A stretch of DNA of 64,000 nucleotides from Antechinus flavipes (taxonomy: Eukaryota). The stretch is from contig NC_067400.1 in the NCBI RefSeq assembly GCF_016432865.1, positions 612,002,001-612,066,000 on the forward strand. Reading direction: 5' to 3'. Position 1 is the first letter of the stretch. The number at the start of each line of letters is the position of its first letter. Made by a program: the position numbers and the translations under genes. Positions 1 through 64,000 of this stretch are shown here, in pieces. A model generated the notes under the pieces. That model did not search any database, was not told where the DNA came from, and saw only the letters and a list, made by a program, of their open reading frames with translations.

Positions 1-39
1 CTGTGGAAGGCTCCCTCAACCTGGGTGGGTGGAGGAAAG

Positions 40-1420
40 CATGGGGAACGTCCCTGAAGTCTGTGGGGTGAGGGGACTTCCTCAGTCTGTGGTTTGGGGG
101 AGGGAGTTCTGGGTCTCTACGTTAGGGTGAGAGGAGTACCCCTTACTTATAAGGTCAAATGAAAGTGTCAGTTTTTGAGGTCTGTGGGGGAGGTGTTCCT
201 CAGTCCGAGATGGGAGTCCCTTAGTCTGGGGAATTAATCAAGTCCCTGACTATGGAGCAAGGTGGAAGGGACCCTCAGTCTCTAGGAGAATGAGAGCCCT
301 TAAGTCTCTAGGAACGATCCTTCAGTCTCTAGAGAGGGAAAATGAGGTGGATATCTCAGTCTATAAAGAAGGTGAAGGGGATCCCTTAGCATCTAGGGAA
401 AAGAAAGAGGGGTCCCTCAGTATCATGGGGTGAGGGGAATCCTTATGTCTCTGGTGGGGTGAGAAGGGGTACCTCCGTCTTTAGGAGGACGAGAACAGTC
501 CCTTATTTGGGAGGGATCTCTCAGGTGCTGGGAGTTGAGGGGGACCTTCAGTCTTTACAAGGGAGAGGGGGGATCCCAGTCTCCAAGAAACAAAAGAAGC
601 CTCTCAAGTCTCTACGGGGATGAGGGGACTCAGTCTCTGAGAGATAAGGGAAATTCCCCAGTCTCTAAGGGGGAAGAGGGAGGGTTCTTTCAGTCTTTGG
701 GCAACAGAGGGGGTATCTCCAGTTTCTGAGGAAGGTCTTTTGAGAGGGTGAAGGGCGTCTTCCAGTCTCTACACAATGGGAGGTCTCATTGCTAAGGAGG
801 GTGAGGGGATCTCGCCAGGCTCTAAGGAGGTGAAGGGGGTTTCTCAGTCTCCAGGAGGATGAGGGCGGCCCTCCAGTGTCTGAGGGGGTGAGGAAGGTCC
901 ATCCGTCTCTGAAGGTCTGAGGGAGACCCACTTTCTCAGCTGGGTGAAGGCGTCTCTCAGTCTCTATGGGGCGGGTGAGGGGGAATCCCTCCAGTCTCTG
1001 AGGGAGTGTGTGTGAAGGGGCCCTTCCAGTCTCTAAGGGGGTGAGGGAGCGCTCTCAGTCTCTAATGGGTGTGAGGGGGAATCCTCCAGTCTCAAGGGGT
1101 CCCTTCAGTTTCTACAACAGAGGTGAGGGGGGCCTCTCAGTCTCTAAAAAGGGTAGAGGGGATCCCTTTAATCTCCCCGGAGGAGGGATGTTCATCTAAA
1201 TCTCTAACGGACATGGGAGGGGTCTTTTCAGTCTCTGGGGGTGAAGGAAATCTCCAAGGGGGGTGAGAGAGGTCTCAGTCTTTAAGGTGGGGTGAGGTAT
1301 GGGGGTGAGGGAGACCTCAGACTTTAAGGGGGTGTGGGGATCTCTAAGGGGAAGATGAAAGGTTTCCAAGGGGAATTTAGGGGGGTCCTCAGATCTTTAA
1401 GGAGGGGATGAGGGGGTCCT
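40..1420. repeat. Degenerate minisatellite, unit about 35-45 bp (core CAGTCTCT...GGGGGTGAGGGGGAATCCCT)
   Basis: The cagtctct / ggggtgaggggg / tccct motifs recur dozens of times at roughly regular spacing. ORFs here are repeat-derived. Confidence 0.8.
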
Positions 1421-1439
1421 CTCAGGTCTCTAGGAAGCT

Positions 1440-1720
1440 ATAGGCCGAGGAGGAGGTTCTGTCTCTGTCCACCGCGGCTCCGGCGCGTCTGACGTCACTA
1501 ACGGTCCTCAACGACCCCGGGTCCCCTCGACAGCCCCACCACGTTTCCCCGGCTTCTAGGCTCACAAGCCGCTCCCACTGGGCAGGCGCAGTGCGCGTGT
1601 GGGGGAGGGGAGGGCGAGGCGAGCCACGGCGACATCGTGCGCATGCGCCCCCTCTTCTCCCGCCCGCCGCCCTTGACAACGAGCCCAGTCCCCAAACCCA
1701 GGTCGGGGCGGTGCCCAAAC
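1440..1720. promoter_or_regulatory. CpG-rich promoter, possibly bidirectional
   Basis: CpG-dense island with a palindromic CRE TGACGTCA (1490-1497) and an NRF1 site TGCGCATGCGC (1638-1648). Minus-strand donor-like TT|GTGAGC at 1566/1565; plus-strand donor-like CAG|GTCGGG near 1701. Confidence 0.6.
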
Positions 1721-2253
1721 GGCCGCCCTTCGAGGCTGCTTCCCCCCACATCTCCCCCTACGTCTGTCCCTCTTCCTCGATCCTCCCCCCACTGCCCTCC
1801 CCCCAGTTTTTGTGATCCCTCTACTTGAGTGTCCCTCCCCACACCCCGTCCCCTCCTCTCCTTCCCAGAGCCCCTCTTGGGAAACCCCCAGACCCCTCCC
1901 CTCTGACCCGCCGCTCCCGGATCCCCTCAGACCCCTCCCCCTTCCAAATCTCCCCTAGGACCTCCACCCTGTCCCTGCTCCTCCTCCGTCCCGCCCGCCC
2001 GAATCCCTCTAAGCTCTTTCCTTAATTTCTCCGTGCCCCTCCCACCCCCTGCAGACCCCTCCCTCCATCCCGAGATCCCTCCCCTTACCTCTTTACCTGC
2101 CCCATCGACTCTTCCTAGCTCCCCCCCTTTCCCTCCCAGTGACGCCCCGAGCCTCTGTGAACGCACGCTCCCCATGGGCCTTCTGCCCTCCCCCTGTCAG
2201 GCTCTCCCGCGTGTCCCTGGCCCGGCCCTGGGCTGACCAGTGGGCAGCCCCTC

Positions 2254-5200
2254 ATGCCCACACTGCCCCCTCACTGCCCCGTGGAGCTGGGCTCCGTCAG
2301 TGAGCGGGACAGCCCCCTGGCCCAGCTGCACCAGCTGGCCATCGTGGGCGGCCCCTGCTGGCGGCTGGCCAGGGTCCTGAAAAAAGGTGACCCGCCTGGG
2401 GGAGGGCTGGGCCTGGCGGGGGCGGCGGGGAGGCGCCGGGCAGGTCCTGAGGCTCCCCGCCCCTCTTGCGCCTCCCAGGGGTCCAGGTGGATGGGGAAAA
2501 CTCCCTGGGTCAGACCGGCCTCTTCCTGTCGGCGCTGCTGGGCCGCGCGGGCGCCGTCCGGCTTCTCCTCCGTTTTGGAGCCGACCCCAACCAGTGAGTG
2601 GGCGGGGCCCCGGCGCCCCCTCCCCCCAGCCGAGCCCCCTTGGCTCCTCCCCCCCCCCCCCCCCCCCGTGGGACTCCCGGTGACTGGGCTCCCTCTGCCC
2701 GTCTCTGCTCCGCAGCCGCTGCTTGGATGGAAGCACCCCGGTGCACGCGGGAGCTTTCTCCGGCCACTGCCAGGTCTTCCTCTGGCTGCTGGAGGCGGGG
2801 GGAGACCTGAGGCTGCACGACCAGCAGGGCTGGACCGCGGGGGACTGGGCGCAGCAGGCTGGGGCCGAGAGCTGGCAAGTGAGCAGGGCGCGGGGCCCCA
2901 CGGGAGACGGGCGGGAGGGCCGCGAGCTGCCTCCGCGGCGGGGCCCGTCACTGACGGGGAGGCTCCAGCCGGGACTCCCCGGGGAAGGGCGGCGGGGACA
3001 GCCCCCACGCTTGAGCTGCAGAGGGTGGCCCTGGGGCGGCCGGAGACCCCGCCCTGGCCCGGGGGCGTGCCCAAGGGCGGCAAAGGTGGCTCCGGGTGCT
3101 GTGGCAGGGGCCTTTCCCGGGGCGCCCCCCAAAGCTGCTCCATCCCACCCCCTGTTGTAGGTCTTGGAGCTGCTTCGGGAATGCCGAGCCCGAATGTCCC
3201 TGCTGGCCCAGGGGGGCGAGACGGCGCTGGCTTCGTCCTTGGGGGAGCTGTGGGGGCTCCGGGCCGGCTCTCTGGGAAACCTGCACCTGGCCCTGTCCTC
3301 GCAGCTCCTGCCTCAGGCCGAAGGGTAATGGCCCATGCTGCTCACTCCTTCCCTTCCTTGCCCGGACCCTTCTCCCGTGGCCCTGCTGGGCGCTGACCTC
3401 CCCCCCACCCCCAGGTCACTGTGGCCCAACCGGATCCAGCGGTCGCCCCAGGTGCCCGGGCTGGGATTTGGCCAGGTAGGCGGGGGTGCCTGTGGCTGGG
3501 GCGGGGGGCGGGCGCCTCCGGGACCTGCTGAGAGCGTCTCTCCCCCCCAAAGCTGAGCAGCCTGAGACCTCTCGGCCTGACGTCGGGGGTTCCCCTGGTT
3601 GATCCTGAGGAGCTGCTGCCAGCTCAGGGGGAGCCCGACCGGACCTACGAGTGCGGCGCCCACACCATTATGGTCAAGTGAGAGAGCAGGGAAGGGCCTC
3701 GGGGGCCTGTCCATCCAGCGCCAACTCCAGTGACCCCCCCCCAGTGACCCCAACCCCAGTGACCCCCACCCCAATGACCCCAACCCCAGTGACCTCCGCC
3801 CCAGTGACCCCCGCCCCAATGACCCCAACCCCAGTGACCCCCACCCCAGTGACTCCCACCCCAGTGACCCCCGCCCCAGTGACCCCAACCCCAGTAACCC
3901 CTGCCCCAGTGACTCCCACCCCAGTGACCCCCGCCCCAATGACCCTAACCCCAGTGACCCCCGCCCCAGTGACCCCCACCCCAGTGACCCCCGCCCCAGT
4001 GACCCCCGCCCCAGTGACCCCACAGGACCCCACTCCCAGCCCTCCCTGCTGGCCCCCTCTCCCGGGGCCCCCCCTCACTCTTCGATTTTGGTCTTTTACC
4101 CTAAAGTCTCTTGTGGAGGGGACACCCGGTGACTGTTCGGAAATTGAAGCCGGCCCCCGCCCGGGCCCTCCCGGACCTGCTGCTGTCTGACCTGAAGCAC
4201 TGCAGGTACCTCCTGCTGGGAGCCGGCCTGCAGCGCCGCCCCCATCCTCCAGGGGGCCTGTTGGGCACCTGCCCCCTCCCCCCGCCCCGGGCACCGCACT
4301 CAGGGCTGGCGCCCACCAGGAGCCTTCCCCGCCCTCGAGCAGCTTCTTCCCGCTCCATGGAGCCTCCAAGGGACCCGCAGAGGGAAAGCCCCCAGGAGAG
4401 GGGGGGCTGGCGCCCACCAGGAGCTTCCCCTGTCTCCACAGCCTCCTCCATCACCCCAACTTGCTGCTGCTCATGGCCCTGAGCCCCTCCCCCGACCTGG
4501 CCGGCCTGTGCCTCCTGTTTGAGCCCATCCAGGAGGGCTCCCTGCACCGGGTGCTGCACTCCCCCGGGGTGAGCTGGCCGGCCGGGCCAGAAAGGGGCGG
4601 GGCGGGGGGGAGGGGAGGGAGGATGGAGGAGCCGGCCTCAAGGGTGAGGGGACAGACCCTCCTCCTCAACCTGGCTCAGAGTGGGGGCGGGGGGGGGGCT
4701 GCGGCCCTGGTCCCCGCTCCTCTGGAGACAGGATGGGATGCTGAGGCACCCGGAGGGGGAGAGGCCGTGGCGGGGTCACTGACCGTGCCCACTGCCTTCT
4801 CTCCCACTAGGATGCGGCGGGCCCCAGATTGCCCCCTGGATTCCCCCCGGGACAGCTGCTGTTACAGGTGCTGGAGGCCCTGCTCTTCCTCCAAGGCCAG
4901 GCCCGGGCCCACGGGGGCCTCAGCTCCCACGCCGTCCAGCTGGTCCGACCAGGGCTGGCCAAAGTCAGCAACCTGGAGCACGGACGGTCCCTGCCCCGGC
5001 CCCAGTGAGTGAGCCCAGGGGCCCAGCTGTGCTCTGCCCTGCCCCCCCCGGCCCTGTCCCCTCCGGCACTGCCCCCCCCAGCCCTGTCCCCCACCCTGCC
5101 CCCCCCGGCCCTGCCCCCCCCGGCCCTGCCCCCTCCGGCCCTGTCCCCCCCACCCTGCCCCCCCCAGCCCTGCCCCCCCCGGCCCTGCCCCCTCTGGCCC

Positions 5201-7654
5201 TGCCCCCCCGCCCTGCTCCCCCCGCCCTGCCCCCCTGCCCTGCTCCCCCCGGCCCTGCCCCCCCGCCCTGCTCCCCCCGGCCCTGCCCCCCCCTCCCTGC
5301 CTGCCCCCTCCGCCCTGCCCCCCCCGGCCCTGCCCCCCCGCCCTGCCCCCCCGCCCTGCCCCCCCCGGCCCTACCCCCTCCGGCCCTGCCCCCCCCTCCC
5401 TGCCTGCCCCCTCCGCCCTGCCCCCCCGCCCTGCCCCCCCCAGCCCTGCCCCCCCGCCCTCCTCCCCCCGCCCTGCCCCCTCTGGCCCTGCCCCCTCCGG
5501 CCCTGCCCCCCCGCCCTGCTCCCCCCAGCCCTGCCCCCCAGCCCTGCTCCCCACCTCCCCCCTTACTCTCCCCCTGGGCTCTGCAGGCCAGAGCGAGCAG
5601 TTCCGTGGGGGGGCCCAAGGCCAGGGCCGCCTCCCCCCCCTGAGCTGTACCCCTGGCTGCCGCTGGAGCTGATTCGGGGGGACTCGCCCACCCCGACGTC
5701 GGACTTGTACAGCTTCTGCATCTTGACCCAAGAGGTCTTTACCGGTTGGTGCCCCCCACTGTCCTCCTGCCCCGACCCCCGCGCTCTGCCTGCCGGCCGC
5801 CCCTAACCGCCGCTCACTTTCCCTCCCGCCCCCTCCCACCGTGCTGCAGGGAGCCTTCCCTGGGCTGGGCAAGAAGGCCTGCAGGTCAAGGCGAAGCTGG
5901 AGTCCGGGGAGGGCCCGGCCCTCGCTCCCCAGGTTCCCCCGACCTACCAAGCCCTGGTCAAGGCGGGCCTGAGGGTGCGGCCCCGAGACCGGAAGGGCAG
6001 CCTGCAGGACGCCCGCTACAAGCTCAGGGTGGCCTTGGCTCAGGTACCGCCCGGGGGGGGGGGGGGGGCGAGGCTGGGAGGGGAGCCAGGCGGCCGTGAC
6101 AGGGCTGTCGGTCCCCAGGAGTCCACGCTCAGAGAAGCCTCCATGGGCACTGTGGGCAGCCCCTCCTCCGAGCTAAAGACCCCACCGCCGCCTCCCGGGA
6201 AGGAAGGCGACCACTCTCCTTGCCCTCCCCACGCGGAGCAGCTGCCGGAGCTGGATCCCAAGGTCACCAGCACACCCAGGCCTCCGTCCCCCAAGATGGC
6301 CCCCAACCCCAACCCGTCGGAGGTAATGGGGGTGCCGGTGGGAGGGAGACGGGGGGACCGGGCCGGGGCCACTGAGAGAGGAGGCTCTGGGTCCCTCCGA
6401 TGCCTCCCTAGACCTTGAAGTCCCCCGAGAGCGGCGGGGCCTGGGGGAACGCCTGGAGCCCCCCGGCCTTGGACTCGGGAAGCAGCCTGACCCTGGGCAG
6501 CAGCCTCAGCCTGAGCTCCCAGCCTGAAACGGCCTCGGCGGAGAAGAGGAAGCCGGCCAGTCCGGAGGTAGGGAGGGCCCCGGCCCCCACCTGCCTCCCC
6601 CCCCCCCCGGCCCCCACCTGCCCCCGTTCCCCCCCCGGCCCCCACCTGCCCCCCCGCCCCTTCCTCGGGCTCCCCGCTGACACAGCCCCTTCCCCCTCTC
6701 AGCAGAGGCCGGCCCTGCTGACCAGCCTGAGGGAGTCGGCCTCCCTGCTGGGCCAGGCCCAGGGCTCCCTGGAGAGACTGGAGAGGAGGTTCTCGGCCCG
6801 GATCCGGGCCCTGCAGGATCTGCTGGGAGATGGCCCCGAGGCCTCGGCGGCCCCCTCCACCTGCCCCCAGAGTGAGTCGGCCGAGGGCCCCCCCTCCCCG
6901 CTCCTGCCTGTCAGTCATCGAGCCCCGCCCCCATGCCCCCCTCACCTCTTCCCCCCGCTCCCCAGGTGCCCGAAGTTTTCAGGAGTGCATTGACCTGGCG
7001 GCCCAGGCCCGGCGACTGGACAGACAGGAAGGGAGGACGCAGGTAGGGAGTGGGGGAGGGGGGGCAGGCAGGGAGTGGGGGAGGGGGGCCCAGGCAGGGA
7101 GTGGGGGAGGGGGGGCAGGCAGGGAGTGGGGGAGGGGGGGCAGGCAGGGTGGCATTTTGAGGCGCCCGAGTCCAGCAGCCATTAAGCGGGGCGTGTGGGG
7201 GCCCACTGGCCACACAAGATGACCGAGAAAAAGTGGCTACTCTTGGGAGCTGCCCTTAGGAGGCGCACTGTGGGTGTTTGACTAGCATGAAGCACCTACT
7301 GTGTGCCAGGTCGTGCCCCCTTCCTTCCCAGGTCCTGGTCCCTGAGCTATCCAAAGAGAGCCCCTTCACCAGCCTGCAAAAGTAAGCTCCCCTTCCTTCC
7401 ACTTTCCCGACCTGCTCCATCCAAGCATTTCCAACTTGCTTTGGGGTCTCCCTCCTGACCCTGACCTCGTTTCCCCACCCCCAGGCTAGACCTGCTAGAG
7501 GAGATCATCACAGAGCTACAAGGTGAGGTGGGGGATGGTGATGGTGTGGGTGTGGGTGAGGGGCCCACTCCCCACCCCTAACGGGGTTTGTCTGGCTCTG
7601 CCGTCGTGACCCCTCCCACTCTGCCCCTCAGGAACCCCCAAACCAAGGAGCTGA
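2254..7654 (+). CDS. TEX14-like ankyrin-repeat pseudokinase (paralog of TEX14), about 749 aa
   Basis: 18 exons, all GT-AG, phases consistent: 2254-2386, 2479-2593, 2716-2878, 3161-3324, 3415-3475, 3553-3677, 4107-4205, 4442-4568, 4811-5004, 5587-5744, 5850-6043, 6119-6322, 6412-6567, 6703-6871, 6966-7042, 7332-7381, 7485-7522, 7632-7654 (2250 nt, ends TGA). The translation resembles human TEX14 as I recall it: CPVELG; [15 protein letters not shown]; [20 protein letters not shown]; AGGDLRLHD; GFGQ; NLLWRG..VTVRKL; LSSHAVQL; SNLE; ELYPW..SDLYSF; [17 protein letters not shown] at 7711-7716. The last 3-4 exons are less certain. Confidence 0.9.
3727..4022. repeat. 15-bp minisatellite (CCAGTGACCCCCACC) about 20 copies, TEX14-like intron 6
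   Basis: Direct tandem units visible; explains the VTPTP/GVTGA ORFs. Confidence 0.9.
5030..5550. repeat. C-rich about 14-15 bp tandem repeat (CCGGCCCTGCCCCCC), TEX14-like intron 9
   Basis: Near-pure C/G repeat; the minus strand carries dense G-tracts. Confidence 0.85.
7043..7148. repeat. G-rich tandem repeat (GGCAGGGAGTGGGGGAGGGGGG) about 4 copies, TEX14-like intron 15
   Basis: Direct repeats directly after the donor at 7043. Confidence 0.75.
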
Positions 7655-8241
7655 GTGTGGATCGCCCGGCCAAGTCGAGCTGGTGTCTGTCGGCCACCTG
7701 ACCCCAACCCAATAAAGCTTCCCCCGCCCGCCACCTTCTCCCTGCCTCTGACTCTGTCGCGATAATAGCACCAGACAAGGCTCCCTCTTGGTTTTCACTT
7801 TTATTTGTTAATGTTAAAATCTGCTTTTGGGCCGGGGCCGGGGCTGGGCGGGACTCTCAGACACGCGCACACGCACACCCCCAGAGCCCTCCTGGGCACA
7901 CATTCGCAGCTGCACGTGGGGGGGGGAGGGCATGCTGGGGGACGCTGGGGCTTGGGGGAGATGAAGTTCATCTTGTCCCAATTAGTGCAAGAAACCCCAG
8001 ACGTGTTGGGGGGGGGGGCAGAAAAACTACGACAGGTCAGGAGATCGGAGATCACATCAGAACCAGTTTACAAAGTTAGAAACTTGAGTAGGGAAAAAAT
8101 TACAAAATGGATTCGAATTGGGGATGGGGGCCCCAGGGCCAGTGATGGCAGGAGGGTCCGTGGTCATCAGCAGGCACACCCAGCTAGGGCCCCAAAGCTT
8201 CCCATTCAACATTTTACAAAAAGGCGAGGGGATCTCCAGCC

Positions 8242-11200
8242 TCAGCAGTAGCTGTGAGTCTGGCCCTTGGCATGGAGGGTCCAGCTTGGGGGCGGGAGGT
8301 AGGAGGGTGGGGGGCCAGCCCCCTCTCCGTGTCCATCGCCGACATTTCCATATGGGACCCCGCGAGGAGCCTGGGTGGGGGTCCTGTAGAGGAGGAGGGG
8401 ATCCGGAGGGCCCCAAGGTCGAGGAGGCCGGGGCCCCCAAGGTGAGCGCTGCTTGTGAGGGAGGCGAGGGGCTGGGGGGCCGGGGTCCGAGCGACTTCGG
8501 GGGTGGGCGGGAGGGGAGGAAGAACAAGAGGAGGAGGTAGGGGAGGGCCCTCCCCCACCTAGGGGCAAGTTGACGTAGACGGGTTCCAGGTGGGCCGGAC
8601 GTCGCCGGGATTCTTGGGGGTGGTAGCAGAGGCGGCCGTGTTGGGAAAAAGGCTGCAAGGCCGGGGGGTAGGGGTGAGGAGGGGGGGGAGGGTAGCAGAA
8701 GAGGAAATCGGGAGGACCCTGGGGCGGGGAAGCAGTGAGTCCCTCGGGGGCCTGGTGGAAGGGGGCCCAAGGCCGAGGCAGGCCCGGATAGGGAGGGCCC
8801 TCGGCCCCACTGATCTCATAGTACAGGCTTTCCCCCTTGTCGGGGGGCAGCGTGGGACCGCGGGGAGTCCTCCGGCTGGGGGGCTGGGGGCTGGGCCTGT
8901 AGGGAGGAGCAGCGAGGGAGTGCAGAGGGGGCTTGGGGGGACCAGGGAAGGGCGAGGGGCGCTCCTTGGGGTTGGGAGAGGTCACAGCAGCAGAGAAGGA
9001 GGCGGGCACCTGCGGAGGAGGAGGAGGAGGCGTTGAGGGCCGGCCGACACCTCCCGGGGGTGCGAATGCGAGCACAGCTTTTGGGGGGCTGGCCGGGGCC
9101 TTTCGTGCTCACTCACCTGGGCAGGACCTCGTCGTTCCCTCCGTGGGGGGCCAGAGACATGGGGGCGCAAAAGGCCGCCGTCGCTCTGCTGCCGCTGCAG
9201 GGAGGCCGGGGGCCCCAGGGCTTGGGGACTGGAGCTCCCCATGGAGTAGAGGGGCCCAGAGCCCCCCGTCCCTGGGCCTTCCCCACCGGCTTCCAGGGAC
9301 AGGGAACGTCGGAAAGGGGAGCGAGGGATGGGGGGGACTGTGCCCCCCAGCTCCTGCTGGCGCTGACGCTGGGCCGCCCTCTGAGCCCGCTCAGCCAAAG
9401 CGAGGGCCATCAAGCGGGCCGGATTCTTGGGGGGTGGAGGAGGGGCCCCTCCGGGCCGGAGGAGAGACAGGGGCACAGGTGGCCCGGGGCCTGCACGGGG
9501 GAGACCACACGGGCCTGGTCAGGAGTGTGGCAGCAGACACAGGTGGGGGCGGGGCGCGGGGGGAGGTGGGAGCCCGGGGGGTGGGGGGTGGAAAGGAGGG
9601 ACCCCGGGGGGTGGGGAGGGAAGATTACTCACTCAGTGACCCCTGCAGGTCTCTCTGGCAGGTCAGGGACAGCTTGCTCCGGATCTCCCTCTGGCAGCTG
9701 TCGCTCAGCTCACTCTCGGCACTGCGCAGCAGGAGGGGGATGAGCTGGGGAGCCGGGGTGGCAGGCGGAGGGGAAGGCGTGGCAGGGGCACCGCCCCCCA
9801 GCAGCTCGAGCACCGCGGGGGGCACAGAAACGGCCACCGGCTCCGAGATGTCCAGGGCGGTGGGCGGGGCGGGGCTGGCTGGGCCCCGGGGAGAGCGAGG
9901 GGGGGGGGTGGCTTTATGGAAGAACGAGCCCGCGGGGGCTGGGGGGGCAGGACTGGCGGGAGGGGCGGGGTCCCCAGGGGTGGGGCTGCTGCAGCGGAAG
10001 GTGAGGGGATCGAAGTCGAGGCCCCTCAGCCCCTCCAGGCACCGTGGGGGGCTAAAGTCCAGGTCATCCCCATCGTCCAGCCAGGCCGAAACCCGGTGGG
10101 GGGGGGAGCCCACCAGCTCCCCGCTGCCCACGGACGAGGTGCTGGTGGAGGAGGACGATGACGAGCTGGAAGAGAGGCTGTCGCAGGAGCCGGCCGGGCC
10201 CGGAGCCACGGGGAAGGCGTCGCTGCTGGAGCGGGGCCGGCGCAGCCGGTGGAGCCTCTGCAGGCCTGCGGGGGGAGGCGGGGGGCTGCTGGCCCCTGGC
10301 GGACCACAGACCTCCCTCCTCCCCTCCAACTCTCCCAAGTCTGCCCACGTGGAGACTCCCCACGGGGCTCCTTGTCCGACGAGGGCCCCAGACAGAAGCC
10401 GGCTCCAGGAGCGGAGGGCCCATCTCTGGGTGCCCACTGCCCCCGATCCTCCCGGAGCGCACCCCGTCTCCCTGTACCCCCGCACTGGCACACTTAAAAT
10501 CAGTGCTCTGGAGTCAGCCCGGGGGTCCGGGTTCGAAGCCCTCGTCGCCACTCTCGCCATCCCACCGGACACCTGTTCCAGGCTCTCTGTGGCCCTTCCG
10601 TCTGGCTCCCAGCTCCCCCTCCCGCTCTCCCTGGCACCCCTCCCTACTCCGCTGGGCCCAGAGCAGGCGGCTGCCCCACCCCCCTCCCCGGAGCCCGGGC
10701 CCGGGGGATCCTCACCGGCTCCGCTGGTCTGGGACGACAGCGACTCCTCGCTCTTGGCCGCCCGCAGCGGGGCTGCTTCCACTGGACCACCTAGGAGTCA
10801 GCAAGAGCCAGGAGGAGAGTGTTGGGAAGCCCACCCCATCCCCACCCCGTCTCGGGCTCAGGCTTCTCGCTCACCTGGGGGCGGCTGGGACCCCTGGCCA
10901 GCTGCACGCCAGGGCAAGGGCTTCTTCCGGACCGAGGAGGGGCCTCTTCCCAGGGCAAAGAAGGTCTTCCAGCTGCTGCCCCCCGGTTTCCTGCGCTTCT
11001 CCCCAAAGATGCCCTTCCTCCTACACGGCACAGGGGGGTGAGATGGGCCGGCCTCGGGTCAGGGCCCCTGCCCTCCTCCCCCCGTCCCGGGGTCACTCAC
11101 TGGTCTTCAGGTGAAGGAGGAGCCTTGGCCCCCTGTGCGGACAGCCGACCCTGGGACCGAGCCTGAGCCTCCTCCAGGGAGAGGAGGCGGGTGGAGGGTC

Positions 11201-14200
11201 CGCCGCCCACAAGGGACTTGGGCCTGGAGAGGAGACAGCGACCTGGGGGGAGGACGGTGGGAAAGTCCATCAGTTGAGCCAGCCATCCCAGGGGCCCTGC
11301 AGGCAAAGCCAAGCGCAGCCCCCCTCCCCCCTTCCCCCCGGGAGTCCTGGCAGGCCAAGCCCCCGGCCAGGGATCAGCAAGGCAGGGACCCTGGGGTGGG
11401 GGGAGTGGGAGCGGGGGGCCGGGGACATCGGGGGAGGGGGAGGGCATCAGCGACAGGCGAGGAGGAGGCAGAGGCGGCAGCAGCTGCAGGAGGAAAGCCG
11501 CTTCAGTTACCTCGGGAGGGCCCGGCCGATGATCCATGTCCCGCAGGGGTCCGGGGTTTGTGGGGCGGGGGTGGGAAGGAGAGAAGGGGACGTGGCGGGG
11601 GTTTCTTGGGAAAAGGTCATCTCTAAAATGGGGGGAGAGGGTCTTCAAAGCCAAGGGAGCTGGGAATCCCAGTCGTATACCATCGATCCTATCGGCAGCC
11701 CCCCTCCCCCCCAGTTTCCCCTGGTCCCAAGGGGGCCCCGAGGGAGCTAAGGGAGGGTGGTGGAGATGCAGCGTCCGGGACCAGTGGGGGATCCTGAGTC
11801 GAGGAGCTGAAATGAGAAGGAGGCTGGGGAAGGGGGAAGGGGGCCGGGTTCTTGGGGTCCCGGGCCGAGCTGGAGGCTGGCAGAGATCGTGGGGCCCGCC
11901 CCGCCCCCAGCCCGCGGCCTCCATCTCCCCGAGCGCCCGGGAAGCCGGCGTACCTGCAGGATCCAGGCCCGCCGAGGCGAACGTGTCGCTGAATAAAACG
12001 TCCACGTGGCTGAGCAGGAACTCCACGACCACGGACTGGACCCGGACCTCGCGGAAGGCCGCGGCGCCGCCCAGGCCCACCGACTCCAGCTCCATCGACC
12101 TGTGGGCACCAGGAGGCGGGGCTCAGGGCGGCCGCAGATGCAGCTCAGGCAGGGGGGGGGACTCGCGGCGGGGGGACCCGCCTCCCGGGGCTGGGGCGCA
12201 CTCACCGGAGCAGGTTGGGGGCCCACACGATGGCCAGGTTGCGGGCGTGCATGCTGGTGTTGGCGCTGTGCTGAGCCATGCGGGAGAGGTGGCGCAGCAG
12301 GTACTCCAGGGTCCTGGGGGGGGAGCAGGCGCACTCACTGACCCCCGCCGCGCCGAGCCCTCCCCACTCCCCACCCGGCCCCGCCCCAGCCGGCTCTGGC
12401 CCCGCCCCAGCCCGTCCGGCCCCGCCCCGGCCCCGCCCCAGCCCGTCCGGCCCCGCCCCAGCCGGCTCTGGCCCCGCCCCTGCCCGCCCTCGCATACCGG
12501 TAATGAGGCGGGGGCAGCTGCTGGATGACATCGTGAACCCGGACCAGCCGCTCCTCCTCCCCGGGCACGGACATGGCCTCCTGGGGGAACAGGGCCCGAG
12601 TGAGCGCGGACCGGGCCGGGGCCTCGGGCCGCAGGATCCCCATGCGACCCCTTCCCACTTACGCTGAATTTCCCGTAGAGCTGGTAGGTGAGCAGGGGGT
12701 TGGGCAGCTCTCGGAAGTAGAGCTTGCAGAGGGAAGAGACGCTGTGGATGTCCTGGAGGAAGGCCGGTCCGCGCAGCTCGGGGATCCGCTCGCTGTCAAA
12801 CTCGTGCCTGAGGGCCGCGGGGGGAGAAGCTGGGACCTCCCCAGGCCCGGCCCCCCCCCTTCAGCCTCTCCCCGCCCAGCCTTCGGCCTCCTGACCTCAG
12901 TTTCTGGATGTTGGAAGAAACGCCCGAGAGGCGGTAGATCCCGTCCACAACCCCGTGGGCCTCGATGAACTCTGAGCAGCAGCGCAGGACTTGGGGAACT
13001 ACAAGGGGGAGGGCAGAAGGGAGCACCATCAGGTGCGGGGGATGGGGAATAGACAAGGGGTTGGGGAGGACAGAGCCAGGTAGAGAGGGATGCCCCATGG
13101 GGGGTGGGGGAACCTCCAGGAGGGCCGTGTGTTCATTTCTAAGATAGTGACAGCTTTAGCTGAGATCTGCATTCAAATCCTGCCTCTGGCCTTGGCTAGT
13201 GACCATGAGGCATATCACCGAGCCTCAGTTTTCCCATCTGTAAAGTGGGGGTCATGCTTCACGAGATTACCAAAAACAGCCAACGCGACACTGTCAAGTG
13301 CTTTGGGTGACAGAACTAACAGGGTGGGACCCCCGGAGTCGGGAGGGCCGGGAACTCACCGTCTTGGCCGGAGTTGCTGAGATGCTCTCCAAGGTCGCAG
13401 CCGAAGACGCGCTGCCGAAGGATGCCCCGCTGCCTTAGCCGCTGCCGGGACGGGCGGGAGCGAATGAAAGAACGCAGGAGGCCCGCGAGCTTTCCTCGGG
13501 GCCGGGGCACTGCTCAGCGGGGGTGGCGGCGGGAGAGAAAGAGGGGATTCAATGTCAGGGAGAGCCACGGCCATCGAGGGCGGGGGGTCTGGGGTGGGGC
13601 CCAGGGGATGGCAGCCCCACTTGTTACCTGCTGTTAGAGAGGGAGGGCCCTCCCTTAGGGGAGCCGGGATGCCGGATGTGGGGCCGTCGGGATCTGTGGG
13701 GGAAACCAGCAGCGATGGCTCCAGGTCCCACCCCTCCCCCACCCTCTCCCTGGCACTGCCCGCTCCTGGTTACCAGCTTTGACCCCCAGGCCCGGTCGTT
13801 CAGTGAACAGTTCCACACACTCACTGGGGAAGAAACCGACCTGAGGGAAAGGGCCAAAAGCCAAAGGTCAGATGGTCCTACCATCCCTCAGGGTCCATAC
13901 CCTCCCCTACCCCTTTTCTACCTGGAATCCATGTTTCCCACGCCACCAGCTTCGGTCCTCAGTGGGCGGCATGTCAATCACAGAGACGATGTCACCAACC
14001 TGAGAATGGGGAGCAGTGGGAGTCAGGGGGGGGGCAATGTTCTGAGCAAGCCCTGCAGCCCCTTCCCCTAAAACATCACCTCAAAGGACAGTTCATCCGG
14101 GGCCTGGGCCGTGTACCGTTTGACCACGTGCGCCGCAGCCACCGCGGGGACGTTCAGGGAGGCCTCCTCGCTGAGCAGCAGCCGCCGGCCATGGTTATCC

Positions 14201-17019
14201 AGCTGGGAAGGAGCAGGAGGTGGAGGCGGGGACCCTCACACGGCCTCGCTCCCCTCCTCCCGCTCCATGTGGCCCTTCTGCCCCCCCCCTCCCCCCGATT
14301 TCCCAAGCTGCGTCTGACCCACACCCTGGCTCCTTCTCCCCTTTCCTGCCTCCGGCCCTTCCCACAGCCCACTCTACTTCCTTCCCCGCTCCTACTCTCT
14401 CCCTCCCTCCCTTTCTCTCTCCCCTCTTCTCTTCTTCCCTTTCCCCTCTCATCTATCCCTCCTTTCCCTCTTCTTCTTCTAAACGCCCCCACCTCCCACC
14501 CCTACCTCCATCCAGGTGAGCACAGGGCCACAGTTGAGGTTGCTGTCCACCAGCCCAGAGAGGGTCTCGAGATACTCGAGGAGCAGGGGCACCAGGAGCT
14601 GCGTGGGGACGAAAGAGGCCTGGGGATGAGGTGGAGCCAAGGAGTCCCCCCTTCCCACCATTGCTCCCTGGGGCAGGGGGCGGGGGCTCTACCTGGCTCC
14701 GGGAGCCCTCTGGAGCCGGGGGCAGCTCTGGGAGGCGAGAGAAGCGCCGGTCAAAGATGCAGCGGTGCAGGTGGCTATCCAGGGAGCGGAAATCTTCATA
14801 GCTTCGCAGAACAGGCCAGGACCGGCCCTGGGGGAAACGGGGGCAAGCAGGGACCAGTGACACTGTGGACCTTCGGCTGGAGAAGGTTCAAGGGCCAGAA
14901 GCTGGGATGAATTGGGGGCAAAGCTAGTTACTGATCGGTCGGGGTAGGGTCTCACCTGACAGGTCACCTGGACCCCAAACACCAGCTCATTATCACTAGG
15001 GAGATTGGAGCCTTCGCGATCTGGAGACAACAGCAGCTGAAAGGGGAAATCAAGGCCCCAGGGCCCAGGACTCGTGGGCCTTCCAACCCCGCCCTCACCC
15101 CAATGCCTGAAGCCGGACAGACACCTCACAAAAAGGGACAGAGCAGGCAGGGGGGAAAGGGGCTGCTGGTGGGGGAGAGTAGAGGGATGGGGGTCAGCTT
15201 GGGGACACCTCATGCTGCCATGGCCAGAGAGGGGGGACCTTAAGTACCTGAATGTGGCCAAAATCGACGTTCTCATAGTGGAAATGGGCACAGTCAGCCA
15301 GCCGGGGAAAAGGGCCCCGAGGGGCAGAGACCCTAGGGGTGCAAGTGACAAGTCACCCGGAGCGTCGGGGCTCAGGCCCTGAAGCTGCATTTAGAGCCGT
15401 GATCTCCTCCAGAATCGGGGAGACCTTGCAGAGCTCAGGAGGTGCCCTCACTCCGACAATCCCAAGCAGCGCCCACCACTTCCTACCTCTTGCCAGGTTT
15501 CCCTTTCACGTTGGAGCCCCCCGAAGGGGGTAGGGGCTGCACCGGCCCCTCCCCCGGACCATCCAGGTTATCTGTGCTTCTGGCCTGTGGGAAGAGAATG
15601 AGGCCTGAGGAAGTCTCCCCCGGAGATCTCCGGGCCCCAGGGCTATCACCAAGTGGCCGCAGTACAAAGGGAAGTCCTCAGGCCTCTCGGGGGGCAGCGA
15701 GGGGACCCTCCGAGCAGGAGCCGGCCCTCTGCGACGAGATGCCGGGAACTGCTCAGCAGGGGCCCGGGAAGGAGGTGCTATTATCCTATTTACAGATGAG
15801 GAAACTGAGGCAGAAGCAGGTGTCAGAGGCAGGAGTGAGATTCGCACCCCAGGCCCTGCGCCATCCACTGCACCACTGGCTGCTCCATGAGATGGAACAG
15901 GAAGGGTTAAGAGGGGGAACACAGGAAAGGAGATGCTGCCCTACAAGCCCAAACAGGAGAATGTGTGGACAGAGCAGGGAAAATGAGGGGTCATAAGGAA
16001 AGGGGGGCAGAAAAGCCCAATCAGGAAGAGACAAGAGGGAGGGCTGGGCCCCGCCACAGCTGGAAGGCAAGGCTATGAGGGCACTGGAGACCCCCAGGGC
16101 AGAAGGGCTGCTCAGGGCCTGGGGCTGGGAGTGGGTGGGAATGTGCCGGCAGGCGGCCAAGCAGAACCAAGGCTGGGCTACGGGCAGGGTGGAGACCCTG
16201 GGGGGATGGAGATCTCAGAAAGGGGGGAGGGAGACCCCGGGAGGGAGAGATGGAAACTCCAGAAAGGGAGGATGGAGACCCAGGGAGGAGGCAACAGAGA
16301 ACTCTAGGAGTGGGGGACGGAGACTATTAAGAGAGAACAGAAACCTTGGGAAGAAAAAATGGAGAGCCCAGGAGGAAAGGATGGAGACCTTGGTAGTGGA
16401 GGATGGAGGCTCCAGAAAGGGAGGATGAAGGATGGAGACCCTGGGAAGGGAGGATGGAGGCTCCAGAAAGGGAGGATGAAGGATGGAGACCCTGGTAGTG
16501 GAGGATGGAGACTATTAGAGGACAGAGACCCTGGGCAGGAAAGATGGGAGAACTTAGGAGGGATGGATGGAATCATTGGGGGAGGGGGGATGAAGACAAT
16601 TGGAGGAGAGGAAGGATGCAGACCCTGTTAGGGAAGGCTGGAGACTTGGAGAGGATGGAGGTGGCCGGTGGGAAAGATGGGGACTCCAGGAGGGGAGGAC
16701 AGACTATTAGAGGAGAGGAGGGAGCCTCCAGGAGGGGAAGATGGAGACCGTGGATAGGAAAGATGGAGATCCTGGAAGAGGAGGATGGAGACCGTGGTAA
16801 GGGAAGACGCCTCCACAGACTCTGGGAGGGGAGGGCGGAAACCCAGGGAGAGGAGAGCAGATACGCACTAAGGGGGGAGGAGGCCATGGGAGGAAAGGAC
16901 GAAGACACGCTGAGGGAGGAGGACGCCCTGGGAGGAGGACGGAGGCCGCCGAGTCTCCGTGCCCCGCCCCGCCCCCACACCCGGCAGCTGGACACCGCCC
17001 CCGTCCCGCTCACCACCAT
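8242..17019 (-). CDS. ARHGAP33: Rho GTPase-activating protein 33 (PX-SH3-RhoGAP), about 1234 aa
   Basis: 22 coding exons (minus): 17019-17014, 15584-15487, 15332-15248, 15036-14956, 14827-14693, 14598-14506, 14202-14080, 13999-13922, 13840-13774, 13693-13628, 13509-13360, 12998-12896, 12807-12663, 12580-12498, 12313-12206, 12099-11954, 11242-11101, 11020-10875, 10790-10716, 10265-9633, 9490-9117, 9009-8242 (3705 nt). Diagnostic peptides: MVARSTDNLDG, HFHYENVDFGHIQ, WWRGKHGFQVGFFPSECV, VDGIYRLSGVSSNIQKLR, PPPPKNPARLMALALAER, GQTHSYC*. AATAAA (minus) at 7800-7805. Confidence 0.97.
13150..13265 (+). mobile_element. CORE-SINE (MIR/Mar1-like) fragment
   Basis: ttcaaatcctgcctctg...gcctcagttttcccatctgtaaa matches the MIR core. 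Confidence 0.65.
15775..15850 (-). mobile_element. CORE-SINE (MIR-like) fragment
   Basis: tttacagatgaggaaactgaggca is the reverse MIR core. Confidence 0.6.
16150..16940. repeat. Degenerate purine-rich tandem repeat (GGAGGATGGAGACCCTGG family), ARHGAP33 intron 1
   Basis: Recurring ggaggatggagaccc / ggctccagaaaggg / gactattagag motifs, including an exact about 48-bp duplication near 16400-16500. Confidence 0.7.
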
Positions 17020-17110
17020 GGCCAGTCGTGTCGCCACCACCGCTGCCGTCCCCCTGTCACTCCGGGCGGGCAAAGGGCCCGGAGGCAACAGGCCGCGCTC
17101 CTACTCCTCC

Positions 17111-17161
17111 TCAGGCCGGGGCCTCCTCCTCCGCTGCCTCCGCAGCCTCCGCCGCCGCCAT
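17111..17161 (-). other. Upstream ORF (MAAAEAAEAAEEEAPA*) in ARHGAP33 5' leader
   Basis: Minus strand gtcgccATGG (strong Kozak) at 17161, TGA at 17113-17111, ending 91 nt before the main ATG at 17019. Confidence 0.6.
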
Positions 17162-17199
17162 GGCGACACAATGGGGAGAGGGGTGCGCGGGCCGAGGCC

Positions 17200-17430
17200 A
17201 CGCCCCTAACGGCCCCAACGGCCGGGCGCGCGCGCGGAGGGCGGGGACTACGAAGGCGCCAACCAGCTAGAGGAGAGCTCAATTCTAGGCTCCGCCCCGC
17301 AGAACTTTCATTGGCCGGCGTTTCAACTGGCCCCGCCCTGAAGAGCCCGCCCCTCGGGAGCTGTCCGCCTGGGCTGTCAAACAAAGCAGCGCTTATGGAG
17401 GGGGCGGGTGGCCGAACCCCGAGGGGAGGG
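17200..17430 (-). promoter_or_regulatory. ARHGAP33 CpG-island promoter
   Basis: CpG-rich, with GC boxes (GGGGCGGG near 17401, CCCCGCCC near 17331) and a CCAAT (attgg near 17310), immediately upstream of exon 1. Confidence 0.6.
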
Positions 17431-17509
17431 GAGTGCGGCCCTGGGAGCCTCCGGAGAGGCAGCATGGCGCCCAGTGTGGGGAGCGCCCGCCCCCGGAGTC
17501 CGAGCCCCT

Positions 17510-17585
17510 TGCTCTGAACTTGACTACGTCATTGACAGTGCCTGAACCCGCTGGGCCTCAGTGTCCCCATTTGTAAAATGAGCGG
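17510..17585 (+). mobile_element. CORE-SINE (MIR-like) fragment
   Basis: gggcctcagtgtccccatttgtaaaatgag matches the MIR core. Confidence 0.55.
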
Positions 17586-17898
17586 GGCGTCTTCCGAGGC
17601 CCCTTCCTGCTCTATCACAAGGGTCGCTGACCGGCGGACCCACACCACTCACCAACCTGTGGCCTCCCTTCCCCTTCAACTTCGTGGCCCCGGGGCCTCA
17701 GCCCCCTTCCTGTGCATTGTTTGCAAGCTGTAATAACTCCCTCCCCACTTTTGCCCCTCCTCCCCAAATTCACTGCCAAGATCTAGAGGGAAGGTGCCAC
17801 AGGAGGGTCCCAGAGGCGCCTCCTGGGCCCAGGCTCTGCCCACCCCCTGCCCTTCTCCCTCACTGAAGAAAGCAAGTCAGACACAATTCATAGAGCAT

Positions 17899-23317
<5,419 letters not shown>

Positions 23318-24877
23318 TCTGCCGCCGCTGCTATCACCTCCACTTTCCTCTCTCTTCTCCCGCCTCGTAGCTGAAGCGATACGTTGCTAAGCAACAACCT
23401 CAGACCCGCCCCCTCTCGCCGGAAGCACCGAGGCGGGAAAAAGAGCGGCCCGGTCACCACTCAACCTCCGCGAGATGCCGCGCCCAGATGCGCATGCGCA
23501 GACAGTGCGTTCGTCCATGCGTGGGTTTTATTTCTGCGGGGCGGGGCTTTGGAGAAAGGCTGGCGCCATGTTATTGGCTACTCCTCTTTCTAGGCCCGTA
23601 AATAGGTAATGATTGACAAGGACTGGGCTGCGGCCCTCCGCGGTGTCCTAGATGTCCTCTGGAGGATTCTGCTCTTTTTGGGGGGCACGGCCCTTACCTC
23701 CAGCGGTCGTCCCTCCCCCCATGCGTGCTCCTTGCCCAGATGCCGCCGTTTCCGAACTTCCCGCTGCACCCCTCCTCGGTCCCCCACCATCACCCCGTGG
23801 AAGTCCGTAGCCCCCACTTCGGCGGTGGGGAAGCCGAGGCCCGGGAAGCTTGGGTTGGGGGCGGCGACCGACATTCCTGGCTGCTGGGCCAGCGTGCCCA
23901 CAGGTGGCGGGGATCAGCAGCCTGTGCTATTTCTGGTCCGCTCCACATGCCTCTGGCTCCCGGCCAAGGGGTACAGCGCGTCCCGGCCATCTTCCCTCGG
24001 GGCCATGACTCACCGCACCTGGGGAGGGGGCGGTCACGGGACCCCTGGGGTCCCGAGATCCAGCCCAGCCTGGCTCGGGCCTTCTGGGGGGAGCAGCTTG
24101 GAGGACCCCTAAGAGGATCAAAGCTCTGAGCCACTGAGGGGCGAGCCTGGGCACTGCCCATCCATCGGAGCTGTGCCATCTCCACCCCCACTCCTTGGAT
24201 GGGCCTGGGCACGGTCCTGAGGTGGGGGAGGGCTGGACCTCTTCAAAGCCCAATTGTCTCTGGAAGATTCTCTGGGGCCCGGGGCCCCATCCCTGCTCCT
24301 CCCCTCCAAAGTCCTGGGAGGCTAGGAAGTGGCAGAGGGGCCGGACACCGGGGCCCTTGGATAAGGAGGAAGCCCCCCCACTCCACATGCCAGTCTCACC
24401 CCAGCCCCCACCCAGGCAGGCCCCAGATGGAAACAGGACTTGCCAGGCCTGATGCGTCACTGCCCAAATCCTAGGCAGCTTAAAGGGGCAGCAGCCTGAT
24501 GCCAGGGGCCTCTCGGGGCCCCTTCAGGGAGGTGCGCCCTTACCCTGGGACCTGCTCACTCCATTGGGGCCAGAGCTGGTCAGTCCAGTGCAGACTCTGC
24601 CCATCCTGGTTTTGTTCGGTCCTCCCACAGCTCCCACCCGAGGCACACCCCAGATCCCTCTGTCTGTACCAAATAGGCTTCCTGGTCTTTGGGGGAGGGG
24701 GGCCCTGGGGGTCTCAGCCAGCCTTCTGGAGAGGCAGAATGTGCTGGCTTCCGTGTCTCCCCCCCTACTGTGGGCATCCTATCAGGGGCTCTCCCTCCTC
24801 TCCAGGCTGGCAGGGAACTCTCCAGAATCCTGCTCCCGGGGGAGGGAAGGGGAGGGACTGGGAAGGCGGGGGCCTGG

Positions 24878-24883
24878 TATAAA
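24878..24883 (+). promoter_or_regulatory. TATA box of HSPB6
   Basis: TATAAA 50 nt upstream of the ATG, preceded by a GC box. Confidence 0.7.
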
Positions 24884-24932
24884 GGGGCCAGGCCGGGTGC
24901 CTGCTGGGGACTTGCTGCTGCCCAGCCTGACC

Positions 24933-25936
24933 ATGGAGATCCCTGTGCCCATCCAGCCGTCCTGGCTGCGCCGCCCAGCTCCCCTGGCATTCCCCAGCCT
25001 GACCACCCCCAGCAGGCTCTTCGATCAGCGCTTTGGGGAGGGTCTGCTGGAGGCTGAACTGGCTGCCCTGTGCCCACAGGCTCTAGCACCCTACTACCTT
25101 CGGGCACCTAGCGTGGCCCTTAGGGCTGATCCTGGTCCTGGAGAGGTATGAATCTTCCCAATGCCACCTCGGGCCAAGGAGGGCATGGCTCCCCCTTCCC
25201 AGCCCCTACTGTCCTGACTCCTAGGGGTCTTTTTGTTGAATGCCTGCTCAGCTGGGGGAGGGGAACTTTTTTCAAGGCCAGGGAAAACTCCCCCCATTAC
25301 CGAAGGGCCCCCAGTCAGCTGGAGAGAATCTCTGCTCAACTTCCCTTTCTTCTTGAGCGCTCCCCAAGACCGACCCCTCCCCAGGAGACCCCTTTGGCAT
25401 TAACCCTTCTCCCTGTGCCCAGAGACCAGTGTGGCCCTCCCTTGGGTACCCCCTCCGAGCTCCCTCTCCCCTAACCTACAGGGGACCCTGGCCAAGGGGG
25501 AGTTCTCCGTGTTACTGGACGTGAAGCACTTCTCCCCGGAGGAGATCAACGTTAAGGTGGTGGGGGGGTATGTGGAAGTCCATGCCCACCATGAGGAACG
25601 CCCGGTATGTTGGGAAGGGGGGCAGAGGCCCAGCAGGGCCAGGTTGGGGGGAGCAGAGGAGAAGGCGGGGGGGAGGGAAGTGAGGAAGGGTGCAGGGGCA
25701 TGAGTCACCCCGGCCTGAAGAGGGGCGCTATCATATTGCAGGATGAGCACGGCTTCATCTCCCGGGAGTTTCACCGCCGCTATCGGCTACCAGAGGGGGT
25801 GGACCCTGCCACGGTGACCTCAGCCCTGTCCCCTGAGGGGGTCCTGTCTATCCAGTCCTCAGCCGGCACCTCAGGGACCCAGGCAGCTGAGCGCACTGTG
25901 CCCATTGCCCAGGGAGCAGCGTCTGAGGCAAAGTAG
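24933..25936 (+). CDS. HSPB6: Heat shock protein beta-6 (Hsp20), 176 aa
   Basis: Exons 24933-25145, 25482-25604, 25742-25936. [14 protein letters not shown]; [17 protein letters not shown]; [15 protein letters not shown]; [22 protein letters not shown] (alpha-crystallin domain). AATAAA at 26101-26106. Confidence 0.97.
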
Positions 25937-26208
25937 GAGGGGCACTCTCCTTCAGCTCTGACCCCGCTGCCAGCTAAGTCTCCCTGGGTGCTGCCCCCCA
26001 TCCCCAATGCCTACTCCTGCCCCCCAGGTCCCCCACCCTCCTAGCTCTGTCCTTCCCAATGACCAGCCCCAGCTCTGGAGAGTCCTTGCCTCCAGGACCC
26101 AATAAAAGCCCTGGACCTCTCTCCCCGTGGTGTCCGGTCTGTGGGCCTCGCAAGAGGGAGAGAGCAGATGGAGGTGCTGGGCTGGGGGACGCTTTTATTG
26201 GGGGAAGG

Positions 26209-29200
26209 TCACTGGCGCTCATACATCTCGCGCAGGATCTTCATGCTCTCGGAGTACCGCAGCTGGTTCCGATGGGAAGCCTCCTTCCACCTGGGGGACA
26301 CAGGCTGTCAGGGCCGGGCCGGCCTGCGGGCGGTGGGGGGTGGGAGCAGCTTTGGGGCTGGGGGCCACATACCTCTGCCTGATGCGTTTCCAGCGCTCCA
26401 TGTTGCGGTAGATGAGGGAGGACATGGTTGGGGCTGTCTCGGGGGGCTGCGCAGAAAGCGGGAGAGCCAGAGTCAGGCTGGGGAGCTGCCATACAAGCAT
26501 CCTCTTCCCCCCATAGGCCCAAGACCTGGTCCAGCTCTTCCCGAGAGCTCCTAGAGGGGCTCCAGCATCCACTTACCGGGTCTTCAGAGGCCTCCTGGCC
26601 CTCTGGCCGAAGTGGGGAGGGGATCCTGGGGCTGGGGGCTTCCCCAGAAGGGCAGGGGGCGGTGGGGGGCGGCAGCTTGTACACGTCTCGGCTCTTACCG
26701 TTGGTGACCTCAGTTCCCTTGGAAAAGAACCGGCCCCAAAAACCCGTGTCAGGTCTGGCATGGGGAGGGCAAGGCCCACCTTCCTCGCTGCCCCACAGCC
26801 CCGGCGTCCTCACCTCCTCATCCTCCGGCCGGGGAGCTGGGGGAGGGCTGGGCGAGCGCTCTGGCTCCCGCACCGAGGGGCAGTTGCGCATCCAAGCCCG
26901 GCAGATGGGGTAAAGCGGCGTGTTCTCACTGAACTGGGCCAGGTCCACGCTGCGGTCAAACAGCTTGATGGTGTAAGTGTCTGGGGGGTGAAGGGCGAAG
27001 GTCACAAGGACGCCAGCGAGTGCGGGCTGGCCGGCTGACCCCTCAGCCCGGCTCTGCCCCCCCACCCACTGGCCCACTTTATAGACGAGGCCGGCCTTGG
27101 ACTGGGCCTCGGGCTTCCTGCCGGGCCCGGGGCTGCTTGTCCCCGACAACGCCCTTCTCACCGACCACACTCACTGGGTCTCTGCTGTCCCCCCTCGGCG
27201 AGCCCATCCTCCATCTCCTTCCTCTTCTTCCTTCTGTGATGGGGGAACCGAGCTGAGGGCCTGTGAGGGAGAGGGATGGAGAACTGACTGGACAGAGGCT
27301 TGAGGTGGACCCGGCCTAGGGGGCCCGCAGGGTCTGGCTAGGGGCCCAGGCCAATGCCACGGTCTATTGCAAGACAGCAGAGGGGGCTGGGCCGGACAGG
27401 AGTGGGAGGAAGGGAGACCGGGATAAGGGGGAAGAGTGAAGGGCGGCCCCAGAGACAGAGCCCGGGCAGAAACCGCCCCCCCAAGCTTACCGTTTGCCAG
27501 CTGAGGTGAGAGAGCAGTCCCTAAGGGAGGAGAGAGGCAGCGTCACCCCAGCCCCGGAGCATCCCACGCGGCCCCTCCCCCCAAACCTGGCCAGCGACCT
27601 ACTTGCTGTGAGCATCGGAGGGCGTTTTCCCGGCCTCCTCCTCCAGCTGGTCCCTTTGGGGGAGACAACGACCGAAGCTCAGAACCGAGGGCCGAGGCTC
27701 AGACGGCCTCCAGAATCAGCCCGCTGTGCGGCTGGACAGCTCCGGCCCCCAGAGGCTGGAAGCCCGCCCTCTGCCTGGGCTGGACCCTGGGGATCAGGCG
27801 TACGGGTCTCCCCAGTACCTCACCAGCCCTAATCACCGAGCCCCTCCCTCTCCCCTCCCCCAGAGGAGGCTCTGAGACGGACGAACTTCTGACCTCAGCC
27901 CGGCCCCCAAAGCTGCCCCCCTCACCGGTCCACGTCACTCTTCTCCAGCAAACACTGCAGGACGGCGTCCAGGTGGTTCCTGGCTTTGGACATCTCCAGC
28001 TCTGAGGGGGCAGAGAGCGGTCGCTGCCGGGAGGCCCGTGGGCGTGGGGCAGAGCAGGAGGAAGGGGGGGCGAGCGGCCCCCACCGCCCACGGATGCTCC
28101 CCGAGGTTCCAGCCGACCCTCCCACACAGGAATCCTCAGCGCTCGCTCCCATCTTTTCCTTCCTCCCCTAAGTCAACCAGACGGAGGCCCCATCCCCCCT
28201 TCCCTGTGGTCCCGCATGAACCCTGACATCTTTCCCTCCTGCTGGGAGTCTCCTTTGTCCCTCCTGGCCCACTCTCCCGTGGGCCCCTGGAGCTCCCTCC
28301 CCAGATTCCAGGAGCCAAGAGGCTCCCCTCGGGGTCTGTGCCTGGGAGGGAAAGGACTCAACCTGTCTCCAGGAGGCCCTTCGTCCTCCCCCTCCTAGCA
28401 AGTCTTAGTAGGCTTAGGGCTTCTTCCAGCAAGTATCTCCCCTTCTCTGAAGAGGACAGCTCTCTTTCTGAATCCACTGCTCCCCAATGCTCCCTCCTCC
28501 TCCTCCAAGCAGCCACCTGCACCTGCCATTGCTCCCATCTTCTGGGGTAGTGCTCCCCAATGCTCCCTCCTCCTCCTCCAAGTGAGCCACCTGCACCTGC
28601 CATTGCTCCCATCTCCTGGGGTAGTGCTCCCCAATGCTCCCTCCTCCTCCTCCAAGCAGCCACCTGCACCTGCCATTGCTCCCATCTTCTGGGGTAGTGC
28701 TCCCCAATGCTCCCTCCTCCTCCTCCAAGTGAGCCACCTGCACCTGCCATTGCTCCCATCTTCTGGGGTAGTGCTCCCCAATGCTCCCTCCTCCTCCTCC
28801 AAGTGAGCCACCTGCACCTGCCATTGCTCCCATCTCCTGGGGTAGTGCTCCCCAATGCTCCCTCCTCCTCCTCCAAGTGAGCCACCTGCACCTGCCATTG
28901 CTCCCATCTCCTGGGGATGTCTTCCATAATGCTCCCTCCTCCTCCTCCAAGCAGCCACCTGCACCTGCCATTGCTCCCATCTCCTGGGGGCAGTCTTCCT
29001 CAACGCTCCCTCCTCCTCCTCCAAGTGAGCCTCCTACACCTGCCATTGCTCCCATCTTCTGGAGTAGTGCTCCCCAATGCTCCCTCCTCCTCCTCCAAGT
29101 GAGCCTCCTGCACCTGCCATTGCTCCCATCTCCTGGGAGCAGTCTTTCTCAACGCTCCCTCCTCCTCCTCCAAGTGAGCCACCTGCACCTGCCATTGCTC

Positions 29201-30372
29201 CCATCTTCTGGAGTAGTGCTCCCCAATGCTCCCTCCTCCTCCTCCAAGCAGCCACCTGCACCTGCCATTGCTCCCATCTCCCGGGGGCAGTCTTCCATAA
29301 TGCTCCCTCCTCCTCCTCCAAGCAGCCACCTGCACCTGCCATTGCTCCCATCTCCTGGGGGCAGTCTTCCTCAACGCTCCCTCCTCCTCCTCCAAGTGAG
29401 ACTCCTACACCTGCCATTGCTCCCATCTTCTGGAGTAGTGCTCCCATCTTCTGGAGTAGTGCTCCCCAATGCTCCCTCCTCCTCCTCCAAGTGAGCCTCC
29501 TGCACCTGCCATTGCTCCCATCTCCTGGGAGCAGTCTTCCTCAACGCTCCCTCCTCCTCCTCCAAGTGAGCCACCTGCACCTGCCATTGCTCCCATCTTC
29601 TGGAGTAGTGCTCCCCAATGCTCCCTCCTCCTCCTCCAAGCAGCCACCTGCACCTGCCATTGCTCCCATCTCCCGGGGGCAGTCTTCCATAATGCTCCCT
29701 CCTCCTCCTCCAAGCAGCCACCTACACCTGCCATTGCTCCCATCTCCTGGGAGCAGTCTTCCTCAACGCTCCCTCCTCCTCCTCCAAGTGAGCCACCTGC
29801 ACTGCCATTGCTCCCATCTTCTGGAGTAGTGCTCCCCAATGCTCCCTCCTCCTCCTCCAAGCAGCCACCTACACCTGCCATTGCTCCCATCTCCTGGAGT
29901 AGTGCTCCCCAATGCTCCCTCCTCCTCCTCCAAGTGAGCCTCCTGCATCTGCCATTGCTCTCATCTGCTGGGGGCAGTCTTCCTCAACGCTCCCTCCTCC
30001 TCCTCCAAGTGAGCCACCTGCACCTGCCATTGCTCCCATCTTCTGGAGTAGTGCTCCCCAACGCTCCCTCCTCCTCCTCCAAGCAGCCACCTGCACCTGC
30101 CATTGCTCCCATCTCCTGGGGGCAGTCTTCCTCAACGCTCCCTCCTCCTCCTCCAAGTGAGCCTCCTGCATCTGCCATTGCTCTCATCTGCTGGGGGCAG
30201 TCTTCCTCAATGCTCCTTCCTCTTCCAGGCCACCTTCCCAGATTGCTGTCGCCTCCTAGTCCCGGCAGCCCTCCCGGATCGCTTCCTCCTCCCCGGGGGT
30301 CCCCGGGAGCCTCCTTTGACCATCCGATCCTCCCTTACCTGACTTTTCCACTTTCACCTTCACAGGGAACAT
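26209..30372 (-). CDS. LIN37: Lin-37 DREAM/MuvB core component, 246 aa
   Basis: Exons (minus): 30372-30339, 28001-27926, 27653-27603, 27520-27491, 27260-27175, 26980-26814, 26717-26577, 26446-26373, 26290-26209 (741 nt). [15 protein letters not shown]; [29 protein letters not shown]; [33 protein letters not shown] (minus) at 26194-26199. Confidence 0.97.
28470..30230. repeat. 73/74-bp VNTR, about 24 copies, filling most of LIN37 intron 1
   Basis: Unit gctccctcctcctcctccaag(tgag/cag)ccacctgcacctgccattgctcccatct(t/c)ctgg(ggtagtgctccccaat / gggcagtcttcctcaac). Periods of 74 and 73 measured at 28561, 28635 and 28708. Confidence 0.95.
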
Positions 30373-30559
30373 CGTTCCGGCCGGGCTCTGTTTCCGATTG
30401 GGGCAGCGGGGTATCCAGCAGTGCCCCGGGGCGGGGACGGGGGCAGGGGTCAGGGGTCAGTCCGGGAAGTCCGGGGTCAGAACTGGGGCCAGCCACGAGG
30501 CAGATCAGAGTTCAGGTTTGGGAGGAGAGCCTCTCTCTCAGGCCAAGTAGTCTCACCTT

Positions 30560-30960
30560 CCCGGCCCAGGACCTGGGGATGGGCCGCGGACAGACAGCTC
30601 TTCACCTCCGTCTTAGGCCACCGCAGCGGCTTAGGTCCCACGGTCTCACCCTTGCCCGCCCGCCCGTTGCTTCCATTGGGCGGCGTGGCCGCTCGTCTCC
30701 TGAATAGACCAATCAGAAGTCTTAACGGCCACCTCCCGCTCGAAGCCCCACCCCCAACCATTCTTCCGGAAACCAACTAACGTCCTCCGGCCCAGCCGCG
30801 CGGCGCCTCATGGGAGGTGTAGTTCGTGCCCCGATCTTCCCTTCACGTGTCCTCTGAGCCTGGCCGCGCGAGGCACTATGGGAGGCGCAGGCTGAGACTG
30901 CCGCCACGGTTCCTGGGACTTGTAGTGCCAACGGCTTAAAGGGGCTCCTGGAAGAAAAGG
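30560..30960 (-). promoter_or_regulatory. LIN37 CpG-island promoter
   Basis: CCAAT boxes (about 30675 and 30709) and ACTACAnnTCCCA motifs at 30811-30823 and 30914-30926. Confidence 0.7.
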
Positions 30961-31669
30961 GAAGGAAAAACGCAATCTCGCGGCAGTTCTGCGTTGCTAG
31001 GCAATGGATGCCGCCTCTGAGCAATGGAGCAGCGGCGCAAAGCTGATTCCTTGTCTAGGTTCATTTTACTGACGTGGCGAGTGAGATTCATGGGGTGGGG
31101 GCATTCTGCTGCCAAGGGTCACCCCTTCAAGATCCCAGCAGCCGAGAGCCGAAAGGAATCGTGCAGCCGAACTCTCCCCTCCCCCGCAGCTCACTGTGCA
31201 CTTCTTTCTGAGCCCTCTTCGCCCCTCCACGGTCCGCCCACGTGGAGCAGCCGTTGCCAGAGTCCAGCACTCCCAGTTTAAACCCCGCCAACAGCCCAAG
31301 TTTCGCTTTCCTCATTTATCAAATGAAGGAGTGGCCGAGGGCCAGCCCCTCCGCCCCTCCCCCCATTCCTGGAAGTCAACCTCTCCGTTCTACTTCTCAG
31401 AAGCCCCCACTGCTTCTCCTTCCAGGCTCGCCTCAAATGCCACTTCCTCCATGAAGGCTGCCGTGACTATCGCCCGTCCTCCCCCGCCCCCGGGGGTCAG
31501 CGCCGTCTGGGGCATCCTTCCCAAGAGAATGTTAATTGGGGGTGGACCCGGAGACTAGCGCCCTGTCTCGGGCAGAAATGGCTGGCCAGCAAGTGGCCGG
31601 ATCTCTTTTGTAATTGCCTATTTTATATATTCTCCGGGGTAGCTAAGTGTGGAATGGATAGAACTGGGG

Positions 31670-31885
31670 GGGGGGGGGGGACCTGGAATCAACAAGTCCT
31701 GAGTTCTAACCTACTCCCAACCACTTCCTGTCGGTGTGACCCTGGGCAAGTCCTCTGCACCTTGTCTGCCTCCATTTCCTCATCTGTAAAACGAGCCGGA
31801 GGAAGGAATGGAAAACCCCTCCAATGTCTGCCAAGAAAACCTCAAATGGGGTCACAAAGAATCAGATTACAGAACAAGAAATCCG
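31670..31885 (+). mobile_element. Marsupial Mar1/WALLSI-type SINE (CORE with RTE-like tail)
   Basis: tgtgaccctgggcaagtc...tttcctcatctgtaaaa followed by ggaatggaaaacc..tgccaagaaaacctcaaatggggtcacaaagaatc. Confidence 0.75.
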
Positions 31886-32559
31886 TTCTCTATACATTTG
31901 CATGTTCTCTAGCCTAGTGTTTCACAGGTTACTTAACCAGTTCCTCTACTAATGAGACCCAGTCACTAACTGGGAAAGTCAAACCCAGACTGGAAGGACT
32001 GGTCCAGAGTCACTAGGTTCTGGTTCTAGGTCCAGGCCTTTCCCTCCTACAATATTATTCTTTCTCCTGTGTTATCGAGGGGCCGGATCCCTAAGAGGTC
32101 CGTGGGTAAATCATGCTGTACAACACCATGTACAAGCTTCCCATTGCTGAGGCACTTGAAAGAGATGCTAGCTGACCTCTTGTGGTTTGGATCCTTACTC
32201 AGAACCTTCCCAGATTTGAGATTCCATGATTCTAGGGTGTGATCTCTCAGGGATTTGTTTCTATGTGAAGTAGGGAGATCCCACCCCTCCCAGAAAAAAT
32301 GGGAGTAGGGATCAGCAGTTCTCATGAAATATGCCTTTTTTTTTTAATTTTTATTTGGGAGTCTCAATGGAGGCTACAGGGAAAAGTGGGAAATTAGTCA
32401 GGGATAGATGTTCTGGGTAGCCATTCCGGCCAAATAAAAGGCTGGGGATATGAAGGATATGAGATTTTTCTTCATCTTTGGAAATCATACTGGTCCAGCG
32501 CTAGAGATAAGGCGGGTGAGAAGGGCACCAGGCCATGAATTGGCAGAGGCTCGAGCTTA

Positions 32560-33280
32560 TCAGGGTATCCCCAAAGGGATGGTGAAGGAGAGATAGTCGC
32601 CCAGGGCACCCCAGCGGGCACGATTGATCTGGAAGATGGTGATCCAGGAGGTCAGTGCCACAAGCCAAAAGACAAGCCCCAAGGCTGAACGCCAGACGTC
32701 TGGAAAGGAAGAGATAGAGGGAAGAAAAAAAGGGGGGGGGGGGGAATCAGGTCTTGGCTGGCCAAAAATTGATTTACCACTTGCCCCACCAGACTAGTGA
32801 GGGGGCCAGAGCGTCTCTGCCCTCACCCCGGCACCTCCAGAGACTTACAGCCCTTGATCTGCCCCTGCTCCTCGTAGGCTGGCGCCAGGAAAGCCTCTCG
32901 GAAGAACCACAGAACGTTAACCAGCCAGAGAAAGGGCAGGAGTGCAAACCCCCCTGGAAAGGAAGGAAGGGGCATTAGTCGGGCCATGGTGGGGACACTA
33001 GATGGGCCACTCCCTGGGGTGGGGCACTAGCAGGCTCGTCCCTTCTGGGGGCAGTCACCGCGTTGGCTACTCCCTCCCGGGGAGCATTCGATGGGCTCAC
33101 TAACCAGGTCATTCCCTGGGGGACGGGCACTAGTTGGGCCGCTTTTGGCGGGGGGCGATGGAGGAGGAGGGCTGAGCCCCCTGGGGTCGCCGCGCGCCCC
33201 TAGCCCGTGCCCACCTCACCTAGGTAGTATTTCCGGCAGAGGTTCAGCTTCTCCTCATTGGACACCCGTTCCAGGTTCAT
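32560..33280 (-). CDS. PSENEN: Gamma-secretase subunit PEN-2, 101 aa
   Basis: Exons (minus): 33280-33220, 32953-32849, 32699-32560 (306 nt). [33 protein letters not shown]...[23 protein letters not shown] (minus) at 32350-32355. Confidence 0.98.
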
Positions 33281-33559
33281 CCTGGTCCAGGAGGAAGATG
33301 AGGAAGGGCTGCAGGGAAAAGGAGACGAGTCGGGATCTCCAAACGTCCCCCGCTACCGTACTGGAGCCCCAGTCGGTACAAGTCACTCCTGTGGCGAGTG
33401 AACGGGCTCCGAATCAGCGAGAGGAGGGGCAGGAACAAGAATGCCACCCCCGACCCAGAGAAGGGAGAAGAAGGGGGTGAGGGATTGGGGCGGGGGTGGG
33501 GGGGTGGGGGGGAGCAGTCCTCTACCTTACTGTAGCTTTTCCTTCCTCCTTCTTCAGTA

Positions 33560-33866
33560 CGCTTGCGCCTAGTGCCGTCGGGGCTTCTGGGACTTGTAGT
33601 CCATCCTCCGCACGCACGCGCCCTTCCCTCACTTGTAACCCTGAGACTCTCTCGGGGAGCTCTCTTCTCTGCCTCGCTCTCAGGTTCAGTCTCTCTCGCC
33701 TCGCGATTGGCTGGGAAAGGCGGTCCGGGGCATCTTTTCTGCGCGGCACCTCCCCCTACTCTCTGGACTTCAATTCCCAGGGATCCTCACCTCAAAGCTA
33801 GCCCGGAAACGTGCTCTGTAACCGGAAGTGACGCATGAAGCAGACAGGTGGAGGGAGTCGGTGAAA
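33560..33866. promoter_or_regulatory. Bidirectional PSENEN / U2AF1L4 promoter
   Basis: Head-to-head genes. ETS-CRE composite CCGGAAGTGACG at 33822-33833, ACTACAAGTCCCA motif at 33588-33600, CCAAT (attgg) near 33706. Confidence 0.75.
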
Positions 33867-35772
33867 ATGGCTGAATATCTAGCTTCGATTTTCGGGATAG
33901 AAAAAGACAAGTGCGAAACGATAGTGGTGATAGGAGGGGTGGTCGTGCTAGGGACCCAGCCACTGGAGTCCCCGGGGAGGGGCGGCATTGGTCTCCTTTA
34001 GACAAGGTGCTGGGGTGAGAGGTCCCACTAGGTAAGGGAGGAATGGCAGATCCCACTAGGCAGGGTCCTGGAGGGGGAGGGGGAGCATTGGGGGAGGGGT
34101 GGCAGGTCCCACTTGATGGGGGAGGGGTGGCAGGTCCCACTTGATGGGGGAGGGGTGATAAGTCCCTTTGATAGGGGAGGGGTGGCAGGTCCCACTTGAT
34201 GGGGGAGGGGTGGTAAGTCCCTTTGATGGGGGAGGGGTGGCAGGTCCCACTTGATGGGGGAGGGGTGGCAGGTCCCACTTGATGGGGGAGGGGTGGCAGA
34301 TCCCACTTGATGGGGGAGGGCTGGCAGGTCCCACTTGATGGGGGAGGGGTGGCAGGTCCCACTTGGCAGGTCCTGGGGAGAGGGGAGACTGGGTCCTTTG
34401 ATGGGAGAGGGGCAGCAAGGGCCTTACCACCTCATTCACCCCAAACTCTCGCACTTTTTTCAGGATTAACTGCTCCTTTTACTTTAAGATTGGGGCCCCG
34501 TGCTCGCAACTCCACAATAAGCTCACATTCAGTCAGGGGATGGCCCTTCCCAGCCTTGTTCACTTCCCCGACGCCCCCTCTTCCCTCCCGCTGCCCCTGC
34601 TTTGGGCCCCTGGCTGACCCCTCTTTCCCACCTCATCTCCCTCACCTCAGCCATCGTGCTTCTCAACCTGTACCGGAACCCTCAGAACACGGCCCCGACA
34701 GCGGACGGATCCCACTGTGAGGACTGGGCTCGGGACGCCTCTGGAGCGGGCAGGGGTGGGAGTGATGGGAGATAGTGGGAACCCCACCAAGCTCGGGAGG
34801 GGGGAGCCTTTGGGTTGTGGGGGTGGTGACATAAAAGACTTGAATGTCAGAACTAGGGAAAGGCTGGGGAGGGGGTTGCTTTAGCCCCAAGACCCTTTTC
34901 ACCCCTGAATTCCCAGCTCGTGTCACTGAGGTAGAGGTGCAGGAGCACCATGACGGTTTCTTTGGGGTGAGGGGAGCTGGCCCTGGGGGGGCTCCCTGAG
35001 CCTGACTGCCCATCCCTCCCTCCCTGCCGCAGGAAGCGATCACGGAGCTGCAAGAAAAGTACGGGGAGATGGAGGATATGAACGTCTGCGATAACTTGAG
35101 GGACCACTTGGTGGGCAACGTCTACGTCAAGGTGTTTGAGGCCGCCTGCTCTTGGGGCCCTTGCTCGCTCCCAGACCGGACCCCTCCCCGACCTCTTGGA
35201 TTCCCCAAGCAGTCTCCTTCGCGGGGCCCTGGGCCGTCCGCCCCTGCTCGCCAGGGCCTCGGGGGGACTCCCGCTCTAACTCCTGGGCCGGCATCTTCCT
35301 TGTGCCCCCAGTTCCGGCAGGAAGAAGACGCGGAGCGCGCTGTGACCGAGCTCAACAACCGCTGGTTCAACGGGCAGGCCGAGCTGTCCCCCGTCACGGA
35401 CTCCGGGAGTCCTGCTGTCGGCAATATGAGATGGGGTGCGGTGGTGAGGGGCGGCGGGCGTGGGGGGCGAGGCTGGGCTGCGGTTCCACCTGCCATCTGA
35501 TGCCACAGTGAGTGCACCCGGGGCGGCTTCTGCAACTTCATGCACCTGCGGCCCATCTCCTGGGACCTTCGCCGGCAGCTCTACGGCCGTGGCCCCAGAA
35601 GAAGGTATCGGGTGGGGCGTGATGGGAACGGGGATGCTGACCCCTTTGCTTGACCCGCGAGCCCCTGACGCCTTTCCCCAGGGGATCCTCGCCCACAAGA
35701 CCCAGAGGGGGACACCGGCCTCGAGAAAGGAACCGACGACGGTCTCCGGACCACCGTCACAGATGCTTCTGA
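33867..35772 (+). pseudogene. U2AF1L4: U2AF1L4 (U2AF26) with multiple disabling lesions
   Basis: Exon homologs: 33867-33910, 34464-34536, 34651-34716, 34917-34966, 35033-35131, 35312-35435, 35509-35604, 35682-35772. Lesions: 15-nt deletion in ZnF1 (GACRHGDRCS becomes GAPCS); intron-2 donor GT to GG (34537-38); 1 nt missing at the start of exon 3; 9-nt deletion after GQA; 1-nt frameshift at gactccggg (about 35399-35405). AATAAA at 35883-35888. Confidence 0.85.
34085..34375. repeat. About 28-30 bp minisatellite (GGGGGAGGGGTGGCAGGTCCCACTTGAT) about 10 copies, U2AF1L4 intron 1
   Basis: Direct tandem units visible. Confidence 0.9.
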
Positions 35773-36767
35773 GACCCCGAGCCCGGCCTCTGCTCGGCCT
35801 TTCCAGGACAGAGGTTGCTGTGGTCTTCCCCACCTGACTTCTGGGGACCCACACGGGAGGAGCAGGAACCCCCCCTTCCCCCAATAAAGTATCTGGTCTG
35901 TCCTTTGGTGTCTCTGCGCTTGGGGGGGGGGGGGACTGTGCGCTGCAAGGGCAGGGGCTGCGGCCGTTGGGGCGGGCGGGGAGCAGGTGTGCGCCCGACT
36001 AGCTGGGAGGTTCTAGGTGTACCCCTCATTTTACAGAGACAGAAACTGAGGCCCAGAGAAGTCTTCCAGAGTCCAGCCGGGGCCACCCCACCCCCACCCC
36101 CACGTGGATGACTGGCTCTGCCCGGAAAGGGAAGTTAAGGGAGGGGCTGGGGCTCTGAACCCGCGGCAGGACCAGCTTCAGGTGCCAGGGTGGGGGTAGG
36201 GAGGCTTGGGGACCTTCTTGGACCCCTTAGGACTTTCTGGGCCTGGGGGAGGGGAGACCACAGGCTCGATGGGCCGGATTTGTTAAGGGGAAGGGTTTCT
36301 GGGGACATGGCCGAGGCCAGTTTTAGGGACAGGGCCCCACAGGGTTGCCTGGGTCTTGGAGGCAGGAAGTTGAAGGGCGAAAGCTTGAGTCTTTGGTGGG
36401 GGGACAGTGTTGGGGTCCAGAGGCTGAAGAGCCCCGGGCCTTGGTTGGGGGAAGAGTGGGTTGGGAATCCCAAAGAGTGAATGGGGAGGGGAGGGGCAAG
36501 AAGCAAAACCTTCACGAGAACAGGTGGGGTCTGGGTGGAGAGGGGGTGTTGGGCAAGAAAGGAGCCATTTGAGGGGCACTGGGGGGGCTACAGGAGGGGT
36601 TCCCAGTGGGGGATGGGTTGCTCAGAGCCCAGCCTGTTCCTCCGGCCTGAACAAGCACCATCTGGGTGGCGGGCGGAAACTCGGCTGAGGTTTTCTCATA
36701 AAGCGCTCAGTTCCCTGGTTCCCTCTCCAGGGAGGAGCGGTGACTGGGGCACAGGCTGCAGCCGCCC

Positions 36768-38173
36768 ATGGGGCTCCGCCTCCTGCTGTGGGGGGCCACC
36801 CTACTGTCCGGGGCCTCGGGCTTGGTCCCCGTCTCCTGGCGCTGCGGCTTCCTGGAGTACTGGGACCGGGACTACAGATGCTGCAGGCGCTGTGTGGAGC
36901 GCTTCGGACCCCCCAGATGTCCAGGTGAGGGACGGGGCCGAGCCAGGGCTGTGTGGGAGCCCTGGCCCACTGGGCATTGAGCCTCTCTTCTCCCTCCTCC
37001 CCTCAGATTACGAGTTCACCCGCCACTGTGGGGTCACTGATGAAGGCAATCAGCTGGATTTCCCCTATGCTCGGTGCCCACCTGGGCTGTGCAACAGGAA
37101 CTGGGCCGAGCAGTGCGGGCAATGTCCGGACCAACCTCTGCCCTCAGCCCAACCCCCTGCAGCCCGGGATGGACACCTCCAAGTCCGCTGTTCTCCAGTA
37201 AATCCCTGGGGGGGACGGGAGGGGGGACGGGGACGCACCCATACGGCGACCTGCTGGGATGAAGGCCACCAGCCTCAAAACCTGTGACCCTTTTCTGCCT
37301 CCCAAGAAACCCATACCCTCCAGGAGACGGTGCCAGCTGGAAAATACAACGGTGCCCACGATGCCCACAGCTCCCATGGCACCCACAACATCCTCATCTC
37401 CGAGCCCCCGAGGTCCAGGACCGAGCTCTGGGGAAGGCCCCAGCAGGCCGCCTCCGTCCCCGGTGCCTCCTTGTAAGTGCCACAGCGCCCCCTCCCCCCC
37501 TCCTCCGTCTCCACAGCGGGGCTCACACCCACCAGAGTCTTTTTCAGTCTTTGCAGGGAGCACGGTCTGGTACGTGGCGGGCGCTGCTGCCCTTCTGGCC
37601 GGAGGCCTGCTGCTTTGGGCTGCCGTGCAGACAGGGAGGTGGAGGGCCGACACCAAGAAGGCGGCACAAGCTGGAAAAGTCTGGAAATTCTTCCCCTTAA
37701 GTGAGGGGTCTGGTGAGTGGGGGGAAGGGGGAAGGAGTGGGCATAGGGCTCAGGACTCCCTTGTTACCACGTCCCCTTTTCTTCCAGTGCCCCCCACTTT
37801 GGCCCGCCAGCCCCTCTCGCGACTTCTGGACGAGCTCGAAGTGCTGGAAGAGCTGGTGATCCTGCTGGACCCTGAACCCGGGCCCTGCGGGGGTTCTGCC
37901 TGGGGAACCACTCGCCATTTGGCTGCCCGCTATGGGCTCCCGGCCTCTTGGGCCACCTTCGCCTACTCCCTGCGGCCAGCCCACTCCCCGCTCCGTGCCC
38001 TGCTGGAGACGGTGACGGCGCGAGATCCCTCGGCCCAGCTGGGACAGTTGGCCCACCACCTGAGCCAGCTGGGGCGTGGTGACGCGCTGGGGGTGCTGCA
38101 TAAGCTCCTTCAGCCGCCCCCTCCCCCCAGCCCGGCCTGGAAGCCCCTTGCCATGGGGACGGATCCTTTGTAA
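36768..38173 (+). CDS. IGFLR1: IGF-like family receptor 1 (TNFR-like Cys-rich ectodomain, transmembrane segment, death-domain-like tail), about 351 aa
   Basis: Exons 36768-36924, 37007-37197, 37307-37472, 37557-37712, 37788-38173; the middle junctions are less certain. CGFLEYWDRDYRCCRRCVERFGPPRCPDYEF; transmembrane VWYVAGAAALLAGGLLLWAAV; QPLSRLLDELEVLEELVILLDPEPGP; TTRHLAARYGLPASWATFAYSLRP. AATAAA at 38179-38184. Confidence 0.93.
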
Positions 38174-38696
38174 CAAGAAATAAACCAGGCTGTCCCTGCG
38201 CTCTGGCTCTGCGTCCTAAGTGGGGGAGGGGGGCACGCCACAAGACCGAGTGCAGGGGTTCTGGCTTTACAGACTTGGGAACCGAGGCAGGGCTGAGGAG
38301 GGCTCCGTATGCCATCCTAATGGTAGGGACAAAAAGGCCTGGCAAAAGCCCAGGGCCTCAGGGCCCTCTCCCATCAGCATCGCCCTCCCCCTCCCCCCCA
38401 GTCAGAGGCTGTGGATCCAAACATTGACGGACTTTATTGTGGGGGGAGTCCCCCCTGGGACCCCACCTTTTAAATAAAAAAGTGCATAGAAAAGAAGGGA
38501 TTTAGAAACCTTTGTACAATATATCTACATCCTGGACCCTGCAGGCAGGTGCTAACTGGAAGAGGGCAGGCAGGGCTCCCTGGGGACACGTGCTGAGGCT
38601 GGGGGTGGGTGGGGGGGAGAACAAGATGGCCAAGGACACGGGTGGGGTCCCCTCAGGGCCAGGCCAGGGGTGACAGCTTGGGCTGGGGGGGGCGGG

Positions 38697-41600
38697 TCAG
38701 TTGAGGAAGCGGCGACAGCGCTTGGCCCCACAGTTGCAGGGCAGCTTGTTGCTGGCGTCCTCGATGGGGAACTTGTAGTCGTAGGTGAGCTCCTCCCCCC
38801 GGAGGATGCGCCGGAGGGCAAAGATCACGATGTGCTTCTGGCCCTCCACGTGGATCACGCGGGAGAAGCAGTTGGGCTCGCATGAGTGGTTGATGAAGCG
38901 CGCCGCGTTGCCGTGCATGGTGGCGTCCACCACATCGAAGTCGTCCATGCGGAACATGTAGCACCCGATTCCCTGCCGAGAGGGGCCGCCTGGGTGAGCC
39001 TCAGCTCACGAGCCCCCAGCCCGGCCAGCCCACGGACCCCCTCACCCACCTTGCCATCGTAGAACTTCTCGCGCTTGTCAGTGAGCACCGAGCGGATCAC
39101 GATGCCCGAGTACTCGATGACCATCTCTCCCGCATCTATGTTGCGCTTACAGAACAGACCCCGGCCGTGGATGGCCGACCTGCGGGGGCGGGGCACCACT
39201 TACTTGTGGGCCCGCCTCTGGCCACAGCCTCGAGTCATCCCCAGAAGCCACCAGCCCCCCCCCCTTACCTGTAGACCCCCACGGCCTCTTTGGACGTCTT
39301 CTTGAGGTGCCGGAAGCGCATGGCCATGGGCAGCTCCAAACTGGTGGCACGCCTAGGGCAGGGAAATAGGCAGCCGCCCGCTCCAGGCCCACCCCCGCTT
39401 TTCTGTGGGGTGCCCCCACCCCCGCCTGGACTGCCCCCCCACCCCATACCTGGTGGACCTGAGCTGCACCTCGTCCTCCTCCTCGTCACAGGCGGCCCCC
39501 TCGGGCAGCACGCGATGCTGGGACGCCAGGAAGTTGAACATGTCGAAGGTGCATTTCCTGAGGACACAGGATCCATGCTCAGTGGGGAGCCGCTCCCCAG
39601 CCCCGGGGTCAGCAGCCACCTCCCCAGAGGGCCCGGAGGCCTCCCTGCTCACCGGAGGTAGACTTCGGCGCGGGCGGCTCCATGGGGGTTCAGGGGGGGC
39701 TCTTCCTGCCCCTCCCCCTGCTGGTGGTATCGGAACTTGTAGTGATGGCAGCGCTGGGCGCCGGGGAGCTGCTCCGCCAGGAAGATCACGGCGTCGTGGT
39801 GAATGCCCAAGAGCCGCGCGCCGCTCATCCCTGGGCCACAGCGGGAGGGGGGAGGGCAGGGGCGTCACCGGGGGAGCCTCCCTTCGCTCTGTCCCCCCAC
39901 CCACTCCGCCTCCCAGATCCCAGCTCACCACTGAAGGAGAGATGCCTGAGCCGGGCGTGCCCACGGGCCTCCTGGACTTTCTCGATCAAGGTGCGCCAGG
40001 CGCCTGCCAGGAGGGGTCTGTTAGCACCCATGCCCCGCCCGCCCGGTCCCCCAGGCCCCCAGCACCCCCCACTCACCTTCCAGGCTCTCTGCTTCCACAC
40101 TGAAGCCGTCTTCGCTGCTGATCTCAAAGCGAAGGTGGGGGCCCGCCCGCCGGGGCCCTTGGTTCTCCTTGTCTTCGGGGGATGGCGGATCGTCCTCTGA
40201 ACTCGATGCCTCACCTGCCGGCCCGAGGGAGGTGCTAGCCACAGCGTCCCACATGGACCGCATCCCCTCCCCCCCAAAAGCCTTAGCACTCCCAGCCCAT
40301 TCCCTTCCAGGGGAGGCGCCCTACCTGAGTAGTGGTGCCACTGGGGCTCAAGCAGCAGGTCGGGGGGCCCTTCGGAGACCTTGGGGAGGCTGCAGTCTGG
40401 CAGCGGGAGCAACGGGGGCCGGTCGGGGAGGGTCCTGGGGAGAGGAAGACGACGATCAGGACTCACAGAGGCAGAGGCCAGGATGTGTGGGGGAGAAGAA
40501 AGGCAGCACTTACATGGGACTCTCCCCCCTGCTCGGCTCCCCGGGGGCGTCCAGGTCCAGGACCCCCCGCACGGTGGGCGTTTTCATGCGTACTCTGCTC
40601 AGTCTGGTAGGAAGGAAGGGGCCGGCGTTTGAAGAGAAGACACGGCCCTGGGCCTGTGGCTCCCTCCCACCCTCTCCCCTCCCCCCTCCCCCAGTTCCTT
40701 TTTGCCTCCATCACCACTCACCCACTGCCCAAGGTCCCCACTGGTTGGGGGGTACTCTCGAGGGAATCTCCCTCCCCATCCAGCCGGGGGGCCTTGTTTG
40801 GGGGGGGTGCCGAGGGACTGCGGCCAGCGAAGGTTGACACCCTCTTGACTCGAATGGCCGGGCGGGGGGGGCTGGGGGGCCCGCTGCTCAGCACCAGGGT
40901 CAGCGATGGGGGAGGTGGGGGTGGAGGGCGCACCACCCCCACCACAGGCAGCACACTCAGCAAGGGCCCGGGGGCGAGACCCCAGGCTGGGCTGGCAGTC
41001 GGAGGGGTCGGCGGGGGCCGTTTAGGCAGAGGCGGGCCCGGATCGCTCTCCCCGGCCATTTTCACAAACACCTGGCCCAGTTTGTTTACAAGAATGATCT
41101 TGGAGGCAGCAGTTTTGGGGGGCTCGGGGGCGGGGCTGAGGCTGAGGACTCGGACTCCGGGAGCCCCGGGAAGCCAGGCAAACGTCCGGGGGGGATCGGC
41201 TGGGGCGGGGAGCGGAACAGGGGGGGCCTGGCTGCCATTGGCCAGGGAGGGCGGCGGCAGGGGGGGGTCTTCGCCAGGGCCGGCCCCACCCTCACCAGCT
41301 CCACCTAGGTTCTTCAGCACAAACTCCACAATCTCTGAAGGGAGGTCCTCGGGCGGCCTTGCTCCATCCCCTCCTCCCCCCCCACCTCCTACCCCTCCCA
41401 CTCCTGGCCCCGAATTGGGGGCTTCCTGGCCCCGTGGCTGCTGGACAGCCTCAGCTTCGCTGTCTGTGCCATCGTCCACTCCGTCCAGTTGTTCGATTCG
41501 GGGGGTTCCAGGTAGCGGACCAGGGGGCGGGGCGGGGCCAGGCACCACAGTGGGGGGGAAGTGAATGTAGTGGGTGGGGGGGCCGGCCTCCTCCTCCGAG

Positions 41601-44600
41601 CTATCCCCCGGGGCCCCCCGGCTATTGCCCCCAGCCCCCTCCGCCACAATCTCCTCCTCCTGGAAGGGCTCGGACCCCAGCAGGCTGGCCGCAAAGTCCA
41701 AGTCGGCCGCACTCAGCCCCGGCACCACCTCCATGTCCTCAAAGTCAGGGCCCAAGTCCTCAGGAGGAGGTGGGGGGGAGGTGGCTGGGCCGGGGGGAGC
41801 CAGCTCCCCTGAGGTAGGCATGAGGGCCTCGAGGGCTGAGGTAGGAGGGGGCACCCTGAGCTGAGGAGCGGGCCGGGGGGGCGGGGAGGCCCGTCGGGGT
41901 GGCAGCCGGGACGCCAGGGGGCTGGGACGGCGGGAACGTCTTGGGGGAGCCGGGAAGTCAGGATCCCCGACCGTTGGGATGTGGTGGGACAGAGATGATG
42001 GACTTCCTGGAAGGGAAGAGACCACGGGACAGCTGACCCTCCCGTCCTCAGGCTCCCGAGGTTGGGCGACTCTCCCGTCCCCACGCTCCCAGGGGCCGCC
42101 CACCCTATCAGCGGGGGCATTCACACTCACCGGGGGAGGGCAGCGGCCAGCAGGAGACGCCTCCTAGGGGCCTTCGGGAAGGGGAGTAGTTGGGCACTTT
42201 GATTCTAGCCCCTGAGACAGACCGTGGGGCCGGGGAGGGGGCGACGCTTGGCTCTGGAGGAGGGGGTAAGGGGCCCGTGCTCTGGGCAGGGGAGTAGCGC
42301 TCAGGACCCTGGCAAAAGGTGTCAGGCCCTGGTTGGGGGGGCTCGGCTCCCAGCAGCTCTGAAATCACATGACACACAACATCAGGGGAAGGGGAAGGTG
42401 TCCTCCCCGTAGCCGTTAACCTGTGGCACTCCCTTCCCTGCAGAGCCCCAGGGGTTCAGAACCAAGCTCTCTGGCACTGAGACACCTCTGGGCCCTCCCC
42501 AAGCCCAAGGCTCCCCAAAAGTACTCAGCGCTTCCTCGGAGGCCTCTGCCCGGCCCCCACTGCCGGGGCCTCCCTTTGGACTGGCCAATTACAGCCCGTC
42601 TTTCTCCCGCCTGTCCCATTTCCAGCACCGAGGCTCTCAATCCCAACCTCTCCCCTACAGATCCCTCTGTCTCCGATCCCTCTGACATGACCACAATCAT
42701 CTTCCTAAGGCATGAAATGTACCCTCAGTCTCCACCTCTTCCAGCTCCATAAGGCTCTGGGCTTCCCACTGAACCACACTAGCCCGGCCGGCCCCGCCCA
42801 CCCCCGCGGTCTGCCCCCTGGCAGACATTACAGCATCTCCCCTTTTACCAGTCTCTGTCCTAGCCCCCTCCTCCAAGACCCAGCTCGAGGCTGCACCCCC
42901 GCACCAAGCCTTCTGTGAGGACCTATGACCCCGGCCCCCGATACCAGACTGTCAAGAGACAAACAGCCCGGCGTCCCACCCACAAGGGCTACCACGGAGC
43001 TGGATGCGGAGCCGAACAGGGGACGGGGGCTGCAGAAGGTGGGAGGCGGCCTGTCCCTAACGGGTGAGGGCAGGGCATACCTGCGGGGGGGATGGGGCTG
43101 TGCACGATGGTGCGGTTCTCCTCCGCTGCCCCGATGTGGTCAGGCTCCTCCCGAGGGCCCCGGGGTCGATACTCGAGGATCCGGCACCGATACCAGCAGC
43201 GCCGCCGGGCGTCCACTGTGCTCCAGTACAGACGCGAGCACCTGAAAAGCGAGGAGGAGAAGTGACCGAGAGGGCTTGGGGCCTGGGGCCGGCTCCCGGT
43301 GCCTCCCACACACCCCTGGTGTGCCCGGGCCTCTCACTGGTAGCCAATGGGAAAGAGTCTTCCCTCGCAGTCCGACAGGTCAGAGAGCGTCCCCAGTGAA
43401 TCGATTCGGATAGAGCCTGCGAGAAGAGAGCAACAGGCTGAGCGTTGGGAAGGAGCCAAGGAGCCCAGTGTCCCGAGGGAGTGGGGAGAGAATGGGCACT
43501 TAAGAGAGGGGGAGGGGGTCTCACCAATGAGCACGTTGATGGCATCTGGCTCCAAACCCGTCAAAAACTTTCGCTTGAAACTGATGCCCTCGAAATCAAC
43601 ATAGACGCGGCGCAGAACGTCAAAGCCATCGGGAGTCACGATCTCCTAGGTGGGGGAGAAGGGCGTCAGGAAGCTTCGCAGCCCCCACGCTGCAGTGCCC
43701 CCGGTAACTGGCCGAAGGTCTTGGGGGTGGGGGTGGGGGTGGTGATGGGGCTGGGGGCAGTTAGAGGGCCCAGGTCCGCAGAACATGATGGAAGGGGGAG
43801 ACTCAAGAGAGGACCGGGCCAGCTCAGGGGAGACGGAAGGGAGAAAAAGCCCCTCTCCCGAAGGCCACAGCCCCACCTTGCCATCCAGGAGGTCCGTGTG
43901 TTTTTGGCAAAAAACCTTCTTGTCATCCTGGAAGATGCAGCAGCTGGCGCGGGCGCACATGAAGTGGAAATTGCTAAGGCAGGAGGACAAGCAGCAGCCC
44001 ACAGTGGCCCCAGGCTTCAGGCACAGCTCACACCTCTGAAAGGACAGCAGGGATCATGGACACCCCGGGACACTCTCCTCCCAGGCCCTTCGGCCACAAG
44101 CCCCACCCCGGTCGGTCAGAACCCTGCGGCTTCCAGGTGATCCCCGAGGGCGGTGGGCAAAGAAAGCCAAACAAGCATTTTCCTTTTAAACCTGATGGTG
44201 ATCCCAAGAAATAGGAGTCGTGGGTGGGATTTCCAGTTTCATTTTTGGACTAGGTAAAAGGCTGGCGCCACCACGGTGGCTGCCAAGGTGCCCAAGCCCA
44301 ACGCAGCCCCGGTCCTCACCATCTGCCGGCCGCGGGCCACAGCAGCGTGAACGTTCTTGAGGGAGCCATCGTTCTCCTCAAACACTTCCGCTGACCAGAT
44401 GGCACAGTTGACGTGCGTCCACTCGTTCTGTCCGATGTACAGGAGCCTTCCAGCCTCCTGGGTGGGGGGCAGAGTTAAGAAAGAAGAGGAGAGAGGACCC
44501 CAGAAGAGGAGGGTCCTAAGTGAGGATCCCAGGGTGGGCTGGGGGGCTGAGCAATGCCCACCTACAGAGCCACCTGTCTTACCTTGGAGTCGGCGTCCCC

Positions 44601-47600
44601 GTACTTGAGGCAGAGCGCACACTGACGAGGATCCTCCAGGTGGGACTCCAAAGCAGGCTCCTTCGTCTGCACGGCTGCTGAGTGAAGAACACTGTCAGGG
44701 CTGCAGCTCCAGTCTCCTGGCCGGGCCTGGCCCCGCACCCACCTCTAGACCCCAGGGGCCTCTCCCAGCCTCTACCTGGGACGGCGCCCCCCCCGGGGGG
44801 ATGGCTGGGCACCGGCGCCTCAGACTCTTGTTGTCTCCACTGAGCATAGATGTGATCCGCCGAGGGCGGCAGGACGGCGTTGGGCAGGACACCGCTGCAC
44901 AAAGGATGGGAGACAATCAGCGCCCCGGGGAAATACTCCCGTGGGGCGGCCCTTGCCTCCCCCCGGGCCTCAAAGCCCTGCTCACTTGGGCAGCCGGGTG
45001 TTCCGTCTCCAGTACTTGGGATCATGGGCATCAAACCAGCCAAAGGCAGACTCCAGGAGCTAGGGAAAGATAAGGGTGGAGGGCGGGGGCGTCAGTAAGG
45101 TGACCCGAGCAGATGGAGGGAGTGCTGGAGCTCTTCCCCACTTCACCCTTGATCCTCCTCACCTTCAGGAGGAGCCCTTTGGCCTGCCCCACAGCCCGGC
45201 GCTCAGGGGCATCTCCTTCCTCCATGTGTCTCATCAGGATCCCTACTACGTCTTCCATGAAGCTGTGCTGTAAAGGGAGGGGGGAGTTAGGGAAGGTCCC
45301 TCCTTTAGTTCTTCATCACTCCGAATCCCCCAGACTCCCTCGGCCCATTCTGGGCAGGACTGTGAGCCCCTTACCACGGAGCTGTAGTGCCCATCTTCAA
45401 AGAGCTGGCTCACGGCCCGGAGGTCGCAGGGTCCTCGGTGCAACTGTTCCCCGTCCTGTCCACACTGCAGCGGTATAAGAAGTGAGCGCCTCCCTGCAGG
45501 GGCCCTCTTATCTAGCCCCAAGAGAAGCCCCCCCATACCTGGGTGCACTGCAGCAGAGGTCCAGTCACCTTGGAGCTCAGTAGCCCTTGCAGAACCTGGT
45601 GCAGCCCCCCCCGAAGAGCCCCATCCAGGGCTTCTCGCCATCGGGGAGGGGCTGTCCCAGCACATGGCCCACATGTGTATAGCACCGAGTCTGGCAGCCC
45701 AGACAGAATCTCGTAGCCCTCGTCTGAAAGTGGGCAGAAGGACGAAAAGGTCAGGGAAAAGCCCAGAGCCAATGGCCCCTGGCAGCCCCGAGAGTGAACC
45801 GCAGGAGGCTGGGGGAAGCTGTGCCCAGGGACCTTCCCCCAAGGGGAAAGGGGACTGGGGGATCACCAGAGCGAGCAGGGCTGGGGTCCGGGCTGGTTCC
45901 CCCACCCACCTGAGAGGCCCTCGCACTTGGCGTGCACCCAGTGATCACACTGTGCGCACTGCATCATCTTGCTCTCGTAGTCGTTATCCTCATAGCAGCG
46001 TGTACAAATTGGGCAAAAGTTTCCTGGGGGAAGAGATGGGGGTTCAGAAGGGACACTCTCTCCCCACACGGTCTGGGCAACCTCCCCTTCCGGTGAGTCC
46101 CCACCCCCAGAGGCCCTCTACCTTTCTCATAAAGCTGGGTACAGCCCGGGCAGAGACTACAATCCCCCGACCACTCGCTGTCCCAGTTCTTCCCCGGAGC
46201 CGCTCCGCAGCTTTTACACCGGACACAGGCCGAGCAGATCTGAGGAAGAGAGGAGGAAATCAGTTTGAGGCCGGCCCAACGGCGCGGTCTGAAACAAGTG
46301 GCCAAAGCACGGGGATGATGGGGCCCAGACATCTCACCCAGTGACGCCTTTTTCGTGTGGCCCGGGTCGGGTAGCTGGGCCCCAAACAGGCGGGGTGGTA
46401 AGCATGGCGGCAGCGCTCACACTCCAAGAGGTGCTGTCGGGGTTTAAGATGAGAGGAAAGGTCACCCTCCTGGGATCTGGCTGCCAACCCCCCTCCCCCC
46501 CCAAGCCCACTCCCCGGGGCCCATCCTCGCACCTTGGTGCTCCGGCCCTTACGCCCACAGACGTGGCAGAACTTGCACCGACGGCAGCACCAGGTGTCGT
46601 GGTGCTGGGGCAGCGGCCGTTCCGCCTCCTCCAGGCAGAAGGGGTGGAAAGGGTCGCAGCAGACCTGGCAGAACACCAGCTGGGGAGAGAAAAGACCATG
46701 TGGCCACTGCCCAGGGAAGCAGAGGGGGCGCTGGGGGGCCGAGGAAAGGAAGCAGGAGACGTAAGCAAGGTTACGCTCGGGAGGGGCGGTGGCCTTGGAG
46801 GGGCCGGGGTGGTCTCAGACCTCATGTAAGCCTTTGCTGGCACATAGCAGACACACGAGGGGGGGACCCCCAGGCACAGAAGTGAGCACACTCAGACCAC
46901 CCATCAGCCACACGTTTTCCAGGTCACAGTCCTCCTGGAAGGAGGAAGAGATGATTGCAATCAGAGGCAGTGAGACCTTTCCTTCCCCCGCCTCCCCTCC
47001 CAACTCCTGGCGCTCACCCTATAAACCCTGGGAGCCTTTCACCTCAACATCTTGTTCAAGACACCACCCCCGCCCACTCGTGCTTCTCATTCCAAAGCCG
47101 GGAGGCCAGATCTTCCCGCCCCTCCACCTCCCCCAAACCCCGCGCTCAGAACTAAGGCCCATCCGGCGCCTGCGTCTCGGACCCTCACCCAAACCTCAGA
47201 GTCCACTCTACCTTGAAATCCACACGGACTCGGTGGATGCCATCGGGAGATTTCTGCTTTCCAGTCCAGCCATTGGGGAAGGAGGCAAAGGGTCCGGGGG
47301 CAGAAGTGTCCTGGGGAGGGGGGTGGGAGGGAGATGGGCCTGGAGGCAAGGCAAGGACAGCCAGGGTGGGGGGAGGGGATCCTGGCTGCACCCTTTTTTC
47401 TGTCCTAGCTCCCTAACCCTCCTCCCCAAACTGGAGTGGCATGGGTGCTCCCGAGCTCCCTCAAGATTTTCTTTAGAGCCCAGCTCGATGGTTCCCTCCC
47501 ATCTCCCTCTATAACCCGTTCCTTTGGGTCCATAAAACATACACTGGGAGGGGCTGCTGCGGCCTGTTCCGGTCTCCCTCCCCCCGTCTTAAAAGCTGGG

Positions 47601-50600
47601 CCCAGGGGCCCTTTCCCAGGCGACAGAGATGAGGCTGACCTTTTCCAGACGCCGCCGAGCCTTAAGCTGCACCACAGGCTGCAAGGTGGCCTTTCTGGGC
47701 CGGCTCTGCTCCTCCGGCTCTAGAAGGGGCAACTCTAGGGGAGAGAGGGAAGGATAAGACCTCTAGCCTGTTCCTCACCCCTCACCCCTCACATCCTCTC
47801 CAGCTATTTAAGAAAACCTGGACGTCTCACAGCTTGTGCTCTTTGCTCCCACTGAGTCGGAGAAAAGGCCGACTCTACAGAACTACAGAATAAACCCTTC
47901 CTTGTGCTAATAGCCCAGAAAAAGGTCCGTCCCTTCGGTCAGGGAATTATGGGAAACAGGGAAGGCCGGGGAGGATGACGGCCCTCACCATTTTCTCGGG
48001 GGGCACGGCGGCGAGAAGCTGAAGGAACACCCGGGTCAGAGTCGTCCGAGTCTTCGAAAATATCATAAGAAGGCCGCTGTTTGACGCAGCGCCGGGCTGA
48101 CTTGCGCTGCAGAAGGGGATCCTGCTCCTCAGGGCCAGGTGGGGCCACTGCCTCCTCCCGGGGCCCTCCGCCCCCTGACGCCCGCCGAGGCCCAGGAGGC
48201 CCAGGAGATGCTTCCAGGGATTCGTCGGAATCCCAGGGTAGAAGGGTCTTCACCATTGTGCGGCCTGTGAGAGCGGGGAGATGGTGTGGGGTATAAGAAG
48301 CACGAGCATGGGGAGTTGAGGGGATAGAGAGAAACAATCACAAAAGGCAAGGATGAAGTAGAAGGGAAGAAGTGGGAGAGGAAAGGAATGTGGAAATGAG
48401 GAAAAGATGGGGTTCAGAGAACAAAATAGGAATGATGGAGAAGAATGGAGCTGGGGCAGGGGCGGCCTCCTCCCCACTCCAGCTCCCGAGGTCATGGCTC
48501 TGCCTAAAAGTATTTTGGGTCTGGGGGCCTTTTTTTTTTTGGGAGGGGGGGCGGGTGAGGCCAGAGCCTTTCTGCTGGGGTCACATTACCTTTCTTGGCC
48601 AGGCGCTCCATCTTTCGGGCCTCAATCTTATCACACTTCCGGTACCTGGGAAGGGGAGCGGCCCATCACTGGGGGAGGGGACTAGAGATCAGGTGGGGAA
48701 GGGGAAGGCCAACCTCCGGGGTGGGGGGGGAGCTCACGCTGCCTTCTGAAGTGGCCAGCAGGACCAGGCGTGCACTAGGTGCTAAGATCCTTCAGGTAAC
48801 ACTTGGGCAAAAAGGGTGGGAGCAGGGACCTCAGGTGATTCACAAAATGCTGGGGGGGAGGGGAGGTCACTCACAAGCATCAGGGGGGTAGGACCCCAGG
48901 CAGAAAGGAGCAGCCCTACAGTAACTCACACACAGCACTGCTTTTTGGTGTTGGGGCCTCCAAACTTGGGTTTGTCCAGACAATTGACACAGGACCCACA
49001 GTCTTGCAGTCGCAGGCAGCCTCGACAACGGCCACACCGTGCCATCCTCATCTTCTTGCCCTGGTGGGAGGGCAGGGACCGTCTCGGGGCATGGGGCAGG
49101 GTCCCCCCAGTCCCTGTGGACCCCGAGCTCCCCCCCAGGCCAGCTGGTTCCACCTTTCCCCTTCGGGAGCGTGACGGGATGCCTTCGGTCTCAGAGGCTG
49201 AGGATGTATCTGCAGAGATAGGAACGAGCGGCATCAGGCCCAGGCAATCTCTTCCCCGGCCTCAGGTTTTCTTCTTGGCTCAGGGGGACCCCGACCCCCA
49301 GCCCCTTCTCACCGTCAGCCGCAAGGTCGTGCCGCTCCCGAAGAGGCAGGGCACTGAGCCGAGGGACGTCCTCGGGCACCATGGCCCGGGCCTGGCCCAG
49401 CGCCACAGCGGCGTGCCGACACACGTGTTTGATTCGAGGGCCCTGCACCGGAGACTCGGGACCCTGCGGGACAAGCAGAAGACACGATGGGCCCTCTCCT
49501 CAGCTGGCTCTCAACCCCCTGGCCAAATAAGGGTTTTCTCCACCCTCCTTCCCCGCAGCCAGTCCCGGGCTGGCGCATACTGGGGGTCTCTCCTTCTTGG
49601 CTTCCAGGAACTCGTCCTCAGACTTGACTGCTCCTCTCTCAGGGCTCTGCTTGAGGGTCCTCACAGCCTCTTCCACCTTCATTCCAGGGCTTGGCTGATA
49701 GGGAGGGGGAGAGATGAGGTCAGGGTGGGGAAACCATGGGTCTGAAGGTCGGATGCAGGAGAGACCTGAAACCCTGAGCCTGAGAGGGGAGCCCAGGTGG
49801 GAGAGCAGGAGACAAGGAGCCCGAAGGGAACAGGAAAGGAGGTCGTCTCACCAGAATTGGGTGGGCCCCCTTCTGCTGGTGCTGCTGCTGATCGATCTTA
49901 AACAGCTGGACTTTCGCCTTCTTGAGAAGACTGAACATCTTCTCTTCTACTCCAGAGAGAGGAAGCGAAATCGTGCCCCGAGCACAGAGACTCTGCTCCT
50001 CGGGGGGAGGGGGCGGAGGCGCCTGTGGCTGCCCATTGCTAGGAGCCGGTGAGCCTTGGGGGCCCTCAGCCTTGGTGGGGGTGGCTGCGGAAGGGCTGAA
50101 GCAGGGCAAGCTGAGGTGATTGGTTCGACTCCCTGTCCGTGCCTCAGGCTCTAAAATCGGTTCATCGGCTGGGGGAGGCTCTGGCTCAGGGGGATCGGGG
50201 GCCCCGGGCAGGGGTGTGGCTAGCACAGATTCATAGATCTTCAAGTGGGCTTCACTGGGAGTGAACTGGGGAGCTCGAAGCAGAAGAGGCCTCCGGGTTG
50301 GGGTCATGGGTGCTGGTGGAGGGGCTGGTGGAGGGGCTGGTGGAGGAGCTGGAGGTGGAGGTGGGGCTAGCTCCAAACTCAGTGAAGTCCATCGGAACGT
50401 GGGCTCCCTCAGGATAGAACGTCTCTTTTCAGGAAGAGAGGCTGGTGGGGGTGTTGGTGATTGGGGAGGTGGAGAAGGGGTAGGAGTAGGGGTAGGAGTG
50501 GGAATAGGGGTAGGGGTAGGGGTAGGAGTAGGAATAGGGGTAGGGGTAGGGGTAGAAGTAGGAGTAGGAGTAGGGGTAGGGGTAGGAGCAGGAGTAGGAG

Positions 50601-53600
50601 GTGGAGGTGGAGCCGGAGCTGGAGCCAGAGCCGGAGCCAGAGCAGGAATGGGAGCAGGAGTGGGATCAGGAGCTAGAGTTGTTTCTTGGGGGGCTGGTGC
50701 AGAGACTTCGACAGGGGGCCGAGATGGGGGGGAAGCTTCAGTCTTTGGGGGTCGGGGGGCCTCTTCGTCCATGAACCGTCGAGGGGTCTTGATGAGACGG
50801 GAAGATCGGGCACTCACCACAGGCATGATAAACTGTCTAATATTTTTCAGGAAAGTGGTCCCCTTGGGGGGGGCTGTAGGACTGTCTTCAGGAGGCCCTG
50901 CAGGAGGGACAGGGGTAGGGGGGGAGCCACCTTCTGGCCCTGCTCGGGCCGCCTCCCGTTCAGCTCGCTGGGTAGGGGTCAGGGGAGGCCGGCCTCTTTT
51001 TCGAGATCTAGTAGCTGCTGTGGCCAGGGGAGGGGGCGTATCTCCCTCCTCCTCAGGAGCTGGAGGGGGTGGAGGGGGTGGAGGTGGGGGAGGGGGAGGG
51101 GAAGGTGGAGGAGGGGGAGTAGGCAGAGGAGGTGGTGGTGAAGGTGCCTTTTCTTCCTCTTCCTCGGTCACCTTCTTCTCTTCTTCGTCTTTTTCTTCTT
51201 TTTCCTCCGGCTGCCACTTTGGATGTTGCTCCTCTCCTCGGTCAGACCCAACTCTACCTGGAGGGACTCCCCGGCGGCCCCCCCTTCGACGGCCTCGACC
51301 CCGTCCTGGCTCGGGTCCCAAGGTCAACTGTCCCATCTTCATCTTTTTAGCCTTTGAGACGAACTTGAGTAGGAGAGGGAGTCTCCCCCGGCCACGGCCC
51401 CTACCTCCTCGGCCCCCACGGCCCGAGTCCCCTCTTTTGTGACTCCCGGGGCCAGTGGCCTCTCGGTGTCTCCAGGCCCCAGCACGTCGACTTCCCGGGA
51501 CTATGGGGAGCGCGGCCTTGGGAGTCGCCGCGGCCTTGGGAGTCGCCGCGGCCTTGGGAGTCGCCGCGGCCTTGGGAGTCGCCGTGGCCTTGGGAGTCGC
51601 CGCTGCCACCGCTGGCAGCTTCTTCTTCTTCTTCTTCTTCTTCTTCGAAGAGCCCGGTGGCCGGCCTCGAGGCCGACGAGGGGTGGGAGATTCGGAGACT
51701 CGGCCCCGAGGACTTGGCGGGGCCTGGGCCCGCTGAAGCAGCTCAGCCAGTACCTGCACCATCCGCTCTTTGCCAGTCTCGCCCCGTCTCCGGGACGGGG
51801 CCTTCTGGGGGGGAAGGGCCACTTCGGCTGGGCGGGGAGGTGGAGGGGGGGTGGTCCTGTGTTTGCGGCCCCGGCCTCTGGGGGTTCCACCTGTGGGGAG
51901 AGTGGTCGTTTGTGGAGATGGATAACGGTGAACCCAAAGCACGAGGAGGCAGGAGCTGGAGCCGGTGAGAAATTGGGACCCGTTATGGAGATGCTTTTCT
52001 AGAGGACTGGAAAGTCTCTGCCCCTCACTCACCTTGCTGGGACCGCAGCGCAGAGCGCAGGGAACTGGGGGCCACATCTTCATCTGAGTGGAAACCCAGA
52101 AACTCCTCCTGATGGAGGGGACCAGGAGTGAAGGGAGTAGTCAGTGCCAATGAACCCTCCTCCACTTGACCCCGCATTAGGTTGTACCCCACTTCCACCT
52201 GCGCTAGCCCCAAACCGGGAGAAATTTGGGAAAGCAAAGCAGGATCCAAGGAAGGCTCCAAGTCTTCCCTGTACTCCCTCTCTTCAATTCGTGGCCCTGA
52301 GCCCTTCCAGAAAGGAATGGCTTCTGCTAGTCTAGGCAGAATAAGCCTAAACTCAGGGGCTCACAGCGGCATTTGCCTACAAGTGGCTCCAGTTCAGAAA
52401 AGCTCTCCAAACAGAGCCGGGCACTCAGCCCCCCCAAAGACAGGCACAGGGTCAGAATCCGGCTGGGCTCCAGCCCAGGCCCACAACACCAGGACAATGC
52501 TCGGCAGCCCCTCGGGCTAAACATTACAATCAACCTCAAGCTTCCTGAGCCCCCTCGGGCTAAGATGCAGCCACAGTCCCAAACTGCACCTCCGAACAAA
52601 GTCCCGCAGACTGGGGGAGGGGAGGGGAAGAGGGAGGGGGAGGGGAGGGGGGTGGGATCTACAGCCAGCCAAGCCTTCAGAGACCTCGAACTTCCTGGTT
52701 GTCACTTTACATCTCCCCATCCAAATTCCCTGGGAGGAATCTTCCTTATGCCTTCATCCCCACCCCAAATTAGAAGGCAGGGAAACTGAGGTATCAGCAA
52801 GGCCAGGAGGGAGTTTGGCCAAGGTCACAGGGCAAGCCAAAGGCGTTCAAGAGATGAGGATCCCGGGGTCTTCCCAACCCGGGGTTCCACCCACCAGAGC
52901 CACGCTGTTTCTAACAACTCCCGAAGGCTGAGTATCCCCAGACATCCTGCTCTGTTTTCTGTGTCCCCTCCCCCCCCACAAAACCCCCCGAGCTTCTCAG
53001 ACACTAGCGGGACTCACTGGGCGCTCCCCCTTAGCTCCAGCCCCCCTAAGGAGCCAGCCAGTCCCCACCACCCCAACCCCCAGGCTAGCAGCCGGGCCCT
53101 CGCCTCGGTCTCCCAACTCTGGTCCCCTTCCTTCAGCCCCCACCCCGTCCCTAGCAAGGCAGGGCCTCCCCCACGCCAGTCCCCTCCCCAGCTCTCCGAA
53201 CCCGGGTAGGGGGGAGGTTCCTCCCCCCTCCCCCGGGGCGCTGCCGGCCCCTCTCGCCCCAGCCTGCTCACCTCCTCCTCCTCGTTCTCCTCGTCAGTGC
53301 TCTCCTCCACCTCCTCCTCCTCCTGCCCCTGGCCCGGGTCGGACTCCTCTTGCAGGCCGGCCCGGCCCCGGCCTCGGCCCCGACTCCGGCTCCGGCCCCG
53401 GCGAGTGTGCAGTCCCTTCCACAAACGGCGGAACCGGCGCAGGCCCCGGCGGAGGCCGAGCAGGCGGCGCAGGGCCGTGTCCTCGCCGGGTTCCGCTCCT
53501 CCAGCCCCGGCCGCGCCGCCGCCGCCTCGCCGCAGGGCCACCCGGGCCCGCTCCCCGCCGCCGCCCCGCCCGCAGCGGCCCCCGCCCCCGCCGGGGCCCC

Positions 53601-53673
53601 GTGGCCGGCCCGGGAAGCGGCCCCGCGCCGAGCCAGGCCCCGGGCAACCGCCGCCGCCCGCCGCCGCCGCCAT
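38697..53673 (-). CDS. KMT2B: Histone-lysine N-methyltransferase 2B (MLL2/MLL4 alias), about 2734 aa
   Basis: 37 exons (minus): 53673-53272, 52108-52033, 51890-49852, 49694-49581, 49463-49313, 49209-48930, 48645-48590, 48264-47989, 47734-47640, 47310-47212, 46934-46821, 46679-46533, 46433-46338, 46239-46122, 46023-45910, 45723-45539, 45464-45375, 45267-45163, 45059-44986, 44894-44776, 44677-44583, 44457-44320, 44035-43877, 43645-43525, 43416-43338, 43241-43081, 42358-42131, 42006-40722, 40603-40514, 40434-40325, 40214-40077, 40003-39929, 39830-39653, 39557-39450, 39352-39269, 39179-39050, 38972-38697 (8205 nt). Menin motif [15 protein letters not shown] fingers, FYRN, taspase site QLDGVDD, FYRC, WIN (GCARAE region), SET and post-SET (..CRRFLN*). 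AATAAA (minus) at 38433-38438. Confidence 0.98.
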
Positions 53674-54900
53674 CTTGGCACCGTGAGAGGGGCCGGGGAG
53701 GCGGGGGGAGGGGCGGCCCGGGCGCAGGACCGGGGGGAGGGGAGGGGGCGGGGCAGCCCGCGGCGCACGACAATAATAAGCGCCACAGCGCCCCGACCCG
53801 GCCGGCGGGAAGCGGCGCGCCCAGCCCAGCCCCACCAACACCTCCACCAGCACCTCCACCTCCACCTCCAGCAGTAGCAGCAGAGCAACAGCACCACCAC
53901 TACTTCCACTACCACTACCGCTTCCACCACCGCTTCCACCACCACTACCACCGCGGGGCACCACGGGAGCTAGAGCCTGACGCGCCGCCCGGCCCCTTCT
54001 GCTCCCCGCCGGGAAGACAGAGGCCTGGGGTCTCAGGGAGGAGCAAAAGAAGTGCGGCGCGGGGGCCGCTGGGAAATGTAGTCCCTCCACCTCACCGCTT
54101 CCGTTAGCCACGGGAAAGGAGCCGGGGGCGGAGAGTGGCCGACTACGTGCTCCCGAGCAGGGCACTAGAGGGCACGAGGTAGACCGATGGGGGGCTCGGA
54201 GGCCGCTGGTACATGTGGTCCTTCTTCCCCACCAACTCCATTGTTCTTCCCGGCTCAAGCTTAGCAGGGCGGACTACAGCTCCCAGGGGGCAATGTGGCC
54301 AAGAGGAAAGAAAAGAAGGGCGGAGCGACAAAGCACACGAAGTGTGAGAGCGAACCGCCTCGGTTTTGCGGAGGGAAGGACTTGGGGGGGAAAAGGGCGT
54401 CAGACCCCCACGCACTGGGGCCCCGGGGGCTGGGTTGGCGGCTTCGCGTGGAGACGCCCACTTCCCCCACCGGGGGAGAGCGTTGCCAAAGTTTGGTGAG
54501 CGCGGGAAGCCCCCAGACCCTTCGGGTCTGCTCGTGGTGCCGAGCCGGCTGGACACTTCCTTAGAGTAAGAGGCATCTCCGCCTCCTGCGGGCCCTCCCT
54601 CCCCCCGCCACTGCCAGGGTCTCGGGTGACGCTGCTGGGGGAGCCCAGACCCTGTCCCCCAGGAAAGCGACCGAGGGTCTGGAGAGGCGGGGGTCACAGG
54701 CGCGATGGTCGGGGGCTGCTCGCATGCGACCGCTAAGTCGGACACACTTTTCCTCTTCCTCCTTAATTCTCCTTAATCCTCCTCCTCCTCCTCCTTCTCC
54801 TCCTCCTCCTCCGAGAGCCGAGGCTCTGGCAGCTTTATTGCCTATCCGCATCCCCTCCGGCCGCGCCAGCGCGCCCGCACTGAGGCAGGCAGCCGAGGAG
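53200..54900. promoter_or_regulatory. KMT2B CpG island and promoter
   Basis: Very CpG-dense; ACTACATTTCCCA motif at 54070-54082; triplet-mosaic repeat at 53830-53950. Confidence 0.75.
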
Positions 54901-56671
54901 AGCGCCCCATCTCCGGGCTTGGCCGTGCCGCTCCAGTGCCGTTTGTGGCCAGAGAATGGGGGCACAATGAGAAGACGAGGGACGGTTTCTGGAGGAAGAC
55001 TAGAGGGAAGCGGCCTGGACGGCCCATCCAGGGGGCAGTTGTCCCGGTGGGCAGCTCCGAGTGTGGGCCCGCCTAGGAGCCGTGTTGGGGCAGCTAGCCT
55101 GGCACAGTGGACACTGGTAAGGGTCCGTGCTGTGTGTCCCGAGGTGCTTGGCTGCGGCAGAGAAGTCCCGGGAACGCTGAGGGCGGAGGCGACGAGATTA
55201 GGGCTTCTCCCCTAGGGAAGTCGGAGAAGCACAGGTGAAAGGCTGCGGCCGGGCTGGCCCCAGGCCCAGGTACGACCATTTGGGCCGGAGGGGAAGGGGG
55301 AGCAGCCTCCTGGCTCTGTTCTGCTCAGAAGGACCCCGCCCCTCCCAAGATGGAGAGGAAAGCATGGACTCCCTAAGGCAAGACACCAAGTACCTTCCCA
55401 GACTCTGCAGCGAGTCTCCATCTTTCCTCGTCTGGGCCGAGACCCCTAGGGGGGACATGGGCCCTGCTAACGTGTGGGGTGAGCAGCAGCCTCTGGGGAA
55501 GGTCGAGCGAGGGCTCCGGGAAGTCCCTGGGGCTGGCCGCCAGGGGGCAGGGCGAGCACGGCGGGGCCTGCCCATGGGGATCCCAGCTCTTACCTGCCCT
55601 GCTCCTGCGCTCAGAGGTGGCCTCCATCCTCAGTTGGAGGGACCTGCTCGAGCCACGGGGTCTTCCCTCTGCCCATCCGAGGGGCTTGGCCTGCCAGTAA
55701 ATGAGAGGTGCCCAGCCCAGGCCAGGAATGGGAGAACTTAGTGAGGCAGGGGAGGGAGGAAGCATCCAAGCCTCTGCTCCGAGTCCTGGCTACCAGAACA
55801 CGCTCTGCGGATTCTTTCCTGCCTTATCTAGGCAAAAGTGCCTTCGTGGCTGCTCCTGACATTTCCATGTTCTGTCCCAAGAGCCTCCCTCTTGTTCCAC
55901 CTCCCCAAACTCACCTCTGTTACTAAGGCCACATTTCTCCTCAACTCCAGGGACTGGGGTGCTATGGGAGAAGGGGGTCCCATGGCCTCTGAGCAGCCTG
56001 GCCTGCTGCTGGGGGCATGGAGATAAGGGGCCTCCTCAGCCAGCCTTGGGAGGTTCCCAGACTCTGAAGACCCTTGGGGAGGGGTCTCTGCCAAGGGCCC
56101 CTGCCTGTGGCTGCATTCTGTGGTAGATTCTCCTGCTGCTTTTAACGGGACCACCTCCAGGCTCACCGGCTCTTCTCCCACCTTCTAGGAGATGTGCTTG
56201 ATCTCTGCCCATCATTAAAGGGTGTCCCCAATTCCAACCTTTTGGATCCATCCTTCCTTCCTCTTTCCTCTCCAATTGGTTCTTGCTTGTCCTGGGACTG
56301 TTCCAGGCCCTGATATCCCTTTTTGACCTCTTTCCCAAGAACCCTCCTGCACTCTACTTCCAGGGTCTCTGCACCCGAGCCCCAGGCTGCCTGGAAGAGG
56401 ACCCAGCTCTCCAGGCCTCAGCATCAGGGTTTCCCCATCAGCAGTGCAAAAAGTGGGCAGAGATGGGAGGGCCGATGCCCTAGAGGTCCATCACTCTCTC
56501 CGGGCCAGCTGCTGGCTCCTGTTTGCCAGTACCAGGCTGTGTGTGGCCTGGGAACTTGTGTGTCCCACACTGACTACAGCATCACGAAGTGCTGCCCTTA
56601 AGAGTAGCTACTGGTCAAACTAGTCCGTCTACACCATGGGGGCTAGGCAACTGCACTGAAGGCAAGGCCAC
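54834..56671 (-). pseudogene. ZBTB32: ZBTB32 (ROG/FAZF/PLZP) unitary pseudogene
   Basis: Syntenic position and strand, upstream of KMT2B. BTB remnant: GTG at 56671 replacing ATG (VALPSVQLPSPHGVDGLV*), TGA at 56617-56615, then frameshifted HSLVLANRSQQLARR, GETLMLRPGELGPL and AAWGSGAETLEVEC. The last exon from 55211 reads [41 protein letters not shown]...QLPPGWAVQAASL*SSSR. AATAAA (minus) at 54834-54839. Confidence 0.9.
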
Positions 56672-59559
56672 TGCCCCCTGTCCAGGGAATGGACTCACAA
56701 ACTCTTGGAGAGAATCTGCAGAGTGGGGAAAGGCCCAATGAGGGAGTTGTTGGACCAGAGCCCCTAGGCCTGAAACATGAATAACTTGAAAAGAGAAGAA
56801 TTCTGTCACCTACCAAGAGAGGAAGAGTTAGAACTGCACTAGGACTGATGGAAGCTAGATCTTACTGAGGGGTTTTAGGGAGAGAAGACACCATAACAGA
56901 ATTTTTGACTCCCTCAGTAAAGTACAGTCCCTCTGTAGTTCAGACTGAGGGAAGAACATGAAGTTTTCCGAAGCCCTAGAGGATAAGAGGGCCAGGATTC
57001 CAATAATACAAAATAAGAGATAAATTTTGAGGGAGTTGGGAGCTCCTCCATCACTGACCACCAAAGCACAGCTAGCAGTCACTCAATATTCATTCCTTTT
57101 AGAAGTCGGGTGGTAGATGGAAAGGAATTGCTACTTAGTGACAGAAATGGAATCAGGCATGAGGTCAGAATTTCCAGGGGAATAAGATCACAACACTTTC
57201 AAGGAAAACCCTGGAACTGAGGACTCCCCAGCATTGAATTAGAAAGGGGATGAGCTTCTATTCTTAGGGAGTCAGGAGAAAAGGAGAAACTGAGTTTGGG
57301 AGATCAAAAAAACCTGACCCCAGGGAAGATCTGAAACCAAAAAGAAGAAAAAAACGAGACTGAAAGCAGATTTTCATTAAAGACAAAAAAAGACATTTGC
57401 CGGGATGGAAGCTATTATTTTCCAGGTTTAGAGAAGGGTGAAAAGATTGAAAAGGCCCAATGCTCCAAATGACTTTAAATTTAGTATTTTGTGAAAGAAA
57501 AATGAGAATGAAGAAATGTGACAATCATGCCTCTTACAAAAAGAAGAGGATATTCTGGATAAAAGTCTCTTTCAGAGACAAAATTATCTTTATGGAAAGG
57601 GGGATAGAGTATTGGATAGTATACAAAGACTATTAAGTGGGTTTTAGAAACAGGTATAATGTGGGGTTGGGAAAGTAGATTACCAGTTGGAGATAAACAA
57701 TTCAAGCCTCTAAACTACTCTTAGAGCTTCTGCTCCCCAGACCTCAATTTCTATTGGCTCCACCTACTTCCCTTGGGCCTCCTCATTGGATGTCCACGTC
57801 TTACTCTCTTTTGTTCAAGAAGGAGAATTTCACACCCTATTATATGCCTGAATATCAATTTTTGCTACTAGAATCACCTACTTTGTGACCTTGAGCCCTT
57901 TTCCTAGGGTTGACAGCAAGTTTGTAGTTGACTCTGGGTTAGAAAGATGGAAATTATTTATACTCTTGGTCCTGAAAGGGACATAGATTCAAAAGAATGG
58001 ACACAAGTCAAATACAAAGTGATCTTATCCCTCATGCTGAATCATACTGAATACCTCTGGATCAAGATTTGCTTAATGAGAATGTTCCTTATCGCCTAAA
58101 CTCCACAGTTGGTGAAAAGAAATATTGACCAAATGGCCTGACTTTAAACTATCCACCAAATTCTGAAAGAGAAGCTCCAGGGTAGAGTTAAAATGTCTCA
58201 ATATTCTCATTTTCTGTCTCTCTCTCCCACTCCCCGCCCCCCCTTCCCCCTCCCAAACACAGCTCAAGGTTTCTTTTACTTCCTGGACAAAAGGCATAGC
58301 TAGTACTTTCTGATACAGGATAAAAAAGAAAAACTCAAATTACTTATGCTTTCTTCTATTTCTTACCACAAGCCCCTCAGACTTGATGTTCCATCCTAAG
58401 ACCAGACCCCTGTCCTTCCAACCTTTTTGCCAGTTGTATCTTTCTTCCTAGCACCCAGCTGTGAACAAGAATGGCTTTAAGAGTCCCACCTCCTCCCACA
58501 TCCTCGTGAAAATTCTTTTGAGAGTAGGCTATTTTGTCCTTTTATCTATATCACCTAGCACAGTATCTTGTACAAGGGTGACTAGTTCTTGTTTGTTTGA
58601 TTGAATTATTATTATCTAGATTAATTTCTTTTTTTTTTCAGATATTCTCTCCATTTTCTGCTTTCTTTGAAGAAAGTTAGTTTGTCTTCTACCTGTCATG
58701 AATAATTAAATTGAGTGTGCCACTGGAAGAGAAGATAGGGAAAGGCAGGTGCAGTGAGGAAAAGAGTAGTGGTTCTGAGTCAGTTGAGGGGGAATGTGAG
58801 TCAGAATGAAAAAGGAAAATGCAAATAGGCTATCTATACTCATTTGCCCCTCCCTTGAACCTCAGAGATTTTCCTTTACTGTGCTTTTGACTGTATCCTC
58901 TTACTCACGAGATCCAAGTAAAGGGACACACTCACAGAAACTTAATATATTGATCAATAAATCCATATACACAGAATACAGACATAGAGAATCCTCTCCA
59001 AAATATGCTAAAAGATATGAGAAGAGAGGAATCAAGAAAAGGAAAGGGACAGTTGTGACAGCTTGGAAAAAAACTGGGAAAAATACATGGGGGTGATTAC
59101 CCCACTCTGCCCGCCCCGCATCATGTGCCAGTGACTCAAGACCTTTGCTTTTTTGATCTAGAGATTTTAGGGGCTGTCCCCAAAGAAAAGAGTACCCCCC
59201 TTACAAATTATACCTGTAGGAACAAGAATTACCACCCTGGGATCCTAGGATGCCAACACAGGATAGAGCCTATGACACAGACAGCAAGGGGACTCTCCTC
59301 TAATGGACACAAGACCTCAGAGAACAGGAAATCCCATGGGTAAAGACCCATATTTCACTGGACTAGGAGTATAACAGGATTTTCATACTAGTTCTCCCAC
59401 AAACTAGCTGGGCCTAATTCAATAAGCATATGTTAAGTGCCTAGTATATCCATTTTGTTTTTACCATCATATTCCTGCCAATTGTGTGTCAGGTCTTTGA
59501 GGGCAGAAATAATTTTCTTTGATTCTTCCTATAACACTTATTACACAGTATCTAAAGGT

Positions 59560-60580
59560 AGATTCATGAGAGAGAACTGCTGGTTGAACTGAAATAAAGT
59601 GGGGACAGAGCTTAGGAAAGAGATGAGAGCTGAATACTGGGACAGGGGAGTCATAGGAAGAAAAAAGATGATTGAACCTGCAGGTGCTGATGAGATCACT
59701 AAGAGTAGAAATAGAGAAGGACCCAGAGTTTTGGAATACAACTAAACAGAATGGAGGATGATGATCCTTCAAAGGAGCCTGAGAAAAGTCAATCAGAAAA
59801 CTAGAAAGAATCAGAACAAAAAACTCGGAACTGAGTACCCCCAGGAGGAAAAGGAGCTGATAAACAATGTTGAATGCAATGGTCAAGGACAAGGACTGAA
59901 AAAAGGGCATTAGGTTTAGCAACTGAGATATTGGTTTATTTTCTTGGAAGAAGCCATTTCATTTCTAAACTGAAAGGAAATAACCAGCTCCCTCCCCAAA
60001 AAAAAAAAGATATGAAAGACACTTGTTCCACTATTATAGAAATAGAAGGTCCACAAAATACATCGAAATTATTTGGGGGGCGGGGTTCTCTTTTGGGGAG
60101 GAAGATAATAGAAAATTTCTAGGAAAGGGGAAAGAACAGGAACATGGATAAATTTAGAAATGTAAAAAAACCCCAAAAATATGTCATTAATTTTGTTGTT
60201 TAACAGAAGGCTTTTGTGACAGTACAAGAAAGAAATGATGAGGACAAGAACTAAGATGAAAGCTTCATGAGGGGAGAGAGCTTTTAAAAGATGTGGGAAA
60301 AATTATCAAAAGATGTAGCAATGGATTAGCCATAGGGGCTGAGAGTGAAAAGCTGAGGATGATACTGAAGTTTTGACTAGGATGACTGAAAGGATGATAG
60401 TGCCTCCAGAAGTAGTAGGGAAGTTTGGAAGAGGAATGGGTTTGGTGAACAATTTCTAGTTCTGTTTTGTATCTATTGAGTTTACTCAGATACTACACAA
60501 CATTCACTTCATAATGTCCAAAAGGAGTTGGCTATGTGGAACCGAAGCTCACCAGAAAGATTAGGGCTAAATAGATCTGT
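59560..60580 (-). mobile_element. Old LINE-2 fragments
   Basis: gagaactgctggttgaact..., ggtcaaggacaaggactgaaaaaagggcattaggtttagcaa and aggatgactgaaaggatgatagtgcc...ggaagtttggaagagg resemble reverse-strand L2 ORF2/3' sequence. Boundaries approximate. Confidence 0.55.
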
Positions 60581-60705
60581 AGAGATGTTACTTGCATTCA
60601 CAGACCAGAGACTTGGAAGGGTACACATAGTCACCATAAATGGATAAATATCTAGCAAAGGGTAAAATAAGTCCCCTACAGCTCTAAAGATTATATGAGT
60701 CTAAA

Positions 60706-60906
60706 CTGTTCGGTTCTGCAAACATATATTGTATCTAGGATATACTGCAACATATCTAACATATATAGGACTGCTTGCCATCTAGGGGAGGGGATGGAGG
60801 GAGGGAGGGGAAAAATCGGAACAGAAGCGAGTGCAAGGGATAATGTAAAAAAAAATTATCCTGGCATGGATTCTGTCAATATAAAGTTATTATAAAATAA
60901 TATATA
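60706..60906 (+). mobile_element. 5'-truncated L1 3'-UTR insertion with target-site duplication
   Basis: Nearly identical to 61605-61790. Flanked by the 20-bp TSD aaagattatatga(g/c)tctaaa at 60686-60705 and 60907-60926. Confidence 0.85.
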
Positions 60907-61125
60907 AAAGATTATATGACTCTAAATGGAGTTTAATATCCCCAACTATGTCCATGGGGGCCCTTTGCTTCTCACCTTGAAGTCAGTAATACATTGAGGC
61001 CCTTTTAGTCTTAGTTGTGTTGTTCTGGGACAGTGGCAGGAAATTGTATACCTTCGACGGTGAGCTGCTAGTTGTCCCTGGAAGTTCTCACTTCCCTCAC
61101 ATTCTCAATAAGAATTTACCTGCTC

Positions 61126-61801
61126 GTGTTTCTACTGGGCTTATACCCCAAAGAGATACTAAAGAAGGGAAAGGGACCTGTTTGTGGCGGCCCTGTTTAT
61201 AGTGGCTAGAAGCTGGAAAATGAATGGATGCCCATCAATTGGAGAATGGTTGAGTAAATTGTGGTATATGAACGTTATGGAATATTATTGTTCTGTAAGG
61301 AATGACCAGCAGGATGAATACAGAGAGGACTGGCGAGACTTACATGAACTGAAGCTAAGTGAAATGAGCAGAACCAGGAGATCATTTTATACCTCAACAA
61401 TGATACTGTTTGAGGATGTATTTTGATGGAAGTGGATCTCTTCAATAAAGAGAGCTAATTCAGTTTCAATTGATCAAAGATGGGCAGAAGCAGCTACACC
61501 CAAAGAAAGAACACTGGGAGATGAATATAAACTGCTTGCATTTTTGTTTTTCTTCCCGGATTATTTATACCTTCTGAATTCAATTCTCCCTGTGCAACAA
61601 GAAAACTGTTCAGTTCTGCACACGTATATTGTATCCAGGATATACTGTAACCTATTCAACATGCAAAGGATTGCTTGCCATCTGGGGGAGGGGGTGGAGG
61701 GAGGGAGGGGAAAAATCGGAACAGAAGTGAATGCAAGGGATAATGTTGTAAAAAATTACCCTGGTATGAGTTCTATCGATAAAAAGTTATTTAAAAAAAA
61801 A
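61126..61801 (+). mobile_element. 5'-truncated LINE-1 (ORF2 C-terminus, 3'-UTR, polyA)
   Basis: ORF 61184-61426 ..AALFIVARSWKMNGCPSIGEWLSKLWYMNVMEYYCSVRND is the L1 ORF2 C-terminus. G-rich 3'-UTR tract, A-tail, and 13-bp TSD aatttacctgctc at 61113-61125 and 61802-61814. Confidence 0.9.
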
Positions 61802-62159
61802 AATTTACCTGCTCTGCTATTTTCCTAAAGAGGAAGCCAGAAACTCAAAGGTTCTGAGAACCTAGTCCAGCTTCAGCCTCATGGGAAGAGGAAATAAGGA
61901 TTAAGATACTAAGGAAGAACCTAGGCAGGCAAAAGCACACTGGAAGAGGTAGAGGTGGGTGGGGGTCACAAATATATTTCACAAGCATTTTCCATAGTTT
62001 GAAATATTTCACATGGGCTTGAACCAAGGTAGTTAAACAGGAGTGTGCCATGCAAACCTGAAATGCATTCTGTCCAGGGGTTCAGAACCACTGACAGCAT
62101 ATCTATAGGAGCCCAAACTTCCAAAGAACTACAATCAAAATCATACCTTTTGAGCACAA

Positions 62160-63600
62160 CCTGATTTAATTCTGTCCAGCTCTAGACTCTCTCCTGAGCT
62201 CTAGTTTCACATTGCCAACTGCCTAATGAACATCTTGAATTGAATATTCTGTAGGCACCTCAAACTCAACATATCCAGAACAATTCATTACCTTTACCTT
62301 CCCCAAGTCCCCAACCCTACTCTTTTTCTAATTTGCCCATCACTGTTCAGGCACCACTACATCCCCAGTCGCCAAGGTTTTGACTTTTCATTCCCACTCA
62401 ACCAACATACCTAAAACTTTGCCAAATCTTGTGATTTCTACCTTTACAACATTTCTCCCATATAAACCCTTTTTTTTTCAGTCATATAACCAGAACCCTA
62501 GTTCAGGCTCTCTCAATTGGACTATTGGAATGGCTTTCTAACTGGTTTCCTTGTCAAAGGTCCTTTCCCCATTCCAATATCAATTTTCAACTCAGCATCA
62601 ATAGGACTTTTCTAAATCAAGGATTTTCAATATTTTTTTATTTCAAGGACTCTAGTAATCTGATAAATATAGGGTAATGTTTTAAAATGCATAAAATAAA
62701 GTATATAGGACTAAAAAGAAATACTATTATCTTGAAATAGTTATCAAAATATTTTTAAAAAAAAGTTCACAGAGCCAAATGAAGTATCCTTGTTTTCAAC
62801 TGTAGGCCTGATGCTATCATCTCCTCAATGAACTCCACTGATTATATTAAAAATAAAACAGAAAGTGCTCTTTTTTGTCATTTAAAGTACTTTATAATCT
62901 GGCTCTTTCCTCCCTTTCCAGGTTTTTTTTTTTTTTTTTTTTTTACACTTTATCTTCTACACACTTTTAGATCTAGCTACATACAGTGGAGTATTTTCAG
63001 TCCCTTAAACTGGACAGATACCATCTCTTTGCATTTTCACTCGCTGTCTCCATCTGACTAAAATGATCTTCTCCCTCATCTTCTGACTCAGTTTCTTTGG
63101 CTTCCTTCAAGATTTGGTTCAAATTTCACCTCCTTCAGGAGGTCTTTGTCTCAATCCCTCTTATTCTCCCCCCACCCCAGTGACTTCTTTTCTCAGATTG
63201 CCTTCCATCTCCTCTGTATATAACTTCTATGTACCTGTTTAATAACAAGGTGATTTCTCCATTAAAATTTGAGTTCCTTGAAGGACAAGAGTATTTTTCT
63301 CTTTCTTTTTCTCCTTACTCTTCAAAAAAGTACCTGCCTTCCTTTAAGTATGCTAAAAATCCCACCTTCTATAAAAAGTCTTTCCTGATTCTTAATCTCA
63401 GTGGTTTCCCTAAGATTACTCCCAATTTATCCTGCATATATTTAGTATGGTCCATTATACTGTGAGTCCCTTGAGATCAGGGACTGCAAGTATTTCTTGT
63501 CCATTGTATCACCAGAACTTAACACAATGTATGGTATATAAAAGGTGCTTAGCTAGCTGAAGGAATGATTTAATAAATGCTTGCTGACTGACTAGTTGGC
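62160..63600 (+). mobile_element. Old LINE-2 fragments, interrupted by a possible hAT/MER-like remnant at about 62630-62790
   Basis: ctctcctgagctctagtttcacattgccaactgcctaatgaacatc...cacctcaaactcaacat and the L2-like 3' end aaggtgcttagct...aaatgcttgctgactgact. Boundaries approximate. Confidence 0.6.
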
Positions 63601-63744
63601 TATTTGTTATACAAAGATTCTTCAGGGTAAAAAAAGATTCAACATAAATATTATTTAAATAATTAATGGCAGGCCATGCAAAGTAGACTGAGTTTACAGA
63701 AGTTCAGTTTACATTTATCCTTTCTCAGAAATACATCTATTTTG

Positions 63745-63921
63745 GTGCAGGGGATAAAGCACTAGCCTTGAAGTCAGGAGGACTTGAGTTTAAATCTGAC
63801 CTCAAACACTTAACACGTCCTACCTGTGTGACCCTGGGCAAGTCACTTAACCCTAATTGCCTCAGCAAAAACTAAAACAAAACAAAAAAAAAAAAAAAAG
63901 AAAAGAAAGAAAAGAAAAGAA
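63745..63921 (+). mobile_element. WSINE1-type marsupial SINE, 5'-truncated, with A-rich tail
   Basis: gtgcaggggataaagcactagccttgaagtcaggaggacttgagtttaaatc...tgtgtgaccctgggcaagtcacttaaccctaattgcctcagc plus A-tail. 18-bp TSD agaaatacatctattttg at 63727-63744 and 63922-63939. Confidence 0.9.
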
Positions 63922-64000
63922 AGAAATACATCTATTTTGCAAAAAGATGTTTTCTTAGATCTTTTAGAGAATAAAATTTGCCATAAAGTTCCATGAAGGC

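Follow-up and report, generated by a model that had tools for sequence, protein, structure and literature searches.

TEX14-like of Antechinus flavipes, a probable ancient and constrained paralog of TEX14 encoding an ankyrin-repeat protein with a dead kinase fold

The gene on the + strand at 2254–7654 of the window, the whole 64,000-nucleotide stretch of Antechinus flavipes DNA that was analyzed, is the already annotated "TEX14-like" gene, whose mouse symbol is Arhgap33os (formerly Gm1082). We are highly confident in the explanation as a whole, namely that it is the A. flavipes ortholog of vertebrate TEX14-like, an ancient and constrained paralog of TEX14 that would encode a dead-kinase scaffold. 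This old, strongly constrained paralog has kept the ankyrin-pseudokinase module and two C-terminal motifs, is missing the CEP55-binding motif, and is apparently unstudied.

Results

The gene was rebuilt from the raw window as 18 exons (Table 1), and all 17 introns began with GT and ended with AG. The coding sequence of 2250 nucleotides consisted of 749 codons and a TGA stop codon, and the public record CM028219.1 (GCA_016432865.2) independently yielded an identical chain of exons. An earlier sequence-only reading of the window had proposed 18 GT-AG exons joined into a 749-amino-acid ORF with its own AATAAA, which was confirmed, and had remarked that no single ORF spans the gene, which was borne out: the exons are spread over all three frames, and the whole gene is therefore absent from any single ORF. 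The spliced product was 100% identical (749/749 residues) to A. flavipes XP_051844881.1, which is titled inactive serine/threonine-protein kinase TEX14-like isoform X1, and TEX14-like orthologs were annotated in more than 60 vertebrates. Since the exact protein is in RefSeq, its orthologs are annotated, and a mouse symbol has been assigned, the gene is not new as a discovery. The many RefSeq isoforms of TEX14-like only hint at RNA support.

Table 1. Coordinates of the exons and the polyadenylation signal of A. flavipes TEX14-like in the window
Feature	Position	Strand	Remarks
Exon 1	2254..2386	+	ATG at 2254; N-terminal CPVELGSV segment and first ankyrin-module helices; donor GT
Exon 2	2479..2593	+	Ankyrin repeat; weak Ank matches from the exon alone
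Exon 3	2716..2878	+	Ankyrin repeat; STPVHA...GGDLRLHD block, richest in family-invariant residues
Exon 4	3161..3324	+	Helical linker past the ankyrin repeats; model helices 124–185
Exon 5	3415..3475	+	Linker; model confidence low here
Exon 6	3553..3677	+	Kinase-like N-lobe begins
Exon 7	4107..4205	+	Beta3 strand VTVRKLK; Arg at the VAIK lysine position of active kinases
Exon 8	4442..4568	+	AlphaC to hinge
Exon 9	4811..5004	+	Catalytic-loop equivalent HGGLSSHA vs. HRDLKxxN; DFG equivalent NLE
Exon 10	5587..5744	+	Activation segment, PLE for APE, helix F; PK_Tyr_Ser-Thr profile positions 169–199
Exon 11	5850..6043	+	Kinase-like C-lobe ends
Exon 12	6119..6322	+	Disordered Pro/Ser-rich linker; pLDDT <50
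Exon 13	6412..6567	+	Disordered Ser-rich linker
Exon 14	6703..6871	+	Long helix, residues 634–673; aligns with the TEX14 helix immediately preceding GPPx3Y
Exon 15	6966..7042	+	Second C-terminal helix, residues 693–708
Exon 16	7332..7381	+	Conserved C-terminal motif PFTSLQK begins
Exon 17	7485..7522	+	12-residue motif, conserved family-wide
Exon 18 (coding part only)	7632..7654	+	TGA stop codon at 7652–7654
Polyadenylation signal AATAAA	7711..7716	+	

In the encoded protein, three ankyrin repeats precede a dead kinase fold, which is followed by a disordered linker rich in Ser and Pro, a long helix, and a short C-terminal motif that is conserved. In a Pfam search of the whole protein, Ank_2 matched residues 37–115 with 35 bits (cut-off, 27.3) and PK_Tyr_Ser-Thr matched residues 261–494 with 45 bits (cut-off, 23.1); the domain calls needed the whole protein, as exon-by-exon searches gave sub-threshold Ank and kinase matches only. 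The AF2 model was confident in the ankyrin and kinase-like domains. When exon 3 was searched at the protein level, the best 150 matches were giant multi-ankyrin proteins, because the scores sum over repeats, and were uninformative about TEX14. Designed ankyrin proteins dominated the PDB sequence search with the whole protein, and the kinase part alone was used instead. Comparison with MLK1 (3DTC) and the family alignment revealed replacement of Lys by Arg, HRD by HGG, Asn by Ala, and DFG by NLE. An active kinase was rejected, as the VAIK Lys, the HRD Asp, the catalytic Asn, and the DFG Asp are all lost. HGGLSSHA and SNLE of the window gene corresponded to HRSLSSYA and TNLE of TEX14, and the same degenerate pattern, in which the HRD Asp is absent and N/S/G-L-E/G replaces DFG, was found from molluscs to mammals. 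Over 50 sequences from vertebrates and molluscs had invariant residues in common.

In a Foldseek search against the Swiss-Prot AFDB models, ranks 1–3 were held by mouse, human, and bovine TEX14 (E = 1e-39 to 3e-38; 29% identity over query residues 3–742), and ILK came next at E ~1e-17. HMMER matches of TEX14-like to TEX14 proper scored 170–260 bits. When the first 11 introns were compared with those of fish (Triplophysa) tex14, nine occupied the same alignment column with the same phase, and the remaining two of these N-terminal introns had the same phase 2–4 columns away. A processed retrocopy was rejected because the gene has 17 GT-AG introns, of which 11 agree with those of fish tex14, and the earlier description of the gene as an intron-retaining paralog and not a retrocopy was thereby supported. 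Judged by its alignment and intron positions, TEX14-like is evidently an intron-bearing, DNA-level paralog of TEX14.

A tree built with TEX14 using IQ-TREE agreed with this paralogy, which the sequence-only reading had put forward. It contained a clade T of ray-finned fish and tetrapod TEX14 (support, 98/94) and a clade L of TEX14-like from sharks and rays, amphibian, reptile, and mammal (97/93), and the window gene fell in clade L, apart from the TEX14 orthologs of clade T. Geotrypetes (a caecilian), Hyaena, and Perognathus each had one gene in each of the two clades. GPPx3Y (GPP...Y), the motif by which TEX14 binds CEP55 (PMC13216642), was found neither in the 749-residue protein nor in any other clade L protein, whereas 14 TEX14-type (clade T) proteins of the set had it. 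The beta3 Arg was found in every L-type protein in which that segment was modeled correctly; together with WLPLE in place of WAAPE and the lack of GPPx3Y, it makes up the L-type signatures of the window gene. L-type genes were found in reptiles, amphibians, and cartilaginous fishes, and since clade L includes these groups and is separate from clade T, the duplication predates tetrapods. The T/L duplication is probably older than jawed vertebrates. With cartilaginous fishes falling in clade L and ray-finned fishes in clade T, reciprocal losses are implied, although this placement of the fishes comes from a single tree whose branches are long and whose sequences are heterogeneous in composition. 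The tree also had a long mammalian stem of 0.6 substitutions per site.

No canonical TEX14 was found for Antechinus or any other marsupial among the sequences examined, which would fit a window gene that is the sole TEX14 of the genome, that is, a translocated and shortened ortholog and not a paralog. We consider this very improbable, because the gene groups with the L-type genes of the three species named above that have a separate T-type gene, carries the L-type signatures, and has its locus in common with eutherian L-type genes. In addition, a T-type TEX14 is present in a monotreme, Tachyglossus, so that its loss from marsupials would have to have occurred separately. The locus of the paralog TEX14-like differs from that of TEX14 proper as well. 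Fish T-type tex14 adjoins SKA2, as we take human TEX14 to do in the 17q22 gene order, and the window gene was found not near SKA2/RAD51C but between Pro_dh and SH3-RhoGAP genes. In Antechinus, the Pro_dh gene (PRODH2, + strand) lies upstream of TEX14-like on the same strand, the SH3+RhoGAP gene (ARHGAP33, − strand, 1234 amino acids) lies downstream in convergent orientation, and LIN37 follows further on, being the only Pfam match among the other large ORFs of the window. The sequence-only reading had likewise pointed to the ARHGAP33-PRODH2 interval, and this statement on the flanking genes holds. A convergent SH3-RhoGAP gene was also found downstream of TEX14-like in Dromiciops, Vombatus, and Notamacropus. 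Peromyscus (deer mouse) showed the same order as Antechinus, with Pro_dh upstream and a convergent 1312-amino-acid gene downstream, and read-through PRODH2 fusion models were present in several eutherians. As the turtle L-type gene is not adjacent to PRODH2 or ARHGAP33, synteny was demonstrated within mammals only.

TEX14-like is retained by marsupials, most eutherian orders, reptiles, amphibians, and cartilaginous fishes. Annotated eutherian orthologs were found in rat, Mus spicilegus, Mus caroli, Peromyscus, squirrel, rabbit, carnivores, ungulates, and bats, and further in hedgehog, sloth, armadillo, lemurs, loris, and the New World monkey Saimiri. They were 55–66% identical to the Antechinus protein, with the same locus and domain layout, and formed the sister group of the marsupial genes with 100/100 support. 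In the sequence-only reading, the gene was a TEX14 duplicate that marsupials alone had kept and that eutherians, among them mouse and human, had lost. There was no catarrhine or human protein among the 240 matches listed, and papers treat the human LINC01529 interval as non-coding. However, the eutherian orthologs, which extend from rodents to xenarthrans, lemurs, and Saimiri, the common gene order in Peromyscus, and the sister-group relationship leave a restriction to marsupials with virtually no probability. The absence from mouse was also mistaken, as the Mus ortholog is annotated under the symbol Arhgap33os. TEX14-like is thus not a marsupial speciality, since most placental mammals keep it too. 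A loss confined to catarrhines is possible, and the human ARHGAP33-PRODH2 interval is, we assume, annotated as the lncRNA LINC01529.

TEX14-like is under strong purifying selection. In the one species pair compared, Antechinus and Dromiciops, dN/dS was 0.129 (bootstrap, 0.10–0.17) with a dS of 0.455 over 736 codons; it ranged from 0.03 to 0.15 in the folded parts and was 0.30 in the disordered linker (residues 513–630). The sequence-only reading had treated the gene as intact and maintained and had named a ratio of about 1 as evidence to the contrary, and its view is upheld by the value obtained. Annotated models were about 680–750 amino acids long in nine marsupial species and 749–751 amino acids long in three dasyurids. 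Some models might suggest a decaying or non-functional copy with a frame kept open by chance or by annotation choices: the Sarcophilus model skips exon 10 and is frameshifted, some models skip exons 14–15, the Dromiciops model drops 75 nucleotides within exon 12, and the exon 14/15 helix is apparently missing from eutherian TEX14-like models, whereas marsupial, reptile, amphibian, and shark proteins keep it. Such decay is exceedingly unlikely against the low dN/dS, the model lengths among marsupials, the canonical splice sites throughout, and the invariant residues from vertebrates to molluscs, and a pseudogene was rejected as contradicted by the selection test.

Discussion

TEX14-like seems to be a gene known by annotation and functionally uncharacterised. 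A literature search on TEX14-like, TEX14L, and TEX14 paralog or pseudogene found no paper on the gene and none describing its function, and the word "paralog" does not occur in a 2026 review of intercellular bridges (PMC13216642). In the papers examined, Arhgap33os figured only as a gene-list entry and was once placed among GTPase regulators by its name. Apparent matches to Gm1082 in PMC8003990 were rejected, as the text has Gm10824. The literature search found no paper for SgK424 and no mention of NKF5 in the papers listed. The NKF5 family of the human kinome presumably consists of SgK307 (TEX14) and SgK424, and the latter might be the human counterpart of TEX14-like. If there was a coding loss in catarrhines (LINC01529), it would explain the absence of TEX14-like from human kinome work.

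We infer that TEX14-like would act as a non-enzymatic scaffold, as TEX14 and ILK do, its putative protein-binding surfaces being the ankyrin-pseudokinase module, the C-terminal helix, and the C-terminal motif. Since GPPx3Y is missing, TEX14-like should not bind the CEP55 site used by TEX14, and in that case an abscission block of the TEX14 type would not be expected from it. The suggestion of a second germline-bridge module found no support, since no L-type protein has GPPx3Y, the CEP55-binding motif to which TEX14 owes that role. TEX14-like may have other partners in common with the N-terminal module of TEX14. It is conceivable, though we regard it as doubtful, that TEX14-like is a CEP55-independent modulator or counterpart that shares partners with TEX14 in germ-cell or cytokinetic biology, and that the coding gene was lost in human and other catarrhines, leaving LINC01529.

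Comparison of TEX14 with TEX14-like could help to reveal the role of the TEX14 N-terminal module. In TEX14 (testis-expressed 14, an intercellular-bridge protein; Q8IWB6 and Q7M6U3), too, three ankyrin repeats precede a kinase fold that is missing both the HRD and the DFG aspartate, and TEX14 of Hyaena and of the caecilian Geotrypetes has the same Ank_2 and PK_Tyr_Ser-Thr layout as TEX14-like. The two proteins are about 29–33% identical and have in common the alignable helix and a C-terminal acidic/leucine motif, in accordance with the earlier proposal that the ankyrin/pseudokinase N-terminal half was kept along with C-terminal helical parts. As had also been estimated, TEX14-like (749 amino acids) is about half as long as TEX14 (about 1450–1530 amino acids), from which it differs in having no counterpart of the final ~300 residues and of the greater part of the central disordered region, as well as no GPPx3Y and no beta3 Lys, which is Arg in TEX14-like. 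The two also differ in locus, PRODH2-ARHGAP33 for TEX14-like and beside SKA2 for TEX14, and belong to separate clades. In ILK (integrin-linked kinase), N-terminal ankyrin repeats precede an inactive kinase fold serving as a scaffold in the same order, but ILK is only 18–19% identical to TEX14-like and has neither the long disordered tail nor the C-terminal helices, and nothing in the analysis points to parvin/PINCH partners of the ILK style for TEX14-like. ILK ranked second among the groups matched by structure in Swiss-Prot and also appeared among the PDB sequence matches.

Gene model and coding constraint

When the region 1800–8200 was read and its exons were chained by script, they gave a TEX14-like gene of 18 exons at 2254–7654 on the + strand, in which all 17 introns had the form GT...AG and the acceptors showed good polypyrimidine tracts. 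The CDS of 2250 nt encoded 749 codons followed by TGA (7652–7654), and the G+C content of the region was 68–75%. The gene was invisible in any single ORF because its exons occupy all three frames. This independent chaining reproduced exactly the exon model, 749-aa ORF, and AATAAA proposed by the sequence-only reading. The model was already present in RefSeq; it showed 100% full-length identity with entry P0160 (XP_051844881.1), the TEX14-like isoform X1 of Antechinus flavipes. By coordinates, the minisatellite assigned to intron 15 starts about 4 nt upstream of the exon 15 donor (exon 15 end = 7042).

Comparison of the window gene with its Dromiciops ortholog by the Nei-Gojobori method (736 aligned codons, one species pair) gave a dS of 0.455 and a dN of 0.058, with a dN/dS of 0.129 (bootstrap interval 0.10–0.17). 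This low ratio indicated a constrained protein-coding gene, and we conclude that the window gene is real and functional.

Features of the TEX14-like gene, its product, and its neighbours
Feature	Position	Strand	Remarks
Minisatellite, GC-rich	3727-4021		intron 6; 15-mer x19.7
Minisatellite, GC-rich	5036-5552		intron 9; 15/28-mer array, about 520 bp
Minisatellite, GC-rich	6578-6660		intron 13; 28-mer x3
Minisatellite, GC-rich	7039-7149		intron 15; 25-mer x4.4
AATAAA of TEX14-like gene	7711-7716	+	poly(A) signal
Reverse-strand AATAAA	about 7800-7805	-	presumably of ARHGAP33
ARHGAP33 (SH3+RhoGAP, 1234 aa), CDS	about 8242-17019	-	convergent with TEX14-like gene
LIN37 coding exon	about 26241-27170	-	Pfam LIN37, E 1e-29
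Ankyrin part	residues 1-140		dN/dS 0.07
Helical linker	residues 141-245		dN/dS 0.03
Kinase-like domain	residues 246-512		dN/dS 0.10
Disordered linker	residues 513-630		dN/dS 0.30
C-terminal helices	residues 631-749		dN/dS 0.15

Locus and distribution among mammals

The order on CM028219.1 (GCA_016432865.2) was the Pro_dh gene PRODH2 (+), the window gene (+), and ARHGAP33 (-). The two AATAAA signals at the convergent 3′ ends lie just ~90 bp apart. The order agrees with that of human 19q13.12, and the position of the LIN37 exon confirms a 19q13.12-like order in the window. In Peromyscus, the TEX14-like gene likewise had a Pro_dh gene on one side and a convergent gene of 1312 aa on the other. RefSeq read-through models in several eutherians joined PRODH2 to the TEX14-like gene (P0183, P0194, P0196, P0200, P0205, P0229, and P0271, all annotated eutherian proteins); since these fusions carry the PRODH2 name, the pseudokinase gene is hidden in those annotations.

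A first protein search with the 411-codon stop-free stretch 2161–3393, its search region limited to exon 1, matched "inactive serine/threonine-protein kinase TEX14-like" of Tasmanian devil, koala, and tammar wallaby. The koala protein was the query of a second search (187 matches), and a 1173-aa natural PRODH2 fusion, admitting longer candidates, that of a third. Orthologs were found in at least nine marsupial species (Antechinus, Sarcophilus, Sminthopsis, Dromiciops, Vombatus, Phascolarctos, Notamacropus, Macrotis, and Monodelphis). The matches listed also covered a broad spread of eutherians, namely rat, Mus spicilegus, Mus caroli, Peromyscus, hamsters, squirrels, chinchilla, and rabbit; many carnivores; ruminants, pigs, camelids, horses, bats, and hedgehog; sloth, armadillo, and tree shrew; and, among primates, four strepsirrhines and Saimiri. 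In a mouse array list, the mouse symbol Arhgap33os carries the Entrez gene number 100504207, and the title of a cattle entry, "gene model 1082-like", derives from the former mouse name, Gm1082. The annotated orthologs, the Peromyscus locus, and the PRODH2 fusions thus indicated that the gene is retained in eutherians, including mice; the sequence-only reading had erred in proposing its loss from eutherians and its absence from mouse. Marsupial-specific retention was rejected on the same evidence. The window gene is a TEX14 paralog that had been annotated before and is widely conserved.

L-type proteins (L, TEX14-like; T, TEX14 proper) of catarrhine primates, birds, crocodilians, and monotremes were absent from the matches listed in the second and third searches, which we regard as a lead only. 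A literature search by gene names found no paper describing the TEX14-like paralog, and in the papers examined Arhgap33os occurred only as a gene-list entry. The gene remains of interest because no functional study was found and because the coding gene may have been lost in the human lineage.

Age of the TEX14 and TEX14-like genes

The third search recovered TEX14 proper of 1370–1530 aa from hyena, pocket mouse, bat, echidna, a turtle, turkey, caecilians, a frog, and fishes, and L-type proteins from a caecilian, a newt, sharks, and rays, together with one lamprey and two mollusc sequences. Both a quick tree of 61 sequences and a careful IQ-TREE tree (57 sequences, 503 columns of the ankyrin and kinase region) contained two clades. 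Clade T (98/94) comprised ray-finned fishes and tetrapod TEX14, and clade L (97/93) comprised cartilaginous fishes, then amphibian, reptile, and mammalian TEX14-like proteins, with a long stem of 0.6 substitutions per site below the mammalian L clade in the careful tree. The window protein fell within marsupials (100/99), whose sister group was the eutherian clade (100/100). Clades T and L were each represented by one gene in Geotrypetes, Hyaena, and Perognathus, and this membership places the T/L duplication, as judged from the trees, before the tetrapods. If the shark placement holds, the duplication would predate jawed vertebrates, and sharks and ray-finned fishes would have undergone reciprocal losses. 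The loach T-type gene adjoins SKA2, which is also a neighbour of human TEX14.

Exact exon chains were mapped for four genes (Antechinus, Dromiciops, turtle, and loach), and the introns were projected onto one alignment. In the window gene, introns 1–11 span the ankyrin and kinase-like domains; compared with loach tex14, 9 of the 11 coincided in column and phase, and two had the same phase 2–4 alignment columns apart. A retrocopy was rejected from this agreement, which bore out the earlier proposal of an intron-bearing paralog. The Dromiciops RefSeq model (5374–5448 of its locus, L004) excises a 75-nt GT-AG "intron" within the exon 12 equivalent; the excised piece is in frame and stop-free, so the "intron" may reflect how the gene was annotated and not be genuine.

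The L-type gene of green turtle (Chelonia mydas CM026903.2, 10001–21883) neighbours V-set Ig and ADP-ribosylglycohydrolase genes, and neither PRODH2 nor ARHGAP33 was present in the flanks of this locus. Because these neighbours are unrelated, L-type synteny was demonstrated within mammals only; either the L-type locus relocated or the mammalian arrangement is derived. Two opposite-strand genes, one with an EF-hand, were called inside the Chelonia gene span.

Protein anatomy and the CEP55-binding motif

Pfam located Ank_2 at 37–115 and PK_Tyr_Ser-Thr at 261–494, the same layout as in TEX14. The closest sequence relatives of the kinase part were TKL-type kinases (MLK1, MLK4, and CTR1), TrkA, and ILK. 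In alignments with MLK1 and with the family, the beta3 lysine was replaced by Arg (an L-clade signature shared with lamprey), HRD by HGG, and DFG by NLE, and the catalytic Lys and Asn were absent. Catalysis is excluded by these residues, and the protein is predicted to be catalytically dead. The lamprey protein carried the L-type signatures Arg at beta3 and WLPLE in the family alignment.

An AlphaFold model from a 52-sequence alignment (mean pLDDT 72, pTM 0.65) was confident in the ankyrin module, the kinase fold, and helix 634–673, and disordered in between. A structure search of Swiss-Prot ranked mouse, human, and bovine TEX14 at the top (E about 1e-39, query 3–742 on TEX14 6–737), followed by ILK (E about 1e-17). 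Helix 634–673 aligned with the TEX14 helix just ahead of GPPx3Y, and the C-terminal 25 residues ([19 protein letters not shown]) matched a motif that molluscs through mammals conserve and that sits near residue 1200 in TEX14.

TEX14 binds CEP55 via GPPx3Y, out-competing ALIX and TSG101 and so blocking abscission (PMC13216642). A motif scan of the sequence set found GPPx3Y in 14 T-type proteins; no protein placed in clade L had it. The window protein shares the N-terminal module and two C-terminal motifs of TEX14 but lacks its GPPx3Y. With a dead kinase, the kept N-terminal module, and the missing motif, it may be read as a non-catalytic scaffold retaining these shared parts, which would be unable to act on CEP55 the way TEX14 does. 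We infer this scaffold role, as we would any partners of the protein. In the family alignment, the helical segment of exons 14/15 was absent from eutherian TEX14-like models and kept in marsupials, reptiles, amphibians, and sharks.

What the first reader, a model, noticed from the sequence alone, without database searches (positions are those of the whole stretch)
33867..35888. U2AF1L4 (U2AF26) appears to be a unitary pseudogene in this marsupial
Seen: five lesions (15-nt deletion removing a ZnF1 Cys, GT to GG donor, 1-nt loss at exon 3, 9-nt deletion in the UHM, 1-nt frameshift before ZnF2), plus changes at conserved residues (YDxFFEE to HDGFFGE; DNLGDHL to DNLRDHL). The exon-6 frameshift finds no stop before the polyA signal. 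Neighbouring genes with many homopolymers show no frameshifts, which argues against assembly error. Knowledge: U2AF26 is the U2AF35 paralog implicated in CD45 splicing in T cells and in PER1 regulation in mouse. Inference: lineage-specific loss of a core-spliceosome paralog.
Basis: partly seen in the sequence, partly recalled or inferred. Interest (0 to 1): 0.75.

Follow-up and report, generated by a model that had tools for sequence, protein, structure and literature searches.

The report
Dead U2AF26 splicing gene in antechinus
In the yellow-footed antechinus, the highly conserved splicing-factor gene U2AF1L4 (U2AF26) sits in its usual place but is broken in several ways and still transcribed into mis-spliced RNA, making it a well-supported but ordinary kind of lineage-specific gene loss.

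Summary
The window is Antechinus flavipes: a 13.4-kb stretch of GCA_016432865.2 matches it with no mismatch. An 8-exon U2AF1L4 gene lies at 33867-35772 (+), between PSENEN and IGFLR1/KMT2B.

Each is absent from Sminthopsis, wombat, wallaby and two opossums, whose proteins are almost invariant (omega 0.02-0.05).

Short-read contigs of two coded runs carry the same lesions, so they are not PacBio assembly errors. One haplotype has an extra G in exon 2. That turns the in-frame 15-nt deletion into a net 14-nt frameshift with a stop in exon 2.

An RNA-like run shows the locus is transcribed but mis-spliced:
- intron 2 is retained, behind the GG donor;
- exon 4 is skipped;
- introns 5 and 6 are retained;
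- a read-through splice runs past the polyA signal.

The Antechinus branch has 17 nonsynonymous and 8 synonymous changes (omega about 0.6). This does not differ from neutrality (p=0.24) but differs strongly from the background (p=1e-10).

Two points stay open: whether another copy exists elsewhere in the genome, and whether the Tasmanian devil, quolls or other antechinuses share the loss.

Verdict: a transcribed unitary pseudogene, a new member of a known kind, of moderate interest. The scan had not noted this gene before.

The parts
33867..33910 (+). Exon 1 (ATG at 33867; donor GT at 33911). It carries T11I in the reference haplotype; the RNA-like contig has the ancestral ACA.
34089..34365 (.). 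28-nt minisatellite (10 copies) in intron 1
34464..34536 (+). Exon 2, 73 nt instead of 88. A 15-nt deletion between 34496 and 34497 removes CRHGD of zinc finger 1. The other haplotype has an extra G after 34499 (net 14-nt deletion, stop in exon 2). The piece no longer matches Pfam zf-CCCH.
34537..34538 (+). Destroyed exon 2 donor (GG in place of GT). Intron 2 is retained in the RNA-like contig, and read-through reaches a stop about 34615.
34651..34716 (+). Exon 3, lacking its first base (1-nt deletion at the acceptor)
34917..34966 (+). Exon 4, heavily substituted (RVTEVEVQEHHDGFFG). It is skipped in the RNA-like contig (joint 34716 to 35033).
35033..35131 (+). Exon 5 (start of the UHM), in frame but with V>A, F>I, I>M, E>D and G>R
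35312..35435 (+). Exon 6, 124 nt instead of 134. It has a 9-nt deletion after 35373 and a 1-nt deletion at 35402 (TTC to TC), which frameshifts zinc finger 2.
35509..35604 (+). Exon 7 (zinc finger 2 in the ancestral frame; R>W in the reference haplotype, ancestral C at 35561 in X1)
35682..35772 (+). Exon 8 coding part in the ancestral frame (stop at 35770-35772)
35883..35888 (+). AATAAA polyA signal. The shifted frame stops only at the TAA at 35885-35887.
35896..36036 (+). Intron of a read-through transcript (35895 joined to 36037, GT..AG) that runs past the polyA signal towards IGFLR1

Best explanation
This is the orthologous, intron-containing U2AF1L4 (U2AF26) gene of Antechinus flavipes, in its ancestral slot between PSENEN and IGFLR1. 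It has become an unprocessed (unitary-type) pseudogene.

Constraint was lost after the split from the Sminthopsis lineage. Since then the coding sequence has drifted: about 17 amino-acid changes, two in-frame deletions that hit zinc finger 1 and the UHM, two single-base deletions and a lost splice donor.

The promoter, probably shared head-to-head with PSENEN (inferred), still fires. RNA is therefore made, but it keeps intron 2, skips exon 4, keeps introns 5 and 6 and partly reads through into IGFLR1. No transcript seen can encode a ZnF1-UHM-ZnF2 protein. U2AF35 presumably covers the splicing function (inferred).
For: - Identity and synteny. L006 (A. flavipes) equals window 30768-44173 with no mismatch. 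PEN-2 lies upstream and IGFLR1 and a 2734-aa KMT2B-like product lie downstream, the same order as in five other marsupials.
- Lesions. All five are specific to this species in six-species alignments. The exon 2 piece has lost its zf-CCCH match, while orthologues score 1e-13.
- Reality of the lesions. A 1704-nt short-read contig (X1) and RNA-like contigs (X3) carry all of them. A second haplotype adds a frameshift and a stop in exon 2.
- RNA. Exon 1 is joined to exon 2, intron 2 is retained, there is a 34716-35033 joint, introns 5 and 6 are retained, and there is a 35895-36037 joint.
- Selection. The Antechinus branch has 17 nonsynonymous and 8 synonymous changes, omega 0.62. This does not differ from neutral (p=0.24), against p=1e-10 for omega 0.04. 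Background omega is 0.02-0.05.
- Annotation. No U2AF26 protein of A. flavipes is among the top hits of two protein searches, although its IGFLR1 is present. The deposited annotation holds only a 132-aa product without a domain there, which I reconstructed as an off-frame ORF.
Against: - Omega is 0.62, not 1, and the counts are small.
- X1 and X3 may come from the same individual as the assembly, or from its other haplotype, so independence between individuals is not shown.
- The run identities are coded. That X3 is RNA is inferred from its GT..AG joints and its small size.
- Logan contigs drop rare isoforms, so a minor correctly spliced RNA cannot be excluded.
- A genome-wide search for a replacement copy was not possible.
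Confidence: 0.9

Rival explanations
1. The frameshifts are errors of the PacBio CLR/wtdbg2 assembly and the real gene is intact.
For: The assembly is PacBio CLR with wtdbg2, polished with Pilon (PMC9290055). Such assemblies carry residual indels. One indel (the G after 34499) does differ between the assembly and the short-read contigs.
Against: De Bruijn contigs of two short-read runs reproduce the 15/14-nt and 9-nt deletions, the GG donor and both 1-nt deletions. Multi-base deletions and 17 amino-acid changes are not typical assembly errors. Neighbouring PEN-2, IGFLR1 and KMT2B are annotated intact.
Confidence: 0.02
2. The locus still makes a useful protein through alternative splicing. One route would use the GT four bases upstream (34533), which together with the shortened exon 3 restores the frame. 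Another would be an isoform skipping exons 6 and 7, as in mouse.
For: Splicing from 34532 to 34651 would be in frame, losing only two residues (read from the sequence). An isoform skipping exons 6 and 7, with a function in PER1 control, exists in mouse (PMC4893061).
Against: - The RNA-like contig runs straight through intron 2, with no branch at the exon 2 end.
- Zinc finger 1 lacks a Cys or is frameshifted, depending on the haplotype.
- No shift of donor or acceptor restores the frame around exon 6 (checked by eye).
- Two haplotypes predict different truncated products.
- Substitutions look neutral.
Confidence: 0.04
3. The gene was not lost but replaced. A retrocopy or duplicate elsewhere in the genome now supplies U2AF26, as the scan found for GPKOW in this same genome.
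For: An earlier scan note (s1-211341) describes such a replacement for another splicing factor in this genome.
Against: - In X1, with about 96% of 3.1 Gb of contigs read, only the locus itself was laid on the exons at 85% likeness or better.
- No 'U2AF 26 kDa' or similar protein of A. flavipes ranks among the top 120 hits of a search with the Sminthopsis protein.
- Caveat: the reads tool silently drops human-like contigs, and unannotated copies would be missed.
Confidence: 0.04

Closest known systems
U2AF1L4 / U2AF26 of other marsupials (Sminthopsis crassicaudata XP_074162829, Monodelphis domestica XP_001363961, Vombatus, Notamacropus, Gracilinanus)
   Same: Same flanking genes, the same eight exons and intron phases, and 78% nucleotide identity across the locus to Sminthopsis.
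   Different: Those genes are intact and nearly invariant at the protein level. This one has five disabling or damaging lesions and about 17 extra amino-acid changes.
Unitary pseudogenes of mammals (class described in PMC2864566)
   Same: An unprocessed relic at the ancestral locus, with intact orthologues in relatives, no known functional counterpart, and still transcribed.
   Different: The absence of a counterpart elsewhere in the genome was only partly tested here.
U2af26-deficient mouse (Preussner et al. 2014, as summarised in PMC4893061)
   Same: Loss of U2AF26 function is compatible with life.
   Different: The mouse is an engineered knockout with clock-resetting defects. Here the loss is natural and old, and nothing is known about any phenotype.
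GPKOW relic in the same genome (scan note s1-211341)
   Same: A conserved splicing-factor gene decayed in place in a dasyurid.
   Different: GPKOW was replaced by a retrocopy in all marsupials. For U2AF1L4 no replacement was seen, and the other marsupials keep the parent gene.

Membership tests
U2AF1L4 (U2AF26) orthologue | Position between PSENEN (head to head) and IGFLR1/KMT2B | tested here: met
   Searches show the same gene order in six marsupial loci
U2AF1L4 (U2AF26) orthologue | Eight coding exons with the family's boundaries and phases | tested here: met
   Per-exon alignments
U2AF1L4 (U2AF26) orthologue | Closest named relatives are the 26 kDa paralogues, not U2AF35 | tested here: met
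   of the three best hits, two are Sminthopsis 'U2AF 26 kDa' (the first is a fluke hypothetical protein), and most named hits after them are U2AF 26 kDa too. The C-terminal tail matches Sminthopsis in all but two of its last three residues.
U2AF1L4 (U2AF26) orthologue | Intact ZnF1-UHM-ZnF2 reading frame | tested here: not met
   ZnF1 lacks a Cys and has no Pfam match, the UHM lacks 3 residues, and ZnF2 is out of frame
Unitary (unprocessed, orphaned) pseudogene | Disabling mutations at the ancestral locus, introns kept | tested here: met
Unitary (unprocessed, orphaned) pseudogene | Lesions real rather than assembly artefacts | tested here: met
   short-read contigs of X1 and X3 carry them. Independence between individuals is not shown.
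Unitary (unprocessed, orphaned) pseudogene | Neutral substitution pattern on the affected branch | tested here: met
   omega 0.62, p=0.24 against neutral and p=1e-10 against omega 0.04. This is a simple parsimony count, not a likelihood model.
Unitary (unprocessed, orphaned) pseudogene | No functional copy elsewhere in the genome | tested here: inconclusive
   Searches found none, but no whole-genome search was possible
Processed pseudogene | Intronless copy away from the parent locus | tested here: not met
   All seven introns are present and the locus is syntenic
Polymorphic pseudogene (an intact allele still segregating) | An intact haplotype present in the species | tested here: not met
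   both haplotypes seen are broken. Only a few samples were examined.

The most novel reading that the evidence does not exclude
The decay of U2AF26 may not be a private accident of one species. It may have begun in the dasyurid ancestor.

Exon 4 is invariant in wombat, wallaby, opossums, platypus and turtle. In dasyurids it carries 3 amino-acid changes shared by Antechinus and Sminthopsis, 4 more in Sminthopsis, 2 more in Antechinus and one site changed differently in each. Sminthopsis as a whole runs at omega 0.2.

The omega-based estimate puts full inactivation at about half to 60% of the way back to the Antechinus/Sminthopsis split. It could therefore be shared by all Phascogalini and perhaps by quolls and the Tasmanian devil. 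That would make a whole radiation of carnivorous marsupials natural U2AF26 knockouts. They could be used to ask what this temperature- and clock-linked splicing paralogue is for.
Probability: 0.3. Interest if true: 0.55.

Novelty: new member of a known kind. Interest (0 to 1): 0.42.

Why it matters
U2AF26 is among the most conserved proteins in this comparison, with no amino-acid change outside the tail across about 70 million years of marsupial evolution. In mouse it is tied to clock resetting (PMC4893061), and by recollection to CD45 splicing.

A natural, old knockout shows that the paralogue is dispensable in at least one mammal lineage. It also offers a comparative handle on its function in a genus studied for semelparity, stress-driven immune collapse and torpor.

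For annotation, the locus should be labelled a transcribed pseudogene rather than an uncharacterised 132-aa protein. No paper in the searched library mentions it.

Tried and rejected
- Compensating splice shift. I considered that the GG donor and the exon 3 base loss cancel out through the GT at 34533. In principle this is in frame, but the RNA-like contig retains intron 2, so I rejected it as the main form.
- Rescue of the exon 6 frameshift. I looked for donor or acceptor shifts that would restore the frame and found none.
- Isoform look-ups. Look-ups with isoforms X3 and X2 failed because only the longest product is indexed. This was solved through the cluster members.
- Runs of the relatives. 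Organism B (X5) and organism C (X9) gave nothing usable in read laying, so the sister species could not be scored.
- Tasmanian devil. Neither U2AF26 nor IGFLR1 of Sarcophilus appeared in the protein searches. The region may simply be unannotated there, so I draw no conclusion.
- Joined models. I did not search with a joined multi-exon model, either the U2AF26 exons or PEN-2 to reach other dasyurid loci.
- Divergence dates. Two papers gave no Dasyurinae/Sminthopsinae date.
- Refusals.

Full report
**What is there.** Reading 33400-36400 and translating each exon by reference gives an eight-exon gene on the + strand:
- e1 33867-33910
- e2 34464-34536
- e3 34651-34716
- e4 34917-34966
- e5 35033-35131
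- e6 35312-35435
- e7 35509-35604
- e8 35682-35772
- AATAAA at 35883-35888

A stop-free stretch runs through exon 5, intron 5 and exon 6 (window:35033-35497). I could therefore use it by reference in the word search. The best named hits are 'splicing factor U2AF 26 kDa subunit', led by the dasyurid Sminthopsis crassicaudata. The family is also annotated in platypus, turtles, frogs and caecilians.

**Which genome.** The IGFLR1 protein of Antechinus flavipes led to locus L006 (GCA_016432865.2, CM028219.1). It equals window 30768-44173 with 0 mismatches in 13,406 bases, so the window is A. flavipes. The gene order is PEN-2 (minus strand), this gene, IGFLR1, then a 2734-aa KMT2B-like product. It is the same in Notamacropus, Sminthopsis, Gracilinanus, Monodelphis and Vombatus. 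This is therefore the orthologue in place, not a copy.

**The lesions.** Per-exon alignments of six marsupials show that all five lesions are confined to Antechinus:
- a 15-nt deletion in exon 2 that removes CRHGD and with it a zinc-ligand Cys;
- GG instead of the GT donor of exon 2;
- loss of the first base of exon 3;
- a 9-nt deletion in exon 6, three residues just after the RWFNG motif of the UHM;
- loss of one T at 35402, which shifts zinc finger 2 out of frame.

The exon 2 piece no longer matches Pfam zf-CCCH. Intact orthologues match it at 1e-13, and they align along nearly their full length to the solved U2AF23 and U2AF35 structures.

**Are the lesions real?** The assembly is PacBio CLR with wtdbg2 and Pilon polishing (PMC9290055), so indel errors were a fair worry. 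The look-up of sequencing runs listed twenty coded runs that hold the stretch or part of it. Read laying on four of them gave these results:
- X1: a 1704-nt contig spans 34440-35900. It has 10 substitutions and one insertion relative to the window and no change at any lesion.
- X3: it covers exons 2-3 and 5-8, again with every lesion.
- X5 and X9 (the relatives): nothing usable.

The insertion, a G after 34499, occurs in both X1 and X3. It turns the exon 2 lesion into a net 14-nt deletion with a TAA stop a few codons later. X1 also has ancestral bases at 35319, 35412 and 35561, where the reference has derived ones, two of them amino-acid changes.

So at least two haplotypes exist. Both are dead, and they differ by a frameshift and by replacement changes. 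That is what neutral drift predicts.

Caveat: the samples are coded and may include the assembled animal. This shows independence from the long-read assembly, not necessarily from the individual.

**RNA.** X3 holds only 72 Mb of contigs and shows GT..AG joints at annotated exon borders. I take it to be RNA-seq (inferred; the A. flavipes project made 106 RNA-seq samples).
- One 857-nt contig starts with 30 bases of exon 1 joined to 34464.
- It then runs without a break through exon 2, intron 2 and exon 3, and jumps from 34716 to 35033, skipping exon 4.
- It continues unbroken through exon 5, intron 5, exon 6, intron 6 and exon 7.
- Intron 7 is seen both spliced and unspliced.
- Another contig joins 35895 to 36037, so it splices past the polyA signal towards IGFLR1.

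Reading through intron 2 meets a stop near 34615. The locus is therefore transcribed, most likely from the promoter region it shares with PSENEN (inferred). The dominant RNA cannot encode U2AF26.

I had considered that the GT at 34533 plus the shortened exon 3 would restore the frame. The contig gives no sign of that junction.

**Selection.** I counted changes codon by codon, leaving out codons split across introns. The four non-dasyurids served as the ancestral state.

| Branch or comparison | Nonsynonymous | Synonymous | Omega |
|---|---|---|---|
| Antechinus | 17 | 8 | 0.62 |
| Sminthopsis | 7 | 10 | 0.20 |
| Shared dasyurid stem | 5 | 40 | 0.04 |
| Pairs of the other marsupials | | | 0.00-0.05 |

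The Antechinus ratio fits neutrality (binomial p=0.24). It rejects omega 0.04 (p=1e-10) and differs from the stem (Fisher p=2e-6).

I found no cited date for that split. From memory it is about 25 million years, which would put the loss in the middle Miocene. That is older than the 6.8 Ma Antechinus crown and the 11 Ma split from Murexia. This estimate is rough.

**Annotation and other copies.** The annotation stored with the deposited genome has only a 132-residue product without any Pfam domain at 34618-35511. The simplest model that fits those coordinates is an off-frame, 5'-partial ORF.

No A. flavipes U2AF26 protein appears among the top 120 hits to the Sminthopsis protein, although A. 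flavipes proteins are in that database. In X1, only the locus itself was laid on these exons at 85% likeness or better, with 96% of the contigs read.

Both results argue against a second copy. Neither is a whole-genome search, and the reads tool drops human-like contigs without notice. An earlier scan note on GPKOW in this genome shows that replacement by a retrocopy does happen here, so this rival is kept at a few percent.

**Comparison and novelty.** This is a transcribed, unprocessed pseudogene of the unitary type (class reviewed in PMC2864566). U2af26-deficient mice are viable, with clock-resetting defects (PMC4893061), so a natural loss is plausible.

No paper in the library links U2AF1L4 with marsupials. 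The A. flavipes genome paper does not mention U2AF or pseudogenes. I rate it a new member of a known kind, of moderate interest.

Whether other dasyurids share the loss therefore stays open.

Noticed in passing
L002:4476-4587 (Sminthopsis exon 4) and window 34917-34966: Exon 4 of U2AF26 is invariant in wombat, wallaby, two opossums, platypus and a turtle. In dasyurids it carries 3 amino-acid changes shared by Antechinus and Sminthopsis, plus 4 more in Sminthopsis. The NCBI model for Sminthopsis needs a shifted exon 3 donor. Constraint on exons 3-4 seems to have relaxed in the dasyurid ancestor, perhaps in favour of the isoform that skips exons 3-4.
   Followed up: partly
window 35895-36037: An RNA-like contig splices from 8 nt after the U2AF1L4 polyA signal to 36037, upstream of the IGFLR1 coding start (about 36768). 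This is a read-through transcript linking the dead gene to IGFLR1.
   Followed up: partly
window 34089-34365: A 28-nt G-rich minisatellite (10 copies, 90% matches) lies in intron 1. BLAST shows a repeated array at the matching place in Sminthopsis.
   Followed up: no
window 35132-35311: Intron 5 is 180 nt, a multiple of three, and stop-free, giving a 143-aa ORF across exon 5, intron 5 and exon 6. Similar exon-intron-exon ORFs turn up for U2AF1-like genes in contigs of unknown origin (P0005, P0011, P0015).
   Followed up: no
window 34618-35511 (L006:3851-4744): The annotation stored with the A. flavipes assembly calls a 132-aa protein without a domain over exons 3-7 of the dead gene. It looks like an off-frame artefact and should be re-labelled.
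   Followed up: partly
window 34499-35561: The two haplotypes differ at 11 sites in 1461 nt (0.75%) across this locus. That is locally high, in line with the high heterozygosity reported for A. flavipes.
   Followed up: no

Follow-up and report, generated by a model that had tools for sequence, protein, structure and literature searches.

ZBTB32, also referred to as ROG, FAZF, TZFP or PLZP, is a BTB-zinc-finger protein. In the mouse it is required for the NK-cell response to MCMV, restrains memory-B-cell recall and, together with Blimp-1, limits CD8 effector and memory responses (PMC5578684). Phenotypes of ZBTB32 knockout mice can be mild (PMC5909056). The original prediction summarised the function about correctly, apart from one point: ZBTB32 acts in cooperation with Blimp-1 and does not repress the Blimp-1 programme (PMC5578684). 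Our literature search returned no paper connecting ZBTB32 with marsupials.

Functional orthologues in related lineages include numerous eutherian proteins as well as that of the tammar wallaby, which is full-length. The wallaby gene is intact, encoding 466 aa with a BTB domain and three fingers (XP_072472398.1), and served as our alignment reference. The ZBTB32 models of koala (XP_020827585.1) and opossum (XP_056681303-5) lack the BTB domain, and the koala model joins exon 3 straight to the last exon; the opossum retains all three fingers. Searches at the protein level yielded no ZBTB32 from devil, wombat or Gracilinanus. The closest paralogue, ZBTB16 (PLZF), likewise combines a BTB domain with C2H2 fingers, nine in its case, but is encoded at a different locus; annotations give it as intact in the devil, wombat, koala, Gracilinanus and wallaby.

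A ZBTB32 remnant upstream of KMT2B

Within the window, the whole 64-kb stretch of DNA analysed here (64,000 nucleotides), positions 54834–56671 of the minus strand are ZBTB32, present as an in-place, non-processed pseudogene at its orthologous locus; we assign this reading a probability of about 0.88. Like wallaby ZBTB32, the remnant lies upstream of KMT2B with the same strand and exon order, and it carries the GEKP linker as well as the QRSRDFSA and QLPPGW motifs. In contrast to the wallaby gene, its start codon is gone, its frame is interrupted by at least six stops and several frameshifts, zinc ligands are lost and the middle exons are eroded beyond secure recognition. The locus has kept its place and orientation, the order of its exons, part of its splice sites and its poly(A) signal, but can no longer yield a BTB-zinc-finger protein. 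As originally predicted, none of this is visible as an open reading frame; it emerged from direct translation and a frameshift-aware alignment to wallaby ZBTB32, with KMT2B adjoining downstream. With the start codon and zinc ligands lost and the stops and frameshifts in place, there is no intact ZBTB32-encoding ORF in the window, which contains no N runs.

The homology itself is demonstrated by the alignment, where exon 1 and the last exon scored z = 24.5 and z = 19.6, respectively, against shuffled queries. The BTB piece had a single PDB match, 3m5b, the BTB domain of human ZBTB32. The top matches of the finger piece in protein searches were ZBTB32 orthologues (3e-19 to opossum ZBTB32), with 65% identity to ZBTB32 versus ~42–46% to ZBTB16, the next-best family. 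On the short stop-free pieces of the remnant, the Pfam BTB domain was undetected and the Pfam zinc-finger matches were weak and sub-threshold only. The wallaby linker alone, used as a protein query, matched only wallaby proteins, the ORFs from sequencing-run assemblies (Logan) matched by the opossum query were all eutherian-type sequences, and an exact look-up of ten window ORFs found none in the collection (0/10).

KMT2B (38703–53673, minus strand) is the conserved downstream neighbour, and its presence directly downstream shows that ZBTB32 occupied this site ancestrally. A PDB sequence search matched its CXXC exon (48932–49261) to 4pzi (KMT2B, 7e-25) and its SET exon (38703–39005) to 7bre (KMT2B, 1e-61); Pfam gave no match on the large KMT2B ORFs. 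In wallaby and opossum, the gene order is a tetraspanin gene, ZBTB32 and then a gene encoding 2660–2675 aa. The same-strand UPK1A-ZBTB32-KMT2B arrangement is matched here on its KMT2B side, UPK1A lying outside the 64-kb window. The 7 kb upstream of the remnant consist of AT-rich, repeat-like DNA. Because the ancestral position next to KMT2B is kept together with an intron-exon structure (donors 55914–55913 and 55593–55592, acceptor 55213–55212), the remnant represents the gene itself rather than a retrocopy.

Decay of the individual exons

The remnant of the first coding exon (55915–56671, minus strand) comprises the BTB/POZ domain (56671 to ~56330) followed by the linker; where the BTB part can be aligned to the wallaby BTB, the two are 77% identical. 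Direct translation and the wallaby alignment corroborated the predicted change of ATG to GTG at 56671–56669; across the start, wallaby isoform X3 reads PFPGQGA-M-PLPSVQL and the window PFPGQGA-V-ALPSVQL. The predicted stop at codon 19 is a TGA (56617–56615), and a second TGA lies within the BTB at 56493–56491. The expected BTB frameshifts number at least four in the frameshift-aware alignment, near 56602 (+1, ~56602/56600), ~56480, ~56443 and ~56394. The linker contains several indels, a frameshift lies at ~55948, and inspection of the frames at the exon end gave EMWP, two stops (TAG 55925–55923, TAA 55922–55920) and QR, followed by gt. This GT donor (acagag/gtgagt, 55913–55914, minus strand) lies where wallaby exon 1 ends (..PQEQR).

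The last exon remnant (54867–55211, minus strand; AG acceptor 55213–55212) encodes the former fingers 2 and 3 and the carboxy-terminal tail. Direct translation reproduced the stop predicted in the finger linker (GEKP-TAA, 55200–55198, replacing a Phe codon) and the Tyr codon changed to TAG at 55002–55000, and together with the alignment it bore out the replacement of both Cys of finger 2 by Arg (55194–55192 and 55185–55183). In addition, the final His of finger 3 is changed to Cys (55053–55051) and frameshifting extra DNA is inserted in the tail at ~54966–54935. Identity of this exon is 68% between window and wallaby versus 89% between wallaby and opossum, pointing to accelerated change in the window. 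The former gene's poly(A) signal, AATAAA, is located at 54834–54839 (minus strand).

For the middle exons, neither frameshift-aware alignment nor Smith–Waterman comparison with shuffled DNA gave a significant signal. The original prediction had placed only ~90 bp between a SEQNRA exon remnant and the last exon, implying deletion of the finger-1 exons, which our analysis did not confirm. The distance from the donor at 55914 to the acceptor at 55212 is 702 bp, and the SEQNRA landmark (55331–55314) does not hold, as it resembles the eutherian SQNQLA only, the marsupial orthologues having HSPDNLRCHL or RSLLDNLGFH. The ZBTB32 interval is ~900 bp shorter than in wallaby, and part of the gene may have been deleted here, with the middle exons statistically unrecognisable.

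Of the three candidate remnants in this interval (all minus strand), the one for exon 3 (55594–55690) is in phase with the last exon and occurs in RNA of a relative, organism H, where its GT donor (55593–55592) is used. It ends in ..SLQLRMEATSERRSRAG at the exon boundary, the koala exon in SLQLGTALPSSNEKKISDQRSSEG and the wallaby exon in SLQL..EQRSCEAG. Its 5′ boundary is uncertain, either the AG at 55692–55691, used in organism H, or that at ~55646–55645, and its protein-level score by itself is not significant. A possible exon-2 remnant (55745–55843), weak and recognised by eye, reads ALLPR followed by a stop, then VL/W and SSLPCL before ctaagt, the donor GT apparently having become CT; it did not reach significance in either method (z = 0.5; p = 0.2–0.4). 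Alignment to wallaby further gave a candidate finger-1 exon remnant (55394–55469), suggestive only and not statistically secure (z ~2, p ~0.11–0.28). It reads QGPCPP, a stop and GSRPRRGKMETRCRVWEG, and ends in correct phase on a GT (55393–55392). A TGA (55448–55446) replaces the second Cys, a further stop lies at 55469–55467, and both His ligands are changed besides a short deletion. The intron on its 3′ side shows similarity to the wallaby and opossum isoforms with a retained intron (LAL..C..FPL).

Shared lesions, transcription and alternative readings

We compared the window with independent contigs of relatives, and sharing of lesions with two of them, organisms D and E, is demonstrated; a run of organism C yielded no contig on the window. 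The independent contig of organism D (2% divergent) differs at 35 listed positions, none of them within a stop codon. In organism E (3.4% divergent), none of 26 gap letters touches the BTB frameshifts at ~56480, ~56443 and ~56394, and among the substitutions supported by at least two runs none restores a stop, so that the stops of the window are presumably present in E as well. Being common to independent contigs, the disabling mutations are real and fixed. Organism H (~7% divergent) carries indels at the start codon and its own uncompensated 1-nt deletion at 55170, in finger 2. The stops common to D and presumably E, the BTB frameshifts common to E and the separate frameshift of H bear out the description of the gene as long dead. 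On these comparisons, the inactivation is older than the divergence of the window species from D and E and, very probably, from organism H as well; any age in years is inferred. After inactivation, the locus would have drifted neutrally, accumulating lineage-specific indels. An extra T at ~56600 is found in the window and D only, and its absence from E and H shows that this frameshift is young and the decay ongoing.

The same contigs bear on whether the lesions might be sequencing or assembly errors in a functional gene. The region is prone to indels and has a GC content of 65%, which would favour such errors, but six of the lesions are substitution-type stops, zinc-ligand codons are replaced, and the independent contigs of other species carry the same frameshifts and stops (the latter presumably in E), which refutes this explanation and leaves it a negligible probability. 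Nor do we see much room for a protein consisting of fingers only. Opossum and koala have BTB-less RefSeq models, and splicing of exon 3 to the last exon occurs in organism H, yet the last exon of the window contains two stops (55200–55198, 55002–55000), neither Cys of finger 2 nor the last His of finger 3 is preserved, and finger 2 of organism H is frameshifted; such a product is highly improbable and, judged from the window sequence, already contradicted. It is also very unlikely that the remnant is a decayed copy of a gene that was relocated or duplicated and kept its function elsewhere in the genome, as it occupies the ancestral site beside KMT2B and keeps its intron-exon structure, and no ZBTB32 of a dasyurid appeared in protein searches of a collection that does contain Sarcophilus ZBTB16. 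We infer that a second intact copy is probably absent.

Splicing at the pseudogene is demonstrated in organism H, where the remnants of exon 1 and the last exon are both represented in RNA contigs, with k-mer depths of 30–50 (one run of one species). A spliced contig with a depth of 84 joins 55594 to 55211 across GT..AG on the minus strand, using the old donor and acceptor, and this junction is the one of the koala model. A further contig extends into the KMT2B exon-1 region, and a loose end lies at 55691. Of the loose ends, one simply continues into diverged genomic sequence; the other, an upstream exon, was not found in the window. In at least one relative, the dead locus still makes a spliced non-coding RNA. 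These contigs, with their depths and the one reaching the KMT2B exon-1 region, could also be taken to mean that the locus has been retained for a role as regulatory element or non-coding RNA, acting for example on the KMT2B promoter ~1 kb downstream, which would be compatible with a pseudogene. We regard such retention as improbable, since organisms A, D, E and H differ by 2–7% with frequent indels, a pattern that looks neutral, dead genes, whether recent or ancient, are commonly transcribed, and the H contigs, from a single run, show neither strand nor level.

Distribution and significance of the loss

We regard the decay of the ZBTB32 pseudogene as ordinary lineage-specific gene loss. The original prediction had a marsupial lineage losing the gene, which holds for this locus but not for marsupials as a whole, the tammar wallaby gene being intact; the loss therefore either postdates the radiation of Australian marsupials or is recurrent. 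The last exons of koala and opossum are still open, unlike that of the window, and their models have no lesion visibly in common with it. It is conceivable, though on balance doubtful, that ZBTB32 is repeatedly decaying or being truncated across marsupials, with the macropods and their intact gene as the exception. If this were so, the NK-cell, CD8 T-cell and memory-B-cell responses of most marsupials would run without the Blimp-1 cofactor ZBTB32.

A dasyurid lineage that has long been without ZBTB32 represents a natural knockout of some interest for marsupial immunology, with possible relevance to tumour-prone or semelparous dasyurids. The immunological significance is tempered by the knockout phenotypes, which can be mild. 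As single regulators are, in addition, often lost in individual lineages, the loss of ZBTB32 is useful to know but not surprising. For annotation, dasyurid gene sets should not be expected to contain ZBTB32. In the doubtful reading of recurrent decay, the state of the gene by species would range from a protein not found in wombat and Gracilinanus, through a BTB-less form in Monodelphis and a BTB-less, finger-1-skipping form in koala, to a dead gene in dasyurids.

The ZBTB32 remnant and its locus

Translation of the minus strand across 56671–54834 yielded ZBTB32-type pieces in three frames. The 38-residue BTB piece (56607–56494) had a sole match in a sequence search of the whole PDB, the ZBTB32 BTB domain (3m5b), and the 65-residue stop-free finger piece (55197–55003) was matched best, among 1.8 billion representative proteins, by opossum ZBTB32 (3e-19), followed by eutherian, platypus and koala ZBTB32, with ZBTB16 fragments ranking only below those. 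A protein search from an older wallaby model provided the full-length tammar wallaby ZBTB32 (XP_072472398.1; 466 residues, BTB and three fingers), which served as the reference for an exon-by-exon frameshift-aware alignment to the window. Compared with shuffled queries, exon 1 and the last exon scored z = 24.5 and 19.6, respectively. The BTB remnant is still 77% identical to wallaby over the alignable pieces; for the last exon the identity is 68% between window and wallaby versus 89% between wallaby and opossum.

Downstream, the remnant is adjoined on the same strand by KMT2B, with its ATG (MAAAAGGGG) at 53673 and best PDB matches to KMT2B itself for the CXXC exon (4pzi, 7e-25) and the SET exon (7bre, 1e-61). 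The called genes of wallaby and opossum likewise place ZBTB32 before a gene of 2660–2675 residues starting ~540–550 bp downstream; a tetraspanin gene preceding ZBTB32 was seen in opossum only, the wallaby flank being too short. This conserved order, together with KMT2B directly downstream, identifies the remnant as the ancestral locus and rules out an origin as a retrocopy. Between the ZBTB32 poly(A) signal (AATAAA, 54839–54834, minus strand) and KMT2B lies a purine-rich (GGA/GAG)n run (54770–54812), and 54750–54818 was left out of contig placement as repeat. The 5' boundary of the remnant coincides with a sharp compositional edge, the GC content falling from ~65% to 35–46% in 56700–64000, where the CpG observed/expected ratio drops to 0.05–0.2 and the DNA is repeat-like; no UPK1A exon was evident in this stretch.

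Lesions in exon 1 and the last exon, and candidate remnants in the middle of the gene

Translation and alignment to wallaby recovered all the lesions originally predicted in exon 1 and the last exon and added further ones, all on the minus strand. The start codon reads GTG instead of ATG (56671–56669), with an upstream-started wallaby isoform aligning straight through it, and is followed by the predicted TGA at codon 19 (56617–56615). The BTB carries a +1 frameshift near 56602/56600, a TGA at 56493–56491 and frameshifts near 56480, 56443 and 56394, and the linker several indels and a frameshift near 55948. Exon 1 ends with TAG and TAA (55925–55920) directly before a preserved GT donor (55914–55913). 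The last exon contains the anticipated zinc-finger-linker stop (TAA, 55200–55198), both finger-2 Cys-to-Arg changes (55194–55192 and 55185–55183) and the late stop (TAG, 55002–55000), along with replacement of the last His of finger 3 by Cys (55053–55051) and extra frameshifting DNA in the tail.

The predicted deletion of the finger-1 exons did not hold up in the same way. It had been based on a SEQNRA motif (55331–55314), which resembles the eutherian SQNQLA only, marsupial proteins differing there, and the 702 bp that separate the exon-1 donor from the last-exon acceptor contain candidate remnants of exon 3 and finger 1. In the phase joining the last exon, 55644–55594 reads ..SLQLRMEATSERRSRAG|, fitting koala and wallaby exon 3 and ending at a donor used in organism H RNA, and 55469–55394 reads QGPCPP*GSRPRRGKMETRCRVWEG|gt in the right splice phase, beside a 27-residue wallaby counterpart also ending |gt. 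The 185-bp interval before the last exon resembles retained-intron isoforms of wallaby and opossum. Exons 2–4 gave no significant protein score against shuffles (z = 0.5–2.2; p = 0.1–0.4), and the interval is ~900 bp shorter in the window than in wallaby. Exon 3 is probably retained, and finger 1 may also remain, though in a wrecked state; a deletion of the finger-1 exons is not demonstrated.

Age and distribution of the loss

The stretch is present in public runs of several coded organisms, and contigs of four runs were placed on it. The substitutions listed (18 multi-run, 19 D-only and 3 E-only) include every difference backed by at least two runs, and none with such support restores a stop, so that the short branch shared by the window species and organism D alone is not where the stops arose. 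Organism D, 2% divergent, keeps every stop (0 of its 35 substitutions falls in a stop codon). In organism E, at 3.4% divergence, the 26 gap letters, comprising all indels, leave the BTB frameshifts near 56480, 56443 and 56394 untouched. From these comparisons, the stops would most simply predate the split of the window species from organism E. One T at 56600 is absent in both E and H, which therefore have no frameshift after codon 23; this frameshift is a young lesion of the window and D lineage only. Organism H, an RNA library about 5–7% divergent, has an uncompensated 1-nt deletion of its own in finger 2 (55170); it also lacks 5 nt at 55994, and two 1-nt deletions lie at its start codon. Together, the contigs of D, E and H rule out assembly error as the source of the lesions and show that the decay of ZBTB32 is old and still going on. 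By a rough estimate from its amino-acid divergence to wallaby, the remnant would have collected ~0.1 neutral substitutions per site after constraint was lifted. As this is several times the distance per lineage between window and H, the loss probably dates back, on the same rough basis, tens of millions of years.

The loss, originally assigned to a marsupial lineage, is at least dasyurid but not marsupial-wide, since the tammar wallaby gene is intact. Among the matches listed, marsupial ZBTB32 proteins came from three species only (tammar wallaby, opossum and koala); the same collection did contain ZBTB16 of devil, wombat, koala, Gracilinanus and wallaby, which served as a control. All three opossum isoforms (XP_056681303-5) begin in an exon further upstream and have no BTB, and the koala model (XP_020827585.1) lacks both BTB and finger 1, the end of its exon 1 (LKPGEKCGLTIRG) being one frame off wallaby EAWREMLPQEQR. 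Judging by these annotation models, other marsupial lineages may have weakened ZBTB32 independently. The platypus protein (XP_028920767.1) has a very divergent N-terminus and no recorded Pfam BTB match; beyond eutherians and macropods, ZBTB32 appears to be under weak constraint. ZBTB32 represses GATA3, cooperates with Blimp-1 and functions in NK cells, CD8 T cells and memory B cells (PMC5578684); its knockout can give mild phenotypes (PMC5909056). The literature searched held no mention of ZBTB32 together with marsupials.

Transcription of the relic in organism H

In the RNA of organism H, contig k-mer depth was 30–50 across the remnants of exon 1 and the last exon and 3–8 across 55211–55592, far above genomic carry-over for a 0.6-gigabase library. 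A separate contig of depth 84 joins 55594 to 55211 across GT..AG on the minus strand, so that splicing still uses the former acceptor of the last exon together with a donor upstream of it. At least one relative therefore transcribes and splices the relic, and the koala RefSeq model contains the same join of exon 3 to the last exon. A further 1495-nt RNA contig (run X18; 53718–55213, minus strand) extends from the last-exon remnant through the poly(A) signal and reaches ~1.1 kb into the region of KMT2B exon 1, which could reflect either read-through or the fusion of overlapping transcripts during assembly. Finally, an exon beginning at the AG 55692–55691 is joined in organism H RNA to a GC-rich upstream exon, of which 30 loose letters were not found within the 64-kb window at up to 3 mismatches; this upstream exon recalls the opossum models, with their far-upstream first exon and a gene spanning 16.8 kb.
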